Virus record (IMG/VR): IMGVR_UViG_3300046009_000910
Coordinates: 129-64,128 of that record
Length of the DNA stretch: 64,000 nucleotides
Direction: 5' to 3' (one strand)
From: a virus
Taxonomy: Duplodnaviria; Caudoviricetes
In this document: piece after piece, positions 1 to 64,000 of the stretch
Layout: each line of letters begins with the position of its first letter
How positions within the stretch are numbered: position 1 is the first letter of the stretch
Program-made: the position numbers and the translations under genes
The notes under the pieces: generated by a model
What the model saw: the letters and a program-made list of their open reading frames with translations, nothing else
Database searches by the model: none
Told to the model about the DNA's origin: nothing

Positions 1-35
1 CCATGTCGATCCTATCGGGCTAAAGCGTACTTAAA
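1..35. repeat. Terminal direct repeat, left copy (identical to 63963-63997)
   Basis: CCATGTCGATCCTATCGGGCTAAAGCGTACTTAAA occurs at both window ends. Gene order is continuous across the junction (stop at 12-14; ATG at 4-2 equals 63966). Confidence 0.9.
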
Positions 36-1763
36 TGGGAACTCGGCAAAGCAAGCGTAGATTATTGTCTGTCCGCTGCCGTTTATTTCTGCATCAGAAG
101 TTCTAATTTTAAATCCGTTAGAAGTAAAATCCAGAATGTCAGAATTGGTTGCTTCTGCATTTGAGTTGTTTGCAAACAAACGACCATTCATTACGTTGTA
201 GGTATTTCTTGCTGCGTCTAACATATACCATCTGTATGCTTGTGTGGCTGATTTCAGCATAACCCACTCCGGCCTAAATCCCGTGTAAACAAACACACCA
301 TCATTGCTGCCATTGCCAGTGAAACTACCAAATGCACTATAACCTGCCACGGGTGCGAAGCAGTAGGCTACATAGGTGTAAGAAGCGCTTTGGTTTACAG
401 AAACGTCATCACCAATCGTAAATGTTGTTGAACTAACTGCACGAATGTACTTGGATGGAGAACCACCGGAAACTTCTGCTCCTGTTGTATTTAATCCTTC
501 AAGAGCATAATTTGTAGTTAATTTATCAGTCCATACCATCCAGTTAGTAGCATTACTTCTGGACTTAATAATAATCCACGATGGAGACGCACCAAGACCA
601 TGACCTACCGTAGCCCCGCCAGAGCCGTTACCTGTATAAGTAACAACACTAAAGCCAGCAGTTGTACTCGCTCTTACTTGAGAAGATATTGTGCCGCTAG
701 TGTTAGTTACGGTTGAGCCGCCAGCGTTCCAGTTCCATGCGACGTAAGTAAAACCAGTACCGTTTACATCAGTATTTGCACCTAACGTAAAGCCGTCAGA
801 CCCAAAGGCCGTAAGTTCATCGGTTGTTGTGGCTTCTGCCGCCGTAGACGAACTCATTATTCTTTTATTTGCACCACGGACAGTATCAAACAATCTATGA
901 TTTTGTACGTCATTGCGTACTTTCAACCAAGTAAAGTCTGGCGCAAATCCAACCCCGGTAATGTTTTGTGTTGATGAGTTTCCGCTGTACAACACCACAT
1001 TCATGTAATCATTTGCCTGTGTCGTGCTAGTTGCACCGATAGTCGGCGTAGGCAGATTCTGTGTGCAGAGTGCTTTGTATCCGGTTGGCGCTGCATACGG
1101 GAAAGCACTTGCCCCGAAGCAAAAGTCTCTAATCTGCTGCGTGGTGTTCGTGGTATTGTTGAACGAAACATTGTACGGAATGCCTGTCGTAAAGCCAGTT
1201 AGTTGCGCCGTTGAAGATATGTTGGGTGTGGCGTTCTTCGCAATATAAAGTCTTCCGTTATCAGCATCAAACGCAAAGGTATATACGTCTCCATCAGAAG
1301 CAGATGCTGGTGTTGAGTTGGCTGTTACGCCAGCAGCCTTAGCGTATGTCCCATCGGCACGGAATGATGCATAAGTCCCGGTCAGCGTTCCATAACTAAC
1401 TTGCACAGATCCCGGAGTTACCCCTACTCCACCACCGCCTCCGGCTTCGGTGTATGTGCAAGTCCAATACCACTTGCCTGTAGTCGGTATCTGTATTGTT
1501 GCGTGAGTAAAATCATCCGGAAAGGTTCCAGACGGACATACAAGTTTTAAATTGCCGTTTGATAGATTGTATGAAGACGAAGAATTAATTGGATTCATTG
1601 TGGCGTAATTTCCACGCACCTCACCACCAACACCAGTATCGGTTCCGTAGGATGTGGGCGTGTCTGTCAGGCTGTCGTTATTTACTCCCGGCGTGGACGA
1701 GAGGTTATTGGCAGTCCAGTTGTTGCCCCTGCCCGAAGCATCGTAACCAAAGTCAATAGGCAT
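12..1763 (-). CDS. Tail/virion protein, ConA-like lectin/SPRY-like; homologous to the C-terminal part of 60991-63966
   Basis: Shares GYDxSGxxNNWT, NDSLTD, RGNYxT, GKWYW, YVAWNW, AYCFAxVAGYSAFGS, FAExPF blocks with the 991-aa paralog. Confidence 0.75.
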   Translation of the reverse strand: MPIDFGYDASGRGNNWTANNLSSTPGVNNDSLTDTPTSYGTDTGVGGEVRGNYATMNPINSSSSYNLSNGNLKLVCPSGTFPDDFTHATIQIPTTGKWYWTCTYTEAGGGGGVGVTPGSVQVSYGTLTGTYASFRADGTYAKAAGVTANSTPASASDGDVYTFAFDADNGRLYIAKNATPNISSTAQLTGFTTGIPYNVSFNNTTNTTQQIRDFCFGASAFPYAAPTGYKALCTQNLPTPTIGATSTTQANDYMNVVLYSGNSSTQNITGVGFAPDFTWLKVRNDVQNHRLFDTVRGANKRIMSSSTAAEATTTDELTAFGSDGFTLGANTDVNGTGFTYVAWNWNAGGSTVTNTSGTISSQVRASTTAGFSVVTYTGNGSGGATVGHGLGASPSWIIIKSRSNATNWMVWTDKLTTNYALEGLNTTGAEVSGGSPSKYIRAVSSTTFTIGDDVSVNQSASYTYVAYCFAPVAGYSAFGSFTGNGSNDGVFVYTGFRPEWVMLKSATQAYRWYMLDAARNTYNVMNGRLFANNSNAEATNSDILDFTSNGFKIRTSDAEINGSGQTIIYACFAEFPFKYALAR

Positions 1764-2119
1764 TACGACTTCTCCCAGTTGCCAACGGATTCATTCCAAG
1801 TGTACCGATCACCATCTACCGGATATGGTACAGGGGCATCCCACAGGCAGGTTGTTTCATTGAGCACCCACGAGGCAAAAGGCTTGGGAGGAATAAACGC
1901 ATCCCGACCCGCATCATAGGTGTAACCGATACCAGCGTAATTCTTACGGAAGGGCGTGCCACCTAGAGCGTGTACGCCGCCGTATGTATTGTACGAGGTC
2001 TGCTTGTAAACGTCACCAGTACGGGCAGACAACTCTGCCTCTTTACCGTCATCTTCTTGACGGCCCACGGTCACAAAGACCACGACATTGTTTTCATCTA
2101 ATTTGGCAAAATGGCTCAT
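1763..2119 (-). CDS. Conserved small phage protein (MSHFAKLDENNVV type), typically follows Gly-rich tail proteins
   Basis: QTSYNT...FRKNYAGIGYTYD..RDAFIPPKPFASW motif; translationally coupled to both neighbours. Confidence 0.7.
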   Translation of the reverse strand: MSHFAKLDENNVVVFVTVGRQEDDGKEAELSARTGDVYKQTSYNTYGGVHALGGTPFRKNYAGIGYTYDAGRDAFIPPKPFASWVLNETTCLWDAPVPYPVDGDRYTWNESVGNWEKS

Positions 2120-3741
2120 GAGAATGTCACCGTTTCAGATGTTGTAGAGGTGGCAGTCACGGTGTAAATCTTAAATCCGCCAGATGTTGTGGAAGTCTGG
2201 GTTACACCACCAGAAAAGGTAGCCGTGCGAGTATCTGCAATTTTGATGATAACTACGCCAGAGCCACCGCCGCCAGATTGTGCGGAACCACCAGAAATTC
2301 CACCGCCTCCACCTCCACCTCCAGTATTGGCAGTTCCACTAGTAGCGGCAGAGCCTGTTCCGGGGGTCAGATAAACACCGCCGTTGCCCCCGCCTCCAGA
2401 GCCACCATTACCCGCTGTGCCGCCATTATATGTACCACCGCCACCGCCACCGGCACGAGTTACAGATGAGCCAGTAATGCTAGATGCGGTACCTGCTGCT
2501 CCCGTACCACCAGTGGTTCCTGACCCATTGCCGCCCGTAGCGCCAGCACCACCTCCTCCAGCACCGCCGTAGTTTGGAGAGGATGCACTTCCTGTTCCAC
2601 CGTTATTACCCTGAGATGGAGATGTTGACGGAGTGTTTCCAGCGCCAGCGGCTTCCGTTCCCCAGTTTCCTCCACCTCCGCCACCACCAGAGCCGCCTGA
2701 TTTGGCTACCCCGCTACTAAACCGAGTATCGCCGCCACCGCCACCGCCACCTGTGGACGTGATACTAGAAAACACTGAGTTAGAACCATTGCCGCCGTTA
2801 AGGCTAGTTCCAGCAGTTCCGCCAGCGCCTACGGTGATTGTATAAGCAACTCCAAGAGCAACTGTTGTTGTTGATGTACGATAACCTCCCGCTCCACCGC
2901 CACCACCACCCACTACGCCACCGCCGCCGCCGCCAGCAACAATTAAACTCTCAACCTCTAGGCCCTCTTTATTAAACTGCAAATAAAACCCGTTTGTACC
3001 AAATGAGCCGGTGTACTGCCGAGGCTCCCATACGCCGGTATTCGAGTTAGTCTGACCAAAGGACGCGGGGGTGAGGGCTAGGCCGTCGATGAAGTTAAAT
3101 TCTGTTATGTACCCATTTAGGTATTGGTCACGAGTGCTTGTGCCCCTCTGCGAGACCCCGATGTTATGTGTGTTCGTGCTATTAACTAGCGTGTTGGCAT
3201 TTGTGATGGCGCTCGAACCAAACAAGAATGAATATGCAACCGAAACCCCGTTTACATAAATTTTTACACGGTCTCCTGATGTTGCTTGTGTTGCATCAAC
3301 TGCGAGAACAATGTGATACCAAGAGCCGGGGTCTCTATAAATAGGAGTTGTACCAATATATGTTGGAGACAAAACACCATCGTCAAAATAAACACCTATT
3401 GAGTTAGTGTCCAACCATTCAAATGAAAACCCATTGTTACCTACATTTGGAGAGTTCACACTAAAAAAGTTTTGTCTTGTGCTTAGGGTGCTTCGTTTTG
3501 CCCACAAAGAAAATGTGTAGGTTTTTCTATTGCTCGCAACCGATGGGGTTCTGTTCAGATACGCACTATCCGCAGAGTTAAACCTTGCAGACAAACTCAC
3601 CTGCGTAGCCGCCATGGGCCAGTTCCCGGCAGACTGATTTATCAGTTGTTGCTCAGTCGTCCAAACGCCAGAAGCCGAACTAACTGTCGGCGCTGTTGGG
3701 TTGGCGGTAATTATGTTACCGGGGTAGCCGTGAATGGGCAT
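2116..3741 (-). CDS. Tail protein: N-terminal LamG/ConA-like domain fused to a glycine-rich domain
   Basis: N-half aligns with the N-terminus of 60991-63966 (RFNSADSAYLNRTP, WYHIV, GTNGFYL); C-half has VAGGGGGG...GGSGVVII. Confidence 0.75.
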   Translation of the reverse strand: MPIHGYPGNIITANPTAPTVSSASGVWTTEQQLINQSAGNWPMAATQVSLSARFNSADSAYLNRTPSVASNRKTYTFSLWAKRSTLSTRQNFFSVNSPNVGNNGFSFEWLDTNSIGVYFDDGVLSPTYIGTTPIYRDPGSWYHIVLAVDATQATSGDRVKIYVNGVSVAYSFLFGSSAITNANTLVNSTNTHNIGVSQRGTSTRDQYLNGYITEFNFIDGLALTPASFGQTNSNTGVWEPRQYTGSFGTNGFYLQFNKEGLEVESLIVAGGGGGGVVGGGGGGAGGYRTSTTTVALGVAYTITVGAGGTAGTSLNGGNGSNSVFSSITSTGGGGGGGDTRFSSGVAKSGGSGGGGGGGNWGTEAAGAGNTPSTSPSQGNNGGTGSASSPNYGGAGGGGAGATGGNGSGTTGGTGAAGTASSITGSSVTRAGGGGGGTYNGGTAGNGGSGGGGNGGVYLTPGTGSAATSGTANTGGGGGGGGISGGSAQSGGGGSGVVIIKIADTRTATFSGGVTQTSTTSGGFKIYTVTATSTTSETVTFS

Positions 3742-3750
3742 CGCTAATCC

Positions 3751-4128
3751 TTACGAGTTTAATTCTTCCCACGAAGCAGTAACCACTAGGTCACTTGCCG
3801 AGCCTGCCGTAGCACCGATGGATTGGTTCTCAAGCAGGTAGAACGATGTGGTTTTGTCCGTTACGATCAGGGTAGCATCAGCCGGGACAGAGATGGTTGA
3901 AGCGATTGGGTACGCCGTTCCACCTAAAGCCGCTTGGCTGTATACGTTGATCGTAATGTCTGCTGCAGAAGTTCCGTCTACGTTAGCAACTACAATCGAG
4001 TTGATCTTGAAGACTTTGCCACTAGCCGCAGCGTTGCTGACCAATGAGGTTGCTGAGGTTGTAGACAGCGATGTACTGGACGAGTTGCCGTAAATCGCCG
4101 CTACGTTGACTATATTTGGGTTTGCCAT
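3751..4128 (-). CDS. Virion structural protein (MANPNIV type)
   Basis: RBS AGGAG; Ser/Ala/Thr-rich beta-type sequence within the tail cluster. Confidence 0.65.
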   Translation of the reverse strand: MANPNIVNVAAIYGNSSSTSLSTTSATSLVSNAAASGKVFKINSIVVANVDGTSAADITINVYSQAALGGTAYPIASTISVPADATLIVTDKTTSFYLLENQSIGATAGSASDLVVTASWEELNS

Positions 4129-4152
4129 TTACTTACTCCTTAAATAGGGACA

Positions 4153-4881
4153 CTAAAAGCCGAAAATCATTGCCATTGCGATACTTTTGCCCGTTGTAAT
4201 ACCGCTAGACGGGGTTGTAAAAGAAAGCGTTCCTGAACCATTAGTTTGCAAAACCTGTCCAGTTGTACCGTCTGCGTTAGGCAGAGTAAACGTCACGTTT
4301 GCAGCCATGCTGTCAGCCGCTTTAAGACTAACGTAGTTTGTACCGTTGTCTGTGTCTTCATACAATTTAAGGTTTGCACCCGCCGCTGAAGTACCAGCCA
4401 CATCTAACTGCGTAATCCCTGCAATCGTGCCACCAGTAATCGTAGCGGAAGGAGTTGTGACAGCTGGAACATAATCAAACGCAGACTTAACATCGGTGCC
4501 ATCGTTATAGATAAACGCAGTCTTGCCATTTGGCACAGTGACAGAAGCACCGGCTACGATGACTCGGATTGACTGGCTACCAGTCGTATTGTTCTGAATG
4601 ATGTACGGCTTCTCAATGCCCGGAACAATTAAATCCCGCGTTGCAGAAAGCGATACCGTGGATGTGACATTTAGAACAAAGTTACGGGCTATCTGAGTAG
4701 CGTTTGTGTTTGTTAGGGTCAACGTCAGATTGGCGTCTGAGGTGAACTCAGGGTTTGCCCTACCTACTATGGCTTCCTCAAGGGCTGTGCCAAGGTTAGT
4801 GTTAGTTGTATTTCCCCAAGTGCCAGACTGCTCACCAGTGGCGATAAGTTCGACTTTTAGGGCTGAATAAGTTGAGGCCAT
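4153..4881 (-). CDS. Tail fibre-like structural protein
   Basis: MASTYS..ELIATGEQSGTWG N-terminus and TLPNADGTTGQVLQTNGSGTLSF fibre motif. Confidence 0.7.
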   Translation of the reverse strand: MASTYSALKVELIATGEQSGTWGNTTNTNLGTALEEAIVGRANPEFTSDANLTLTLTNTNATQIARNFVLNVTSTVSLSATRDLIVPGIEKPYIIQNNTTGSQSIRVIVAGASVTVPNGKTAFIYNDGTDVKSAFDYVPAVTTPSATITGGTIAGITQLDVAGTSAAGANLKLYEDTDNGTNYVSLKAADSMAANVTFTLPNADGTTGQVLQTNGSGTLSFTTPSSGITTGKSIAMAMIFGF

Positions 4882-4891
4882 GTTTTTTCCT

Positions 4892-6124
4892 TTACGCTGC
4901 TATATCGACCCAATTTGCGGTTTGAGCGTCATTAACTGCCACCCATCCACCGGTCTGTGAATCATTAACATTTTGCCAGTTGGCTGTTTGATTGTCATTA
5001 ACGGAAGTCCACACTGATACAAAAACTGGCGTAACTGAAGCATTACCTTGAACGCCCGTAACGTTGACTGTGACCCCTTGACCGGCAGAAACGGTACCAA
5101 TTGCCGTAAGAGCCGTAACACCTGTAACAAAGACACTAACACCCGGGACAGCCGTTGCTTGCCCAATAAACCCAGTTGCGGAAACACCTGTGACATTGAC
5201 TGCAATGTTTTCTTGAACAACTGCTTGCCCGATAAAGCCGACTGCCTGAACGCCAGTAACAGTAACAACTCCGTCACCTGTAACAGAGACTTGTCCGACA
5301 AAGCCAGTGGCTTGAACTCCCGTGAGAGTGACTGAGGCATCGCCTGTTGTGGCAACGCTTCCGATCTGACCAGACCCGCTAACCCCTGTAACTTGGACTC
5401 CTGCCCCGCCTGTGGCTTGCGCTTGCCCGATGAAGCCGTTTGCACTGACCCCGGTAACGGTGACACTAGCCCCTGCGCTGGCGGTAACGGAGCCAACAGA
5501 ACCGCTACCTGAGACACCTGTGAGGCTGGTAATCGCACTTCCACTGACTGCGACTGATCCAATCTGCCCTGTACCTTGGACCCCCGTAACGGAGACAGAA
5601 GCACCGCCGGTTGCTTGGGCTTGCCCGATGAATCCCTGTCCTTGAACACCAGACGGGAAGACGTTGGCATCGGCAGCGACGGTAACTTGACCTGCGGCAC
5701 CTGTGCCTTCAACCCCTGTTGGGAAGACGTTGGCTGTGCCTGATACTGCGGTCTGCCCAATGAACCCGTTGCCCTGAACCCCTGTGACAAGGACTCCGAC
5801 ACCTTCGCCAACTGAGACTTGACCAATCTGACCTGTGGCCTGAACTCCGGTGACTGCGACGTTTGCATCGCCAGAGACAAGTACTTGACCAACTGATCCT
5901 GTCGCAGATACGCCGGTAACATTGACGGATTCATTTTTCTGGGTTTGAACTGTGACTGATCCAACAGAGCCGGTGCCTTCGACACTTGCAGAGCCTTCGC
6001 CCCACGGAGTTTCGCCCCACCCACCGTAGCCCCACCCATCGAGCGGGACTTCAACGTCGGTGCGGTCTGACCCCCAAGGAACGTATCCCCAAGGGCCGTC
6101 ACCCCAGCCACTGTATGTCGCCAC
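4892..6124 (-). CDS. Repetitive structural protein (VTGV-x-ATG-x-IG repeats)
   Basis: Many ~24-aa repeats with W-rich termini; located in the tail cluster. Confidence 0.7.
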   Translation of the reverse strand: MATYSGWGDGPWGYVPWGSDRTDVEVPLDGWGYGGWGETPWGEGSASVEGTGSVGSVTVQTQKNESVNVTGVSATGSVGQVLVSGDANVAVTGVQATGQIGQVSVGEGVGVLVTGVQGNGFIGQTAVSGTANVFPTGVEGTGAAGQVTVAADANVFPSGVQGQGFIGQAQATGGASVSVTGVQGTGQIGSVAVSGSAITSLTGVSGSGSVGSVTASAGASVTVTGVSANGFIGQAQATGGAGVQVTGVSGSGQIGSVATTGDASVTLTGVQATGFVGQVSVTGDGVVTVTGVQAVGFIGQAVVQENIAVNVTGVSATGFIGQATAVPGVSVFVTGVTALTAIGTVSAGQGVTVNVTGVQGNASVTPVFVSVWTSVNDNQTANWQNVNDSQTGGWVAVNDAQTANWVDIAA

Positions 6125-6136
6125 ATTTCAGTCCAG

Positions 6137-6574
6137 TTAGGCGATACGAATGATTGCCCCGGTAGCCGTAGCCGCAGGGAAGATAATCGTAAAGGTGCCT
6201 GAAGTCGAAGTCTTAGCACCACCGAAGTCTAGAACCGCACAAGCAGGGTTTCCAGTTGCCGTATCGTTATAGATCAAAGCGCCATATGCGGTAATAGTTG
6301 CCGTTGTAAACGAAATGTCAGCAAAGTCAGTAAACGCGGTAGTTCCAGAAGAAACTGGAGTTACCTTAGTCAACGCACCGCCACCAGCCACATACGAGCC
6401 AGAAGCACCTACTTCGTTAGTTGTGGTGTAAGCCGTGGTTGCAGCCGTAAACGAAGCGCTGTTGTTATAGAGCGCCAGTTTGAACGTCTGACCAGAGCCA
6501 GTCGAAAAATTATGTACACCTTTCAGGATTTCTACCTTGAAAGATGTTGGCATGTAGTTACCAGTGAAGGCCAT
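6137..6574 (-). CDS. Conserved virion structural protein
   Basis: TSFKVEIL...FKLALY...AVLDFG..KTST.GTFTI.FP motif; RBS AGGAG. Confidence 0.7.
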   Translation of the reverse strand: MAFTGNYMPTSFKVEILKGVHNFSTGSGQTFKLALYNNSASFTAATTAYTTTNEVGASGSYVAGGGALTKVTPVSSGTTAFTDFADISFTTATITAYGALIYNDTATGNPACAVLDFGGAKTSTSGTFTIIFPAATATGAIIRIA

Positions 6575-6862
6575 TTAACTTCTCCTTAATAAATGGGCGG
6601 CTTTTTCTTCACCACCCTGTAAACAAACTTGTATGCAGGTCGCCCTTTCGGACTGTGCTGCGCGCTTTAAATATTCAAGAATCGTCTTTTCAATCTGTTG
6701 CCGGAAATACTTGGCCTGCTCACGAATGGCAGGGGGCGCAGAATCCGACACACCTACAATCTTGTCTGCACAAATCTCAGCCAGATCTTCTAGCGGCAAT
6801 CCACCAAAATCGCTGGTTTTAATCATCGGGCTGTGGATCTGTCCCGCTTTAATCTCAAACAT
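6575..6862 (-). CDS. Hypothetical protein
   Basis: Coupled ORF in the late operon. Confidence 0.6.
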   Translation of the reverse strand: MFEIKAGQIHSPMIKTSDFGGLPLEDLAEICADKIVGVSDSAPPAIREQAKYFRQQIEKTILEYLKRAAQSERATCIQVCLQGGEEKAAHLLRRS

Positions 6863-7563
6863 TACGTCCTCACCGCTTCCGGCGCACGGTATTCATACGC
6901 CTTTTCTTCTGTGGATTCTTTGATTTCCGAGTACTTCTTGGTTACGAACTTACCATCTTCTAGCCCAACAACCAAGGGGTCAGCAAGACGGTGGTAGCCA
7001 TACAATTTGGATTGCACCGGCTCATTAGAATCTAATAACGACGACTCATGGGCAATACCAATCTTGATGCCTCGCTCCATAGCTTTTGACAGCAAGAACT
7101 CGCAGCAAGCTCGCCCAGCCTCGGCAAAATGCACAACCTTCTTATATGAGAAGTCAATACCATAGAGGTGCATCTCAGCCACTTTTGCTGCAATACCGTA
7201 CCCAATAGCGTAGGCAACCGTATTATTGAAGTACCCAGTACCGCAGGCGTTCATGACTTCATCAAGCGGAAACTCCACCAATCCGGGGCAACGGCTGTCT
7301 AACTCACAGGTGTAGATCGGACCGGTATGCGACTTCAGAACAGAACGCATGATGCCCGTCTGGGTGCCAGCATCCTCAGAATCCAAGAACCGGCTTGCCG
7401 GGTCCATCATAAACACCCTGTCGTGATACACCACCCCCGCCATAGCGTTAATAGCCCAGACCTCATCAATCGGTTGGGAATGGGTTTTAGCCAGCACAAA
7501 CTGGGCGTGGGACTTACCCATAGCCACGATTGCAATCTTCTTGCCGGACAGATCAGGGATCAT
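6862..7563 (-). CDS. Putative Maf/CstII/DUF115-like nucleotide-sugar transferase fold protein
   Basis: KKIAIVAMGKS, VWAIN, NTVAYAIGY, EMHLYGIDF resemble the GxGPS / N / IYLxGxD motifs of that fold. Confidence 0.5.
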   Translation of the reverse strand: MIPDLSGKKIAIVAMGKSHAQFVLAKTHSQPIDEVWAINAMAGVVYHDRVFMMDPASRFLDSEDAGTQTGIMRSVLKSHTGPIYTCELDSRCPGLVEFPLDEVMNACGTGYFNNTVAYAIGYGIAAKVAEMHLYGIDFSYKKVVHFAEAGRACCEFLLSKAMERGIKIGIAHESSLLDSNEPVQSKLYGYHRLADPLVVGLEDGKFVTKKYSEIKESTEEKAYEYRAPEAVRT

Positions 7564-8255
7564 TTTACTGGGTACCTTACCTGACCAGAACGATAAGCAT
7601 CCTGACGATCTTTGGCGTCGCCAAGCTGTTTGAGAAGCGCTATAGCCTCGTTGTAGCGGTCTGTGTAGTTCTTAAGCACGTCCGCATCAGACTTCATAAA
7701 CGTAGCTGCCTCAAGTAAAGACCCGTAAAGCAGAGCCGACTCAAAGTTATCTCCAAGCCACGACGTACCAGCCGTAACAATAGACTGGGGGTAGTAGAAA
7801 TAGTGCAGCTCTACCGTGTACGCGGCATTAGGCATCGGCCCAAGAATGAACGTGTTGTAATCAAAGACTGCGTAATATAAGGGTAAACCCGTATCAGTCT
7901 GACTTGGATACGCCTCACGAATGAAGTTCACATCCTTGTTGAGTAGATATAGGTAGTCGCCAGCCACAAAGGTACGCCCGTCAGGCAGCGTAGTAGGGCC
8001 GTTACAAACCACCGCTAAAGAAAACGTCGAAAGCCAGTCCGGGGGAACCGATAAGTACTTATTGCCGGAAGTAGTAGTTCCAGTCATATTCTTACGAATA
8101 GCTGGGATCTGAACCGTGTTGTAAATCCGTTCTTCCGCGTTCTCAATAAATGTATTTATCTGCTCCGCAGACGTAAGCCCGCCCGATCCCACAACCTGTG
8201 GGAAATCATTTTCGGCATATGCCTTGATGGTTTGGACGAGCGTTGCGTAGTTCAT
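7560..8255 (-). CDS. Head-tail adaptor / tail tubular protein A-like
   Basis: FIENAEERI, GxPxYYA, GPxP..AYTVELHY, LLYGSLLEA pattern. Confidence 0.65.
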   Translation of the reverse strand: MNYATLVQTIKAYAENDFPQVVGSGGLTSAEQINTFIENAEERIYNTVQIPAIRKNMTGTTTSGNKYLSVPPDWLSTFSLAVVCNGPTTLPDGRTFVAGDYLYLLNKDVNFIREAYPSQTDTGLPLYYAVFDYNTFILGPMPNAAYTVELHYFYYPQSIVTAGTSWLGDNFESALLYGSLLEAATFMKSDADVLKNYTDRYNEAIALLKQLGDAKDRQDAYRSGQVRYPVK

Positions 8256-8521
8256 TAACCCATCTTCCCGCTGATTTTACGACCTTTAGTTGCGGCTCCG
8301 TAACCACGCATCGTACCTGTTCCGTACGGATTAACAGAGGCATAGGTGCCTTTGCTTACACCGGCAACAGACATGTTCATCTCATTCATGCAAGCCGCAC
8401 CCGTTTTATAGGCACTGTCTTGCTGAATAGAAGTTTTCTGCCCAGACATGTTGTGCGGTTCGGCATAAAGAGAAGCCGGTCCGACTTCCTTGCCTTTAAC
8501 TTTCATGCTGAACTTAGCCAT
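8255..8521 (-). CDS. Small basic protein
   Basis: Coupled ORF; C-terminal RGYGAATKG motif. Confidence 0.65.
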   Translation of the reverse strand: MAKFSMKVKGKEVGPASLYAEPHNMSGQKTSIQQDSAYKTGAACMNEMNMSVAGVSKGTYASVNPYGTGTMRGYGAATKGRKISGKMG

Positions 8522-8718
8522 TATCGCCCCCGACCAGAAGAACGCTGGTTCATTACCCGCGCCATATTGCGTCCCATACGCTTCATGTCCATGGATGTTG
8601 GGCCACCGGCTTTCATACCTTTGGCACCGTGCATACGCTTTTCGTGGCCTTTGACCGCCTTTTTAGCGACCTTCTCCATCATGGGTTTGTCTTTCTTGAT
8701 GTCTTCGTGCTTTGCCAT
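8521..8718 (-). CDS. Small basic protein
   Basis: RBS AGGAG; K/R/M-rich; MKAGG motif. Confidence 0.65.
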   Translation of the reverse strand: MAKHEDIKKDKPMMEKVAKKAVKGHEKRMHGAKGMKAGGPTSMDMKRMGRNMARVMNQRSSGRGR

Positions 8719-8727
8719 GTTTTACTC

Positions 8728-9159
8728 CTAAGTAGTTGTTACAGATACCGACCCAACACTTCCTTGGGCAACCAAATTATTGGGCGTTAGCCCGTCATCC
8801 TGCGGTCCGCCAACAGGGTTCCACCCCCATTGAATGATCCTACTACCCCCTTCAGGAAAGCCAAAAGCATCCTCATCAGTTGGATTTGGGGGGTTAATAA
8901 CATCAATCTGCAAACCACTGTAGCCTGATTGAGTGTAGCTGCGATCAGGGCGAGGATCACGCAGACCTTGCGGGTCATCCACCGGATACATACCAAGTTG
9001 TAACTGCGGCTGGTCTGGATCCCAGCATGTAGGGCAGACCAACATGTTGATGTTTTTGGTCTTGATGACCAGTTTTCTGAGGTCTTTAAGCGGGTAACGA
9101 AAGTCGCAGCGGTCGCACTGCGAGATTGCCCACTTCCCAGACGCGAACCTATTGCCCAT
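8728..9159 (-). CDS. Zn-ribbon protein (CxxC...CxxC)
   Basis: CDRCDF...VCPTCWDPDQPQ. Confidence 0.7.
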   Translation of the reverse strand: MGNRFASGKWAISQCDRCDFRYPLKDLRKLVIKTKNINMLVCPTCWDPDQPQLQLGMYPVDDPQGLRDPRPDRSYTQSGYSGLQIDVINPPNPTDEDAFGFPEGGSRIIQWGWNPVGGPQDDGLTPNNLVAQGSVGSVSVTTT

Positions 9160-9160
9160 A

Positions 9161-9910
9161 TCACGTTATATACATCTGACGCGGAACTAACCGGTCAGCT
9201 GCCTTTTCTCGGTCTTCACCTGCCGCAAAGGTCCAGTCTTCGTCGTACATGGCTTTAAGTGTTGGGAGCCGTGCTTGACCTTCTGGTAGTTTTAACGCGA
9301 TGTAATAGGCCAGTCCCGATGTCAGACATGGTAGGAACCGGAACGGAATATCAAAGGTATTAACACCGTTGCCTGCGTCTTGTATACGCCGCATGCGCCA
9401 GTAAACAAACGTGTAGTAGGGGCTAGCCTGCGTGCCTTGGTCAGGCACAGGCCAAACCGTAATTTGTGGGCTTGCCGTAGCACCGGGCGAATAAGCGCTT
9501 GTTGCCGGATATGCCGCTGCCGTATTACGCTGAACCCAGACTTGGATAGGCCGAGCCTGCTGTAGTTTATTAGGCAGTGTGGCGTAGGTACTTACGGAAA
9601 TACGCGTAATGGTCAAGTCGGCTTGGGTACTGATATTCCCTGCGTTCGTACGAATAACGTGCTCAAGCAAATCCACCGTGTCATTAGGTAGCGGGTAAGT
9701 AGCTTGCCCTTGATATAAACCTATTGATCCTTGCTCGATTGTCCACAGGTTAATGCCTCGGTTAGCCCAATCGGCAAACAGCAGATTCATGGAACGACGC
9801 GCCGTGCGCAAGTCGTAGCCCGTACGCATCTCGCCGCCAGCGCGCTCGAAAGCTTCCTCAACTATCTCGTTGAGTTGTAGATTAAACGCGGTGGTGCCGG
9901 AAGTAGTCAT
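9161..9910 (-). CDS. Head-tail connector/adaptor-like protein
   Basis: EEAFERAG, ARRSMNLLFADWANRGINLWT, WPVPD, GLAYY motifs. Confidence 0.65.
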   Translation of the reverse strand: MTTSGTTAFNLQLNEIVEEAFERAGGEMRTGYDLRTARRSMNLLFADWANRGINLWTIEQGSIGLYQGQATYPLPNDTVDLLEHVIRTNAGNISTQADLTITRISVSTYATLPNKLQQARPIQVWVQRNTAAAYPATSAYSPGATASPQITVWPVPDQGTQASPYYTFVYWRMRRIQDAGNGVNTFDIPFRFLPCLTSGLAYYIALKLPEGQARLPTLKAMYDEDWTFAAGEDREKAADRLVPRQMYIT

Positions 9911-10158
9911 TTTATTTTCCTAAACCGAGCCGCTTTTTTAGCCACGCTTTTAGGTTGCGCAACAAACTGCTTTCCGGCTGCTTTACCGGCTCGCTTGGCA
10001 CGGGTTGTGGCGGCGTACTCTTGGGGGCTGAGCGCTTTGATGGCTTTTTCGGGGAGGTATCTTTCCCCGGTGTCCGTTGAGCGTTTGCCGCTTTTGGTGC
10101 GCCACTTTTGGGCTGTCCATGCTTTAAGGCTACGTTGGCTTTTTGCGAGTCCACTCAC
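9907..10158 (-). CDS. Small basic protein
   Basis: QRSLKAWTAQKWRTKSGK...RYLP motif; ATGA-coupled. Confidence 0.7.
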   Translation of the reverse strand: MSGLAKSQRSLKAWTAQKWRTKSGKRSTDTGERYLPEKAIKALSPQEYAATTRAKRAGKAAGKQFVAQPKSVAKKAARFRKIK

Positions 10159-10439
10159 TTATACCCTCCGCCAGCTGCTTTGTACTTCTTGGCAAGCAGT
10201 TGAGCCTTACGTGCCGACCACTGCCCAGCCCCAGTTCCCTGTGTGCTAGAAGCTTTGATCTGATCAAATAGCTTTTTGCGCATACCCGGATTGGTGTAGT
10301 TTCCGGCCTGATTGACCTTCGACTTCACCTTGCCGCCATCAGCAAATTTGGTGAACTTGTCACCGTCTTTGCGAACAGCAGTTTTAGCCTTGGGCATCTT
10401 GGATGGGTTAATTGCCCCCATCCCGCGACTAGCCATCAT
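10155..10439 (-). CDS. Small basic protein
   Basis: FADGG motif; GQWSARKAQLLAKKYKAAGGGY. Confidence 0.7.
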   Translation of the reverse strand: MMASRGMGAINPSKMPKAKTAVRKDGDKFTKFADGGKVKSKVNQAGNYTNPGMRKKLFDQIKASSTQGTGAGQWSARKAQLLAKKYKAAGGGYK

Positions 10440-10750
10440 TACTTACAAGCCTTTTTACCCATGCGCATCTTGGTCATGCCACCGGCTTTCATACCTTTGC
10501 CGCCAGACATAACGACTTGCTTGCCCTTGGTTTTGCCTTTAATGGCAACGCCATCTTTGCTAGGAGCAGCCGTCTTTACAGCGCCCATCTTGGATGCAGT
10601 CATACCGCCTTTTGCATATTTCATTTTAGTACCTTCCTTTTTAGTGAATTCACGACCAACTGACTGAGAAACCCCAACTTTCTTAGCGAAAGCCTTGTTA
10701 TGGGCTACCGCCTGCATAAACTTTTCTTGCTTGGCGGATACGGCGGGCAT
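10439..10750 (-). CDS. Small basic protein
   Basis: MPAVSAKQEKFM; YAKGG and MKAGG motifs; DGVAIKGKTKG. Confidence 0.7.
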   Translation of the reverse strand: MPAVSAKQEKFMQAVAHNKAFAKKVGVSQSVGREFTKKEGTKMKYAKGGMTASKMGAVKTAAPSKDGVAIKGKTKGKQVVMSGGKGMKAGGMTKMRMGKKACK

Positions 10751-11016
10751 TAGACCATCCGTCCTTTAGTCTTACCACGCTGGGCGCACCCATCAGCACG
10801 GGCAGAAGCAGATTTAACCGATCCACCTTTGGCTTTCTTAATCAACTCTTCCTTGGATTTGTCCGCGTACTCTTTTTCCTGAGTAAAGCCTACTTTGTCA
10901 GCCAGTTTGCTAGCCCCAAGAGTTACCGCACGGACGGCTCTTTTAACCAAAGGCATGTCATCGTCAACCTTGGTTTCACGAATCATTTTCGTGCGTGTTG
11001 ATTCTTCAGCCATCAT
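10750..11016 (-). CDS. Small basic protein
   Basis: KAKGG motif; RADGCAQRGKTKG. Confidence 0.7.
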   Translation of the reverse strand: MMAEESTRTKMIRETKVDDDMPLVKRAVRAVTLGASKLADKVGFTQEKEYADKSKEELIKKAKGGSVKSASARADGCAQRGKTKGRMV

Positions 11017-11259
11017 TTACCTCGCTTCAATAAGCCGGTCAATTTTTTCTTCAAACTTGTTAAAGCGCCCATCAATGTAGCGTTCAAGCTTTTCAATTTC
11101 TGCTTTAGTGACGTTATCACGGGTCACCTCCAGTTTAGTGTCGTTTAACATTTTTTCTAACGAATTTAGCTTGTTGTTCTTTTCCCATGCAACAAACCCT
11201 GCCACACCTACTAAAGCAGACAATACGCCAGACCAAGAAAACAAAATCAACTGTTCCAT
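11017..11259 (-). CDS. Small membrane-anchored coiled-coil protein
   Basis: N-terminal hydrophobic helix followed by a heptad-rich segment. Confidence 0.6.
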   Translation of the reverse strand: MEQLILFSWSGVLSALVGVAGFVAWEKNNKLNSLEKMLNDTKLEVTRDNVTKAEIEKLERYIDGRFNKFEEKIDRLIEAR

Positions 11260-11260
11260 A

Positions 11261-11515
11261 TCAACACTTCCATGCCCGCAGGCTCTTGTTGATACGGCTG
11301 TTTGGGTCGTTAGCTGTTTTGGCTGAAGTTAGCTTCTTCTTCATGCCTGTCATGCGAGCGCAGAAGGATTTCTTACGTGAGCCACCCTCGGGTTGCGGGG
11401 CTTTTAAGCCGGGTTTACCGGGGTTGGCTCGATTGTAAGAAGCCCGACCTTTGGCGTTTAAGCCGCCTTTCGGGTTTTTGCCTTCTTTGCGCTGCCATGC
11501 AGGAGTCTTAGCCAT
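11261..11515 (-). CDS. Small basic protein (SFCARM type)
   Basis: AWQRKEGKNPKGGLN.KGR, SFCARM, SLRAWKC. Confidence 0.7.
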   Translation of the reverse strand: MAKTPAWQRKEGKNPKGGLNAKGRASYNRANPGKPGLKAPQPEGGSRKKSFCARMTGMKKKLTSAKTANDPNSRINKSLRAWKC

Positions 11516-11795
11516 AGAACACCGTAATCGAAGTTAAGTCCGTTACGTCAGCGTAAACGCTGGTTTCACAACGAAGTCCTTCAGCAGGAATAACGACGTT
11601 AAACGGCGCAGGTGTCGTACTGGCAGGCCAGCTTGACTGAAATACTGTTGTGCCGCCTGTGCCGCCATCTTTTATAACCAGCGAACCTGCTGTTGTGGCA
11701 GGAGAAATTAATATCCCCCGAACACGCGCAGGCCCACCAAAGATGTCCCCGTCATTAGTACGATACGTACTTTTTACGTCCGTCTGCATACCCAT
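11508..11795 (-). CDS. Small virion protein
   Basis: RBS AGGAGG; beta-rich sequence ending TVFYG. Confidence 0.65.
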   Translation of the reverse strand: MGMQTDVKSTYRTNDGDIFGGPARVRGILISPATTAGSLVIKDGGTGGTTVFQSSWPASTTPAPFNVVIPAEGLRCETSVYADVTDLTSITVFYG

Positions 11796-11808
11796 ACGGG
11801 CCTCCTAA

Positions 11809-12309
11809 TTAGACGCTTTGTTGACCGAGTAATGGATCAGTTACGTAGTAAATGATCTTTCCGGCAACAGTACCGCCAGTAGGCGCATCGCCAGTATTTG
11901 CACCGCCGGTAATGTATACCAGATCAGTTGCAGACATTACGGTTCCTAAAGAAGTACCCGTACCAGAATCACCCCACACTACTTGCTTTTTACCTGCATC
12001 AGCAGCGTAGTTGTCGATTAAACCGGTAGGAGTTGCTGTGCCTGAAGTATAGGTGGTGAAACCCATATCCATCGTTGGCGTAGATCCACCAGTACCAAGA
12101 GCGTTAAATTGAATTGCTGTAATAACAGCGCCTGCTGGCAGAATAACTGCAGGAGCGCCAGTAGCAGAAGATGTTTTAACAGTAGTAGTGTTTACAAGCG
12201 TTGGGTCAAAATAAAATTCTGCAACCATAACGCCAGAACCACAATAAGCAGTGCGAGTTTGATCTCCACCGCCAGAGCGCCAAATGCTTTGGGTAGTTGA
12301 AAGTGCCAT
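11809..12309 (-). CDS. Capsid decoration-like structural protein (start revised to ATG 12309)
   Basis: GAGGA RBS precedes the ATG at 12309; LPAGAVI motif; directly after the capsid gene. Confidence 0.6.
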   Translation of the reverse strand: MALSTTQSIWRSGGGDQTRTAYCGSGVMVAEFYFDPTLVNTTTVKTSSATGAPAVILPAGAVITAIQFNALGTGGSTPTMDMGFTTYTSGTATPTGLIDNYAADAGKKQVVWGDSGTGTSLGTVMSATDLVYITGGANTGDAPTGGTVAGKIIYYVTDPLLGQQSV

Positions 12310-12392
12310 ATTGTCCTCGTGTAGTAGCACATCGCCTTGGAATCTCTACTAAGTCTGCTGGGTCAGTTTCCAAGGCTGGGAATCCCCAGTCC
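12310..12392 (-). ncRNA. Structured RNA downstream of the gpT-type capsid gene (probable Mu-gpT-DE-like element)
   Basis: Hairpin CUGGG/CCCAG; 8-bp stem CCUUGGAA/UUCCAAGG; loop UAGUAG complementary to CUACUA beside the RBS (pseudoknot). Confidence 0.55.
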
Positions 12393-12400
12393 TATTAAGC

Positions 12401-12429
12401 GTTTTACTCTTGTTTTGGGGACGTGTCAA
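12401..12429 (-). promoter_or_regulatory. Sigma70-type promoter TTGACA-N17-TAAAAC
   Basis: Consensus -35 with 17-nt spacer, just downstream of the capsid terminator. Confidence 0.6.
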
Positions 12430-12469
12430 GCTTAGATTTACTCTGCATTTGCTGCATTGCACAAAAAAC

Positions 12470-12500
12470 AGAGTAAATAAAGGGGGCCGAAGCCCCCTTT
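12470..12500 (-). terminator. Rho-independent terminator after the major capsid gene
   Basis: AAAGGGGGC-TTCG-GCCCCCTTT followed by ATTT on the minus strand. Confidence 0.8.
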
Positions 12501-12514
12501 ACCGGTTTTAGGGA

Positions 12515-13423
12515 TTAAGCTCCCTGCGAGCCGTAAACACCGAGCGGATCAGACCAGCCGAAGCTGTAACGCTCACGTGCCTTGTAGCGCACGTTACCGG
12601 TGTCGAAGTCTCCGTCCATGGAATTCTGCAACGGCGTACGAATGAAGTGCTTCAGGCCGTTAGGAACATCCGTGGTCAGGAACCAAGCATCAGGATCAGT
12701 CAAGAAGTGGTTGATCGCATAGCCTTCAGGGATCGAACCGTTGTTCTTGAGTGCGTTGATGTCATTGTCGTTCGTGCCGACGCGGAGTTCAGTCTCCAAC
12801 AGACGGGTTGCCACGAACTGCAATGCAGGCGGAATAATCAGCTTGCGGGGCTTAGCTGCGATCAGCAGGCCACGCTCATCCGTCCAAGCAGCGATCTGAA
12901 TGACAGCAGCCTCAAGAGCCGTTTCGTTCAGGTCAGTTGCTACCGTTGGGATGTTGCTGTTGGTTCCACCAGAAACAAGGGGGTGCGAAGCCGAGAACAG
13001 AGCCACGTTGTCGCCACCGGGGTAGCTAGACGAGAAGCCGTTGTTCAGGACTGAAGCAGCCTTAACTTGCTTGGTGTAAGACATGGCACGTGCCAAAGCC
13101 TTGGTGTAGCGAGCGGACAACGAATCATACAGGTTGTCTTCGATTGCCTCTTCCGTGATGGAGAAGCCCAAAGCAATAGTTTCGTGCGAATACCGAGCCG
13201 TAAAAGCTTCCTGTGCGTTGTCATAAGCGATGGCAGAACCTTCGTTTTTGACTGGTGCAGCAGAAAAGCCGGACAGCTTGGTTTCTTCTTCAAACGAACG
13301 CTCAGAGGTCTCGGTTTCGTAGATCTCTTTGTGTTCTTCGCCGTAACGAGCGTACTCAAGACCGAACAATGCGTTCAAGCCCGGGAGCAGCTCTTTCAGT
13401 AGTTGTGCGCGTGAAATAGCCAT
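12515..13423 (-). CDS. Major capsid protein (Mu gpT-like, HK97 fold)
   Basis: MAISRAQLLKELLPGLNALFG, ALGFSITEEAIEDNLY, DFDTGNVRYKARERYSFGWSD; strong RBS and downstream terminator. Confidence 0.9.
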   Translation of the reverse strand: MAISRAQLLKELLPGLNALFGLEYARYGEEHKEIYETETSERSFEEETKLSGFSAAPVKNEGSAIAYDNAQEAFTARYSHETIALGFSITEEAIEDNLYDSLSARYTKALARAMSYTKQVKAASVLNNGFSSSYPGGDNVALFSASHPLVSGGTNSNIPTVATDLNETALEAAVIQIAAWTDERGLLIAAKPRKLIIPPALQFVATRLLETELRVGTNDNDINALKNNGSIPEGYAINHFLTDPDAWFLTTDVPNGLKHFIRTPLQNSMDGDFDTGNVRYKARERYSFGWSDPLGVYGSQGA

Positions 13424-13433
13424 TTAGTGCTCC

Positions 13434-14075
13434 TTATTTACCAAGTACGTTGTTGTAGGACTGATAGCCAAAGTTGAATTTGACGATCACTTCCGGGTAC
13501 ACCACGTTACCACTCGAAACATAAGAGGTAGCGGGCACCAAATCAACGATACGGAACGGCAAAGCTGAAGTTGTGTTGCTGTAGTAAATACCAGTCTGGG
13601 CGTTGCCATAAGTAGTATTTGCTGTGTTCAACACCAGCTCAACGTTAGTACCGAGGGCGGTCTGTTGCACGGGGGCAATAACAAGACCAGAAGCATCAGC
13701 AGTGTCACCAACAGACGCAACTTGATACAGCGCATCGGGATCATCACTGATATAAGCAAACGCATCAGTAACGCCAGAAGCAAACCCGGGCCAGTACTGG
13801 CTGTAGGTAGGCTGCTTAGTTGTGGGGTTGGTGTAGCGGCATCCAAGGAATACACCCAGAACACCAGCAACAGCGGAAGTATTTGCTGCTAGAGCCGAAG
13901 CAATTACAGTACCGCTTGTGTCCAGCTGAACTACTTGACCGTTGTACAGCGCGGTGTTGTAGTTAACCGAAGCAGTAGTAATAGCAATTTGACGAGTAGC
14001 ACCAGCAAATACCTGACCACCGATCAGATTGATCGGCTTCAAACCATATGGTTTGTCAACGGTAGGATATGCCAT
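13434..14075 (-). CDS. Capsid-associated (decoration/minor head) protein
   Basis: PYGLKP, GVFLGCRYT, DDPD motifs; immediately upstream of the capsid gene. Confidence 0.65.
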   Translation of the reverse strand: MAYPTVDKPYGLKPINLIGGQVFAGATRQIAITTASVNYNTALYNGQVVQLDTSGTVIASALAANTSAVAGVLGVFLGCRYTNPTTKQPTYSQYWPGFASGVTDAFAYISDDPDALYQVASVGDTADASGLVIAPVQQTALGTNVELVLNTANTTYGNAQTGIYYSNTTSALPFRIVDLVPATSYVSSGNVVYPEVIVKFNFGYQSYNNVLGK

Positions 14076-14094
14076 TTAAAACTCCTAAAAAGGG

Positions 14095-14568
14095 TTATTT
14101 AGAACCAGAACCAAACCCGACACCCTTAGTTACAGACGTTTTCTTTTCGCTGAACAAAGGCATACGGGCATCGCTTGACCTCATGAAGTTGTTATCAACA
14201 GACTCCATTTGGGCTGTGGCTTGTCGGTTGTAGTACTGGTTGCGTGACTCAGCCAATTCTTCTGGCATTGAACACAGCATCAGACCGCCAATCTCGACAT
14301 TGCCGTTTGCATTACCTTGCAGTAGCAACTCGGGATAATCCGAAGCGCTAACTGGTTCCCATCCTTCACGCATCTTTTTGGATACGTTAGACGCGTGTGA
14401 CTGACCAAGAAGCTCAGTGGCTACCCACCGAAACTTAAGGCCCGGACGCGGGTCTGGGTTGGGGAGAGTGCTTGCTGGTCGATAAACCATACGTGCATCG
14501 CTCTCACGTGTTTGAAGGTTTCTAGGTTTGCGCTCTTGCGCACCATCACGACTAATTCTTTCAGACAT
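14095..14568 (-). CDS. Head-module conserved protein
   Basis: FRWV, REGWEPV, IGGLMLC..P, RNQYY motifs. Confidence 0.65.
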   Translation of the reverse strand: MSERISRDGAQERKPRNLQTRESDARMVYRPASTLPNPDPRPGLKFRWVATELLGQSHASNVSKKMREGWEPVSASDYPELLLQGNANGNVEIGGLMLCSMPEELAESRNQYYNRQATAQMESVDNNFMRSSDARMPLFSEKKTSVTKGVGFGSGSK

Positions 14569-14570
14569 GG

Positions 14571-15524
14571 TTAGGACTCCGAGTTAAGTTTAAGTACTTC
14601 ACGAGCATACTGTTCATTGGTAAGGTTTAGCCGCTTGGCTAAAGCTTCTTGGGTTTTGGTCAATTTGACCCCCACCTTCTTACCTGCAGTACGAGTTGGA
14701 GCAGCAACAACGGTTGCCGGACGTTTCGGTTCCCTCCGCGCCTCACCGAAATAATCGGGAAACACTTCACGCATGCGAGCGTCAATTCGCTCGTAATAGG
14801 TGTCAGTCCGAGGATCAACACCATTTTCGACCAGCTTTTTATGCACAGCCAGCGCGAGACTGGTCATCTCATCATCGTTCCCGAACCACTGGTTACGGGA
14901 CTGCCACTTCGCCGCTTTAGGGTCGTATGTGGCACCAGATTGCTGTTGCGTTGGTTGACTATATACATCAGTCTCAGGGATTTGTAAAGCACTAGGTTTA
15001 AAAGATTTTGCTTGCTCCAATCGGTACCGAGCCGCAGCCAGTTCTTCTTGCGCTGCAATAATCTGATCGGTGTCGTAGGTTTCCTGAGCTTCCTTGAGCT
15101 TTTGACGGGCGAACTGCATCTCCATCTCAGCCTTCTGGGACGCCATTTCCGTATAGGTCTGGGCGCCTTGGTTGTAGGTTTCCCGCAAACGCTTGTTTTC
15201 TTCCAGTAACTGCTGGGCGATACGAGTAGCTTCTTCACGTTCCCGAAGCGCCGCTTCTTTGGCGCGACGCTCATCGTGGCGGGCATGACTCAACTCCTTA
15301 ATCCGCTTTTGGACTTTGTCGCTGTACTCTGCGACTTCATCATCCGACGGATCCTCAACCTCACGGTCCAAAGGCTTGCGCCCACGGTCTTCTGGCGGCG
15401 TGTCGTCCACAACCTCCAGTTCGATGTCGGATTCTTCAGAAGTGGACTCATCCACGCCAGCACTGGCTTGGTTTTCTTCCATCTCGTCAGGGAACTTAAA
15501 CTCTTCTTTATCGTTAGTTGCCAT
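14571..15524 (-). CDS. Putative scaffolding protein
   Basis: Acidic N-terminus and long coiled coil; W..RN.WFG motif; lies between portal and capsid. Confidence 0.65.
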   Translation of the reverse strand: MATNDKEEFKFPDEMEENQASAGVDESTSEESDIELEVVDDTPPEDRGRKPLDREVEDPSDDEVAEYSDKVQKRIKELSHARHDERRAKEAALREREEATRIAQQLLEENKRLRETYNQGAQTYTEMASQKAEMEMQFARQKLKEAQETYDTDQIIAAQEELAAARYRLEQAKSFKPSALQIPETDVYSQPTQQQSGATYDPKAAKWQSRNQWFGNDDEMTSLALAVHKKLVENGVDPRTDTYYERIDARMREVFPDYFGEARREPKRPATVVAAPTRTAGKKVGVKLTKTQEALAKRLNLTNEQYAREVLKLNSES

Positions 15525-15536
15525 TTTTAACTCCTA

Positions 15537-15908
15537 TTAAGCGCGGGTATAACCGCGTGGATCTTCAACAACCGCCTCAATTTGATCGTCATTGAGTAAG
15601 CGGAACTCACGTCCGTGGATTTTGAAACGTGTACCGGAGTAAGCCCTAACTAACACAAAGTCACCTTCTTTACACCACGCCCCGCTGGGGAACTTGGCGG
15701 TGTCTTTGTACGCGTCGGGACCAACACCCACTACGAAAAGAACAGTGGTGCTGTGTTCTTCGATCTTGGATATGGACTCCGGTTTAAGCAGGTCCGTACC
15801 ACTAAACCTGTCTTCTACTTCAGGAACGGCACACAAAATCTTCCAACCTTGCGGTTTGGGGAGTTGTGTGGCTTTTTGGTCAATTGCTTCTTCAGCCATC
15901 GTTGTCAT
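15537..15908 (-). CDS. groES: GroES-like co-chaperonin (start revised to about 15908/15899)
   Basis: LPKPQGWKIL, VVGVGPDAY, KEGDFVLVRAYSGTRFKIHGREFRLLNDDQIEAVV match the Cpn10 pattern. Confidence 0.8.
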   Translation of the reverse strand: MTTMAEEAIDQKATQLPKPQGWKILCAVPEVEDRFSGTDLLKPESISKIEEHSTTVLFVVGVGPDAYKDTAKFPSGAWCKEGDFVLVRAYSGTRFKIHGREFRLLNDDQIEAVVEDPRGYTRA

Positions 15909-16095
15909 CTGATTCCTCAGCTCTCTTTGCAAGGTCGAGTAAGTGAGACTCCGCAAGCGCCAGACCTTGAATGACGCCGCAGAGTTTTTGGTACTCCTCA
16001 AAAGTGCGACATGCCCCACCAGCGCAATCATCTGCGTAGTTATTCATGTCGTCCCGAATCTTTTTGCGTAGAACGTCTACGAACGAGTTAATCAC
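15892..16095 (-). CDS. Small conserved protein downstream of the portal
   Basis: EEYQKLCGVIQGL motif; overlaps the portal stop. Confidence 0.65.
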   Translation of the reverse strand: MINSFVDVLRKKIRDDMNNYADDCAGGACRTFEEYQKLCGVIQGLALAESHLLDLAKRAEESDDNDG

Positions 16096-18551
16096 TGTTT
16101 GCTACCTCCTTTAGTTTTAGATCTGTTTAGCCGCAGGGTGCTGTGCGATTTGGCTATGTCAATGCCTGTTCGGGCACTTTCTAAGTCAAACCTAGCCTCT
16201 GCTTCTTCCTGTTTCATACCCGCCATCTCAGCCTTCAACACCAGTTCCCCGGCTTTAAGCTGCGCGTCAGTCTGCATTTGCTGGGCTTTTAGCTGGGCAT
16301 CCATCTGATCCTTGGCAGCTTTGCGCTGGATCTCTGCCTGCTGTAGGCCAAGTTTCTGCATCTCCACCTGCATGACCGGATCCTGCATCTGCTCTTGAGC
16401 CTGTGCTTGGGCGGCTTCGGACTGATGTTGCGCCAATACAATCTGAGACCCTTCCGCCACCATACGTGACAGCTCCACCTCAGCCTGCTCCGGCAGCTTC
16501 TCATCTGGATGTGGCAACGGAACCCCGATGGCATCCTGAACCTGACGACGGTATGCAAAGGCCAAGTGCTCGGCAATATGTGCCTGCGCTGCTGCCATAA
16601 TCTGAGTAGCCATGGGTGACTGCCCAATCATTGCCTGAATAGACGGATCCTGAATTAAGTTCGTATGTGCCGTGATGTGGGCGTTGTGATCCTGATACAT
16701 AAACGCCTTGACTGGCTTTAGCCGCAGCATATTCATGTTCTCTGACAGGGGGTCTGTAGGCTTCTCGTCATCAATGCTTGGCACCAGCTTGGCTACGTTC
16801 TTAATACCCAGCACTTCCAACATCTGTCGGTGGAGCGCAGGGATGTCGTACACCTGTGGGGCTTGTTGCGAGAGCTGCAGCACAGCTTGATACTGCACAA
16901 TCCGCTGAGACATCGTCGCCGCGTTGGGGTCTGATACGGGGATAACTTCGACCATGTTGTAGTCGCTAGCCTTAGCCCGTGGCTGCCCATCTTCCGGCTC
17001 GTAGTCATAGCTGTCATCCGTGTAGTCCCGAATGATCGCAGCAAGGAGCTTTAACTCTTGCTTAAACGCGTAGTGGACCCGAGCCTGAACTGCCGACATA
17101 ACCTTGAGCATACGCTCCAACAACGCCAGCGTCGTACCCACCGGAGCCTGCGCGGACATATCGCTGATCTTCATGTCAGCCGTAGCGGCAAACCGACGGC
17201 CTTCGTCAACGATGGTGTTCAATAAGTTATAGAGCGTCTGGCTTGGCTCTTTATATGGCAGAGGCAGGATGTTGTCCCGAATAGCACCGGAGCCAACGTC
17301 TACGTCTCTAAACTCACCCGGAGCAATTGGGGTGTCGTCGCCCTTAATTCTTAAACCACGACTCTTTAAACCACCCGGCAGGTTAGAAAGCGTACCAGCG
17401 TCTACCAGCTGACGAATGATGCTCGTTGCAGACTTGGCAAACCCACCAATTAAGTGGAACAGACCAAAGCCATACACACCGAACCCGGGGATGTAGACGT
17501 AGTGAACGAAGTGGTTACGCTTTTGTTTGGTCTCATCATCTTCGTAGAAGTTGCGACGGATAGCCAGAATCTCACCGGTACCCTCCAGCACTGTGACTAC
17601 GTACGGCAGCGCGATGCCTGTTGGCTCCCCATCTTCCTCGTCTTCGTACCCATCAAGATCAAGGTTTACGTGCATTTCATAAAGGATATAGCGGTCATCA
17701 TTTAGGCTACTGATCCCTGTTTCTTTGTCCTTACGTTCTTGAATCTCATTTTTCTGCCGTGGTGGGTCTCCAAGTTCTACATCGCGGTAAAACCCCGCCA
17801 CCTGCAGTTTACGGATCTCGTTCTTAGTCTTGTACATCCGGTGCGTTACACGCTCGGCAGTCTCAATAGCGCTGGCGCCATAAGAAATGATTACGTCTTC
17901 GGCTGGCACAAACACAGACATCTGACGCTGCTGTGACGGATCATAGTAGACCTTCTTAAACGCCGAACCCGTAGCTGGTAGGTTCCACAACATGCGCTCA
18001 TGCTCACTACGAAACTCTGGCATACGCTCAGTCAACTCGTAGTTCATGTCTTCTTTTACACGCTGAGCAGCTTCATCTTTCTCTTTGGTCTGCTTACCGA
18101 TGATCTTTGTCTTAACTGGTCCCTGCGCAGGGAAAGTCTCCATGATCGTCTCTGATTGGAAACGCACCACAGCTTCAGTGATCATTGGGTGGAACACACC
18201 GCAAGCGCCGTTCCATGGCTCCGTGCGCTCCTCGTACTTAAGACCAAGCAAAGTCAGACCTTGTTTATACGTATCTTCCCACTCCTTACGAGACCCCATA
18301 TCGGTCTTAATATCTTCCAGCAAATCAGAGCCAAGCGTATCCAATTCGCCTTGTTCAATTTCTTCAGCGAGGTTTGCATAGAAATCTTCGTCTGCTTCTC
18401 CCGGCTCAATCTCAATTTCCAACCCATCGGCACGAATACGTACGGCTTCAGGATCTTCGATCTCAATTTCAATATCTGGCTCACCTGCCATTTGCTGAGC
18501 CATTTCTTCGATACCCACAGGCATCTGCGTTAGTGCTTTATCTACTGCCAT
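16092..18551 (-). CDS. Portal protein
   Basis: 819 aa after TerL; HPMITEAVVRFQ, GSAFKKVYYD, FGxYGFGL, Q-rich helical C-terminus typical of podovirus portals. Confidence 0.85.
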   Translation of the reverse strand: MAVDKALTQMPVGIEEMAQQMAGEPDIEIEIEDPEAVRIRADGLEIEIEPGEADEDFYANLAEEIEQGELDTLGSDLLEDIKTDMGSRKEWEDTYKQGLTLLGLKYEERTEPWNGACGVFHPMITEAVVRFQSETIMETFPAQGPVKTKIIGKQTKEKDEAAQRVKEDMNYELTERMPEFRSEHERMLWNLPATGSAFKKVYYDPSQQRQMSVFVPAEDVIISYGASAIETAERVTHRMYKTKNEIRKLQVAGFYRDVELGDPPRQKNEIQERKDKETGISSLNDDRYILYEMHVNLDLDGYEDEEDGEPTGIALPYVVTVLEGTGEILAIRRNFYEDDETKQKRNHFVHYVYIPGFGVYGFGLFHLIGGFAKSATSIIRQLVDAGTLSNLPGGLKSRGLRIKGDDTPIAPGEFRDVDVGSGAIRDNILPLPYKEPSQTLYNLLNTIVDEGRRFAATADMKISDMSAQAPVGTTLALLERMLKVMSAVQARVHYAFKQELKLLAAIIRDYTDDSYDYEPEDGQPRAKASDYNMVEVIPVSDPNAATMSQRIVQYQAVLQLSQQAPQVYDIPALHRQMLEVLGIKNVAKLVPSIDDEKPTDPLSENMNMLRLKPVKAFMYQDHNAHITAHTNLIQDPSIQAMIGQSPMATQIMAAAQAHIAEHLAFAYRRQVQDAIGVPLPHPDEKLPEQAEVELSRMVAEGSQIVLAQHQSEAAQAQAQEQMQDPVMQVEMQKLGLQQAEIQRKAAKDQMDAQLKAQQMQTDAQLKAGELVLKAEMAGMKQEEAEARFDLESARTGIDIAKSHSTLRLNRSKTKGGSKQ

Positions 18552-18562
18552 GATTTAGTCCT

Positions 18563-20065
18563 TTAATAGTAAGCAGCCTTGCGGCTTCTCCAGTTTGTCG
18601 GTGCATCCTGCTCATCGGTAGGTAGGCTAATAAACCCACCGTTCCTAAACCGCAGCAAGGCTTGCGTCATCGTATCCACATAGTCATCGTGCTCCCCAAC
18701 GGGGAAGGCTACGATTTCCTCGATTACATCTTTTGCCCAGCGGCGATCTGGTGCCCAAACAGCGCCCGACGCGAATAAGTCTGATACCGCATTGACCCGC
18801 GCAATCTTGTCATTACCCCGGCTGGGTGAAAACTCGTCTACAGGAATCCCCATACGACGCAGCTCTTGAATAAGTGGAGCGCCAGCCGCCTTTTTCTCCA
18901 CTAAAAACGAATCAGGATCCCACTCTTTATATTGTCTGAGCGCTACTTCCTTTAGCTCCGGGAACTCCATCCGATCTTTAAACGCATCAAGCAAAATTAA
19001 GCTTGGTCTATCGCCTTCTTCTTCGTTATACCAAACTCCCCACGTCGTACACGCCGTGTAGTCACTGGTTGTCTTTGTTTCGTGTGCCGTATCCCACGAC
19101 TGAATGATGAACTCGCACTGCGGTGGGTCTTCTTTCTCCCAAATCCGCCAATGTGTTCTTTTAATAAACGCGGCTGAGTCTAAAGTCGGCTGCTGCATGT
19201 ACTGTGCGTTCCAGTACCGTGCATCCATGTTTGCTTTTTTGGCTTCTAACTGTTCAACAGGCCACTGCTCGGGCCATAAGCTTTTCCCTGACGGCAAAAT
19301 CGCCGGTAACTCCACGATCTCCCACTGATCTGCGTCAGGATTACGCATCTGGTACTGCAAAAGTCTGCCAGTTAAGTCAACTAAGCTCCAACGCGTCATA
19401 ATTACTATGATCGCACCACCCGGCATCAGTCGTTGGAGCGGGCCTGTCTGGAACCAAGACCAAGCGTTATCAAATGTAGCCCTACTATTGGCTTTTATGT
19501 CTTGCTCAGAGTGTGGATCGTCAATAACAAACAGGTCAGCACCACGGCCTGCAAGAGCGCCCCCCACACCAACGGCATAATACTGACCACCAACGCTTGT
19601 ACTCCACTTACCGGCAGCTTTCTGGTCATCTGCGACCAGAGTTTTTGGAAATATCTGCTTATATTCATCGGAATCAATCAAATTTCTGACCCGTCTACCG
19701 AAATCTTCTGAAAGACCGGCGGTGTGGGTCGCCATAATTATCTTTTTGTCTGGGTACTGTCCCAAAAACCACGCCGGAAACAGGTAAGAACTGAATTCAG
19801 ACTTACCCATACGGGGTGCGATGTTGATAATCACACGCTTTTTATGCCCTGCAGCTATGTCTGCAAAGATTTTTCCCAGTTTTCTGTGGTGCGGGCCTTC
19901 TTTAAACCCCGGATATACCGCATGAGCAAAGGAAGTCATGCTCCCCTGCGCTTTTTTTAACCCTGCTCGCCTATGTTGCTCCTCAAGTTCTTCCAAAAAC
20001 TCAAGTTTTTGCGTCGGAGTCATCGTCGCCAGCAAGGCGTTGATCTCAAGCGGGTTCAGAGTCAT
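18563..20065 (-). CDS. terL: Terminase large subunit
   Basis: Walker A APRMGKS, Walker B FVIDD, MTRW coupling motif, nuclease acidic residues SWDTA and HDDYVD. Confidence 0.95.
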   Translation of the reverse strand: MTLNPLEINALLATMTPTQKLEFLEELEEQHRRAGLKKAQGSMTSFAHAVYPGFKEGPHHRKLGKIFADIAAGHKKRVIINIAPRMGKSEFSSYLFPAWFLGQYPDKKIIMATHTAGLSEDFGRRVRNLIDSDEYKQIFPKTLVADDQKAAGKWSTSVGGQYYAVGVGGALAGRGADLFVIDDPHSEQDIKANSRATFDNAWSWFQTGPLQRLMPGGAIIVIMTRWSLVDLTGRLLQYQMRNPDADQWEIVELPAILPSGKSLWPEQWPVEQLEAKKANMDARYWNAQYMQQPTLDSAAFIKRTHWRIWEKEDPPQCEFIIQSWDTAHETKTTSDYTACTTWGVWYNEEEGDRPSLILLDAFKDRMEFPELKEVALRQYKEWDPDSFLVEKKAAGAPLIQELRRMGIPVDEFSPSRGNDKIARVNAVSDLFASGAVWAPDRRWAKDVIEEIVAFPVGEHDDYVDTMTQALLRFRNGGFISLPTDEQDAPTNWRSRKAAYY

Positions 20066-20669
20066 CTTCTTCTTTCACGACAACGTCTTCTGCGTCCGCG
20101 TTGCGTTCTTCTTTTTCTTCCGCCTCGACCTCTATGGTCTTTTGCAGCTGTGCCAGCTTCTCACGTATGCGCTCATCAAGCTCGTGATCCGCCAGTTCTT
20201 CTTTCTTAATACTTACCCGCTCCGTAAACAACCCTATCTCAGTTACTTTACCCAGTAACTCAATAGCTTTTAGGCGTATCCGGGCATCTGGGTGCTCCAT
20301 TTCTTCAACCAGCTGGGCCACAGCTTTGCCCCTGATCTTCCCAGCCTCCTCCACAAACTGCCAGTCATATGCCGAGAGCATAGTCACAAGCTTACGCACT
20401 GCGGGTGGGGTGCTTATTTTAGAAACGATAGTTTTGGCGTCGGGTGCCCCCGTGGTGAGTGCAGCGAACGCTTCTCTGGCTGCGCCAGCTTGGGCAGTCT
20501 GCTCGATAGATTCGTCGTCTTCGGCGCCCAACTCTTTTAACCAGTCAGCCGTATTGATCTGGGCGTCCAACAGTGTGTGGGCCGTAGTTTTTTTAAGCGA
20601 CACGAAGCCGTCGTCTGGGGCGTCCAGAACTTCCGGCTCAAACTCAATTGTCTGCAAGTGATCTAACAA
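20046..20669 (-). CDS. Putative terminase small subunit (start probably TTG near 20669)
   Basis: Directly upstream of TerL; RLKAIELLGK..GLF motif. Confidence 0.65.
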   Translation of the reverse strand: MLDHLQTIEFEPEVLDAPDDGFVSLKKTTAHTLLDAQINTADWLKELGAEDDESIEQTAQAGAAREAFAALTTGAPDAKTIVSKISTPPAVRKLVTMLSAYDWQFVEEAGKIRGKAVAQLVEEMEHPDARIRLKAIELLGKVTEIGLFTERVSIKKEELADHELDERIREKLAQLQKTIEVEAEEKEERNADAEDVVVKEEDDSEPA

Positions 20670-20695
20670 AGCGGGGTTCCCCGTAAAGCGTGGGG

Positions 20696-20723
20696 TTGAC
20701 CCACGTTGGGCGAAGTGTATACT
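20696..20723 (+). promoter_or_regulatory. Predicted promoter TTGACC-N16-TATACT driving the sRNA
   Basis: 5/6 matches to both sigma70 hexamers, about 100 nt upstream of a same-strand terminator. Confidence 0.55.
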
Positions 20724-20742
20724 TGACCGTGACAACCCGCAA
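20714..20742 (-). promoter_or_regulatory. Predicted late-arm promoter TTGCGG-N17-TACACT
   Basis: Correct spacing; upstream of the terminase genes; overlaps the sRNA promoter. Confidence 0.4.
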
Positions 20743-20820
20743 GGGGGGTCTTCTGTTTGTATGTCTCCTTCTGGCTTAAGCGGCCTTTACCCCCCGAACC
20801 TCCTCTCGGGGGGTTTTTTT
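20730..20820 (+). ncRNA. Candidate anti-Shine-Dalgarno small RNA
   Basis: 5' GCAA-tetraloop hairpin; UUUGUAUGUCUCCUU tract; terminator whose loop is ACCUCCUC; no credible ORF. Confidence 0.65.
20789..20820 (+). terminator. Rho-independent terminator
   Basis: ACCCCCCGA-acctcctc-TCGGGGGGT with a T7 tail (first T shared with the stem). Confidence 0.85.
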
Positions 20821-20866
20821 ATGTGGGTGCCAGTGAGCATGGGCGCGAAGCGCCCAATACCTACTC

Positions 20867-20882
20867 TGTCAAATCTTTGACA
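20867..20882. promoter_or_regulatory. Operator family B palindrome TGTCAAA-TC-TTTGACA
   Basis: Perfect 7-bp arms; related copies at 26730, 26750 and 38214. Confidence 0.6.
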
Positions 20883-21135
20883 ATTTTCACTATAATTTTT
20901 ATAGAAATTTTTAGCATATCTGTTTCCCCCTTTCGTTTTTATTTAGGCGTTTGAAGGGGTGGGGGTCAAAAAATTGTCGTGGGTCTGTACACAGGTTTTA
21001 CAAAGTTGGCTTTGCGGCTGACAAATAGTGTCCTTGCGGCGTCGTGTCGTCGTCGCCAAATATGGTTGCCCCCCTGCCGGTGGGGTTCGCAAAACCAAAA
21101 AAGCCTCGGCAACAAACTTTAGAAACTAATGATAA

Positions 21136-21144
21136 TGCTATAAT
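21136..21144 (+). promoter_or_regulatory. Extended -10 early promoter TGCTATAAT
   Basis: Perfect TGnTATAAT about 70 nt upstream of the first early gene. Confidence 0.65.
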
Positions 21145-21177
21145 ATAGGTGTGGTCAGGGATTGGCTCTGCCCATAC

Positions 21178-21194
21178 TGTGTGACTGTCACACA
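21178..21194. promoter_or_regulatory. Operator family A palindrome TGTGTGACWGTCACACA, copy 1
   Basis: Perfect 8-1-8 inverted repeat between promoter and RBS. Confidence 0.75.
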
Positions 21195-21216
21195 AACTTG
21201 TTTAGGAGATACACAA

Positions 21217-21651
21217 ATGAAACAGCATCACATCACAGTTAGCATTGAGCAGTTGTTCGCGGCTTGTGCCGTTGCCACAAAGAAGTTAGTAGAAGTGCAG
21301 GCGGACATACTGCGCGAAGTACGAGGCATGGATATGCCTGAAGCATGGGAGTTCGTGGGCAAGCACATCGTGCCCGTTGTTGCAAAGAAGTATGGCGCAG
21401 TCGCGGAGCAGACACGCAACGGCACATGGACACTCAAACGCAAAGACGGCACACGCCACGACACCGCGTACTCGTTCCTACGCTCATTACTTGCTACGAC
21501 TAACTTGTTGGCAGGAGCAGGCAGAACTAACAAGGGTGCTTCGCGTAACAAGACCGAGAAGGATCTGATGTCACAGCGCGACTTCGTACTCAAAGCCTTT
21601 AAGTTGTTATCCGCAAAAGACCGCGCTTGGGTTATCGCCAACGCATCGTAA
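21217..21651 (+). CDS. First early gene, hypothetical basic protein (start revised to ATG 21217)
   Basis: AGGAGA RBS; flanked by two family A palindromes. Confidence 0.7.
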   Translation: MKQHHITVSIEQLFAACAVATKKLVEVQADILREVRGMDMPEAWEFVGKHIVPVVAKKYGAVAEQTRNGTWTLKRKDGTRHDTAYSFLRSLLATTNLLAGAGRTNKGASRNKTEKDLMSQRDFVLKAFKLLSAKDRAWVIANAS

Positions 21652-21668
21652 TGTGTGACTGTCACACA
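21652..21668. promoter_or_regulatory. Operator family A palindrome, copy 2
   Basis: Identical to copy 1, including the trailing AACTT. Confidence 0.75.
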
Positions 21669-21688
21669 AACTTACTAAGGAGAATCAA

Positions 21689-21853
21689 ATGAGCAAGACT
21701 CACAAAGATGTTATGAAATACTTTGACAAGAACGAAGCGAAGAAGCGGGAGCGCAAGGCTCTGTTGCGGTTCAAGACCGAACACAAACGCAAAGATGACA
21801 AGCGGTTCTACAACTTCACCACATGGATCGAGCGCACAGCCGAGAAAGACTAG
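21689..21853 (+). CDS. 54-aa basic protein (not in ORF track)
   Basis: AAGGAG RBS; MSKTHKDVMKYFDKNEAKKRERK...AEKD*. Confidence 0.65.
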   Translation: MSKTHKDVMKYFDKNEAKKRERKALLRFKTEHKRKDDKRFYNFTTWIERTAEKD

Positions 21854-21913
21854 TGCTTGCTTCCTACAAACTTGTTAGCAGTAAGGGGTGCTTTTTCAGA
21901 CCCCTCAGACATT

Positions 21914-22217
21914 TGTCCACTATGTCCACTTCGCAAAATTTTTGTGGACACCCCCAAACCCGCGCCAACACTAGCGCTGTCCACTTACTACACTATATAC
22001 ATATCTTTTTATAAATTACTTATGTATGTATGGGCTAGTGTACTTATGGACTTATTTTGGCGTACAAAAAGAAACAAAAAGAAGTTGGTTAGCAATCTCA
22101 AATTTGGTATGTACCTAAGACGCTACCTGCTACAATCAAGGCGCGACAAGGCTTACACGGTGTCCAGAAAATATTCAGCAAGTGGACATAGTGGACACAA
22201 CCGAAAAAAAGTGGACA
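21914..22217. other. Putative replication origin (inverted iteron-like repeats around an AT-rich core)
   Basis: 18-bp perfect and 39-bp imperfect inverted repeat (21914-21952 vs 22159-22197) built from TGTCCAC units. Confidence 0.55.
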
Positions 22218-22235
22218 TTTTTAAGGAGCACCCGC

Positions 22236-22589
22236 ATGGAAAGCATGATCTGTCCTGTCTGTAAAACAGCGAAGCAACGCAAAGATTTCAAGCGCATGGC
22301 TACGCTATCTCAAACAAGGGCGTGGCTACGCAACGCTCTCGCAACCCAACGCATGACCTACATTGGAAAGGAGTGCAACGATTGCCATAAACAAACTAGG
22401 CGTAAGAGCAAAGACCTTACACCAAACGAATTACATAGAAGGTTGATCAACGAGGGCGTCAACCCCTTGGTAGTCGAAGAACTAATTGCGCGACGCCGAG
22501 CGCGTGGTGCGAAGAAGAAGTCAGCAGTAGCAAGCAGGGTGATGAAAGCCCATTGGAAATCCAAGAAGTCCAACCAAGAAGAAAGGTAG
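22236..22589 (+). CDS. Basic Zn-finger-like protein
   Basis: AAGGAG RBS; CPVC...CNDC. Confidence 0.65.
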   Translation: MESMICPVCKTAKQRKDFKRMATLSQTRAWLRNALATQRMTYIGKECNDCHKQTRRKSKDLTPNELHRRLINEGVNPLVVEELIARRRARGAKKKSAVASRVMKAHWKSKKSNQEER

Positions 22590-22596
22590 GTGTGTC

Positions 22597-22803
22597 ATGA
22601 ACTCGAAGGCAAACGCAGTATTGCTGATGGCAAAAACAAAAGCACTTCAAGATAAACCTAACAGGTACAAGACCGAGATGTGTGACAGTCACACAAATCC
22701 TCAACGGGTACTCACCGCCTTACCTGATGCAGGGCGTGACGATTGGGCAAGGTTTAAGCGTGAGTGCGTGCTGTTGAAACCAACCAAAAGGAAATCGAAA
22801 TGA
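22597..22803 (+). CDS. Hypothetical protein (contains operator A copy 3)
   Basis: ATG start; ATGA-coupled to the next gene. Confidence 0.5.
   Translation: MNSKANAVLLMAKTKALQDKPNRYKTEMCDSHTNPQRVLTALPDAGRDDWARFKRECVLLKPTKRKSK
22679..22695. promoter_or_regulatory. Operator family A palindrome, copy 3
   Basis: TGTGTGACAGTCACACA; only the central base differs. Confidence 0.7.
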
Positions 22804-23036
22804 TTGAAGTCAAAACCGAAACGCTCAACTGCGTGGACTGCGGTGACGAGTATCCGCTAGGGCGGTGGTATGCCAACCAAGAAAGCAAAGCGCACCGAGA
22901 ACGATGCGAGGACTGCGCTGAACTTCTCCCGCCTCCTGTCCGCACGGTGGCGCACCTGCACAAAAGCAACGCGATCTTAATCACAGACCGCCGAGATCTC
23001 ATCGGCATAAATCAGAAAGGTGGGTTAGTTAAATGA
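22800..23036 (+). CDS. Zn-ribbon protein
   Basis: CVDC...CEDC; AAGGA RBS. Confidence 0.65.
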   Translation: MIEVKTETLNCVDCGDEYPLGRWYANQESKAHRERCEDCAELLPPPVRTVAHLHKSNAILITDRRDLIGINQKGGLVK

Positions 23037-23131
23037 GCAACTTCATCGGGTACACGATTGCCTTTGGTCTGACGGCATACACGCTGTCACATCTTGTTGT
23101 TAACTTGTTAATGAGAGGAGGGTTGCTATGA
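23033..23131 (+). CDS. 32-aa hydrophobic peptide
   Basis: ATGA-coupled on both sides; MSNFIGYTIAFGLTAYTLSHLVVNLLMRGGLL. Confidence 0.5.
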   Translation: MSNFIGYTIAFGLTAYTLSHLVVNLLMRGGLL

Positions 23132-23241
23132 GTGAGATCGCAGAGTTTCTGCGCGCACTTAACGGTGCGCTTGGTCTGATCTGTATTGCGTTCTGTGTTT
23201 ACTTTTTGGCGTGTCTTTTAACAGGAGGTGATGACAAATGA
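23128..23241 (+). CDS. 37-aa membrane peptide
   Basis: AGGAGG RBS; ALGLICIAFCVYFLACLL transmembrane segment. Confidence 0.55.
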   Translation: MSEIAEFLRALNGALGLICIAFCVYFLACLLTGGDDK

Positions 23242-23411
23242 ACGACAACATAACAGTAACCCTGACGGAAGAACAAGTTGGCGACATTATTAGTTGGTTG
23301 GACTATGTCATCGACGGTATATGCGGTGACGAAAAGAATGACGCCCAAGTAGAAAGACTGCAGGCGATATGTAACTTGTTATTAGACGCATTGAAAGGAG
23401 CAGGTAAATGA
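23238..23411 (+). CDS. 57-aa acidic protein
   Basis: AGGAGG RBS; ATGA coupling. Confidence 0.6.
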   Translation: MNDNITVTLTEEQVGDIISWLDYVIDGICGDEKNDAQVERLQAICNLLLDALKGAGK

Positions 23412-23620
23412 GAAAGCAACTTCGATTTAACTGGACTACTAGCGTGACCACAACGGCGGGGCACATAGCCACGAGCCTTATACCTAGCGACACATTCACG
23501 CGGGAGTTCATCAACAAGCACATAGGCATACCGGCTGGGTGCTATGGGTTTGATCCGTCGTATCTGCAAGGCAAGGCGTTTAGCAATCTACCAATCAACA
23601 TCAAAGGAGCAGGTAAATGA
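23408..23620 (+). CDS. Hypothetical protein
   Basis: AAGGAG RBS; ATGA coupling. Confidence 0.6.
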   Translation: MRKQLRFNWTTSVTTTAGHIATSLIPSDTFTREFINKHIGIPAGCYGFDPSYLQGKAFSNLPINIKGAGK

Positions 23621-23820
23621 CTAACAACTTTGTGTACATCGTGTACTACTACGATCCAAGCATGGGCAGGGAAGATGTGCTCTTTGCCTTTGAATCATTC
23701 ACACAAGCGGAGGACTTGGCAAACAAGATCAACGCAGAGCGTGATGACGCATACAAGACGCACTTCGTGCGGTCACTACGCTATTTCAAACGGGAGGATT
23801 TAGATGACGACAGATGCTAA
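23617..23820 (+). CDS. Hypothetical protein
   Basis: AAGGAG RBS; ATGA coupling. Confidence 0.6.
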   Translation: MTNNFVYIVYYYDPSMGREDVLFAFESFTQAEDLANKINAERDDAYKTHFVRSLRYFKREDLDDDRC

Positions 23821-23838
23821 CAACAAAGGAGATGACAA

Positions 23839-23997
23839 ATGAAAACATCATGGTGGTATGAATCAGGACAGGCAGCACAAGCCGCGCAGGAGTTGGTGTG
23901 GTTCGTGGTGTTGGTGTTTATAGGTATTGGTGTAGTGATTTGGTTGGACATAAGAAAAGAGAAACCAAAAAGAAAGGAGCACAAAGATGGGATATAG
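23839..23997 (+). CDS. 52-aa single-pass membrane protein
   Basis: AAGGAG RBS; LVWFVVLVFIGIGVVIWL followed by a basic tail. Confidence 0.6.
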   Translation: MKTSWWYESGQAAQAAQELVWFVVLVFIGIGVVIWLDIRKEKPKRKEHKDGI

Positions 23998-24394
23998 ATC
24001 CTGTGTAGCACTAATGCTGTACGGCACGCCGGACAAGGTCGATATGGTGGAGGCGATGTTGGTGCAAAGACTTGACCCTGAGTATGACCGCGCTTTGTTT
24101 GAGCGCGTAAAGCAGATGCGTGATGAGAAAGGCGAGCGCACAATCCTGTGGACATTCGATGACATCAAGTGGTACAGCGAATTAGATTCGTACAAAGATG
24201 ACCTGTTCCGTTGGGTTGATGACATCAATGAAGCATTACCTGACCACGAGCGTGATTACAAACTTGCGGTTGAGTTTGTGCGTGTTGGTGAGGAGTACGA
24301 GGACAACGAGGTGGCGTATTCCAACTACGCAGACAACGCCTTGTGCATATCACGCAAGATAGAAATACCTGACAACTTTGAATGGAGGACTTAA
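23987..24394 (+). CDS. Hypothetical phage protein (MGYRS type)
   Basis: RBS; MGYRS..., KWY, FVRVGEE motifs. Confidence 0.7.
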   Translation: MGYRSCVALMLYGTPDKVDMVEAMLVQRLDPEYDRALFERVKQMRDEKGERTILWTFDDIKWYSELDSYKDDLFRWVDDINEALPDHERDYKLAVEFVRVGEEYEDNEVAYSNYADNALCISRKIEIPDNFEWRT

Positions 24395-24396
24395 TC

Positions 24397-25056
24397 ATGG
24401 AACTAACAGTTATGAACAAGCGTCGCTATGACGAACTCGTTGGCAAGATCACTAACCTAGAACTTGAGATTGCCAAGGCACACACGCAACTCGAAGCGAT
24501 TCAGAACAGCAACAATCAACTTGCAGAGATTGCGTTTGATGAGTGCAAATTCACAGATGCTTTGCTCAGTCGTTGTGAGGAGGCAGCACGCGAGGCAGCA
24601 AAAGATGCGATTGACATTGATGACATAGCAAGCGAAGTCAGCAACAGCCTTGACATCAGCGAAGATGTTGAGCGTGAGTTTAATCGACTTGACTGCGTTA
24701 CAAAAGATGATCTCAACGACAAAATTGATGACTGCGTTGCAGAGTACATCAGAGATAACAACATCTTAGACAGCGACGAGGTTGAGTCTGCAATTGATAC
24801 TTACATCAGACACAGTTGCGATTTTGTTGAGAGCGATGTAACCGATGATCTGCGTAGCGATCTTGATGAACTCAGAGATGAGATGGACACGCTGAAAGAA
24901 ACCATCGTGCTTGAAGTCTTGCAACTTATCGCTAACAAACTAACAGCAAAGGAGAATGACAATGCCAACAACAGTAGAGATAACGGGCTACACATTTCAG
25001 GAACTGACACCGCAAGCCAAGGAGCAAGCATGCTCAACGCTCCAACCAATGTATGA
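24397..25056 (+). CDS. Highly acidic helical protein
   Basis: GGAGG RBS before the ATG at 24397; D/E-dense central region. Confidence 0.65.
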   Translation: MELTVMNKRRYDELVGKITNLELEIAKAHTQLEAIQNSNNQLAEIAFDECKFTDALLSRCEEAAREAAKDAIDIDDIASEVSNSLDISEDVEREFNRLDCVTKDDLNDKIDDCVAEYIRDNNILDSDEVESAIDTYIRHSCDFVESDVTDDLRSDLDELRDEMDTLKETIVLEVLQLIANKLTAKENDNANNSRDNGLHISGTDTASQGASMLNAPTNV

Positions 25057-25609
25057 AGATATTTATTGGCACGAGTGCATTACTGACAACGCCAAGGAAG
25101 AAGGCAAGGCGCTAGGCTTTGACATACGGGACATAGCCTTCTCATGCTCTCACTCACAAGGTGATGGTGCATCGTGGTCAGGCTATGTGGATATGGTGGC
25201 GTGGCTGGAGAAACACAAACCTGATGATGTACAAGCGCACATCGTTGCTGCTCTGATTGAGAATGGTTGGGCTGAGAAGAAACTTAAAATCTCATTTAGC
25301 AGTAGCCACTACACGCACAGCAACACCATGGTGAGAAATAATTGGTACGGTTATTGGCAAACTAAGGAGAATGCACATCTTGAGGTTGGTGTGTTTGCCG
25401 GTGCAAGTGCTTGTAATTTGTTTGATGTACTGCCTGAAGACTACGCCGACACTCTTGCAGATGAAGTCTTGCAATCTGCTCGTGATTACGCTGATGAGAT
25501 ATACAAACAACTGTGTGATGAGTACGAGCGTATGTGTAGTGAAGAATACATCGCAGAACTTTGCGATGCCAATGAATATTTGTTTAACAAGAAAGGGGAA
25601 TTACTATGA
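24962..25609 (+). CDS. Conserved mobile-element protein (family often labelled 'antitoxin of TA stability system')
   Basis: YTFQEL..AKE.A, SQGDGA, EYE...SEE.I.....ANEYLF motifs, recalled from that family. Confidence 0.5.
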   Translation: MPTTVEITGYTFQELTPQAKEQACSTLQPMYEDIYWHECITDNAKEEGKALGFDIRDIAFSCSHSQGDGASWSGYVDMVAWLEKHKPDDVQAHIVAALIENGWAEKKLKISFSSSHYTHSNTMVRNNWYGYWQTKENAHLEVGVFAGASACNLFDVLPEDYADTLADEVLQSARDYADEIYKQLCDEYERMCSEEYIAELCDANEYLFNKKGELL

Positions 25610-26724
25610 TGATTAACACATGGAATGTAGCGCAGATAGAAAACTACAAGCAGGCACATACCTACTTTGAAAAGACACGCTACCCTGCACGCAGTAAGAA
25701 GTGGTTTGAACATCAACGCCCACTACGCAACACATCGTCACCACACCTACGCATCGAGCGCGGTGAAGCGCATGGCGTTAAGTACTATGACCTGTGCCTG
25801 TACACAACCGAACTCGTGCGCTACTTTGAACCCAATGCACATGGTGAGGAAGCGGTGTGGTTGTTCAATCATTACAGCAACTCATCGCAGAGATTCTTGT
25901 GGAACGCAGGGTGGTATAACCGCAAAGAGTTTACCAAGCAAGACGGTGAGAAGTTTCTTCTGCAGTTATCAAATCAAGGAGAGATTGCTAGGCATCTGTG
26001 GGGCGAGCACTTCACCTGCAGGCTTGTGTTCGATATGCACGGCAAAGTAATCACAGAGAAAAGCGTGCATGTCCCGTTCACACGCAAGGCATCTACCGAT
26101 ACGCACCGAGCCAAACGCAAGCAACTGCGTGAGGACTTCACGCCTGTATTCGACATGCTGGAGATGCAGTATCAGTCTTTCATTGACGGTGTTGAGATCA
26201 ATGAGCGCAAAGGTCAACCGTTTAATGCACGCGGGTACGACAAGGCGGTGTCATCGGATACGAAGGCTAGGTTGAAGATAGAAGGGTTCAAAGGGCTTAC
26301 TCCTGACGACTTAACAGCAGTCGTGCAGTACGCCACAAACTGTTGCCACAACATAGCCGAGAGCATCGTCAACCGCAGGGCTTATCAGTACGACACAGGT
26401 AGGCGTATGGGTTACAACGAGTACCAAGAAATGAAGAGTAAATGCCAAATCCCTGTCGATGGCTTACTGCTGAGTGCGCATACCCCCGAGGTTATCGCAC
26501 GCCTGACCCCCACTTGGGAGGACATCAAGAAGGCGGTGGAGATTGACCTGCTGTACCTAGCGGGGTTGGCTGAGGGCGACGAGTATGTGCCCTACCCCCA
26601 ACTAGCCAAGACCTTTGCCAAGCGGTGCTACGGGCTGGTTAAGCCTGCATTTGGTGATATTCCCAACATGTTAGGGATAGAGACTTATGATAAACTTGTT
26701 AATAGGAAGGGGGTAGTGTATTAA
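25606..26724 (+). CDS. Hypothetical protein
   Basis: 372-aa coupled ORF. Confidence 0.7.
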   Translation: MMINTWNVAQIENYKQAHTYFEKTRYPARSKKWFEHQRPLRNTSSPHLRIERGEAHGVKYYDLCLYTTELVRYFEPNAHGEEAVWLFNHYSNSSQRFLWNAGWYNRKEFTKQDGEKFLLQLSNQGEIARHLWGEHFTCRLVFDMHGKVITEKSVHVPFTRKASTDTHRAKRKQLREDFTPVFDMLEMQYQSFIDGVEINERKGQPFNARGYDKAVSSDTKARLKIEGFKGLTPDDLTAVVQYATNCCHNIAESIVNRRAYQYDTGRRMGYNEYQEMKSKCQIPVDGLLLSAHTPEVIARLTPTWEDIKKAVEIDLLYLAGLAEGDEYVPYPQLAKTFAKRCYGLVKPAFGDIPNMLGIETYDKLVNRKGVVY

Positions 26725-26728
26725 AACC

Positions 26729-26765
26729 TTGTCAAATCTTTTACAACCCTGTAAAATCTTTTACA
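26729..26765 (+). promoter_or_regulatory. Promoter TTGTCA-N17-TAAAAT overlapped by tandem operator B sites
   Basis: TGTCAAATCTTTTACA (26730-45) and TGTAAAATCTTTTACA (26750-65), 20-bp period. Confidence 0.7.
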
Positions 26766-26795
26766 TAAATCGTTAATTAAAAGGAGCATATAAAT

Positions 26796-27923
26796 ATGAA
26801 TACAAACGACTTTCTTTCACACCAACAGGTTGCTGACTTAATCAAAGCAGTTGGCGCTACGCGTACCGTCATCGTGATGGGTGAGAACGGCATCGGCAAG
26901 ACAGCCCTGCATAACACGCTGTGCCAAGACGCCAAGTTCGACAACCACATCAAGATCAAGCCCATCGACTCCACGCAGTTGAGCGATGGTTCGCTGACCA
27001 TGCCTGACCTTGATCGTGAGCGTGGCGTGTCCACAGAGTTGCCCAACGAGCGCCTTGGTGTGTCCAAGTTCAATCGCAAAGGCGTAGATGGTTCGCGCCC
27101 TGTATTGGGTATGTTCGATGAGATCGCCAAGGTTCCGCAGTTCGTTAAGAACATGTTGGCTCCGGTCCTCTACGAGCGACGCATTGGCAACTATGTAATG
27201 CCCGAGGGTTCGGTGTGGTTCGCGGCAACTAACCTGTCGTTCGAGGGTTTGGGCGATTCGTTGCAAGCACACCTACGCAATCGTTTGATCGTGGTCAAGA
27301 TGCGTAAGGCTTACACAAGCGAGTGGCTCAACAACTACGCGATCCCCAACGGACTGAACCCCATCATGCTAGCGTGCGTGGAGGAGTACCCGATGATTGG
27401 CGATTCGTTCATGGACTACATGAAGGGTGGCAAGTACGAGGGCAAAGACATCGAGAAAGACAACCCACACATCTTCAACCCCAAGGTTGTGCAAGATGCG
27501 TATGCGTCGTGGCGTTCTATCCATGCAGCATGCGACATCTTAGATGTGATGGATCAGTTCGACTCCGATACCCTGCGTCGTGCGTTGGAGGGTACGGTGG
27601 GTAAGTCATTCGCTTCTGTTCTTGATTCGTTCATTCGCTTCGGGAAACAACTTCCCCCTATCAACAGTATTCTTTCTGCCCCTGACACAGCCCCGATCCC
27701 AAGCAACAAGATCGCGCAACAAGTTCAGGTCTTTCAATTCATCACTCGCGCAGAGGATCGGGATCAAGCGCAGGCGTTCACCAAGTATGTAATGCGTCTA
27801 CAACCCGAGATGCAGTCGTTGTTCTGCCGTCGTGTCGCTGACTCTCAGCGTGTTGGTTTGTTCACAACCGTTACGGAGTTCGGGCGCATGCTGGCTGACA
27901 ACAAGATTTACTACAAAGTTTAA
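26796..27923 (+). CDS. MoxR/dynein-related AAA+ ATPase
   Basis: Walker A GENGIGKT, Walker B MFDE, sensor AATN, arginine finger LRNR. Confidence 0.85.
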   Translation: MNTNDFLSHQQVADLIKAVGATRTVIVMGENGIGKTALHNTLCQDAKFDNHIKIKPIDSTQLSDGSLTMPDLDRERGVSTELPNERLGVSKFNRKGVDGSRPVLGMFDEIAKVPQFVKNMLAPVLYERRIGNYVMPEGSVWFAATNLSFEGLGDSLQAHLRNRLIVVKMRKAYTSEWLNNYAIPNGLNPIMLACVEEYPMIGDSFMDYMKGGKYEGKDIEKDNPHIFNPKVVQDAYASWRSIHAACDILDVMDQFDSDTLRRALEGTVGKSFASVLDSFIRFGKQLPPINSILSAPDTAPIPSNKIAQQVQVFQFITRAEDRDQAQAFTKYVMRLQPEMQSLFCRRVADSQRVGLFTTVTEFGRMLADNKIYYKV

Positions 27924-27944
27924 TAACAAGAAGGAGGTATCAAT

Positions 27945-29150
27945 ATGAATACCAAACAATCTACATGGGACATCATGAGTCCCGAACAGCGCGTGCGTGC
28001 TGTCAACATCGACATCATGAACCACATGGACTTCTGCACGCTGTCTGGTCTGGTCACGATGGGTAATGTCAACATTGTCGATGGCATGCCAACGGCAGGC
28101 ACTAATGGTGTCGATGTGTTCTACGGCACAGAGTTCACGCTACGGCAAACACGCAAGCAGTTACGGTTTGTTCAATGCCATGAGGCGTTACACAAAGCCC
28201 TGCGTCATTGTGTCGATTACAAAGACATCGTGAAGAAGTATCCTGACCTGTCTAACATCGCTATGGATTATGTAGTCAATGCGTTCATTGAGCAGACTGA
28301 CCCTGACCACAAGTTCATCGAGTTCACAACCAATCCAAAGCCTTTGCTCGATCCTAAGTATTACAACCGTTCGTTCGTAGATGTGTTGCAAGATTTACTC
28401 AAGAACGGCACATCTAAAGACGGTGGTGGTAAGGGTGGGCAAGACGGCGGTGATGAGCCACTCGATGAACACTTCCCTATGCCTGAAGATGTTGATGCCA
28501 AGGAAATCGAGAAGCAGATTGAAGATGCCCTCAATCATGGCGATATGGTGCAGAAGCGTTTGCAAGCGGGTAGCAACAAGGGTGGCAACCCTCTGGCTGG
28601 TCTTGGTGTCAAGCGTGATACTGATTGGCGCAACGCCCTGCGTGAGTTCATCGAGCAAGTCGTGACGGGTGACGAGTATTCCCGATTCAATCCCCCCAAC
28701 CGTCGCTTTCTTGCCCATGACATCTTGATGCCAACACATTTTGATGTAGCGATCGGTGAACTGATTATTGCCGGTGATACATCGGGTTCGATGGGTGGTG
28801 TGTATCCGGTGGTGTTCGGTGAGGTAGCCAACATCTGCAAGCAAGCCAATCCTGAGAAGGTTCGTATCATTTGGTGGGACACCGAGGTGTGCGCTGAACA
28901 AGTGTTCAATCGCGGTGAGTTTGATGACATCGCAGGGCTACTCAAGCCTGCCGGTGGCGGTGGTACTTCTCCACAATGCGTTGCTAATTACATCGTCAAG
29001 CACGACTACAAACCAACGGCTGTCATTTGGCTGACCGATGGCTATCTCGATGCGTGCCCTGTCGCTGTCTGTGCCAACGAGTTGTGGGGTGTAGTTAACA
29101 ACGATCATTTTCAACCCGCGCATGGCAAAGCCCTGCGTATTCATGCTTAA
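27945..29150 (+). CDS. Metallopeptidase-like + vWA domain protein (DUF2201-like)
   Basis: TAGTNG, HEALH..LRH, NIAMD..VN, MIDAS DTSGSM, GGGGT, LTDGY. Confidence 0.85.
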   Translation: MNTKQSTWDIMSPEQRVRAVNIDIMNHMDFCTLSGLVTMGNVNIVDGMPTAGTNGVDVFYGTEFTLRQTRKQLRFVQCHEALHKALRHCVDYKDIVKKYPDLSNIAMDYVVNAFIEQTDPDHKFIEFTTNPKPLLDPKYYNRSFVDVLQDLLKNGTSKDGGGKGGQDGGDEPLDEHFPMPEDVDAKEIEKQIEDALNHGDMVQKRLQAGSNKGGNPLAGLGVKRDTDWRNALREFIEQVVTGDEYSRFNPPNRRFLAHDILMPTHFDVAIGELIIAGDTSGSMGGVYPVVFGEVANICKQANPEKVRIIWWDTEVCAEQVFNRGEFDDIAGLLKPAGGGGTSPQCVANYIVKHDYKPTAVIWLTDGYLDACPVAVCANELWGVVNNDHFQPAHGKALRIHA

Positions 29151-29160
29151 GGAGACCAAC

Positions 29161-29703
29161 ATGAAACAGCGTGATTTGTTTGAAGTAGCCGACGAGGACT
29201 TTGATGAGATGTTTAACAACCAAAAGCAACAAGAAGAACAGCAACACAGAAACAAACTAACAGAGGCATTGAACAACATAATGGCTAAGCGCCAAGAAAG
29301 GAAGGGCAACATGAAACCAGTCCGTGAACTTCGTGATGTACACAAGAAAGCAATTGATGATGCTATGTCTAGACTGAAAGCGGTGGGCTGTGCATTTAAG
29401 ATCGTTACGCCGGTCAACAGCGAGATCATTCACGATCCCAACAAAGTGTTAGACAAGCGCAAGCATACGGTCAACCGCGATGATCTGCCGTACCACTACG
29501 GTGATTTGAAAAGACACTATCTGCCATACATTGCGAATGTGTCTGTGGGTGATGTGGTGGAGATTCCGTACAGCGACAACCTACCGTACGCTGCAATTCA
29601 AAGCAGTCTGTCCGCGCACTTAACTAATACATGGGGTAGAGGTTCTTACACCACAACCACTAACAAGAAAACTAAGAATTTAGAAGTACTACGCTTAGCC
29701 TAA
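29161..29703 (+). CDS. Hypothetical protein
   Basis: AAGGAG RBS before the ATG at 29161. Confidence 0.65.
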   Translation: MKQRDLFEVADEDFDEMFNNQKQQEEQQHRNKLTEALNNIMAKRQERKGNMKPVRELRDVHKKAIDDAMSRLKAVGCAFKIVTPVNSEIIHDPNKVLDKRKHTVNRDDLPYHYGDLKRHYLPYIANVSVGDVVEIPYSDNLPYAAIQSSLSAHLTNTWGRGSYTTTTNKKTKNLEVLRLA

Positions 29704-29722
29704 ATAATAAAGGAGCATACAA

Positions 29723-30595
29723 ATGAATAGATACAACATTGATTCTTGCGCGTTACTCGTTGAGTTCAACGCGTCTGTCTGGACCGCCCGTAAGTTGGAT
29801 AAGAACGCAACTGATGAGGTTGTTGTTAGCAAGCGTGCAGGAGCGAAAGATGCTGCCCGAGTTAACAAGCACCTGCTTGCAGGGCGTAACGAGTTAGATG
29901 TAATTCAAAAGCATGTTAACGCTGTCCGCACCTATGTGTATGAGAACACCCTGCCATGGTCTGACACCGGCATACGCTTACTGCCAACTTCCAAGTTCAT
30001 GGACTTCAACGATCGCATGGGCAAACTTGAGGAAGAATTTGTGGAACTAGTCAACGACTTCGTGCAAGTGTATCCGTCGTTGATTACTGCTCAGGCTATG
30101 GCTCTGGGTGATATGTTTGACCGTAGCGAATACCCAAGTGCCGGTGAGATGTCGCATAAGTTTTCGTTCCGCTTGAACTTCATGCCTGTGCCCAAGGCTG
30201 GCGACTTCCGTGTTGATGTTGGTAACGAAGCACAGGAAGAACTACAAAAGAAGTTAGCCAAGTTGGCTGACGAGCGTATCGAGTTAGCAATGAAGGAAGC
30301 GCGTGAGCGTTTGAAGTCGCACTTGGAGCGCATGATGGAGCGTCTGAAGGTAGAGGAGGTCAATGGCAAGGTCACGAAGTCCCGCATCCACGACTCCCTC
30401 GTTGAGGGTGGGCTTGAACTCTGCGATGTCCTCAAGGCGCTCAATCTTACCAATGACCCTGTCTTGGAGAAGGCTCGCGCTACGCTGGAGAGACTGTTGC
30501 GCACCGTCGATGTTGATGATTTGCGTAAGCATGATTCGGCTCGTGTGGAAGTTCGGACTCAGGTTGCTGAGATTATGGATAAGTTTAACTTTTAA
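29723..30595 (+). CDS. DUF3150-like helical protein, partner of AAA/vWA pairs
   Basis: WTARKLDK, TLPWSD.G.RLLP, LG..FD..EYP motifs; gene context. Confidence 0.6.
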   Translation: MNRYNIDSCALLVEFNASVWTARKLDKNATDEVVVSKRAGAKDAARVNKHLLAGRNELDVIQKHVNAVRTYVYENTLPWSDTGIRLLPTSKFMDFNDRMGKLEEEFVELVNDFVQVYPSLITAQAMALGDMFDRSEYPSAGEMSHKFSFRLNFMPVPKAGDFRVDVGNEAQEELQKKLAKLADERIELAMKEARERLKSHLERMMERLKVEEVNGKVTKSRIHDSLVEGGLELCDVLKALNLTNDPVLEKARATLERLLRTVDVDDLRKHDSARVEVRTQVAEIMDKFNF

Positions 30596-30606
30596 GGAGC
30601 ATACAA

Positions 30607-30867
30607 ATGACAACAAAAAAAGTAAAGCACCCTTGGGAAGCCAAGATTACCGCCGTGCGGGTAGTAGACGACATGGACATGCTGTTCAAACTAAGCACCG
30701 CCCTGACCATTATTGCTGACGACTTAGCACGAAACGATGAGTGCAATCGCCATCGTTGCGCCACAGCATTGGCAGGTGTCGGGGGCGCCATGGATGAAAT
30801 CATCATGCGATTGGGCGCTGACGCAGAAGATGCGGTTGACAAGCACATGGAAGGGGGGAAGAAATGA
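30607..30867 (+). CDS. Hypothetical protein
   Basis: AAGGAG RBS. Confidence 0.65.
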   Translation: MTTKKVKHPWEAKITAVRVVDDMDMLFKLSTALTIIADDLARNDECNRHRCATALAGVGGAMDEIIMRLGADAEDAVDKHMEGGKK

Positions 30868-31166
30868 GACCGCTACGAGTATTAAGTTTGCAGAAAGATC
30901 ACGAGATGGACTTCGTGGCTGACTGCGTGTTGGATTTGTTGAGTGATTTCCCCAAGGCTACGCCAACGCAAACTATTGTTGACGAGTGCAACAAAGACAA
31001 GGTATCTTCACCAGCAACCACGCACAAGAAGCTGAACGCGCTTAAAAAACTTGGGCTTGTGGATGTAGTCGCTCACCCTGACGATAAGGATGGGCGTAAG
31101 TGTTACATCAAAGTCAGCGCCAAAGGCATGGATTATCTTAACAAGTGGGAAGGAGGTAAAGCATGA
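30864..31166 (+). CDS. MarR-like winged-helix protein
   Basis: SPATTHKKLNALKKLGLV...DGRKCYIKVSAKG. Confidence 0.75.
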   Translation: MRPLRVLSLQKDHEMDFVADCVLDLLSDFPKATPTQTIVDECNKDKVSSPATTHKKLNALKKLGLVDVVAHPDDKDGRKCYIKVSAKGMDYLNKWEGGKA

Positions 31167-31417
31167 GAGATCTAGAAGAAGAAAAGCAAATCAAAGCCTA
31201 CATGGAGGCAAAGATGACGCACATAAAGATGTACAACGAGTGCATGAACCTTGCCGATGGCCTTGACGTTGAGAAGTTTGCTGAGTTAGTCCGGGCTGAT
31301 GAGCGTGAGGCTTGTGCGAAGTTGGTTGAGGCTGATGCCGATGCTCGTGGTAAAGGCGGCGGCGGATTGGTGCTTTTGAAGGCTGCGGAACGAATCAGAG
31401 CAAGGGGTGAGGAATGA
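31163..31417 (+). CDS. Hypothetical phage protein
   Basis: EREACAK...IRARG motif; GGAGG RBS. Confidence 0.65.
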   Translation: MRDLEEEKQIKAYMEAKMTHIKMYNECMNLADGLDVEKFAELVRADEREACAKLVEADADARGKGGGGLVLLKAAERIRARGEE

Positions 31418-32109
31418 GCATATCAGCAATGAAGCAAGCATTGGAGGCTTTGGAAAAACTCTGGGACATCATTGATGACATTGATACCTATGGCGACATG
31501 GCGAAAAGTGACGACAAGTTGTATCGGTCATTGGTTGAACGCAGACAGCGACAACGCTTTGAGCAAACTGGAATTTCTACAGATGGGTACGAATTGAATG
31601 GTGGGGCCATCACCGCACTACGCCAAGCCATTGCAGAGGCAGAGAAGCAAGAACAAAAAACACCACTTAAGGTTTTGGGCTTAACGGTGTTTACTGAAAA
31701 CCGTTTGCGGAATGGGCGTGTCTACGATGTAGAAACACTACAAGCCATGACCAACAGAGACATTTTGGCTATCCCCGACATGGGTAAAAAAGCACTCAAG
31801 GAAGTTTTGGAGGCGTTAGAGGTTTACGCCATCAACATATCGCAAGAACGTGTCGATGAAACGGCAAAACGTGAACATGACATAGTTGGGGCGTGTGTTA
31901 CTTGTGGTGCGCCTCATGACTTCTGGCTCTCTGCGCCGCCTACCGATTTCATCAGCCCGTCTGTTGTTAAAGCAATTTCAAAGCGTGAATGGGTTGGGCT
32001 GACGGAAGATGAGGCGATAGAACTTTTGCCTGTTGGGGATTGGGAGATTGAATCCACTTTGGATTTTGCCAAAGCCATCGAAGCCAAACTAAAGGAGAAG
32101 AACACATGA
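31414..32109 (+). CDS. Mosaic protein with an RNA polymerase alpha-CTD-like domain
   Basis: Residues 83-135 PLKVLGLTVFTENRL...ILAIPDMGKKALKEV resemble alpha-CTD; C-terminal WVGLT...AIEAKLKEKN. Confidence 0.7.
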   Translation: MSISAMKQALEALEKLWDIIDDIDTYGDMAKSDDKLYRSLVERRQRQRFEQTGISTDGYELNGGAITALRQAIAEAEKQEQKTPLKVLGLTVFTENRLRNGRVYDVETLQAMTNRDILAIPDMGKKALKEVLEALEVYAINISQERVDETAKREHDIVGACVTCGAPHDFWLSAPPTDFISPSVVKAISKREWVGLTEDEAIELLPVGDWEIESTLDFAKAIEAKLKEKNT

Positions 32110-32300
32110 GTAGCGTTCATGCAGTTACAGAAGAACTCAAGTTTTCTGTCAGAGTTGCAAGTTTTTACGAAATAAACCAAGACGCTAGGGCCGAGATTAC
32201 AACTAAGGTTTCAGAACTTATGGCTGAACTTGGCAAGAAGCATGACTTCTTGGTGTGGAGAACTTGTATGGATATTGAAGGGAAAAATAATAGTGGATAA
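32106..32300 (+). CDS. Hypothetical protein
   Basis: AAGGAG RBS; ATGA coupling. Confidence 0.55.
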   Translation: MSSVHAVTEELKFSVRVASFYEINQDARAEITTKVSELMAELGKKHDFLVWRTCMDIEGKNNSG

Positions 32301-32496
32301 AACTATGATGACCGTTGAAGATCAAGTTTGGAACGATCTTGTTGGGCGCAAACGGTTTTGTACTGCGAGGCAAATATCTAGGAAACTGATGGTTCCTATC
32401 TCAACAGTCCGCACATACCTAATCAGGTGGCACAAGCAACACTTGCTGGATTTACATGTGGTTGGCAAACAAACTCTTTACAGGATAAAAGAATGA
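32293..32496 (+). CDS. Small winged-helix DNA-binding protein
   Basis: TARQISRKLMVPISTVRTYL helix-turn-helix; start uncertain. Confidence 0.55.
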   Translation: MDKTMMTVEDQVWNDLVGRKRFCTARQISRKLMVPISTVRTYLIRWHKQHLLDLHVVGKQTLYRIKE

Positions 32497-32726
32497 AAAA
32501 ATGGTGCAAGTCGTGTCAGTCAACACACGCAGACAGGGAAGGAGCAATTGTGTATGGCGAAAACAATCAGAGTTTGTATTGGATATGCTACGCCTGTGCA
32601 AGACAGGCCAAGGTATCAGGTTATGGACGAGTGCGGTCCCTTGCGGATATTTTGGACGAAGGAGGAAGCGCAGCGGTGGATGCTGCCTTGGATGAAGTTG
32701 GTCGTGCTACCAAAACCAAAGCGTGA
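32493..32726 (+). CDS. Zn-ribbon protein (overlaps an alternative-frame ORF ending 32763)
   Basis: CKSC...CYAC; ATGA-coupled. Confidence 0.4.
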   Translation: MKKWCKSCQSTHADREGAIVYGENNQSLYWICYACARQAKVSGYGRVRSLADILDEGGSAAVDAALDEVGRATKTKA

Positions 32727-32759
32727 GAAACAGTATCTTGAACTAGAGGAAGCCCTACT

Positions 32760-33050
32760 ATGACCCCCGAAGGTAAAGTCAAAAAGAAAGTTGGTGAGTT
32801 GCTCAAGCGGTACGAAGCGTACTATTTCTTCCCCGCTATGGGTGCGTTTGGTAGGGCTGGTGTACCTGACATCATAGGTTGTTATCGAGGGTACTTCTTT
32901 GCGGTGGAGTGCAAAGCAGGCAAAGGCAAGACCACAGCAATCCAAGAAGCCGAGATCGAAAAGATACGCAAAGCTGGTGGTAAAGCGTTTGTGATAAACG
33001 AAACCAACATTGACTTACTAGAAACTTATTTGAAGGAGCATCATGGATGA
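32760..33050 (+). CDS. VRR-NUC domain nuclease
   Basis: TPEGKVK, GVPDII, AVECKA, TAIQ. Confidence 0.85.
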   Translation: MTPEGKVKKKVGELLKRYEAYYFFPAMGAFGRAGVPDIIGCYRGYFFAVECKAGKGKTTAIQEAEIEKIRKAGGKAFVINETNIDLLETYLKEHHG

Positions 33051-33288
33051 TAAAGATGAACACATAGAACCGGAAAAAATATTTACTAAAGCCCGAGAAT
33101 TACTTGCTGAGATGGAGAAAGGCAAAGGTTGTAACGGTTTGTTAATGACATACGATCCAGAAGCAGAGAAGTTCCAATTCCTAGCCATACACGCTGACGC
33201 TGAAGAAGTAATGGCGTTGCTGTTAAGCGGTATGGGTGTAGTACGGGAAACAATTAAAGATACAAGCCCAGATAGGATATTAAATTGA
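33043..33288 (+). CDS. Hypothetical protein
   Basis: AAGGAG RBS. Confidence 0.6.
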   Translation: MDDKDEHIEPEKIFTKARELLAEMEKGKGCNGLLMTYDPEAEKFQFLAIHADAEEVMALLLSGMGVVRETIKDTSPDRILN

Positions 33289-35246
33289 GTCAACCATATG
33301 AAACATTACTAGTCATCGACTTTGAAACACGCTGGGACCGCAAAGAATACACGCTGTCCAAGATGACCACGGAGCAGTACATCCGTGACCCACGCTTCAA
33401 AGCTTTTGGGTGCTGCATCAAAACCTACGACGTACCGGGAACTGTGTGGGTATCTCACAAAGACTTGCAAGCAACCTTTAATGCGATCGACTGGTCAACC
33501 ACAGCCGTGCTTGCGCACAACGCTCAGTTTGATATAGCGATTCTGTCATGGGTATACGGAGCCAAGCCATGCTTTGTGTTTGATTCGCTGTCTATGGCGC
33601 GTGCCTTGCGTGGGGTGGAAGCCGGTAACAGCTTAGCCAAACTTGCTAATGAGTTTGGGCTACCCCCCAAAGGGCAGGCGGTACACAGCACAGACGGTTT
33701 AGAGGAGTTGACTCATGAGGTTGAGTTTGAGTTGGCTGAGTATTGCAAGCACGACACGTTCCTGTGCGAAGAAGTATTCAAGCGGTTGATTGAAGGATAC
33801 CCTGCCAAAGAACTACGGCTGATTGACCTTACGCTTAAGATGTTTACAAATCCGGTATTAGAACTAGATCAGGAGATGCTACGTGAAGCCATCGTGGAGG
33901 AAAGCACTAAACGAAAGGAACTTCTTGATCGCCTTGGCATTGAAGAATCAACCTTGGCAAGCAACGATAAATTTGCTGTCGTGCTATCAGAGATGGGCCT
34001 TGAACCCCCTAAAAAAATCAGTAAGACAACGGGTAAAGAAGCACTTGCGCTTGCAAAGAATGATGCTCACTTCCAAGCGCTACTTAACTCCGACAACGAA
34101 GATGTGGCGCTCCTATGCGAGGCAAGGCTTGCCGTTAAGTCCACGCTGGAAAGAACGAGGGCGCAGCGCTTCCTTGACATTTCAGAGCGAGGTAGGCTTC
34201 CGGTTCCCCTTAACTATTATGGGGCGCACACAGGTCGCTGGTCGGCGTCGAAAGGCTCTGGTCTTAACTTACAGAATCTTAAGCGCGGTTCATTCCTTCG
34301 CAAGTCTATACAAGCACCAGCCGGGTATTCGCTCGTTGTCTGTGATCTGTCTCAAATAGAACCAAGGGTGTTGGCATGGCTGTGTGATTACACAGAGTTG
34401 TTACAGATATTTTCTTCAGGGCAAGATGCGTACGCTCAGTTCGGTGCGCAGATGTTTGGTATCCCCGGCATGTCCAAAGAAAGCCATCCTGACCTACGAC
34501 AGTCTGCCAAGTCCGCGCTACTGGGCTGTGGCTATGGGCTAGGGTGGGCATCGTTTGCGGCGCAATTACTGACAGGGTTTCTTGGCGCACCGCCAACCCG
34601 ATACGACAAGGCTTTCGCTAAACAACTTGGTGTGGGCGCGGAGTTTGTTAACGAGTTCATTTCATACGAGCCGTTCTTACAACGCATGAAAGACATACCG
34701 CACACCTGCACCGAGCCGGAACTAATCGTACATTGTGTATCGGCTAAAAAGATTATTGATAAATATCGTGACGCAGCCCAGCCTGTTAAGACATTCTGGG
34801 AGATGTGCGATGCGCTGATCAAACGCAGTCTGGTCGAGGGTAAACCTTACACGCACAAATGCCTGACGTTTGAAAAAGAAAGAATTGTCTTGCCAAGTGG
34901 GTTAGCCTTGCGGTATCCTTTGCTGGTTGGAGAACCTGACCCAAAAGGTAGGATCCAATGGTCGTACGGTGAAGATAAAAAGAAGTTGTACGGCGGGAAG
35001 CTGACTGAAAACATCGTTCAGGCGGTGGCTCGTTGCGTCATGACAGACGGCATGCTCAGGATACAAAAACAGTACCCCTGTGTGTTGACTGTTCACGATG
35101 AGGTAGTGGTGCTAGTACCCGAAGCGGAAGTAGTTGACGCTGAAAAATGGGTTCTGGCACAGATGACTATGGTTCCCAAATACATGCCGGGGATTCCATT
35201 AGCAGCAGACATAGGGCATGCGCAACGTTATGGAGACGCAAAGTGA
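33285..35246 (+). CDS. polA: DNA polymerase family A with 3'-5' exonuclease
   Basis: Exonuclease DFET, HNAQFD, YCKHD; TGRWS; motif A DLSQIEPR; motif B RQSAKSALLGCGYG; motif C VHDE. Confidence 0.92.
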   Translation: MSQPYETLLVIDFETRWDRKEYTLSKMTTEQYIRDPRFKAFGCCIKTYDVPGTVWVSHKDLQATFNAIDWSTTAVLAHNAQFDIAILSWVYGAKPCFVFDSLSMARALRGVEAGNSLAKLANEFGLPPKGQAVHSTDGLEELTHEVEFELAEYCKHDTFLCEEVFKRLIEGYPAKELRLIDLTLKMFTNPVLELDQEMLREAIVEESTKRKELLDRLGIEESTLASNDKFAVVLSEMGLEPPKKISKTTGKEALALAKNDAHFQALLNSDNEDVALLCEARLAVKSTLERTRAQRFLDISERGRLPVPLNYYGAHTGRWSASKGSGLNLQNLKRGSFLRKSIQAPAGYSLVVCDLSQIEPRVLAWLCDYTELLQIFSSGQDAYAQFGAQMFGIPGMSKESHPDLRQSAKSALLGCGYGLGWASFAAQLLTGFLGAPPTRYDKAFAKQLGVGAEFVNEFISYEPFLQRMKDIPHTCTEPELIVHCVSAKKIIDKYRDAAQPVKTFWEMCDALIKRSLVEGKPYTHKCLTFEKERIVLPSGLALRYPLLVGEPDPKGRIQWSYGEDKKKLYGGKLTENIVQAVARCVMTDGMLRIQKQYPCVLTVHDEVVVLVPEAEVVDAEKWVLAQMTMVPKYMPGIPLAADIGHAQRYGDAK

Positions 35247-35545
35247 AGATACCCACAAGTATCAAAGTTGGTAAAGCGAATTACGAAGTCAAACAAGTTA
35301 AGCATTTACATAAGAAGGGTGCTATGGGTGGTACGTGGTACAGAGAAAAAGTAATTGAAGTAGCTACTCACAGCAACGTACGTGGCGTAAGGTTCAAGCG
35401 CGAAGAAATCTACGATACGTTCTGGCACGAGTTGACCCACGCCATACTGAAAGACATGGGCAGCAGGCTGGAAGCTGACGAGAAGTTTGTAACAGCGTTC
35501 TCAGAGCGACTCACCCAAGCGATTATCTCAGCGAGATTTAAATGA
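35243..35545 (+). CDS. Small HExxH zinc-metallopeptidase-like protein (GTG start)
   Basis: DTFWHELTHAIL...E; GTGA overlap with the polymerase stop. Confidence 0.7.
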   Translation: MKIPTSIKVGKANYEVKQVKHLHKKGAMGGTWYREKVIEVATHSNVRGVRFKREEIYDTFWHELTHAILKDMGSRLEADEKFVTAFSERLTQAIISARFK

Positions 35546-36204
35546 CAATTAAATGGTCACACTCAGGACTGAAAGATTTTGAGAACTGCCCCCGGCGGTA
35601 TCACGAAGTCAAAGTTCTTAAGAAGTACCCAATGCCTGACACCGAGCAGATCCGGTACGGTAAAGAACTACATAAAGCAGCAGAAGATTACGTACGGGAT
35701 AACGTACCGCTACCGGAACAGTTCTTGTTTGTTAAGCCTACCATTGACGCGTTACTGACAAAGCCCGGGCGTAGATACCCTGAACTTGAGATGGCGCTGA
35801 CTGAAGATCTAACGCCCTGTGAGTTTAAGGCGTCTGAAGTTTGGGTACGGGGTGTGGCTGATTTAGTGATCGTTGATGACGACAATCTGACTGCTTGGGT
35901 GGTGGACTACAAGACCGGCAACAATAAGTACCCAGACATAGGGCAGTTGGAGTTGATGTCGCTGATGGTCTTTGCAAACTTTCCTCACGTGCGTCAGGTC
36001 AACTCAGCGCTTCTGTTCGTAGTCAAGGAGTCGATGGTGAAGTACAAAATGACTATTGACGAAGCACCTGCGGCATGGCAAAGATACAGAGAACGCGTTG
36101 CGAAGCTTGCGGCGTGCCACGATAACGATGTATGGAACCCCAATCAGACACCCTTATGCGGTTGGTGTCCTGTGCGGGGATGTGAGTTTCACCCTAAACA
36201 TTAA
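35542..36204 (+). CDS. PD-(D/E)XK exonuclease (Cas4/RecB-like)
   Basis: SHS..K.FENCP, G..LH, GVADL, VDYKTG, QL, CGWCP...C. Confidence 0.85.
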   Translation: MTIKWSHSGLKDFENCPRRYHEVKVLKKYPMPDTEQIRYGKELHKAAEDYVRDNVPLPEQFLFVKPTIDALLTKPGRRYPELEMALTEDLTPCEFKASEVWVRGVADLVIVDDDNLTAWVVDYKTGNNKYPDIGQLELMSLMVFANFPHVRQVNSALLFVVKESMVKYKMTIDEAPAAWQRYRERVAKLAACHDNDVWNPNQTPLCGWCPVRGCEFHPKH

Positions 36205-36213
36205 GGAGTAATC

Positions 36214-36459
36214 ATGGGAACGCCAGCAAATAAACGCAACTACAAAAAAGAATATGCCGACTATCACGGCACAGACTCACAAATTAAGAAGCGGGGGCAG
36301 CGTGTAAAAGCCAGACGCATGTTGGAGAAAGAAGGCGCGGTCAGTAAGGGTGATGGTAAAGATGTTGATCACAAGACTCCGCTACGTTCAGGTGGTAACA
36401 CAACCAGAAGCAATCTGCGGGTACGTAGCGTTAAGTCAAATCGAGGAGATACTAGATGA
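36214..36459 (+). CDS. HNH-like small protein
   Basis: DVDHKTPLRSGG....NLRV.....NR. Confidence 0.75.
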   Translation: MGTPANKRNYKKEYADYHGTDSQIKKRGQRVKARRMLEKEGAVSKGDGKDVDHKTPLRSGGNTTRSNLRVRSVKSNRGDTR

Positions 36460-36662
36460 ACACCATATCGCCACAGGAACTTGCGAACCTGTGGTACTTG
36501 CATTTTGGAAACGCGTGGGTTACACGTGAAGGGCTGGACGCAGATTGGAAAAACATTAGCAGAGAACTGATGAAAAACAATCTAGCGGATTACGATTTAG
36601 TAAATGATCCGCACCGTTCAACAACAGTTGAAATTATAAAGTTGAAAGAGACATGCAGATAA
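36456..36662 (+). CDS. Hypothetical protein
   Basis: GAGGAG RBS; ATGA coupling. Confidence 0.6.
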   Translation: MNTISPQELANLWYLHFGNAWVTREGLDADWKNISRELMKNNLADYDLVNDPHRSTTVEIIKLKETCR

Positions 36663-38218
36663 TCGAAAACAAAGCGCTATTACTGCGCACACGCAATCCT
36701 GACAAGTACAGCATCATTCCCAAGTCAAAGATTGTTAATGAGTTTGATGATGGCATCTTTGAAGTAGCAGTTAAATGGGGGTTGGATGAAGTACGAGTGC
36801 TTAAAAACCTTGGCGTTAAGAATGTTCCATCGCCAATCACGGCACGCTACGACTGGCCCGGGCGGTTCAAGCCTATGTCGCATCAGATCGAAACGGCTGC
36901 GTTCCTCACGCTACATCGTCGTGCGTTCGTATTTTCAGAACCCGGCACGGGTAAAACACTTTCGGCGTTATGGGCTGCTGATTATTTAATGCGGACAAAA
37001 CAGGTCAGGCGTTGCCTGATCCTGTGCCCCATATCAATCATGCACTCAGCTTGGATCGCAGATTTACAGAACAGCATCATTCACCGCTCTGCAATCATCG
37101 CCCATCACCAACAAGCCGCACGGCGTATTGAGATGGTTCAAGGCGACTACGAGTTTGTCGTAACTAACTACGATGGTCTGAAGCTTATAGCCAACGAGAT
37201 TAACAACGACGGACGATTTGATCTCATCATCGCAGACGAAGCCAACGCTTATAAAAACGTCAGCACAGAACGCTGGAAGGCTCTGCAAAAGATTCTTCGC
37301 CCTGACGTAATGCTGTGGATGATGACCGGAACCCCTGCATCGCAGTCCCCCCTAGATGCGTATGGCTTAGCTAAACTTGTTAACCCTAACGGCGTACCTA
37401 GATTCTACACAGCGTGGCGCGACTCCACGATGAACAAGGTCAGCATGTTTAAGTGGGTTCCAAAGCTCGATGCGCAAGACAAGATTCATGCTGCGCTGCA
37501 ACCGGCAATACGCTTTACAAAAGCACAGTGCTTGGATCTCCCGCCCGTCATTACCGAGAACCGCGATGTGCCCTTGACCCCACAGCAAAAGAAGTACTAC
37601 AACATGCTCAAGGAGCAGATGCTGGTCAGAGCCGCAGGGGAAACCATTACGGCTGTCAACGCCGCCGCAGAGGTCAACAAACTGCTTCAGATCAGCGCTG
37701 GCGCGGCCTACACGGATAACGCGGAGGTAGTAGAATTCGACTGCACGCCAAGACTCTCCGTGCTGATGGAAGCGCTAGAGGAGACGGATCGCAAGGTCTT
37801 AGTATTTGCCCCGTACCGACACAGCATAGATACGATCGCAACGTATCTGGAGCAAAACCAAATTGACTGCGCCCAGATCCACGGCGATGTATCCCCCAAC
37901 AAACGCACCAAAATCTTCAAGCAGTTCCAAGAAGAAGCGAGTCCTCGCGTACTTGTAATCCAGCCACAGGCCGCATCGCATGGCGTAACGCTAACGGCGG
38001 CTGACACGGTTGTGTTCTGGGGTCCAGTAATGTCCACAGAAACCTATATCCAATGCTGCGCGCGGTCCGATCGTAAAGGGCAAGACAGCGACAAGGTAAC
38101 AGTTATACATATTCAAGGTAGTGACATCGAGCGCAAGATGTTTAAGCGTTTGGCTGAACGCGTTGAGGATAACAATATGTTGGTGAAGTTGTATGAGGAG
38201 GTGCTTGACAAAAAGTAA
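36653..38218 (+). CDS. SNF2-like superfamily 2 helicase
   Basis: EPGTGKT, IIADEA, MTGTP, HGVTLTAA, Q...RSDRKGQ. Confidence 0.9.
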   Translation: MQIIENKALLLRTRNPDKYSIIPKSKIVNEFDDGIFEVAVKWGLDEVRVLKNLGVKNVPSPITARYDWPGRFKPMSHQIETAAFLTLHRRAFVFSEPGTGKTLSALWAADYLMRTKQVRRCLILCPISIMHSAWIADLQNSIIHRSAIIAHHQQAARRIEMVQGDYEFVVTNYDGLKLIANEINNDGRFDLIIADEANAYKNVSTERWKALQKILRPDVMLWMMTGTPASQSPLDAYGLAKLVNPNGVPRFYTAWRDSTMNKVSMFKWVPKLDAQDKIHAALQPAIRFTKAQCLDLPPVITENRDVPLTPQQKKYYNMLKEQMLVRAAGETITAVNAAAEVNKLLQISAGAAYTDNAEVVEFDCTPRLSVLMEALEETDRKVLVFAPYRHSIDTIATYLEQNQIDCAQIHGDVSPNKRTKIFKQFQEEASPRVLVIQPQAASHGVTLTAADTVVFWGPVMSTETYIQCCARSDRKGQDSDKVTVIHIQGSDIERKMFKRLAERVEDNNMLVKLYEEVLDKK

Positions 38219-38233
38219 AAGATTGGACAAAAT
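38205..38233 (+). promoter_or_regulatory. Promoter TTGACA-N17-CAAAAT with an operator B site in the spacer
   Basis: AGTAAAAGATTGGACA (38214-29) reads TGTCCAATCTTTTACT on the minus strand. Confidence 0.6.
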
Positions 38234-38260
38234 TGTAAAACATAAAAAGGAGCATATAAG

Positions 38261-38659
38261 ATGGAGAACATACCCCTCGATAAACTTGCAAAGGTTTATC
38301 GCAAGATTCGTGACCGCGTCGGAAAGCTAACGCAAGAGTACGAAACGCAAGTTGAAGAACTCAAAGCGCAACAAGCTGAGATAGCGAACGCGATGAAAGA
38401 CATTCTGATGTCCACAGGACAAAAGAGTGCCAACACCGACGAAGGAACAATCATTCTGGGTACTAAAACACGGTACACCACGAACGATTGGGATTCGTTC
38501 AAGAAGTTTGTACTTGAGCATGAAGTGCCTGAATTATTTGAGCAGCGTATCGCTCAACGCAACATGACTCAGTGGTTGCAAGAAAACCCGACCTTGATTC
38601 CCCCCGGACTAGATCAAGCGACGGAGTACACAGTTACAGTCCGCAAACCTAGTAAGTAA
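38261..38659 (+). CDS. Conserved replication-module protein (coiled coil)
   Basis: DWDSF..FV, PPGL motifs; strong RBS. Confidence 0.7.
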   Translation: MENIPLDKLAKVYRKIRDRVGKLTQEYETQVEELKAQQAEIANAMKDILMSTGQKSANTDEGTIILGTKTRYTTNDWDSFKKFVLEHEVPELFEQRIAQRNMTQWLQENPTLIPPGLDQATEYTVTVRKPSK

Positions 38660-38669
38660 GGAGATGTAC

Positions 38670-39569
38670 ATGAGTAATGTAGTCGCATTTAATCCCGCGC
38701 AAGTCCCAGACTTTGCGAAAAAGGGCGAGTTGTCAGCGCTGGCTAAAACCTTGGCTGGCGGTGGTGGTCAATCTGGTAAACGTATCAGTATCAAGGGCGG
38801 TGTATTCCGTCTGATCTCTGATGGCAAAGAAGTAGCCGCTATTGAGGATCGCTTCCTCGATGTTGTTATTGTCTCTGCCGCATCTAAAATTAGCCGCACC
38901 TACTACGGTGAAGCTTATAACCCTGACACCCCTGCACCCCCGGCATGTTGGTCAGCAGACGGCGAAAAGCCTGATGCTTCGGTCAAAGAACCACAGCATA
39001 TAAACTGTGCTGGCTGTCCGCAGAACATCAAGGGTTCTGGCGCTGGTGAATCCCGTGCCTGCCGGTTCTCGCAACGCTTGGCTGTGGTGCTGGCTAACGA
39101 CGTTGAGGGTGACGTTCTTCAACTGACGCTGCCTGCTACTAGCGTGTTTGGAAAAGAAGATGGCGAGAACCGACCACTTCAGGCGTATGCAAAGTGGCTA
39201 GCTGCCCAAAGCGTTGGCCCTGACATGGTAGTTACCCGTATGAAGTTTGATACCAAGGCGCAGTCACCAAAGCTGTTCTTCAAACCTATGCGTTGGTTGA
39301 CCGACGAGGAGCACGAGGTCTGCGTTAAAAAGGGACAGACGCCTGAAGCCATCAAGGCAATCACGATGACCGTGGCGCAGACTGACAAGACAGTAGAAAA
39401 GCCTATTGCTCTTGAAGGTAAAGCACCCAAGGCCAAAGTTAAACCCAAGGCTGAGGAGTCCGAGGAAGAAGTTGATGAACCCGAGGTGCGTAAGGAGAAG
39501 GAAGCCCCCGCACCCAAGGCCAAAAGCAACCTCGCTAATGTAGTTGCAGACTGGGACACAGACGACTAA
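38670..39569 (+). CDS. Putative ssDNA-binding/annealing protein
   Basis: RISIKGGVF, CWS.DG, C..CP.N..GS, acidic tail ending WDTDD; between helicase and primase. Confidence 0.6.
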   Translation: MSNVVAFNPAQVPDFAKKGELSALAKTLAGGGGQSGKRISIKGGVFRLISDGKEVAAIEDRFLDVVIVSAASKISRTYYGEAYNPDTPAPPACWSADGEKPDASVKEPQHINCAGCPQNIKGSGAGESRACRFSQRLAVVLANDVEGDVLQLTLPATSVFGKEDGENRPLQAYAKWLAAQSVGPDMVVTRMKFDTKAQSPKLFFKPMRWLTDEEHEVCVKKGQTPEAIKAITMTVAQTDKTVEKPIALEGKAPKAKVKPKAEESEEEVDEPEVRKEKEAPAPKAKSNLANVVADWDTDD

Positions 39570-39579
39570 CCTAACGGGC

Positions 39580-39648
39580 GGGGGAAAGCGGAACAAGCGA
39601 ATTCTGGCAGCGTTGGGATTCGGTTGTTGTACACACCGCAAGTACCCC
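39580..39648 (+). ncRNA. Structured RNA hairpin with a GAAA/AAGUA internal loop
   Basis: GGGG-GAAA-GCGG...CCGC-AAGUA-CCCC, with inner AACAA/UUGUU and CGAAU/AUUCG helices. Confidence 0.55.
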
Positions 39649-39658
39649 CATGGATACC

Positions 39659-39940
39659 ATGCCTTACTCACAAAAAATAATCGAAACAATTAACGAAGCG
39701 CCAAAGGGTCTGGGAACAGAACTTGGGCGTTGGGCTGTGCGCCGAGATGTTTCTATGCAGCGTATTAGCCTGATCGTTGGCGCTAGCCGTCAAACGATTT
39801 ACAACTGGTTTACCGGCGTGACCGAAGTAGCACCGTCTTTCAAAGAAAAGGTGGAGAAGGTTATTGCGGTACTTTCTAAAACATCACAAACAGAAGATGC
39901 GTGGAGGACTCTATGTACGACTTTCAACCTAAAGCTCTGA
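39659..39940 (+). CDS. Cro/CI-type HTH protein
   Basis: SMQRISLIVGASRQTIYNWFTG; start is 39650 or 39659. Confidence 0.75.
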   Translation: MPYSQKIIETINEAPKGLGTELGRWAVRRDVSMQRISLIVGASRQTIYNWFTGVTEVAPSFKEKVEKVIAVLSKTSQTEDAWRTLCTTFNLKL

Positions 39941-40083
39941 CAGATCGGGAACTAATTAAGTATGGCAGGCTTTGGTTGGATGATGAACCTCTGCCTGAGA
40001 ACTACCAACGGGAGTTGTTGCTACGTCTTGAAGAACGCTGTGATGAACTCGAAAATGCCTTAGCCAAGATACAGTCCAAATAA
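39913..40083 (+). CDS. Hypothetical protein
   Basis: GGAGG RBS; LTDRELI motif. Confidence 0.55.
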   Translation: MYDFQPKALTDRELIKYGRLWLDDEPLPENYQRELLLRLEERCDELENALAKIQSK

Positions 40084-40095
40084 AGGGAGCACTCT

Positions 40096-42996
40096 ATGCA
40101 ACCGTTAGATTTTCTAGCGGCGGTTCTTCCTTCCTCTGGACCGTACTGCGTCGCTGAGTTCACGACGCCAAAGAAGGAGCACGTTTACGTAGACTCTTTT
40201 GAGGAGTTAATCACTACTGCTGATTTGTTTGCAGTAGCTGGCTCTGAGAAAAAGGATGCGTACTTTGCGTTGGCTAGCTTCAAGGAGAAGGGCAAGCGAA
40301 CGGCTGACAACGCCAAGTTCTTGAAGTCATTGTTTATCGACATTGATATTGGCGAAGGCAAAGACTACTCAGACCGCGAAACAGCAATCGCTGCGTATGA
40401 GAAGTTTATGGAAAGCAGTGGGTTGTCAGAGTTGGGTCAGCCCATCGTGGTGTCGTCTGGCGGTGGCTTTCATATCTATTGGCCTTTGGATGAAGAAGCC
40501 GAAGTCGCCCAGTGGAAACCTGTTGCCGAGAACTTCAAGCGCCTGTGCAAACAGGAAGACTTTCTCATTGACTGGAACTGCACGGCTGATGCGGCTAGGG
40601 TTCTGCGCGTGCCGGGAACGTACAACTACAAAAAGGAAAAGCCCCGCGACGTTAAGATACTTCAGACAGGCGGCGTCTTTTCTTTGTTTACCCTTGACAC
40701 GCACATCAAGTCCAAGCTAAAAGCACCGACCTATGAGAGCACGCTGGCTAGCCTGCCGGGGCAGAAACCAAAAGCCCCTATCAACAGTTCTTCTTTAAAA
40801 CTGTTGGCAGAAAACAATCAGACGCTTTTCAAAAACATCGTGGACAAAACCAAAGCCGGAACAGGCTGCGGTCAGTTAGCGCACTACATCGAAAACGCAA
40901 CCAGTGATGGCATGGAGCCGTTGTGGCGTGGGTTGCTGTCGATCGCGCAGAAGTGCAAAGATGGTGGGAAAGCGGTGATTTGGCTGTCTGAGATGCACCC
41001 CTATGACCCAGACCGCATGGCTCAGAAACTACGGGAAATTAAAGGCCCGTACCCCTGCTTAAAGTTCGACTCTGAGAACCCGGGCGTATGCACAAGCTGT
41101 CCCCATTTTGGCAAGATCACCAACCCCCTAGCCCTTGGGCGGGAACTGATCACGGAAACAGAGGCCAAGGAGATTGAAATAACGCCCCCACAAGCGGCTG
41201 AAGATGACGAGCCTAGCCCGACCATTACCATCCAGCGACCACCGGCGCCAAGGGGCTTTTCTTACGGCAAGAACGGGGCTGTATTTAAGGAGACCAAGAC
41301 CGAGGATGCCGACGGCAACGAGATGAGCAAGCAGGTCATGGTGCTTCCCTTTAGTTTGTTTGTGATAAATATCCTGCGGTTGGAGAACGAGCATATCGTT
41401 CACATGCTGGCGTTGCGCCCGGAAGGGGTCACGGAGATCATGCTGCCCCAGAAAGCCGTGGTGTCCAGCGTGGAGACGGTCAAGTGCCTAGCCGAGCAGA
41501 ACATCATCGCCAGCTACGGGCAGGGCAACGACAAGAACCTGTTTGACTACGTGCGGGCATGCGTTGAAGAAGCTTCGATTGGCAAGCGGGCGATCATCGT
41601 GCCAGACCACTACGGCTGGCAAGACAACAACACTTTTGTGTTCAACGAGCGTATTTACAGCCCCAACAAAGAGCCAACCCACATCCCCATGCGGGGGCTG
41701 GTCAACATAAACAAAGCCTGCGTACCCACAGGATCGCTTGAGAATTGGCAAAAGATCATCAATATGCTGACTGCCAAAAAGCTGCACGAAGTGCTGGCGC
41801 TCAGTCTGGTGGGGTTTGGCGCGCCGTTAATGCGGTACACAGGCTATGCAGGGATTACTTTTCACCTTGGTTCAACAGCCACCGGTACAGGGAAAACCCT
41901 AAGTCTAGAACTGGCTGGCTCAGTCTGGGGGCATCCCAGCCGCTACCGGATTAGCAATTCCACATCCGACGTAGCCATGAAGCAACGCACCGGTATGTTG
42001 TACAGCATGCCCCTGATCTCCGACGAGATCACATCCAAAAACCGCAACGATTTTGAGTGGGTAGCCCACTTCATTTTCGATATGTCTGAGGGTATCGGTA
42101 AAAGTCGTATGGAATCAGGCGCAGACAAAGAACGTGAGAACAAAACCTACTGGCATACGATGGCGTTGCTGTCCTCCAATACGCACATCATGGACTACCT
42201 GACCGGCGCAAGAAAGCATACGTCAGAGGGTGAGACACAGCGGGTGCTTGAGTTGACGCTAGAGAAAAAGCTTAGCTGGGAAACCCATGAACTAGAAACT
42301 TTAAAGTTACTGAAAACAACCTATGGCGTAGCGGGGCACATTTACGCGCAGTACCTAGTTGATCACGAAAGCGAAATACCGGAGTTGATGGCGCAGGTTG
42401 AGACCAAGGTTCGCAAAGAATTTAATTTCAGAGACGATGAGCGCTTTTGGATCGCAGGCTGTACTTCACTAGTAACCGGTGCTTTGCTGGCATCCAAGGC
42501 TGGCATCGCTAAGTTCCCGATGGAGGGCATCACGCGGGTTTTAAAAGGTATGGTGGATAACGCCAAGAACATGGTCAAAGATAACGTGCGCTGTGCAGAA
42601 GATGTACTTAACTCCTATACCCGTGAGTACTACGGCAAGATGGTGGTGGTCAAAGCGCTTGAGGGTGCATTGGCTGCGTCTATTGGTGAGGAAGGCGTCA
42701 TAGATCAAAGCATTACCCGTAGTGAAATCTTTGGGCGCGTTGAACATAACGTAACCCCCGGGCATGTGGATTACTACATTGAGGAGCAGTTGCTTAAGAA
42801 GTATTGCTCTGGCATGAGTTTTGGTTACTCCGACTTTAAGAAGCAGTTAGAGGCTGTGTACAACGTAACGTACTTAAAGAAAGACCTGATGAGCAAAACC
42901 AAAGGTCCACAGATGCGTGTCAACGCTATGAGAATATCCCGGCGAGTAACCCCAGATGACGAAGTTAGCAATCCAATATCCTTGGTCACGACTTGA
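40096..42996 (+). CDS. Primase (AEP-like) fused to a DUF927/SF3-like helicase
   Basis: IDID, SSGGGFHIYW, D.ARVLRVPGT.N, C...C..C, Walker A STATGTGKT, ISDE. Confidence 0.85.
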   Translation: MQPLDFLAAVLPSSGPYCVAEFTTPKKEHVYVDSFEELITTADLFAVAGSEKKDAYFALASFKEKGKRTADNAKFLKSLFIDIDIGEGKDYSDRETAIAAYEKFMESSGLSELGQPIVVSSGGGFHIYWPLDEEAEVAQWKPVAENFKRLCKQEDFLIDWNCTADAARVLRVPGTYNYKKEKPRDVKILQTGGVFSLFTLDTHIKSKLKAPTYESTLASLPGQKPKAPINSSSLKLLAENNQTLFKNIVDKTKAGTGCGQLAHYIENATSDGMEPLWRGLLSIAQKCKDGGKAVIWLSEMHPYDPDRMAQKLREIKGPYPCLKFDSENPGVCTSCPHFGKITNPLALGRELITETEAKEIEITPPQAAEDDEPSPTITIQRPPAPRGFSYGKNGAVFKETKTEDADGNEMSKQVMVLPFSLFVINILRLENEHIVHMLALRPEGVTEIMLPQKAVVSSVETVKCLAEQNIIASYGQGNDKNLFDYVRACVEEASIGKRAIIVPDHYGWQDNNTFVFNERIYSPNKEPTHIPMRGLVNINKACVPTGSLENWQKIINMLTAKKLHEVLALSLVGFGAPLMRYTGYAGITFHLGSTATGTGKTLSLELAGSVWGHPSRYRISNSTSDVAMKQRTGMLYSMPLISDEITSKNRNDFEWVAHFIFDMSEGIGKSRMESGADKERENKTYWHTMALLSSNTHIMDYLTGARKHTSEGETQRVLELTLEKKLSWETHELETLKLLKTTYGVAGHIYAQYLVDHESEIPELMAQVETKVRKEFNFRDDERFWIAGCTSLVTGALLASKAGIAKFPMEGITRVLKGMVDNAKNMVKDNVRCAEDVLNSYTREYYGKMVVVKALEGALAASIGEEGVIDQSITRSEIFGRVEHNVTPGHVDYYIEEQLLKKYCSGMSFGYSDFKKQLEAVYNVTYLKKDLMSKTKGPQMRVNAMRISRRVTPDDEVSNPISLVTT

Positions 42997-43153
42997 ACGA
43001 GGTCAGGGCTTTTTTGTTCCTAGCCTAGATACAGAAAAGACGCGAGAAGAAGGACTCCGGGCCGCAGTTAGTGCCCGGAGGTTTGACGCCAAAGCTTATG
43101 TCGGTGTAATTAACGGGCGGCTTGGCGTTCTATTTGTTCGCGGACCACTTTGA
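42956..43153 (+). CDS. Small conserved protein
   Basis: YPWSRLERGQGFFVP motif. Confidence 0.6.
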   Translation: MTKLAIQYPWSRLERGQGFFVPSLDTEKTREEGLRAAVSARRFDAKAYVGVINGRLGVLFVRGPL

Positions 43154-46100
43154 AGTTTTGAGCCATGTCGATCTTGACTTGGCGTAGTTGGTCCAACTGC
43201 TTGCGCTTTTCTTCCGGACCCATCTGCGATGACGGTGCTGCTTTGATGGCACGCTCAGCCTTGGTAATCTCACCCATGCGCTGACGGAAAGCCCCAGCGT
43301 AACCAGCCATACCAATGTCACCAATGTTCTTCTTAATGTAATCCTGCGCTTCTTGCAGTTTGCCTTCCTCAATGAGCCGCTTGTACGTACCCTGCTTTTG
43401 CTGAACTTCCTTCACAGACTCAAAGGCTTCATTGATTACGCGCCCAGCGTCGTTAGGCTGGAACAGGCCACCAACTAACGGCATCTCAGATACTCGACCT
43501 TCGACTGCGCCTGCCTCGGCTCCGGTCTTCAGCACAGGGTTAGCAATACTTAGTATGCCCACGCCCAAAGCACCGGTGTAGCCACGAATAATATTCTCAG
43601 CCTGAACAGGCGATAAACCAAGCAACTCCAACACAGGGGCGACAGCCTTGAGAACTTCAGGCGTCTTGTCACGATACTGGAACTGTTTCTCAACGCCTTC
43701 CAATCTAGAATCTACGATGTCCCGTCCAGTAAAGAATGATCTGTTGAGCGCCGTCTCAATAAACGGTTTGATGGCTGTTGGCACTGGTACACCAGCGTCG
43801 GCTGGGTTGCCGGGTAGTGAACGGAGCAACTGCATACCTAAATCTTTAGCAACCTTGCTGCCTTTCTCGTCACTAAACGCTGCGTTGTATACGCCTTCCG
43901 GTACGGCCTTAAAGAGCAGACCAACTTCAAACGGGATCGGCACACGGAACGGCTCGTCAAAGCCCGGGATACGAACAAACCAGTTGCCATAACGCTGCTC
44001 TGGCTCTGCGTTCTTATAGGCTTCGTCGTCCTGCATCATCGCGGCATAGGCCATGGTGAGAAGCGCCATCATGCCGCCACGGACTAACAACTTCTTCTGG
44101 ACCTGAAGCTTTTGCTCATACGGCATCTGTCCTGTAAACGCACGGTACAGAACGTCAATACCTTGGATACCGGCGTTGAAGAACGGGATGGTTGCGTTCA
44201 GGAAGTAGATACTTGGCGATACCCCACGGCGACCAAAGTTCATGGACTCAAGCGCCGCCAGTGTGGCCTCACGCTCCGACAAACCCTGTTTCAGGAACGA
44301 GTTGTACATAGCCATGCGAGTACCGGCATCACCCTTCATAGCGATAGAGTCCAGCTTAGCCATCGCCAAATCCCACCCGGGCTTACCAGCAGCAATCTGC
44401 TGCATGATCTTCGCCATATCTTCAGGAGCGCCAGTAATTACCTGACCGCCCAGTACACCCCGGCGCTGCAGCTTTTCAAAAGTCTCGCTGCCCTTGCCAT
44501 ACATCTTAACAATCTCACCCATGGTATCGACCACAGGCTTCATATTGGCTCCGGTTGTCAGCGTGGCTGCTAAAGAATCACGGAAGATCTGACGTACTGC
44601 GTAGCGTGGATCGCGGGTAACAAACTTACGTAGCCAGTTAGCAGGCGTAGCCAGTGCGCGGACCGCACCCGGAACGATAACCTTGATACCCTCCATACCC
44701 TTAACAACTAAGTCAGAGGGGATGTCACCAAAAATGTCTTCTTTTGCTTGGGTGTTGATTACTGCATACTTTTTGCGGTGAACGATCTTGCCGTCTTTGT
44801 CTTTCTCGTCCATGCTAAAACGAATGATGTTTGAAGCGGCGGGGCCATCACCGTTATGGATTTCAGCAACACCAAGGTCCATCAAAGTAAACGCAGCGTT
44901 TCTGGTAGCCAGATTACGCAGTGCCATGTCGGTCAACAGGCTGGTGTTTTGAAGCGACGAGGTAAAGAAGTCCATGATGGCTTCATCGCCACCAACAAGT
45001 TCTTGTAAGTAGGGTTGAGATTTAATGTCACCAATACGGATCGGGTTTTCAGAACCAATAATAAGTTCTACGTTACCCCCACGCATACGGTAGAACGGCA
45101 CGTAGTCATTGGTCTTAGAGAGCCGCGCACCTTCTTCCTTACTCAGTGCGCCAGTCTGTACGGCAAACTCAATCAGGCCACGGTTGTAATCGTTGTACAG
45201 CTCCCGGGCTTTCTGAAATGCTTTACCGGTTGCGGTGCTTTCGTTTTTACCTAGTGCAAGCACACGATCTAACTCAGCCTTGGTGATCTTGCCGCCAAAG
45301 TTTAGCTTCTCAATGCCAACCCGCTGCGCACGCTCAGCAGCCAGATACAGCGTAAACAAACGACCTGTGGCTTCAGCGTTACCCACACCAGCGCCTAACA
45401 ATGCTTGGGAAACATCTTTCAAGCTAGCGCCGCGCTCAGACTCAATAATCTTTTCAGTACGTCCGTCAGGGCGTTTCACATCCTTAAGCTTCAAGGCTCC
45501 GTTATTGGCAATTTCTGCCACAAACGAATGACGCTGGTCAGCCATACGGGCAAAGTACATCATGTCTTGGGCTTTCAGGGAGTCAATGATCCCTTTCTCC
45601 ACACCCTTTTTACTTAATGCTTCCAGTGCAGCAAAGCGATCCACGAACTGCACCCTAGCCGCCAAACCCGTAGCGTTGGCTTTAATGCCATCCCACATAC
45701 CCTGTTGACGACCTACAATCTTGTCAGTCATTTCACCAAGATCTTCCATGCCGGGGTTGTATTTAGTTGCCCCCAACCGGAAAGCTACGTCGTCATCACC
45801 CTTCTTGTACGCAATAGCTTTGCCTTCTTCAAAAGACTTGTTGGCTTGCTTCATCATATAGAACAGGTCAGACGTAGAAAAGTCCATGTCCATGCCAAGC
45901 TTCTTGAAGAACGCTCGTACTGCGCCAACCAGTTCTTGCAACCAGCGCTTAGCTTTGGCTAAGAAGTCTTGGTCAACCCGCTTCTCCATGGTGTAAGCGA
46001 TGATCTCGCGCAAACCTTTGGTCTTTGCAATACGACGAACATCTTTCTCGCTGATCTTACCTTCAGCCAAATCTTGAGCGTAGAACTTACCGGCACTGGC

Positions 46101-49100
46101 AACGGCTTGAGCGTAGTCATCCAGAACTCCTAGCTCTTTAGCCAGAACTTCCAACCCGCTTTCGTTGTCCTTGGTAGCAAAGTCTTTGTCAATCTTAAGC
46201 ATGAACTTCGTCATACCATCTTCACCCATCATGCCTTCAAAGGTGTAGTGACCGATAAACTCGTGAGCAACGGTCTTCTCTAGATCGGTCATATCGGTGT
46301 GGTTTTCACCAATAATAAACACCGTGCCGTCAGGCTTCACACCACCGCGTATACGCGTCTCGTATACATCTACCCCTTGCCGCGCCATATCCTTCAGGAT
46401 GTCCACGGTTACATCGCCCATGGTGGGGAAATACTTAAACTTCAAATCTTTGGGTAGCTTATTTGCTACCTCATCCATGCGCTTGTTGGCTTGCTCAAGG
46501 TCAATTCCACCACCCGCAGTGTCGCCAATACGGAAGTCAACCACGTCATCCACAGAGAATGTACGGGGGCCGCCGTAAGCGCTTAAGCCCATGCCAGACA
46601 TATTGCGTAGTTGATCGGGCGTAAACTTCTTGTCGTAGTACGGTACTTCGCCACCAACAGGGCCACGGGCAGCTTGGCGCTTTACTTTCTCAGGCTCGTA
46701 CTGTGTTTCTTTAAGTAAGCGCAGATTCTCACGGATGCTTCGGACATTGGCTTTAGCCATGTCAACTTCAGCGCTCATCTTCTTAAACTTGGGGAAGTTC
46801 TTAGCAGCTTTGCCTGCGTTAACTTCTTTGACATACTTGTTAAGCTGGAACGTTTTAATCTTGGCAAGTTCTACCGCAGCTTTTTCTTCTTCCTTTAACT
46901 TGTCAAACATAGCTTCGGGGGAAGACACCTTGGCCTTGCGGCGCAAGTCGCTGACAGCATTACGTTGACGCTCAGCTATTTCCGCATCAAGTTCTGCTTT
47001 AGATTTAACTGGAACAACATGAAACTTAGAAGGCAGTTTAACTTTTTTAACTGGTTTTTCCTGAGCTTCTTTTTCTTTTGGCGTTAACTTTGCATATGCA
47101 GCTTTAGCTTTTTTAAATTCAACTGCGGCTTCTTTACGCGCTTTCATTAAGTCATTAATAAATTCTTCACGCGTTTTAGCTATAAGCTGTGTGCCGGGAA
47201 GACCTAAGCCAGAAGCAATTCTTTGATTTAATTCAGTTTCTTTTTTTGCAAGTTGTTCTGCTGCAGTACGTCTTGCAAGTGCTATTTTTTGTAATGCTAC
47301 ACGTTGTTGTGTAGCTAAAGCCTTAGCTTTTCTTTGTTCCAATGAACCTTTTGCAAACTTAGAGGCTTGATCTTCCAAATTTTTTACGTCTTTAATTTCT
47401 TGTGCAATGCTTTCATCTAATCGAATCCACTTTTGCACAGTTGTATCAGGCACCCACGTAAGCCGAAAACCTTCTGTAGAAATTTCAAACTCAGCATCTT
47501 CAGCTTTTAAATCTTTAGCCGCTTGTTCTAAACGACTAAGCAATAACTGATGCCTTGGCTCTTTAACTTTTTCAAGCAGCTTATCTGCTTTTTGAAACGA
47601 AGCTGTTTGAATATCTTGTTTAGTTTGTTTAACTAAAGCGTTTATTTTGCCAAGTAAATCACGTTGTTTTGCTTGAATGTTCTGAGGTGAAAGCTCTTCT
47701 GCAACTTCACGTGCAGCTTGCTGCGTTTCAATCCGAATTTGTTCTGCTTTTTTCTTTGCCTCTGCAATCCGTGCTTTTTCTTTCCGAACAGCACCAGACT
47801 TTTGCAGACGCTGGAACTGCCCCGGTGTAGCACGCTCGGTAGCTACGGTTTCTGGGAACAAGTCAGGCTGAACACGCTCCTCACGGAACTCGCGCCCTTT
47901 GGGCACGGTGGTCATTTGTTCACCAGTAAACTGCGTTGTCTCAGCGTCAAACCGCATCTGAGTCTTGATCTCGTCAACCAACTCTGCCGTACCGGCAGCA
48001 GCCATTGCACGACGACCTCCGGGTTGGGTTACATCACGCTCTAAAGTAAACGGGCGGTCAGTCCCACGGAGGATTCTGCCAACCTGTTCCTCAACCAAGT
48101 CTTCTAACCCAACACTAGCGCCACCTTCTTCCAACCGACGACGTGCCTGCTCTAACGTATTTGCTACATCAGGCTGTAGATTTTTCATGCGCAGTACACG
48201 GTCAAGGTCTTTAATAAGGTCTGTAGGGGCAGCAGCGTACTGTTTCTTAAGTAACGGCTTCTCACCAGCACGAACGGCACGTTTGCCTGCGTCGATGGCT
48301 TCATCTTTAATTTGTTTGATGTACTCAGACAGTACTTCAATAGCACGGCGGGGGTTGCCAAACTGACGTTCAGATAAAGGGCGTGGATCAATACGGGCAG
48401 TCCGGGCTTCTTTAACAATTTCTGTCCCGCGCATTTGAGCGGGTTCAATCTCAATTTCTGTAATTGCTGCACCTCTGGGTAATGCAGTGCTACGAGTAAT
48501 AAGTTCCTGTAAAGCTTCATCAATCCGTATGCCAGCTCCAATAGCTTCATCACGCGTAAATTGACGCAAACCCCGTAGCTGACGCTCGTATGCAATCTCT
48601 TTAATCAGACCGTCAACAACGTCTTTACGCAGTGCCTCAGACTCCTGAATCAAACCCTCACGCTTGGAACTAGCCAGCGCGCGCTGGGCAGGCGATGCTT
48701 CTTCACCAAAGAAACGGCCCTTACGGTAATCATCCATCAGAGCTACGATGTCTTTAAACGATCCGTCCGCAGTCTTACGGGCATCTTCAGCCTGCTTTTT
48801 GTAAACACCACTAGGTTTACCCGGCTCAATCTCAACGGCTAGGGGAGCAGCAGCTTCACGAGATTCAGTTTCCAAACGACCAACTAGCGCAGCTTCAGCA
48901 CCAGTCTCAGGCTCAACACGCCCCTCAACAACAGCCTGAAGACGCTTAAGTTCCCTGAGTTTTGCTTCTGCGCCAACAAGTTTATAGCCAGCAGGGGTTA
49001 GCTGGCCTTTGTTGTCCATGAGTTCTTTCTTACTAACCAGCGCTTTTTGCCGTTGTTCTTCTAACTTATCGATAGCAGCTTTGATATTAGGCAGTACTTC

Positions 49101-50837
49101 GACAGCCTGCTCACCACGGTAGGTGCGACCTTCAAGACCTTGGATGCCCAGTTCACGAGTCACCGTACGGTCAACAACACCCTCATCAATCTTGCTCTCA
49201 ACCAGCTTGCGGACTTCAGGCTCAACACCAGCAGCACGCAATCCAAAGTTATCTAGCACCAAGTTGATACGATCCAGCGTCATTTCCTGTGCTACATCTT
49301 CTTCACGACGCTGCTGCTCAGCGGCTACCCGCTTGGCAGTTTCCTGCATATCAGCTTCTTCAAGTTCACCTAGCTGCGCAAGGTAGTTCTGTACCCCACG
49401 CTGGGTTTCCTCGTACGTTTTCTCTCGCTTAGCCGTAAGTTCAGCTTCTTCTTTTTCACGCAGACGGCGCAGTGCTTCATTTCGCTCCTGCATCCGGGCA
49501 GCTTCACGGTCATACCCTTCAGCATATTCTTCCTCGGTCATCGCAGCCTTCTTGGGCTTGACGATGTTGCCAAACTCATCGACCACTACGCGCTCAGCAG
49601 GCGCAGCTTTACGTTTAGCCAGTTCGGAGGCTAGCGTGGGCGCAACTCCAGCTTCTTTGGTCGAAGCCTTCATCTCTGCCTGTAGACCTTTTAGCTCATC
49701 TTTGATCTCTTTAGCCCGTGCAATAGCCTCGGCACGTACGTCTTCGTCAATCGTTTTATCTTTAGCTATAGGTTCTACTTGAGATAACTCATCTTTCAAG
49801 TCAACGATTTTGCTGTTAAGTTCCTGACGATACTCGGGCGTTTGTTTACGGGCTTCTTCAGCCGCTGCAGCCTGTTCACGTTCAGCCGTAGCCAGTTCTT
49901 CTTGGAGCCTGCGCTCCTCAGCCTGAGTCTCAGCAACTTTGCCACGGGCTACGCCACGCTGACCTACACGACCAACGGCACCAAACGGACCGCCAACCAA
50001 TCCAGCCCCATAAGCAGCCTCACCGTACTCAGCCAAGGCATCAGGAGTAGTTAGGGGTAGGCCAGCCTGCGCACGCTCAAGAATTTGTTGAGTAATCTCA
50101 GTTGGGATCTCTGCCAACGCTCCAACGCCAGCCCCCTTGGCTAGTACTTTCCCTAAGCTTTCTTGGGCAAGACGCTCAATAGATTCATTGGTACCACGGG
50201 CAAGCGCTTTCTCAACTTCTGGTCCCAACAGTTTGCCAACAACGCCACGGCCTAAAGGAATAAAGGTCGCCGCAACTTCAAGTGCAGCCCCGGGTACAGC
50301 AGCGGCAGCAGCCCTGCCACGAGAAACTTCAGGCGCACCAGCTTCGGCTTGACGCTCCAAAGCCGATCCATATAACTGAGCAGCCGCAGGTAGCGCAGCA
50401 CCAATGACAGCCCCGGGTAGACCAAACCTAGCACCGGCACGGGCACCAGCCAACGTAGCAGCGATATTGGGAGCCTGTTCAGCCAAGGCTCCGGGTATTT
50501 GACTTACGGCTTCACCAGCAGCGGGGAGCAACCCACGCTCAGCATACGCACGCTTAACTTCTTCAAGACTAGCGCCGGGAGCATATTCACGCCCAATAGC
50601 CTCACCACGCTCGATACCGCGCTTTGCAGCCGCAGTGGGGTCAAGTACTGATTCAAGAGCCGTTTGCAGCGAGGAGCCAAAACGTTTAGCGCCGCCTATA
50701 AAGGCAGCGCCGATTCCTTCTTTTTGGGGTTCTACGCTTGGAAGTATGTCCCGTTCAATAGCCAACGCAATTTCTGCGTCAGACATCGTTTCAGGGAACT
50801 TTACTGGCCCATACCCCGGTACTTGAATTGTCCGCAT
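43110..50837 (-). CDS. Large polyvalent/ejection protein (metallopeptidase-like motif and LPD38-like C-terminus)
   Basis: 2575 aa; VAHEFIGHY; NFGRRG, PFFNA.IQG, RVPIPFEVG motifs; follows the internal virion genes. Confidence 0.75.
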   Translation of the reverse strand: MRTIQVPGYGPVKFPETMSDAEIALAIERDILPSVEPQKEGIGAAFIGGAKRFGSSLQTALESVLDPTAAAKRGIERGEAIGREYAPGASLEEVKRAYAERGLLPAAGEAVSQIPGALAEQAPNIAATLAGARAGARFGLPGAVIGAALPAAAQLYGSALERQAEAGAPEVSRGRAAAAAVPGAALEVAATFIPLGRGVVGKLLGPEVEKALARGTNESIERLAQESLGKVLAKGAGVGALAEIPTEITQQILERAQAGLPLTTPDALAEYGEAAYGAGLVGGPFGAVGRVGQRGVARGKVAETQAEERRLQEELATAEREQAAAAEEARKQTPEYRQELNSKIVDLKDELSQVEPIAKDKTIDEDVRAEAIARAKEIKDELKGLQAEMKASTKEAGVAPTLASELAKRKAAPAERVVVDEFGNIVKPKKAAMTEEEYAEGYDREAARMQERNEALRRLREKEEAELTAKREKTYEETQRGVQNYLAQLGELEEADMQETAKRVAAEQQRREEDVAQEMTLDRINLVLDNFGLRAAGVEPEVRKLVESKIDEGVVDRTVTRELGIQGLEGRTYRGEQAVEVLPNIKAAIDKLEEQRQKALVSKKELMDNKGQLTPAGYKLVGAEAKLRELKRLQAVVEGRVEPETGAEAALVGRLETESREAAAPLAVEIEPGKPSGVYKKQAEDARKTADGSFKDIVALMDDYRKGRFFGEEASPAQRALASSKREGLIQESEALRKDVVDGLIKEIAYERQLRGLRQFTRDEAIGAGIRIDEALQELITRSTALPRGAAITEIEIEPAQMRGTEIVKEARTARIDPRPLSERQFGNPRRAIEVLSEYIKQIKDEAIDAGKRAVRAGEKPLLKKQYAAAPTDLIKDLDRVLRMKNLQPDVANTLEQARRRLEEGGASVGLEDLVEEQVGRILRGTDRPFTLERDVTQPGGRRAMAAAGTAELVDEIKTQMRFDAETTQFTGEQMTTVPKGREFREERVQPDLFPETVATERATPGQFQRLQKSGAVRKEKARIAEAKKKAEQIRIETQQAAREVAEELSPQNIQAKQRDLLGKINALVKQTKQDIQTASFQKADKLLEKVKEPRHQLLLSRLEQAAKDLKAEDAEFEISTEGFRLTWVPDTTVQKWIRLDESIAQEIKDVKNLEDQASKFAKGSLEQRKAKALATQQRVALQKIALARRTAAEQLAKKETELNQRIASGLGLPGTQLIAKTREEFINDLMKARKEAAVEFKKAKAAYAKLTPKEKEAQEKPVKKVKLPSKFHVVPVKSKAELDAEIAERQRNAVSDLRRKAKVSSPEAMFDKLKEEEKAAVELAKIKTFQLNKYVKEVNAGKAAKNFPKFKKMSAEVDMAKANVRSIRENLRLLKETQYEPEKVKRQAARGPVGGEVPYYDKKFTPDQLRNMSGMGLSAYGGPRTFSVDDVVDFRIGDTAGGGIDLEQANKRMDEVANKLPKDLKFKYFPTMGDVTVDILKDMARQGVDVYETRIRGGVKPDGTVFIIGENHTDMTDLEKTVAHEFIGHYTFEGMMGEDGMTKFMLKIDKDFATKDNESGLEVLAKELGVLDDYAQAVASAGKFYAQDLAEGKISEKDVRRIAKTKGLREIIAYTMEKRVDQDFLAKAKRWLQELVGAVRAFFKKLGMDMDFSTSDLFYMMKQANKSFEEGKAIAYKKGDDDVAFRLGATKYNPGMEDLGEMTDKIVGRQQGMWDGIKANATGLAARVQFVDRFAALEALSKKGVEKGIIDSLKAQDMMYFARMADQRHSFVAEIANNGALKLKDVKRPDGRTEKIIESERGASLKDVSQALLGAGVGNAEATGRLFTLYLAAERAQRVGIEKLNFGGKITKAELDRVLALGKNESTATGKAFQKARELYNDYNRGLIEFAVQTGALSKEEGARLSKTNDYVPFYRMRGGNVELIIGSENPIRIGDIKSQPYLQELVGGDEAIMDFFTSSLQNTSLLTDMALRNLATRNAAFTLMDLGVAEIHNGDGPAASNIIRFSMDEKDKDGKIVHRKKYAVINTQAKEDIFGDIPSDLVVKGMEGIKVIVPGAVRALATPANWLRKFVTRDPRYAVRQIFRDSLAATLTTGANMKPVVDTMGEIVKMYGKGSETFEKLQRRGVLGGQVITGAPEDMAKIMQQIAAGKPGWDLAMAKLDSIAMKGDAGTRMAMYNSFLKQGLSEREATLAALESMNFGRRGVSPSIYFLNATIPFFNAGIQGIDVLYRAFTGQMPYEQKLQVQKKLLVRGGMMALLTMAYAAMMQDDEAYKNAEPEQRYGNWFVRIPGFDEPFRVPIPFEVGLLFKAVPEGVYNAAFSDEKGSKVAKDLGMQLLRSLPGNPADAGVPVPTAIKPFIETALNRSFFTGRDIVDSRLEGVEKQFQYRDKTPEVLKAVAPVLELLGLSPVQAENIIRGYTGALGVGILSIANPVLKTGAEAGAVEGRVSEMPLVGGLFQPNDAGRVINEAFESVKEVQQKQGTYKRLIEEGKLQEAQDYIKKNIGDIGMAGYAGAFRQRMGEITKAERAIKAAPSSQMGPEEKRKQLDQLRQVKIDMAQNFKVVREQIERQAAR

Positions 50838-50840
50838 AGA

Positions 50841-52268
50841 TTATTGTCCTGCTGGAACGTACACCCCATTAACTACTTTCCCTCTTGGCTGGCTTGCTGG
50901 CGCTGAACCAAAGGAACCTGATTGTAAAAAGCCTAGATACTTAATCGCACGGTCACGAATAAAGCTTTCTTCATCAATTTTACCCGTAAGTCTTTGTGCT
51001 TCGGGCAGGTTTTTCCAGTCACGTTGCGCGGCTTCCAGAGCCGAAGCCATACGCTTATCACCCTTAGATGCAGCCAACTCAATCCGTTTGAGGTCAAACG
51101 CAGCATTAAGCTTAGCTTGCTCAAGACCAATATCGGCAATCTTTTCACGCCGCTTATCAACCTTAGCCAAGTCAGAATCCGCGCCGGATTTAAGGTATGC
51201 GTTTTGATCAAAGGCCAACTTGGCTTCTTCTTTCTTACGATCCCGCTCTAACCTACGGAAGTCTTTCATGTCTTCCATGGCACCTTTAGCTGCTGCCTGA
51301 GAACCTTTACCTATGTTTGTAAGTGCATAGGGTGACTCACCGCCCAAAATACCAAGACCTGCTTCAAGCAAACGACCCCAACCGGCTTCACGGCGTGCTT
51401 CAGTATCTGTAGCACGGTCTTTTTCAATTGCTTCACGAGCCTTGGCGTACGGATCTGCAAGAATACCTTGCGCTTTGTAGTACTCAAGCCGCTCTCTGCC
51501 CGCTTCTGCCGGTGTAAGTTCTTTTGGCGTGGGTAGTTTTGGAGCTACTAATGAAGCAATACCTTTTTCTTCAGCGGAAACTGGAGGTATTACAGGCGCG
51601 ACTTCGGGTACTGTGGGTGCTGCTGCTGCTGCAGCGGGTGCTGCTGCTTGAGGTGTTGCTGGCTTATATCCATACCCAGACGCCATACGGTATACGTCAG
51701 GCGACTTCAAAGCAGCAATATCTTTATCGCTAAACCCAGCTTCCTTGAGGACTGCCTTGGCTCGATCAAACTCACGAAGCTTTGCTACATCTTCTTCAGA
51801 CGGGCTGGTAAGTGCCTCAAAAGCCATCATTGGACCCAACGCTAAGGATCCTACACGCCCAAACAACCCCGGCATACGTGACGCTGTACTAGCAGCGTTG
51901 GGGAAAGCGGAAGCAAAAGTTGGTCCGGGGCCGGGTCTAATCGTACTTTGTAAGGGTGCGCCAGTTGCTCCACCAGATTGAAACGCCACAATACCACCGC
52001 CAGCGTAGCTATCCATCTGTTCCATGTTAGGCGTGGGCACAGCACCAACACCAGCCTCCATCAAGTCTTTTTCTACTACCTTCGGGGCTTGGGCCATTTG
52101 CTGTGCCATCATGCCCTGCTGCATTTTTTGAGCTTGAGTCTTTTGACGCAGCACCATCTCAGCAATCGACATGTCCACTACATCACTTTGACCTTGAAGA
52201 ACTTTAGCCAACTCCCCGATTGGGAGCCGCTTAGCCATCGCAAACTGTTGTTCAGGAGAACGCATCAT
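50841..52268 (-). CDS. Internal virion/ejection protein
   Basis: YAGGGIVAFQSGG; Ala/Gln-rich helical composition. Confidence 0.6.
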   Translation of the reverse strand: MMRSPEQQFAMAKRLPIGELAKVLQGQSDVVDMSIAEMVLRQKTQAQKMQQGMMAQQMAQAPKVVEKDLMEAGVGAVPTPNMEQMDSYAGGGIVAFQSGGATGAPLQSTIRPGPGPTFASAFPNAASTASRMPGLFGRVGSLALGPMMAFEALTSPSEEDVAKLREFDRAKAVLKEAGFSDKDIAALKSPDVYRMASGYGYKPATPQAAAPAAAAAAPTVPEVAPVIPPVSAEEKGIASLVAPKLPTPKELTPAEAGRERLEYYKAQGILADPYAKAREAIEKDRATDTEARREAGWGRLLEAGLGILGGESPYALTNIGKGSQAAAKGAMEDMKDFRRLERDRKKEEAKLAFDQNAYLKSGADSDLAKVDKRREKIADIGLEQAKLNAAFDLKRIELAASKGDKRMASALEAAQRDWKNLPEAQRLTGKIDEESFIRDRAIKYLGFLQSGSFGSAPASQPRGKVVNGVYVPAGQ

Positions 52269-53209
52269 GTGGATTTACCTCCAAGGAGGTTGTAAAGACT
52301 TAGACCAGACAGACCCAGACCAGCCAACTGGCTAGCAAATGAAGGCGGCGGGGTAACAGTTGTTTGTGTTGTATCGGTCGTTGGAATACCACGGATAAAG
52401 GAGCTAAGGCTTTCAAGCTGAGACTCTGGGTAGTTAATGTTCTTCAACAGATCCTGATACCGTACATCTAGCTGCTGTTGAGACAGCGCACGCTCAAGGT
52501 CGCCGTACGCACCAAGGGTTTTAAGGCGGTCAATATCAGCCGCTTGTTGAGCCACACCCAACTGCCCGAACTGTGAACCCAACGTGCCGTATGTCTGCGC
52601 TTGCTGGAGTTTGGCTGCACGCTCTGCTTCCAGACCTTTTTGAGCGGCTTCGTATGCAGACTGCAACCCACGGGCTTGAATGTCGCCAAGCTGCTGGCCT
52701 AATGCCTGCTCACGCTCTGTCTGGGCTAGTAACTGCCGTGCGCCACCATAAGTTCCTTGACGCGCTGCACCAAGATTTACGCCAAGCTGTGTTTTCTGTG
52801 CGTCTTCAATTGCTTTTTGCTTTTGAACATCAACCACATTTTGGGCATAGGGCGACATGTACTGCTGAACTAAACCTTGATCTAACAGGCTGGGCAGTCC
52901 CGATGCAGCTGCGTAACCAGAACCCAAAGCCCCAGTACCCATTTGGAACTGAGTAGGTGTAGTCATTTGGCCTAATTCAGCGCCAACCTGTTGCTGAGTA
53001 GCTGCTAAAGGCGCAATCCGCCCCGCACCATAAAGACCTGCAGCTTTGAGCGGATCTACATATTTAGCTTGAAAAGCCGCTGGGGTGCCCTGACCGTATA
53101 GTTGAAACGCCTGTGGGATCAGACCTTTTTGCCCTTCGGCACCGGACGTGTAATACGTCTCAAACGCTGAAGGTATCGAACTTGTTTGTATTACTTGTGA
53201 GGTTGCCAT
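52265..53209 (-). CDS. Internal virion/ejection protein
   Basis: YMSPY.QNV, GTYGGARQ, Q/A-rich with a hydrophobic Gly-rich C-terminus. Confidence 0.65.
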   Translation of the reverse strand: MATSQVIQTSSIPSAFETYYTSGAEGQKGLIPQAFQLYGQGTPAAFQAKYVDPLKAAGLYGAGRIAPLAATQQQVGAELGQMTTPTQFQMGTGALGSGYAAASGLPSLLDQGLVQQYMSPYAQNVVDVQKQKAIEDAQKTQLGVNLGAARQGTYGGARQLLAQTEREQALGQQLGDIQARGLQSAYEAAQKGLEAERAAKLQQAQTYGTLGSQFGQLGVAQQAADIDRLKTLGAYGDLERALSQQQLDVRYQDLLKNINYPESQLESLSSFIRGIPTTDTTQTTVTPPPSFASQLAGLGLSGLSLYNLLGGKST

Positions 53210-53219
53210 GTTTTATCCT

Positions 53220-54533
53220 TTAAGCAGGCATGTAGCGTTGAGCGTTTACTGCCGGTGCTTGTCTGGTTTTGCCAGTGCGCGCCTGTCTAGCGCGGTCCAT
53301 CATTGCGTACAGTTTCTTGGCCCCAGCGTTGCTTGAGCCGTTACCGATGTGGCTAACTACATCTGCTGGAACTACAAACTCACCATCAGCAAGGCGGGCT
53401 TCTTGTTTGCCGCCAATACGGGCTGGGATACTGTCTGACATCCCATCACCACCCCCACGTAGATAACGAGGAGGCATACCACCCTTAGCCAAAGCAGCTA
53501 AACCACCCATCGCCATGCCGTCGTCCCTACCTAACTCGTCATCATAAGAAGCCATACCGCCAGAAGCCAATCCACGGGTACGGACATCTTCAGCGGTCAA
53601 GCGCTGATACAGAAGCGGGTAATCTTGTAGGAACTTCTGAGCTTGCGCAACTTCTGCGGCTGTTTTGTTTCTACGTTCGTTTAGGATGCGCTCAGCTTCT
53701 TCTTTTTGGCGCTCTAACTCTTTTTTAGTTGTGATTGCCCCGTAGCCTGTAAAACCAAGTGTGCCAAGCTGCGCCGCATCCCTAAGAGTCATGTTTTTTA
53801 CTGAATCTACAGCTGCTTCACCGACAGACCCCGCCAAATCTAAAAGCGCCTCACCTGTACCTAAAGTCGGTCTTGCTGCACCTGCACCGGGAGTACCAAC
53901 AGCTGTTTCAATGGGTGCTCGCCCACCAACGATTTCGGTTCCGCCAGTTACGTCAACAGTCGGTATGGTTTCTGCAGCTGCATAAGTTGTTGGCGCACCA
54001 ATAGGTGCCGGGGCTGGGGGTACTGAACCGCTAATGCCTGCAGCCTGTAAGTCCGTAGCTGACCCAAACGGATCGTAATTTGCCATTAAACCGCTGCCAT
54101 CATAGCCGCTTGAAGGAACCGGGAGTGAGACTGACGGAGTTACTGGGGCTGGTACCGAACCGCTAATGCCTGCGGCACTTAAATCTGCGGCTGAACCAAA
54201 CGGATCGTAGTCTGGCATCAAAGTACTACCGTCCAGTGTGCCCCCAGTAGGCGCTGTGCCAGCTGCCGCAGGACTCATGAGAGACCCAAGCCCGTATGCA
54301 AGGGCGCCAGAGGTTAACCCCCGCCCAAGATTAAATTTACCGTCTTTACCCATACCACCCAAAGCACCTGTCAGTAACGACTTAGTAAGAAGCGAGGACA
54401 GCCCAAACATACCGGGGATTGGTATGAAAGGAAGTATTGGGGCGATTGGCTTTAGCGCTTTGGCTACTGGTTTGACTACTTTGCCAGCGACTTTAGCTAC
54501 GTCAGATACTATGGGTACACCGGATTTACTCAT
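53220..54533 (-). CDS. Internal virion protein with an internal duplication
   Basis: GDGMSDSIPA...ARLADGEFV.PADVV C-terminal motif; GGAG RBS before the ATG at 54533. Confidence 0.65.
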   Translation of the reverse strand: MSKSGVPIVSDVAKVAGKVVKPVAKALKPIAPILPFIPIPGMFGLSSLLTKSLLTGALGGMGKDGKFNLGRGLTSGALAYGLGSLMSPAAAGTAPTGGTLDGSTLMPDYDPFGSAADLSAAGISGSVPAPVTPSVSLPVPSSGYDGSGLMANYDPFGSATDLQAAGISGSVPPAPAPIGAPTTYAAAETIPTVDVTGGTEIVGGRAPIETAVGTPGAGAARPTLGTGEALLDLAGSVGEAAVDSVKNMTLRDAAQLGTLGFTGYGAITTKKELERQKEEAERILNERRNKTAAEVAQAQKFLQDYPLLYQRLTAEDVRTRGLASGGMASYDDELGRDDGMAMGGLAALAKGGMPPRYLRGGGDGMSDSIPARIGGKQEARLADGEFVVPADVVSHIGNGSSNAGAKKLYAMMDRARQARTGKTRQAPAVNAQRYMPA

Positions 54534-54943
54534 ATTGCTTTCTCCCAATAGGTTGGGCGGAATCCGTATTTACGGGCAACGCGCTCCCAACCACGGCGGT
54601 TAGTTCCAAAAATTAAACGATTGCACCCAAGATCTTTGGCAAACTCAGCCAGCATATCAATGCCTTCCCCGAGGTCATACCCAAGATGCAGGTGCGCAAT
54701 CCACACAAAAAACGCTTCGTCCGGCTGGGGGTACCCCATAAAAAAACCTACCGCAACGTCGCCTTTAACTCCTAAAACCGTATACGCACCGCCATTCTTA
54801 GCGGCGTTATTGACTGAATCCAGCGTCCACTCGACCGACTCATCCGTTTCCTGTACCGCCTCAAGCCCGTGCCGTAAAAAGCTCCAGAATCTATCGACTT
54901 CTTCCGGGGGCACGAGGTACGGGGTCATAACCGAATTATCCAT
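54530..54943 (-). CDS. GNAT-like small protein
   Basis: AKDLGCNRL...RRGWER..RKYGF; position resembles T7 gp13-like genes. Confidence 0.55.
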   Translation of the reverse strand: MDNSVMTPYLVPPEEVDRFWSFLRHGLEAVQETDESVEWTLDSVNNAAKNGGAYTVLGVKGDVAVGFFMGYPQPDEAFFVWIAHLHLGYDLGEGIDMLAEFAKDLGCNRLIFGTNRRGWERVARKYGFRPTYWEKAI

Positions 54944-54959
54944 AAATTGTCAAGCATTG

Positions 54960-56375
54960 TCACTGGGTAAGGTCGTAGAAGGTAATACAGCCAACCCCGT
55001 CGCCGGTTGTAGCGCCAGCAATTGTTCGGACGCCCAAGGTATAAATGTCGCTAACGCCTGTCAGGGATACGCCAAGTTGCTGATCCCAGTTAAACCCAGT
55101 AGGAGCCGTCGTGTCTGCTTGGCCTCCGCCACCCGAACTGGCAACGTAACCGGTCTGAACAATCGTGCCTGCCGTGGCAATCGCCGTAGCCGCAACGTCA
55201 AACTCCACATTGCTGTCAGAAGGAACGGTTGCCGCCCAAGTGGCTCCCGTAAGGACTGGGTTTTTAATCAGCGCAATCTCGTAGTCTTGTAGCGTGGTTG
55301 GTTGAAACTGTATACGGTTAGGAAGCACCACTGCACCTAGCGCCGTTGATGCCAGCCGAATTGAGACAACTGGAAGGAAGTTAGCCGCTGTGTTTATGGT
55401 GTTAAGCACTGTTGTACGCCTTGCAACGTGCTCGATTGATATGGCCTCAAAGCCACCCTCGGAAATTACTGAGGAGCAAATCTGCGTGAGCGTAGCGGCA
55501 ACCGCCGATGTTGTAGTAGTAATCTCATAGCGGACAGGCAATATGGCAGTGGTCATGTAGACCGTTGTGCCGTAAACGTTGGCGGTATTAAATGTATGGC
55601 AAAGAACATATTGCCCGTCAATAATAAAGCCGCACCGAACTGAACCGACCCCTAGCCACTCAAAATCCATCCATAAAATCTGTGGGTGGGTCAGGTCAAG
55701 GGTGTATCCAGAGGCACCGGTACCGTCTAGTTTGTCCCCATTCCAGTCTGCTTGATTGACAAACCGTGCATCGCTTGGAGTACCAGAGGTATTTGAACGC
55801 ATCACAAGCGAATTAACGCCTCCGGTGCGACGGAAGAATAGCCCGTTTTGAGTATTAAAGTACCCAACTTTTTGATCGAGGTTGGCAGAAGTGTTGTTGT
55901 CCATCTGGAATGTTGCTAGAACCAATAGACTTTTTCCCGGCTGGTACAGCATATTGCGGAATGACTGGCGCACCACGGAGCCAACGCCACCACCTGTCAC
56001 AGCCAGACTAACGCTAGACTGGTTGGTATTGAATGTCGATGTCCCAGTACCCGATGTGGAGGTGCTGAACTGATTGTCAGCAGCGTAACGGCTTTGGCTG
56101 TCAAATAGGCTGTACGGTTCGCTAACCCGCAGTCTTCCAAACGCATCTACGTTGGTGCCGCCTATTGAAATTGGTAATGGGGTCATATTTCCCTCGCAAG
56201 CCGTTCCATTTAGTATCCCTGCTACTGCGTTTTGAAAGTTATCAATCTGGTTAAAGTACAGCCGCAAAATCCTAATAAGGTCTGTTGCGTAGCGCTGATC
56301 GTATTCAATTGGTGGTACCGGTAGCGCAGGCGCAACAAAGTTCTTCTGTAGATTGTTATCAACACAGATAGTCAT
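54960..56375 (-). CDS. Tail structural protein
   Basis: PALP..P.EY...LRLYFNQID N-module fused to a DAFGRLRVS...YQPGKS...WLGVG.VR beta domain. Confidence 0.65.
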   Translation of the reverse strand: MTICVDNNLQKNFVAPALPVPPIEYDQRYATDLIRILRLYFNQIDNFQNAVAGILNGTACEGNMTPLPISIGGTNVDAFGRLRVSEPYSLFDSQSRYAADNQFSTSTSGTGTSTFNTNQSSVSLAVTGGGVGSVVRQSFRNMLYQPGKSLLVLATFQMDNNTSANLDQKVGYFNTQNGLFFRRTGGVNSLVMRSNTSGTPSDARFVNQADWNGDKLDGTGASGYTLDLTHPQILWMDFEWLGVGSVRCGFIIDGQYVLCHTFNTANVYGTTVYMTTAILPVRYEITTTTSAVAATLTQICSSVISEGGFEAISIEHVARRTTVLNTINTAANFLPVVSIRLASTALGAVVLPNRIQFQPTTLQDYEIALIKNPVLTGATWAATVPSDSNVEFDVAATAIATAGTIVQTGYVASSGGGGQADTTAPTGFNWDQQLGVSLTGVSDIYTLGVRTIAGATTGDGVGCITFYDLTQ

Positions 56376-58225
56376 CGTCTACCATCCGGGCGTCCGTCAA
56401 GGCGTGGAGAACCAAGCTGCCACTGCACATCTAAATCTTCAGAGTAAATCTTAAACCCAAGCTGACGAGCACGGGCGCGTATAAATATCTGATCCGTGTA
56501 CTGTTGAACCGGGATTGTGGCGCTGCGCACTATATCGGGTTGATTGGCGCTAATGTAATTGGATCCCGGGAAGTTCCTTGGTTTAACTGTCATATAAACC
56601 GTAGGGCTAGCGGCAGTCGAACCATTGAAGTCCAAGTCAGGAATAATCCGTTTAATTAGTACGAACTGATCTCCATCCACTAAATCAAAATCAGACGTTG
56701 TGATAAAGGACGACATGGGAAGGATGTCATCATTGACACCTTGCTCATGATTAAATACGTAGTTACCGCCGATAGCCTGCGGGTATTCCCTAAGTGGTGA
56801 GTCCAGCCACGCAGTCCGAGCAATACTGCCGTAGTACCAAATCTTTTCAACGTAGTTAAAAATTACATAACTGTCGTTAGTGTTAGATGCAGCGCTGGGG
56901 TAGAACCACCAAATTTCCTGCCACCCTTCGTTAGTGCCGCACACAACCTGACTTGCTTGGTCATAGTTAAAGTTGCTAAACACGTGATTTCTTAGTGTGC
57001 AAGGTAGCGTCTCAACCCGTCCAGAATAGGAATAGAACTTATCTGTACCCATCCAATAGGTCACGTTATTAGCAGAAATACAAGCCCGTGGGGACATGAT
57101 TGAGATGTTGTCTGCTAACTCTTGGAGTCCAAATACGTCTGTGGTTCCCAAGAACTGTAGCGTGTACAAGTGAGAGTCAGTAAATACTAGCGTCTCCTGC
57201 CGGGTAGGTATCGCCCTGATAATCCTTGATCCACGAGATACTCGTAAGAAGCCTGCCGAATTTGTTGCGGACGGCGCCCAGTTGACAGGATCGTCCTGAT
57301 TAGCCCACCTAATAAGAAGGGGGTCAAAATCATTGACGCTACTAGAACCGTAAGGCACGCAGCCAAAAGCGAGTAGATGCTTATCGTTTTGTGATACAAG
57401 AATTTGCATGGCTTGGACGGGGACACTGGCAGCTCCTGTTAAAGAAGAAAGCAACACGGCACGCGTATTAAATGCCCCGTTGTACTCCCAAATATAAATC
57501 GGACCGTTGCGGATATTGGCAATCAGGTCGTTGTCAAAGTTGTCCATGAACCAATCACGCTGCGCAATCAAAACAGGCGTAAGCGCGCCCTCACCCCAGC
57601 CCAATCGACCCCACGTACCAGCACCCCAGCCGTATCCGTAGGTAACTGATGCCCCACCAATATTGATCTGGAAAGCCGCCGTAATGGCTGTGCCACCGCC
57701 GTTTGCCGTGCTTGAGGCAGTTGTACCAACGGTAATAGTGAAGTTGTCTGCGTCAACGATGGATTGGATTTCAAATTCAGCGTTTAACTGAGAAGCGGGT
57801 ACCCCACCCACCGGCCCCGTAGCGCCTGAAAAAGTAACAAACGCCCCAGCCGAAGCGCCGTGCCCAGCTATATTGACGTTGACCGTGGTAGATCCGCTGG
57901 TGGTGTCAAAACAGTTATCTGTATCCGGGCTGGTGAAAGTTGCTCGAATTGGGGTGATGTCAATTAAATTAGCACCAACTTCTAAATATAGTTTTTGATC
58001 AGTCCCGTAGGACATGATGTTGTCAGAGTTGGTAGTTATGTAGTTGTACATCTGTCGGCAGGTGCCGATCAGAGTAAATAAACCATAGCGCAACCACCCG
58101 CCAATCTTTTGCGGGTACCCAGACCGAAAGCGAATCTTGTCGCACTCATGAAAACCACCCTCATTGGAGTAGTTAGTCTGATCGCGGTTGACGCCCGGTT
58201 TGAACTGAAGCTTTTGGAGTGGCAT
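56372..58225 (-). CDS. Tail tubular B / nozzle-like stabilisation protein
   Basis: FKPGVNR, KIRFR.G.PQKIGGW, IRW..Q, EIWWFYPS, RTAW.D; beta-propeller-like. Confidence 0.7.
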   Translation of the reverse strand: MPLQKLQFKPGVNRDQTNYSNEGGFHECDKIRFRSGYPQKIGGWLRYGLFTLIGTCRQMYNYITTNSDNIMSYGTDQKLYLEVGANLIDITPIRATFTSPDTDNCFDTTSGSTTVNVNIAGHGASAGAFVTFSGATGPVGGVPASQLNAEFEIQSIVDADNFTITVGTTASSTANGGGTAITAAFQINIGGASVTYGYGWGAGTWGRLGWGEGALTPVLIAQRDWFMDNFDNDLIANIRNGPIYIWEYNGAFNTRAVLLSSLTGAASVPVQAMQILVSQNDKHLLAFGCVPYGSSSVNDFDPLLIRWANQDDPVNWAPSATNSAGFLRVSRGSRIIRAIPTRQETLVFTDSHLYTLQFLGTTDVFGLQELADNISIMSPRACISANNVTYWMGTDKFYSYSGRVETLPCTLRNHVFSNFNYDQASQVVCGTNEGWQEIWWFYPSAASNTNDSYVIFNYVEKIWYYGSIARTAWLDSPLREYPQAIGGNYVFNHEQGVNDDILPMSSFITTSDFDLVDGDQFVLIKRIIPDLDFNGSTAASPTVYMTVKPRNFPGSNYISANQPDIVRSATIPVQQYTDQIFIRARARQLGFKIYSEDLDVQWQLGSPRLDGRPDGRR

Positions 58226-58226
58226 T

Positions 58227-58691
58227 TTAGGCTACAAGTCCTTTTAGATACACCGTTTTACCCCCCTGCTTGGTAGCAGTCAAGTTCTCTTTCTTGAGGT
58301 TAGCAGGGTCGTAGGAGACGTGAACCCAGCCCGAATCAGGAACCCCGGGGGTGTAGAACTCAAGGATTAACTGGGTGTAGGTTAGGTTGTCCATAATCCA
58401 CACGGCTAGGTCTGCGTTGGGCACACCGGGAATCTCAATGTCAGCGGCTTGTCCTTTACAATGGTCGGACGTTTTGGAGCCTCCCACCTTTGCGTTGACT
58501 TCGGGGTGCCTAAAGCCTGAGTTGACCTTAACTCCCCGCTGGAAATGATCACGGACTGGCTGGAGTACCTTCTCACATAGGGTTTTAAGGTTTGCAATCT
58601 CAGCCTCCCCGGGTGTGTTGTCCATGTCGTGCCGAAGAGCGGTCTCGCTTTTGACCAATTCCTCAAGCGTAAAGTTAGCCGTCAGGTTCAT
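58227..58691 (-). CDS. Endolysin, peptidase M15A family
   Basis: NFTLEEL, SGFR, SDHCKGQAAD, WVHVS. Confidence 0.9.
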   Translation of the reverse strand: MNLTANFTLEELVKSETALRHDMDNTPGEAEIANLKTLCEKVLQPVRDHFQRGVKVNSGFRHPEVNAKVGGSKTSDHCKGQAADIEIPGVPNADLAVWIMDNLTYTQLILEFYTPGVPDSGWVHVSYDPANLKKENLTATKQGGKTVYLKGLVA

Positions 58692-59089
58692 TTCTGCTTG
58701 GCCTTCATATCCATGACCTTCTCAAGGGTGCGTCCGCCGAAGTAGAAGGACATCACCAGCATCCCCCACTGGCCCAAGAGTGACACAAAGTTATCCGAAA
58801 TATCCAGCCCCAAGGCATCCATCACGGCTAGGGCTAGGTAGGCAGTCAGGATGTAGATCAGCGTCATAGGCCGGATGTTTTTGGACAGCCACGAGTCCGA
58901 CTTCATATCAGCCTCAGCCCGCTTGGTCAGGTTATCCTGCTCGTTCATGTCCGCTTGGAGTTGGGCTAATTCACCCTTTTGCTGCATCTCTAGAAGCATA
59001 GCCTGCGCCTTGGCACGAGCCTCTGGGTCTGGAAGAACCTTGTCCAGTACCTTCTCACCAATGGATAACAAAGCAGCAACTGGGAACAT
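58688..59089 (-). CDS. Holin (GTA 3TM-holin-like)
   Basis: DSWLSKNIRP, two TM segments, FYFGGRTLEK; adjacent to the endolysin. Confidence 0.8.
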   Translation of the reverse strand: MFPVAALLSIGEKVLDKVLPDPEARAKAQAMLLEMQQKGELAQLQADMNEQDNLTKRAEADMKSDSWLSKNIRPMTLIYILTAYLALAVMDALGLDISDNFVSLLGQWGMLVMSFYFGGRTLEKVMDMKAKQK

Positions 59090-59703
59090 TATTTCTTACT
59101 CCTTGAAAGCATGGTTGCGGCGATATTAAGCAGCGCCTTGGTCTGATCTAAATCGGCGGGAGGGGTTGCCCAGCCCACGGTAATCTGCCCCACAAACCGA
59201 CTCGGCTCAGGCGGGACACTGATCCTGCACGCAAACCGCATACCCTTCTCAATGTACCAAAGGCCAATCTCTGACTGCGCCGCCTTATATTCCCCACATG
59301 GAATGTTGCCTGCCATGAGGTTAACTACGTCCTGATTGTTGGTTTGGTTAGCCGTAAAGAGTCCTACGTCCAGCCCATCGTTAGTCTTGTCCCTACCTTC
59401 CTTGGTATACGCCCGATACTGCACCCGGGTTCCAAGCAAAGGGTTTACTTTAAATACCGCCACGGTAGTCGCACCCGTGGTCTTAAACAGATGGGCTACA
59501 GCATCCTCAACCCGGTCTTCTACAATCTCAGGAAGTTTCTGACTTTCCTTGTAGGTGCCTACGATTAAGTCTTTGTTGTCATACAGCATCCAGCCACCGA
59601 AAGCCAGCACCCCCATGAGGATCAAGGCGAACAATTTAAACGGCGAGTCAACGTACGCCAGCACCTTTGATAGCGTGTCATTAGCGTTTAGTTTCTCAGC
59701 CAT
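59089..59703 (-). CDS. Membrane-anchored hypothetical protein
   Basis: TM segment FALILMGVLAFGGWML; start probably 59703. Confidence 0.6.
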   Translation of the reverse strand: MAEKLNANDTLSKVLAYVDSPFKLFALILMGVLAFGGWMLYDNKDLIVGTYKESQKLPEIVEDRVEDAVAHLFKTTGATTVAVFKVNPLLGTRVQYRAYTKEGRDKTNDGLDVGLFTANQTNNQDVVNLMAGNIPCGEYKAAQSEIGLWYIEKGMRFACRISVPPEPSRFVGQITVGWATPPADLDQTKALLNIAATMLSRSKK

Positions 59704-60161
59704 TACAGATGACCCTTCATAATGTAATAAATAGTGACAACCAGAAACGCCAGCATCACACAAATAATCTGCAACTCTCGTAACTTCGCTACATCCCTGC
59801 CCAGTGCATCTTTACTTTTGGCATGACGGGCAATCATGTCCTCTTTAATCTTCTTGACCTTCTCGAACTCTTCCTCACCCTTGAAGTGCCCAAACTGCTG
59901 GATCAGAAAGTCTTTTACTTCCAACTCCATGCGGCGTATTTGGTCTAGCCTGCGCCACTCCGCCATAGCGGTCATGATTGTTATTTCGCCTTCACTGCTC
60001 TTGCGTACGTTCCTAAAAGCATGACGGGCTTTGACCTCCGCCATTCCAAAGTTTTGAATCGACTCGACTGCTGAACTAATCTCCTTGCCTGATTGAATAG
60101 CAGACTTAATACTCTGTGTTGCCGCCTTTGCGGTACCGATAATCGGGTCTAAATCTGACAA
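59703..60161 (-). CDS. Hypothetical protein with a C-terminal TM helix
   Basis: AAGGA RBS, TTG start, hydrophobic C-terminus. Confidence 0.6.
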   Translation of the reverse strand: MSDLDPIIGTAKAATQSIKSAIQSGKEISSAVESIQNFGMAEVKARHAFRNVRKSSEGEITIMTAMAEWRRLDQIRRMELEVKDFLIQQFGHFKGEEEFEKVKKIKEDMIARHAKSKDALGRDVAKLRELQIICVMLAFLVVTIYYIMKGHL

Positions 60162-60172
60162 GATTCATCCTT

Positions 60173-60382
60173 TTAAAACACCCCGCCGCCAGCAGCAGGT
60201 AGTGTTGTCGCATGGATTGCTACGTTTTGCTGGAGATCTAGGTCAACTCCACAGTCGGCGCAGGTGTCGGCCTCTAACTCAGACTCATCCAAGTCATACC
60301 CACAGGCTTTGCAAAGCAGTTCTACTTCGTGCTTTGGGACTATGGTGCCGTCAATTTCCTGCGCTTCGACTATGCGTTTCAT
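60173..60382 (-). CDS. Small Zn-ribbon protein
   Basis: CKAC...CADC. Confidence 0.6.
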   Translation of the reverse strand: MKRIVEAQEIDGTIVPKHEVELLCKACGYDLDESELEADTCADCGVDLDLQQNVAIHATTLPAAGGGVF

Positions 60383-60384
60383 AT

Positions 60385-60972
60385 TTACCCCTGAACTGCA
60401 GCCATTAACTGCTCAACCGTTGTGCAGGCAGCAATCGCAGCCTCTTTCTCAGCACACAGCGCCAATACAGCAGCACGGTCAGCCATCACATCACCGGGAA
60501 TCTCGACGTTGCGCTCGGCCTTACGGATTACCATCCAGTCGGTTTGGGCAAGTTCTGAGTTAGCAGCGGCTTTGGTTTGAGCGATCCACTGTGACTTGAG
60601 ACCCTTGGTAACCAGACGCTCGGTGGAATCAACCATTGCAGGCTGTCCATTAACCACACCCAAGACCTGAACGTACATTGGGTTGCCCTGTGCATCTACT
60701 TCTTCCTTGTCCTCAAGCGCCTTGGGAGTAGCCGTGTAGGTTGCCTCAACCGTCTGGTTGGTCTCGTTGACACGGTAGGATGGGCCAGTTACCCAGTAGA
60801 ACCGCTGGTCTTGTTGAGTGCCTTGGATGACCTCGTAGACACCTACTGACTTGCGCTCTGCCTCGGTAGCATTGCGGATAAATCTGGCTGAGTATTGCTT
60901 CTCGCCAATAGTAAAGGCTACATCCGGCTGGATGAGTTGAACGATGTTACCGTTTTGAACTACTGCGAACAT
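60385..60972 (-). CDS. Tail fibre assembly/chaperone-like protein
   Basis: LAQTDWMVIRKAE motif; follows the tail lectin gene. Confidence 0.65.
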   Translation of the reverse strand: MFAVVQNGNIVQLIQPDVAFTIGEKQYSARFIRNATEAERKSVGVYEVIQGTQQDQRFYWVTGPSYRVNETNQTVEATYTATPKALEDKEEVDAQGNPMYVQVLGVVNGQPAMVDSTERLVTKGLKSQWIAQTKAAANSELAQTDWMVIRKAERNVEIPGDVMADRAAVLALCAEKEAAIAACTTVEQLMAAVQG

Positions 60973-60990
60973 AATGTTCTCCTTAAAAAA

Positions 60991-63966
60991 TTATCGTGCG
61001 TTAGCAAATTGAAATGGGTATTCGGCAAAGGCTGCGTAGATGTAGGTTGCCGTGTTTTCATTGTTACGAACTGAAGTGTTTCGCACCTTAAATCCGTTAG
61101 ATACAAAATCAAGATACGCAGTTGAACTTAAAACAGTAGTTGCCTCTGCATCTGATTTGTTAGGCATAAGTTGTAGATCCGCCACATTATATGTATTTCT
61201 TGCGGAATCTAAGATAATCCAATCTCTTGCAGAAACAGTTGCTTCTTTTACCATTACAAACCTTGGCCTAAACCCTGTGTAGATAAATGGGCCATCAGCA
61301 CTTCCATTGCCAATATACGAACCAAAGGCAGAGTACCCCGCTACTGCGGCAAAGCAGTAGGCTACAAAGTTATTAGTATTTCCATTTACATCTGTTGCAT
61401 TACCTAAAGAAAATACCGTTGAAGTTGGTGCGGTATTGTTCCAAGCCCCGCTAAATGTATTTTCAGTATCAGTTAAATCAAGAAATAGTCTTTTTGTTGC
61501 GCCTAGTACAGAACTATAAACTTGCCAGTTTTGTGCAGATGCAGTTCTATTTCTGACAATAATTAAATTTGGCGCTACCCCCAATCCGTGACCTACTGTT
61601 GCCCCGCTTGTAGCGTTACCCGTATAAGTAACAATCGAGAAGCCAGCAGTTGTATTTGCTGAGACTGTCGAGGTTATGCTTCCAGCGGTGTTGGATGAGC
61701 CTGATCCGTTGGCTTTCCAGTTCCATGCGACGTAAGTAGAGCCAGAACCGTTTACTGAACCCACCGCAAGGTTATTGTCTCCAAGAGTCATACTGCTTGA
61801 ACCAATCGCAGTAACTCCACTATCCGCATCAGTTTGTTCTGCGTCAGTTAAGTTTGTAAATAGTTGCTTGCTTGTTCCACGAACAGAATCAGTCAGAGTA
61901 TGAGCCGCCGCACCGTTTCTACGCTTAATCCAAATAAAGTCTGGTTGCAATCCTGTGTCTATGGTTTGACTTGTACCGTTACCCGTATACAGAACAGCAT
62001 TAAAGTAATCATCACCTTGATTCGTCAGCCCAAAGCCAATAGTCGTTGCTGGTAGGTTAGTGGTACATAGTGAACGGAATCCAGCGGGGGGTGTATACGC
62101 AAATGGGCGTTGACCGAAGTTGGCTTCTACCGTACAAGAAGACGTAGCACCTCCGTTGCTTACTGATGGACTATACGTGCCACTAATAGAAGTAAAGGCT
62201 GCGTTTGTTCCCGCTACTGGGTTTCCAGAGTTTTGAAATGTACCGTTTTTAGAAAAGTAAATCTTGCCGTTGTCCATATCCAACGCAACGCCAATTACAT
62301 CATTTGTTGTAAATGTGTTTCCGTAAGAAGTTGCCGTTGATGGGTTGTATTTATTTCCGGTTGTATAGTATCCGTAACCATCATCTCCACTTGCAAGGTT
62401 GGCGGTTTTGTACTCATACGCAGAACTTGTTACAGCGACCATGCAGCCACCGCTAGAAATTGCAGTAGGAGTTACTTCCCAATACCATTTGCCAGACGAA
62501 ACTGCAATAGTTGAAAATATTCGTTCATCTGCTGCCGTTGTTGTTACAGCAGTTAAATTACCGTTTGAAGTGCTTGATGCCGCTGGTTTTGCTAAAGGAC
62601 TCCAAGTACAGTAATTGCCCCGTATCACCCCGCCTACATCACCTGTGGTGTTATACGCAAACCACGGGGTAGGCACATCAGTCAAGCTGTCGTTGGCTGA
62701 TCCATCGGCAATAAATGCCCCGCTGGATGCGGTAATGGTTAAACTAGGCGCTCCATTGGGATAACCGTAATATGCAGTTACTGCATTGTTTGCGCCAAAT
62801 GCAATTGAAATAACATCACCGCTGACAACCGAAATTCCTGTTTGCGTTACCGTTTGCGCTGTTCGTGACTGGGTGGCAGTTTGAGTGCCTGAGTTGTTAT
62901 TTACAGCGCCGCCTTGGACGGTAAACAAAGAACTTCCGTTTTTATAAACGGTGTGAGTTTGCCAATCAGAAATAAGTCCGTTAAGCGAACCAATTCCAGT
63001 AAACACAGACCCACTAATGTTTCCGCATCCACCAAAAGCAGTTAAATTAACCGTGCCAGATCCAACAACAGTTGCCGATAAAGTAACACTACCTGATTTT
63101 GTTGCATCAACTATTTCTAAAACTTTTGATGAAGTACTGCCAACGCTAAAGTTGTTAGTAGTCCAGTTATTAGCGTTGCCAGAGTAGTCATAGCCCAGCG
63201 TGGTGGTCGAGGTCGCATCCTTGAAGTTCAAGTAGAACCCGTTAGTCCCGTAGGTTCCTGAATACTTAAGCGGAATCCATTGACCGGTCTGTGGGTTAGT
63301 CATGCCGAATGATGATGGGGTTAAGGCTTGACCGTCAATGAAGTTAGTTTCTGTTAGGTAGCCGTTTACAAAGTCTGATGAATTGTAAGTACCGCGGCCT
63401 ATATTATGCTCACTTGTTGAATTTATGTAAGTTCTCATATTTAGACTGGGGTATGAACCACTCAAAGTCTGCAAAGAATTATTTACATAAAGTATTACTC
63501 TGTTTGAAGAAGTTGCTTGGGTTGTGTCAACAGACATAACAATATGATACCAAGCAGATGGGTCACGAAATACTGCGGCAGTATCTAATGTATAGGATGA
63601 TGAACTATCAAAATCATAAAAATACACTCTTAATAGGTTGTCACTTTTAAATCTAAGTAGTGCCGTAGCCGAAGCACTTGCATTTGCGGACAATAAGCAA
63701 TTATTTGCGCCAGTGTCACATCTTTTTACCCATGTGCTAAAAGTAAATGTGCGTTGGTTTCCAGCACTAGCCGGGGTTCGGTTCAGATAAGCAGAATCTG
63801 CGCTATTGAATCTTAGGCTTTTAGAGATTGGGTTAGGTACACCAGCCACGGGCCAGTTGTTGTTCTTGATGGCGGCGGCTTGATCGTCCAGCGTCCAGTT
63901 ACCCGATGCGCTGGTCTGGGTAGGAGTTACCTGAGTTTTGGTTATGACTTTACCGGGGTAGTCCAT
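60991..63966 (-). CDS. Large tail protein with LamG/ConA-like and SPRY-like domains
   Basis: WYHIV, GKWYWEV, DVIGVALDMDNGKIYFSKNG, NFGQRPF motifs. Confidence 0.8.
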   Translation of the reverse strand: MDYPGKVITKTQVTPTQTSASGNWTLDDQAAAIKNNNWPVAGVPNPISKSLRFNSADSAYLNRTPASAGNQRTFTFSTWVKRCDTGANNCLLSANASASATALLRFKSDNLLRVYFYDFDSSSSYTLDTAAVFRDPSAWYHIVMSVDTTQATSSNRVILYVNNSLQTLSGSYPSLNMRTYINSTSEHNIGRGTYNSSDFVNGYLTETNFIDGQALTPSSFGMTNPQTGQWIPLKYSGTYGTNGFYLNFKDATSTTTLGYDYSGNANNWTTNNFSVGSTSSKVLEIVDATKSGSVTLSATVVGSGTVNLTAFGGCGNISGSVFTGIGSLNGLISDWQTHTVYKNGSSLFTVQGGAVNNNSGTQTATQSRTAQTVTQTGISVVSGDVISIAFGANNAVTAYYGYPNGAPSLTITASSGAFIADGSANDSLTDVPTPWFAYNTTGDVGGVIRGNYCTWSPLAKPAASSTSNGNLTAVTTTAADERIFSTIAVSSGKWYWEVTPTAISSGGCMVAVTSSAYEYKTANLASGDDGYGYYTTGNKYNPSTATSYGNTFTTNDVIGVALDMDNGKIYFSKNGTFQNSGNPVAGTNAAFTSISGTYSPSVSNGGATSSCTVEANFGQRPFAYTPPAGFRSLCTTNLPATTIGFGLTNQGDDYFNAVLYTGNGTSQTIDTGLQPDFIWIKRRNGAAAHTLTDSVRGTSKQLFTNLTDAEQTDADSGVTAIGSSSMTLGDNNLAVGSVNGSGSTYVAWNWKANGSGSSNTAGSITSTVSANTTAGFSIVTYTGNATSGATVGHGLGVAPNLIIVRNRTASAQNWQVYSSVLGATKRLFLDLTDTENTFSGAWNNTAPTSTVFSLGNATDVNGNTNNFVAYCFAAVAGYSAFGSYIGNGSADGPFIYTGFRPRFVMVKEATVSARDWIILDSARNTYNVADLQLMPNKSDAEATTVLSSTAYLDFVSNGFKVRNTSVRNNENTATYIYAAFAEYPFQFANAR

Positions 63967-63997
63967 GTCGATCCTATCGGGCTAAAGCGTACTTAAA
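63963..63997. repeat. Terminal direct repeat, right copy
   Basis: Identical to positions 1-35. Confidence 0.9.
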
Positions 63998-64000
63998 GGG

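Follow-up and report, generated by a model that had tools for sequence, protein, structure and literature searches.

A candidate phage-encoded small RNA with an anti-Shine–Dalgarno core and a seed flank that covaries with early start regions of the same phage

The stretch of DNA analyzed here (64,000 nucleotides, hereafter the window) covers almost all of a phage genome of 64,128 bp, the two ends of its assembly overlapping. The genes are organized in two arms. The late arm occupies the minus strand from position 20669 leftwards, wrapping round to 43110, and contains terL, an SU10-type portal, the capsid gene, and a gene for a 2575-aa polyvalent protein. The early/replication arm occupies the plus strand from 21217 to 42996 and contains a family-A polymerase, an SNF2 helicase, and a primase-helicase. 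The scanned proteins of the window revealed no phage RNA polymerase, and a tRNA scan found no tRNA genes. A search at the DNA level gave no match to named phages, and the three nearest named phages according to TerL (HTVC027P, 023Pt_psg01, and DSL-LC04) share 51–56% identity. The divergent gap that separates the late and early arms holds a short unit with the features of a small RNA (sRNA) gene, including a predicted anti-Shine–Dalgarno (anti-SD) core, and its surroundings are as follows:

20046–20669, minus strand: gene upstream of terL with which the late/packaging arm opens (207 aa, TTG start); start placed from homologue N-termini
20696–20723, plus strand: predicted sRNA promoter TTGACC-N16-TATACT (TTGACC at 20696–20701, TATACT at 20718–20723)
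20714–20742, minus strand: predicted late-operon promoter TTGCGG-N17-TACACT, a single site in the window
20729–20820, plus strand: predicted sRNA of about 90 nt, its ends placed from promoter and terminator; covariance model R1 matches 20728–20820
20731–20750, plus strand: 5' hairpin H1 with a GCAA loop and two A·G mismatches inside, from the fold; its pairs covary in alignment A3
20751–20772, plus strand: single-stranded seed, with the invariant anti-SD core UCUCCUU at 20764–20770, from the alignment of relatives
20773–20785, plus strand: hairpin H2 with a GGCU/GGCC stem; all 6 pairs show two-sided changes in A3
20789–20820, plus strand: intrinsic terminator with loop ACCUCCUC and U7, from the fold; hairpin and T-run are found in all parsed relatives

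Homologues of the 207-aa late protein are numerous (917 found), and most of the best 120 listed begin with MLDHL or MLEHL; in many relatives ATG replaces TTG as its start codon. Since this gene starts at the TTG at 20669, and not at 20735, it does not overlap the candidate RNA. A metagenome scan with the same protein returned 6 loci only. On the other side of the gap, the first early gene (start at 21217) encodes a protein of 144 aa; of the 72 copies of the RNA with at least 500 nt of downstream sequence, 71 are followed by a homologue of this gene. No function for this protein emerged from Pfam, PHROGs, a PDB sequence search, or the Atlas. Its AF2 model is good (pLDDT 87), and Foldseek with this model returned nothing at E < 0.5; VIA-align reached a Z of 5.1 at most, with KH-like rows below the noise level of the tool itself.

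The preliminary description, made from the sequence of the window, had recognized in this gap a self-contained unit formed by a promoter, a GCAA hairpin (20731–20750), a tract, and a GC-rich terminator, all of which could be confirmed in the sequence at the positions given above. The plus-strand ORFs across the unit are of 29, 65, and 39 aa. TTGACC-N16-TATACT is the sole plus-strand sigma70-like site in 20000–21700; however, the promoter scan gave 2 sites as compared with 1.0 ± 1.1 in shuffled sequences and, therefore, the promoter match alone is not significant. Among the 36 unique relatives with enough upstream sequence, 23 have a TTG located 16–18 nt upstream of a TAnnnT hexamer. The predicted fold of the sRNA consists of the 5' hairpin, the unpaired tract, and the terminator, with a minimum free energy of −35.3 kcal/mol (z −2.5; equaled by 2 of 200 shuffles). 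The terminator hairpin (20789–20814) has 9 pairs, 7 of them G-C, and an 8-nt loop, and is followed by T7. The 3' module of Hfq-dependent sRNAs is made up of a U-rich stretch, a terminator hairpin, and a poly-U tail; the phage sRNA presents CUUUA, a 9-bp hairpin, and U7 in this order, and a CTTT-like stretch 5' of the terminator appears in most rows of alignments A1 and A2.

The predicted late promoter and the sRNA promoter are arranged back to back, their −10 boxes overlapping by 2 bp, and the gene-strand TACACT occurs in 20 of the 36 relatives. The motifs CTTG-N19-22-TAYACT and GTGTAYAC do not repeat as promoters elsewhere in the window. In the metatranscriptome data (two RNA runs, small shares of each), contigs cover only 21046–21196 and 20541–20694, leaving 20723–20863 uncovered. 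One of the metatranscriptome contigs ends at 20694, within the predicted late 5'UTR. The overlap of the two predicted promoters would make their simultaneous occupancy impossible, and this arrangement could be taken to mean that the unit works on the DNA or at the level of transcription, as a promoter–terminator pair that competes with the late promoter and insulates the early arm, its RNA having no target. However, such a device would leave the invariant unpaired UCUCCUU, the covarying hairpins, and the covariation between flank and start regions described below without explanation, and it is considered very unlikely.

A search with TerL yielded 80 loci from relatives. Those with intact upstream DNA show a TAYACT box, a hairpin, TCTCC, a second hairpin, and a GC-rich hairpin with a T-run, an order of elements that recurs with a constant orientation towards the late gene. 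Alignment A1 comprises 31 of 56 unique sequences, relatives with long insertions being left out; TCTCC is invariant in all 31, at least 90% of which retain GCAA. RNAalifold applied to a plain MAFFT alignment missed the helices and, therefore, a hand-drawn structure was given for 17 similar relatives (alignment A2). The covariance model R1, built solely from 17 distant relatives, finds the window at 20728–20820 on the plus strand (30 bits, E 2e-4) and provides one syntenic, same-strand match in 70 of 72 sources; in the two sources that it misses (L031 and L039), the upstream DNA is only 36 and 103 nt long. In HTVC027P, 023Pt_psg01, and DSL-LC04, R1 has no match up to 4 kb from terL. In alignment A3, 92.6% of the cells are paired, whereas shuffles average 67.3% and none of 500 attains the real figure; double, two-sided changes occur at 22 of 23 base pairs, and controls with slid partners are 45–50% paired; A3 was fitted to the R1 model and so leans towards the structure, yet the margin over the controls is large. 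A bare sequence-pattern scan of bacterial and archaeal genomes gave at least 120 stretches in unrelated taxa, which are almost all due to chance because R1 matches only 2 of the 80 pattern loci listed, the negative control (L205 with 58 bits and L256 with 23 bits).

The strand of the unit can be read from the same alignments. Of 58 unique relatives, 48 have a plus strand that folds more stably than the minus strand, by −5.2 kcal/mol on average over the set (Wilcoxon p 2.5e-8), and G-U pairs amount to 235 of 1436 pairs on the plus strand versus 46 of 1243 on the complement. Their share is 25% in H1 (211/843), 8% in H2, and 6.6% in the terminators. With conservation, covariation, and strand-specific G-U pairs, the initial reading of the locus as a plus-strand sRNA gene was borne out: judged from this comparative evidence, 20729–20820 (+) is a genuine, uncatalogued sRNA gene, its G-U content placing it on the plus strand. 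Moreover, the features generally expected of a trans-acting sRNA, namely, a putative promoter of its own, a terminator, a conserved structure, and a predicted unpaired seed, are all present in the unit.

A viral-contig pattern scan added further relatives, giving a set of 83 unique RNAs, in which AAGGAGA and the spacer might alternatively be read on the late strand, as the start site of a short leader ORF of the packaging operon, with the plus-strand promoter and terminator being incidental or an insulator; its likeness to other start sites of the phage would then follow simply from its being one of them. Indeed, an antisense ATG lies 4–10 nt after GGAG in 32 of the 83 copies, and in the window the frame is open into the late gene. 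Nevertheless, the ATG is missing from 51 of the 83 copies, its frame with respect to the late gene is not conserved among relatives, no gene-strand −10 box is seen upstream at a suitable distance, and the predicted late promoter is situated on the downstream side of this site; in addition, the hairpins favor the plus strand and a T-run follows the hairpin on that strand only. RNAs of the window's own subgroup (WIN-type) reach the AUG of their predicted targets through G-U wobbles and have the antisense ATG in 0 of 13 copies and, therefore, pairing between RNAs is favored over an antisense start. A leader ORF is thus held to be highly improbable, and the plus-strand sRNA gene remains the preferred reading.

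Searched against Rfam at gathering thresholds, neither the window nor 16 relatives gave a match, and the RNA is uncatalogued in this sense. The best sub-threshold match is RF02278, the Betaproteobacteria toxic small RNA (29.7 bits versus a cut-off of 50, E 1.4e-4), at 20762–20820 on the plus strand; the alignment spans the entire model (positions 1–64), with UGUCUCC identical. The next sub-threshold matches are anti-hemB, ar14 (RF02344, 17.8 bits versus 58.8), and CcsR1 (RF02791, 11.8 bits versus 65.3), all of them sRNAs with a pyrimidine seed. The C4 family of Rfam does not figure among the 9 matches with E ≤ 10 that were listed for 20600–21250. The toxic sRNAs of Betaproteobacteria are described as RNAs of 57–92 nt, proposed to bind the ribosome-binding sites (RBSs) of many mRNAs, which are expressed in Burkholderia and Herbaspirillum and are toxic when cloned in E. 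coli (PMC4603805, PMC7011215). The architecture of RF02278, in which an unpaired 5' UGUCUCC precedes a hairpin and then a U-tailed terminator, is found in the phage RNA too. However, the phage RNA has an additional 5' hairpin and scores below the cut-off, and the toxic sRNAs are chromosomal genes whose native function is unknown, unlike the RNA described here, which is phage-encoded.

Another comparison is offered by the Cuckoo/alpha-r14 sRNAs (NfeR1 and CcsR1-4 of Alphaproteobacteria), which are portrayed as trans-acting RNAs made of adjacent hairpins with freely varying stems and an ultraconserved unpaired anti-SD motif, and which silence their several targets through pairing in the translation initiation region (PMC4615179, PMC10746234). 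This motif, CCUCCUCCC, is placed in the loop of each of 2–4 adjacent hairpins (PMC4615179), and NfeR1 is reported to silence ntrB through its anti-SD seeds by occluding the RBS (PMC10746234). Both groups have hairpins, a conserved unpaired anti-SD motif, and several targets, which in the phage are predicted. However, whereas CCUCCUCCC occupies every loop in Cuckoo/alpha-r14 RNAs, the phage RNA carries a single UCUCCUU in the linker between hairpins. The second anti-SD motif that the preliminary description had pointed out in the terminator loop does exist in the window, but further unpaired CUCC/CCUC motifs are found in only 23 of the 83 unique RNAs, and the family does not share the Cuckoo loop pattern. 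The phage RNA also differs in its lineage-specific extension over the spacer and AUG and in that its predicted targets are genes of the phage itself.

In the window, the tract had been claimed to pair with seven regions between SD and start codon, and all seven pairings hold when recomputed base for base. The predicted targets, ranked where indicated among 35 early-strand starts, are the following:

21204–21219, plus strand: start region of the first early gene (144 aa, start 21217); 13 bp with one mismatch, −14.5 kcal/mol
23826–23841, plus strand: start region of a 52-aa gene (start 23839); 13 bp with a bulge
26781–26798, plus strand: start region of an AAA-type ATPase gene (start 26796); 14 bp with 1 G-U, rank 3/35
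29710–29725, plus strand: start of a 290-aa DUF3150-like gene (start 29723), the best predicted target; 14 bp with one bulged U, rank 1/35
30594–30609, plus strand: start region of an 86-aa gene (start 30607); 14 bp with one bulged U
38247–38263, plus strand: start of a 132-aa DUF7307-like gene (start 38261), the most consistent orthologous target; 14 bp with 2 G-U
38658–38672, plus strand: start region of a 299-aa gene (start 38670); 13 contiguous bp with 2 G-U, rank 4/35

Cofolding with the full-length RNA gave net energies of −13 to −21.6 kcal/mol for six predicted targets, including −21.6 for the site at 29710 and −16.8 for that at 26781, versus −5.4 to −9.7 for three controls; the other pairing energies given in this work ignore accessibility. 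When the 10-nt 5' flank was shuffled 1000 times with UCUCCUU fixed, the mean of the seven best starts was −17.3 for the real flank versus −15.4 ± 0.95, a value reached by 3.3% of the shuffles; the same proportion (3.3%) reached the observed early mean, and 13% reached the observed number of starts at or below −13. Thus, pairing of the flank in the window does stand above that of shuffled flanks, but only modestly so (about 3%), and within the window alone pairing beyond the SD exceeds chance only modestly. The late RBSs had also been said to pair less, with about 8 bp at the capsid start, a figure that recomputation reproduced (8 bp). The contrast itself is seen (early-strand starts −15.3 versus late starts −12.2 kcal/mol, p 2.4e-4), but it reflects mostly SD strength, the bare core UCUCCUU giving −6.8 versus −5.1 (p 1.9e-4).

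Comparison across phages is more telling. The 18-nt seed of each of 20 seed clusters was paired with the start of the first early gene, and the own seed performed better than those of other clusters in 16 of the 20 (mean z −1.17; p 0.0012 by Wilcoxon and 0.022 by t-test); applied to the late 5'UTR, this comparison revealed no covariation (z −0.06, p 0.98). Earlier tests of own versus other seeds, restricted to about 3 kb of the early region, were not significant (p 0.06–0.09; p 0.11), and two relatives (L082 and L112) have the seed of the window, yet their first early gene is non-complementary to it. A matrix of ten genomes with nine distinct seeds was then computed on whole records, with genes called by a simple and crude ORF-plus-SD rule. 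G007 (14 early-strand genes) and G010 and G012, whose RNA was not located by regular expression, were left out of it; G001, which has the same seed as the window, was merged out for the permutation, and G008, G011, and G013 lie outside the genome set. For early-strand starts, the mean of the five best pairings was −18.77 kcal/mol with the own seed versus −15.48 with other seeds (permutation p 5e-6, 200,000 permutations), whereas late-strand starts showed no own-seed effect (−12.43 versus −12.25, p 0.29). The own seed was best in 6 of the 9 rows and closely similar seeds won in the other 3; the row of the window is only slightly diagonal (−17.6 versus up to −16.8).

Individual genomes illustrate this match. 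G003 has AGGAGAAGCAAAUG at several genes, and its RNA reads CAUUUGCUUCUCCU; in G005, 13–14 starts lie at or below −15 with the own seed and 1 with most other seeds. Orthologues of the gene starting at 38261 rank among the top 7 in all 8 genomes (7/35, 3/32, 5/34, 6/45, 2/32, 3/35, 3/39, and 3/34), and their spacer changes along with the seed. For the DUF3150-like gene (29723), the rank is 1 in two genomes and 5 or 6 in four, with a poor match in another two, and a DUF2201 gene (27945) is first in two; the DNA polymerase, the primase-helicase, and the gene at 35542 are mostly poor matches by orthology. The match between seed and targets across genomes is thus far beyond chance, and the original proposal that the seed is fitted to the RBSs of the phage's own early and replication genes gains its main support here, own seeds fitting own early starts best over the nine seeds. 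The alignments and start regions compared show covariation between the predicted seed flank and a group of early-strand start regions of the same phage, seed and target spacers changing together from genome to genome.

These results bear on the possibility that the RNA is a generic anti-SD RNA, similar to the toxic sRNAs, that works through its core only and damps any message with a strong SD, the outcome being host shut-off or competition for ribosomes and the effect on the phage's own genes incidental. Several observations agree with it: the 7-nt core is the sole invariant of the family, the nucleotides 5' of it being lineage-specific; the core alone yields the early-versus-late contrast of the window; the nearest Rfam model begins with UGUCUCC; and the flank that matches spacer and AUG, free in the window phage, is held base-paired in the 5' hairpin in many relatives. 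However, a mechanism based on the core only predicts none of the covariation of the flank with own early, but not late, starts, and for this reason it appears rather unlikely, though it is the least improbable of the alternatives considered.

The favored explanation is that the locus encodes a trans-acting sRNA of about 90 nt that is probably the translational repressor of an early/middle regulon, and it is most likely that, by pairing with their start regions, the RNA switches off the translation of the phage's own early genes. The host RNA polymerase would transcribe the sRNA from its sigma70-like promoter, TTGACC-N16-TATACT. UCUCCUU, exposed between two hairpins, would pair with SD sequences of the AAGGAGA type, and the 5' flank would pair with the spacer and start codon common to a set of own early-strand genes. 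The resulting duplex from SD to AUG would keep 30S subunits off the message and so repress translation, and the early/middle regulon would be shut down as the sRNA accumulates, which seems the most plausible role. In relatives that keep the flank in H1, contact with the SD could serve as a toehold, after which the G-U-rich hairpin would open and the duplex extend. Moreover, the sRNA promoter and the predicted late promoter would exclude each other, which could tie synthesis of the RNA to the early/late decision.

The same pairing could in principle have the opposite effect, the sRNA helping the messages to which it binds by shielding early transcripts from a nuclease or defence system directed at exposed SD sites, or by delaying and staging their translation. 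The pairing evidence carries no sign of the effect, and a sigma70-like promoter means that the RNA may exist from the start of infection. Nevertheless, a duplex over SD and AUG normally blocks 30S binding, and the anti-SD sRNAs characterized in the literature are described as repressors (PMC10746234), so that a helper role is regarded as improbable. Going beyond repression itself, a more speculative extension, for which the odds are judged slightly unfavorable, is that each lineage would have a private SD–spacer–AUG start-site code in its early/middle genes and a single sRNA as the key to it. UCUCCUU would then act as the toehold and the G-U-weakened hairpin as a gate that opens on cognate spacers, turning the regulon off (or staging it) in a manner that is orthogonal between related phages and could give a form of heteroimmunity.

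Among phage RNAs, the case that a review of phage-derived sRNAs treats as RBS blocking is c4 of P1 and P7, which blocks its own message by pairing around the RBS (PMC12197685). The RNA described here is likewise phage-made and is predicted to pair around the RBS of messages of its own phage. However, c4 controls one operon (ant) in the immunity of a temperate phage and is processed from a longer transcript, whereas the present RNA, with its anti-SD core, would be transcribed from a dedicated promoter to a dedicated terminator and has many predicted targets at scattered genes. P22 sar and P4 CI are also phage RNAs that block their own message near the RBS. A functional analogue is found in T4, where the endoribonuclease RegB inactivates early messages via GGAG SD sequences and ends the early phase; RegB, however, is a protein nuclease that cuts, whereas the phage RNA would mask the site, with the spacer setting specificity. 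In the literature searched, no phage RNA that combines an anti-SD seed with a multi-gene regulon of its own was found. By analogy, the phage RNA would act like the anti-SD, RBS-occluding sRNAs, yet it is a member of none of these families. Thus, on the comparative evidence, it represents a new, uncatalogued family of phage sRNAs of the putative anti-SD, RBS-occluding kind.

The small RNAs of phages that are virulent and uncultured have, to our knowledge, hardly been studied. In the present case, the comparative signal alone points both to the RNA and to its probable targets, and an orthogonality matrix among related phages is a further prediction from it. If confirmed, the system would show how a phage without an RNA polymerase of its own times its expression post-transcriptionally, and it would provide a naturally occurring collection of translational repressors that are short, programmable, and orthogonal to one another.

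The late arm, that is, the packaging and structural genes read leftwards from the intergenic region that also holds the sRNA gene, seems to be transcribed from its own predicted promoter, placed back to back with that of the sRNA. Two elements of this region are the following:

20670-20742, minus strand, predicted late-arm promoter (TTGCGG-N17-TACACT) and 5'UTR
20867-20882, palindrome TGTCAAATCTTTGACA, just 3' of the sRNA terminator

Measured from the predicted promoter, the late-arm 5'UTR is about 37 nt long and includes two conserved hairpins, one of which has a GNRA-type loop whose complement provides the TTG of the sRNA -35 box, while the other is found directly 5' of the weak TTG start of the late gene. 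Moreover, in the related loci L003 and L008 it is the gene strand of these hairpins that carries the G-U pairs, as read from the sequences. On the early side, most relatives retain the palindrome in the form TGTCnAAnnTTnGACA, where it overlies the -35 box of the early promoter and probably serves as an operator. In the preliminary description, candidate further copies were marked at 26730-65 and 38214-29, ahead of two sRNA-matched genes.

The early genes considered here are:

21217-21651, plus strand, first early gene (144 aa)
26796-29150, plus strand, a pair of genes, for an AAA-type ATPase and a DUF2201 protein, both sRNA-matched

The first early gene is conserved beside the sRNA gene in 71 of 72 relatives, and its product is without a known family. 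The AF2 model of this protein is confident (pLDDT 87) and gave no significant structural match; the weak top rows of the structural comparison are KH-type RNA-binding domains, with Z of at most 5.1, which is under the noise level. In the gene pair, the DUF2201 protein combines metallopeptidase-like and VWA-like domains, and the best sRNA match in relatives falls either on the ATPase gene or on that of the DUF2201 protein. Furthermore, a start region of 16 nt, AAGGAGCATACAAATG, is identical in two neighbouring genes (29710-29725 and 30594-30609), and near-identical start regions common to several genes of one phage also occur in relatives.

A strong copy of the sRNA (58 bits with the covariance model) is present at positions 2287-2374 of L205, a contig of 4.9 kb that was assigned to a Phycisphaerales MAG; this is probably a misbinned phage contig and no evidence for a host. 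With regard to the genome ends (window positions 1-200 and 63850-64000), the first 128 bases of the source record (1-128) recur near its end, and thus the assembly represents either a circle or a molecule with terminal redundancy.

Two further proteins of the window are:

43110-50837, minus strand, large polyvalent protein of 2575 aa that carries an LPD38 domain, at the distal end of the late arm
31414-32109, plus strand, phage protein with an RNA polymerase alpha C-terminal-domain-like domain (Pfam RNA_pol_A_CTD, E 7e-8)

The latter could act on the RNA polymerase of the host; the phage itself appears to encode none.
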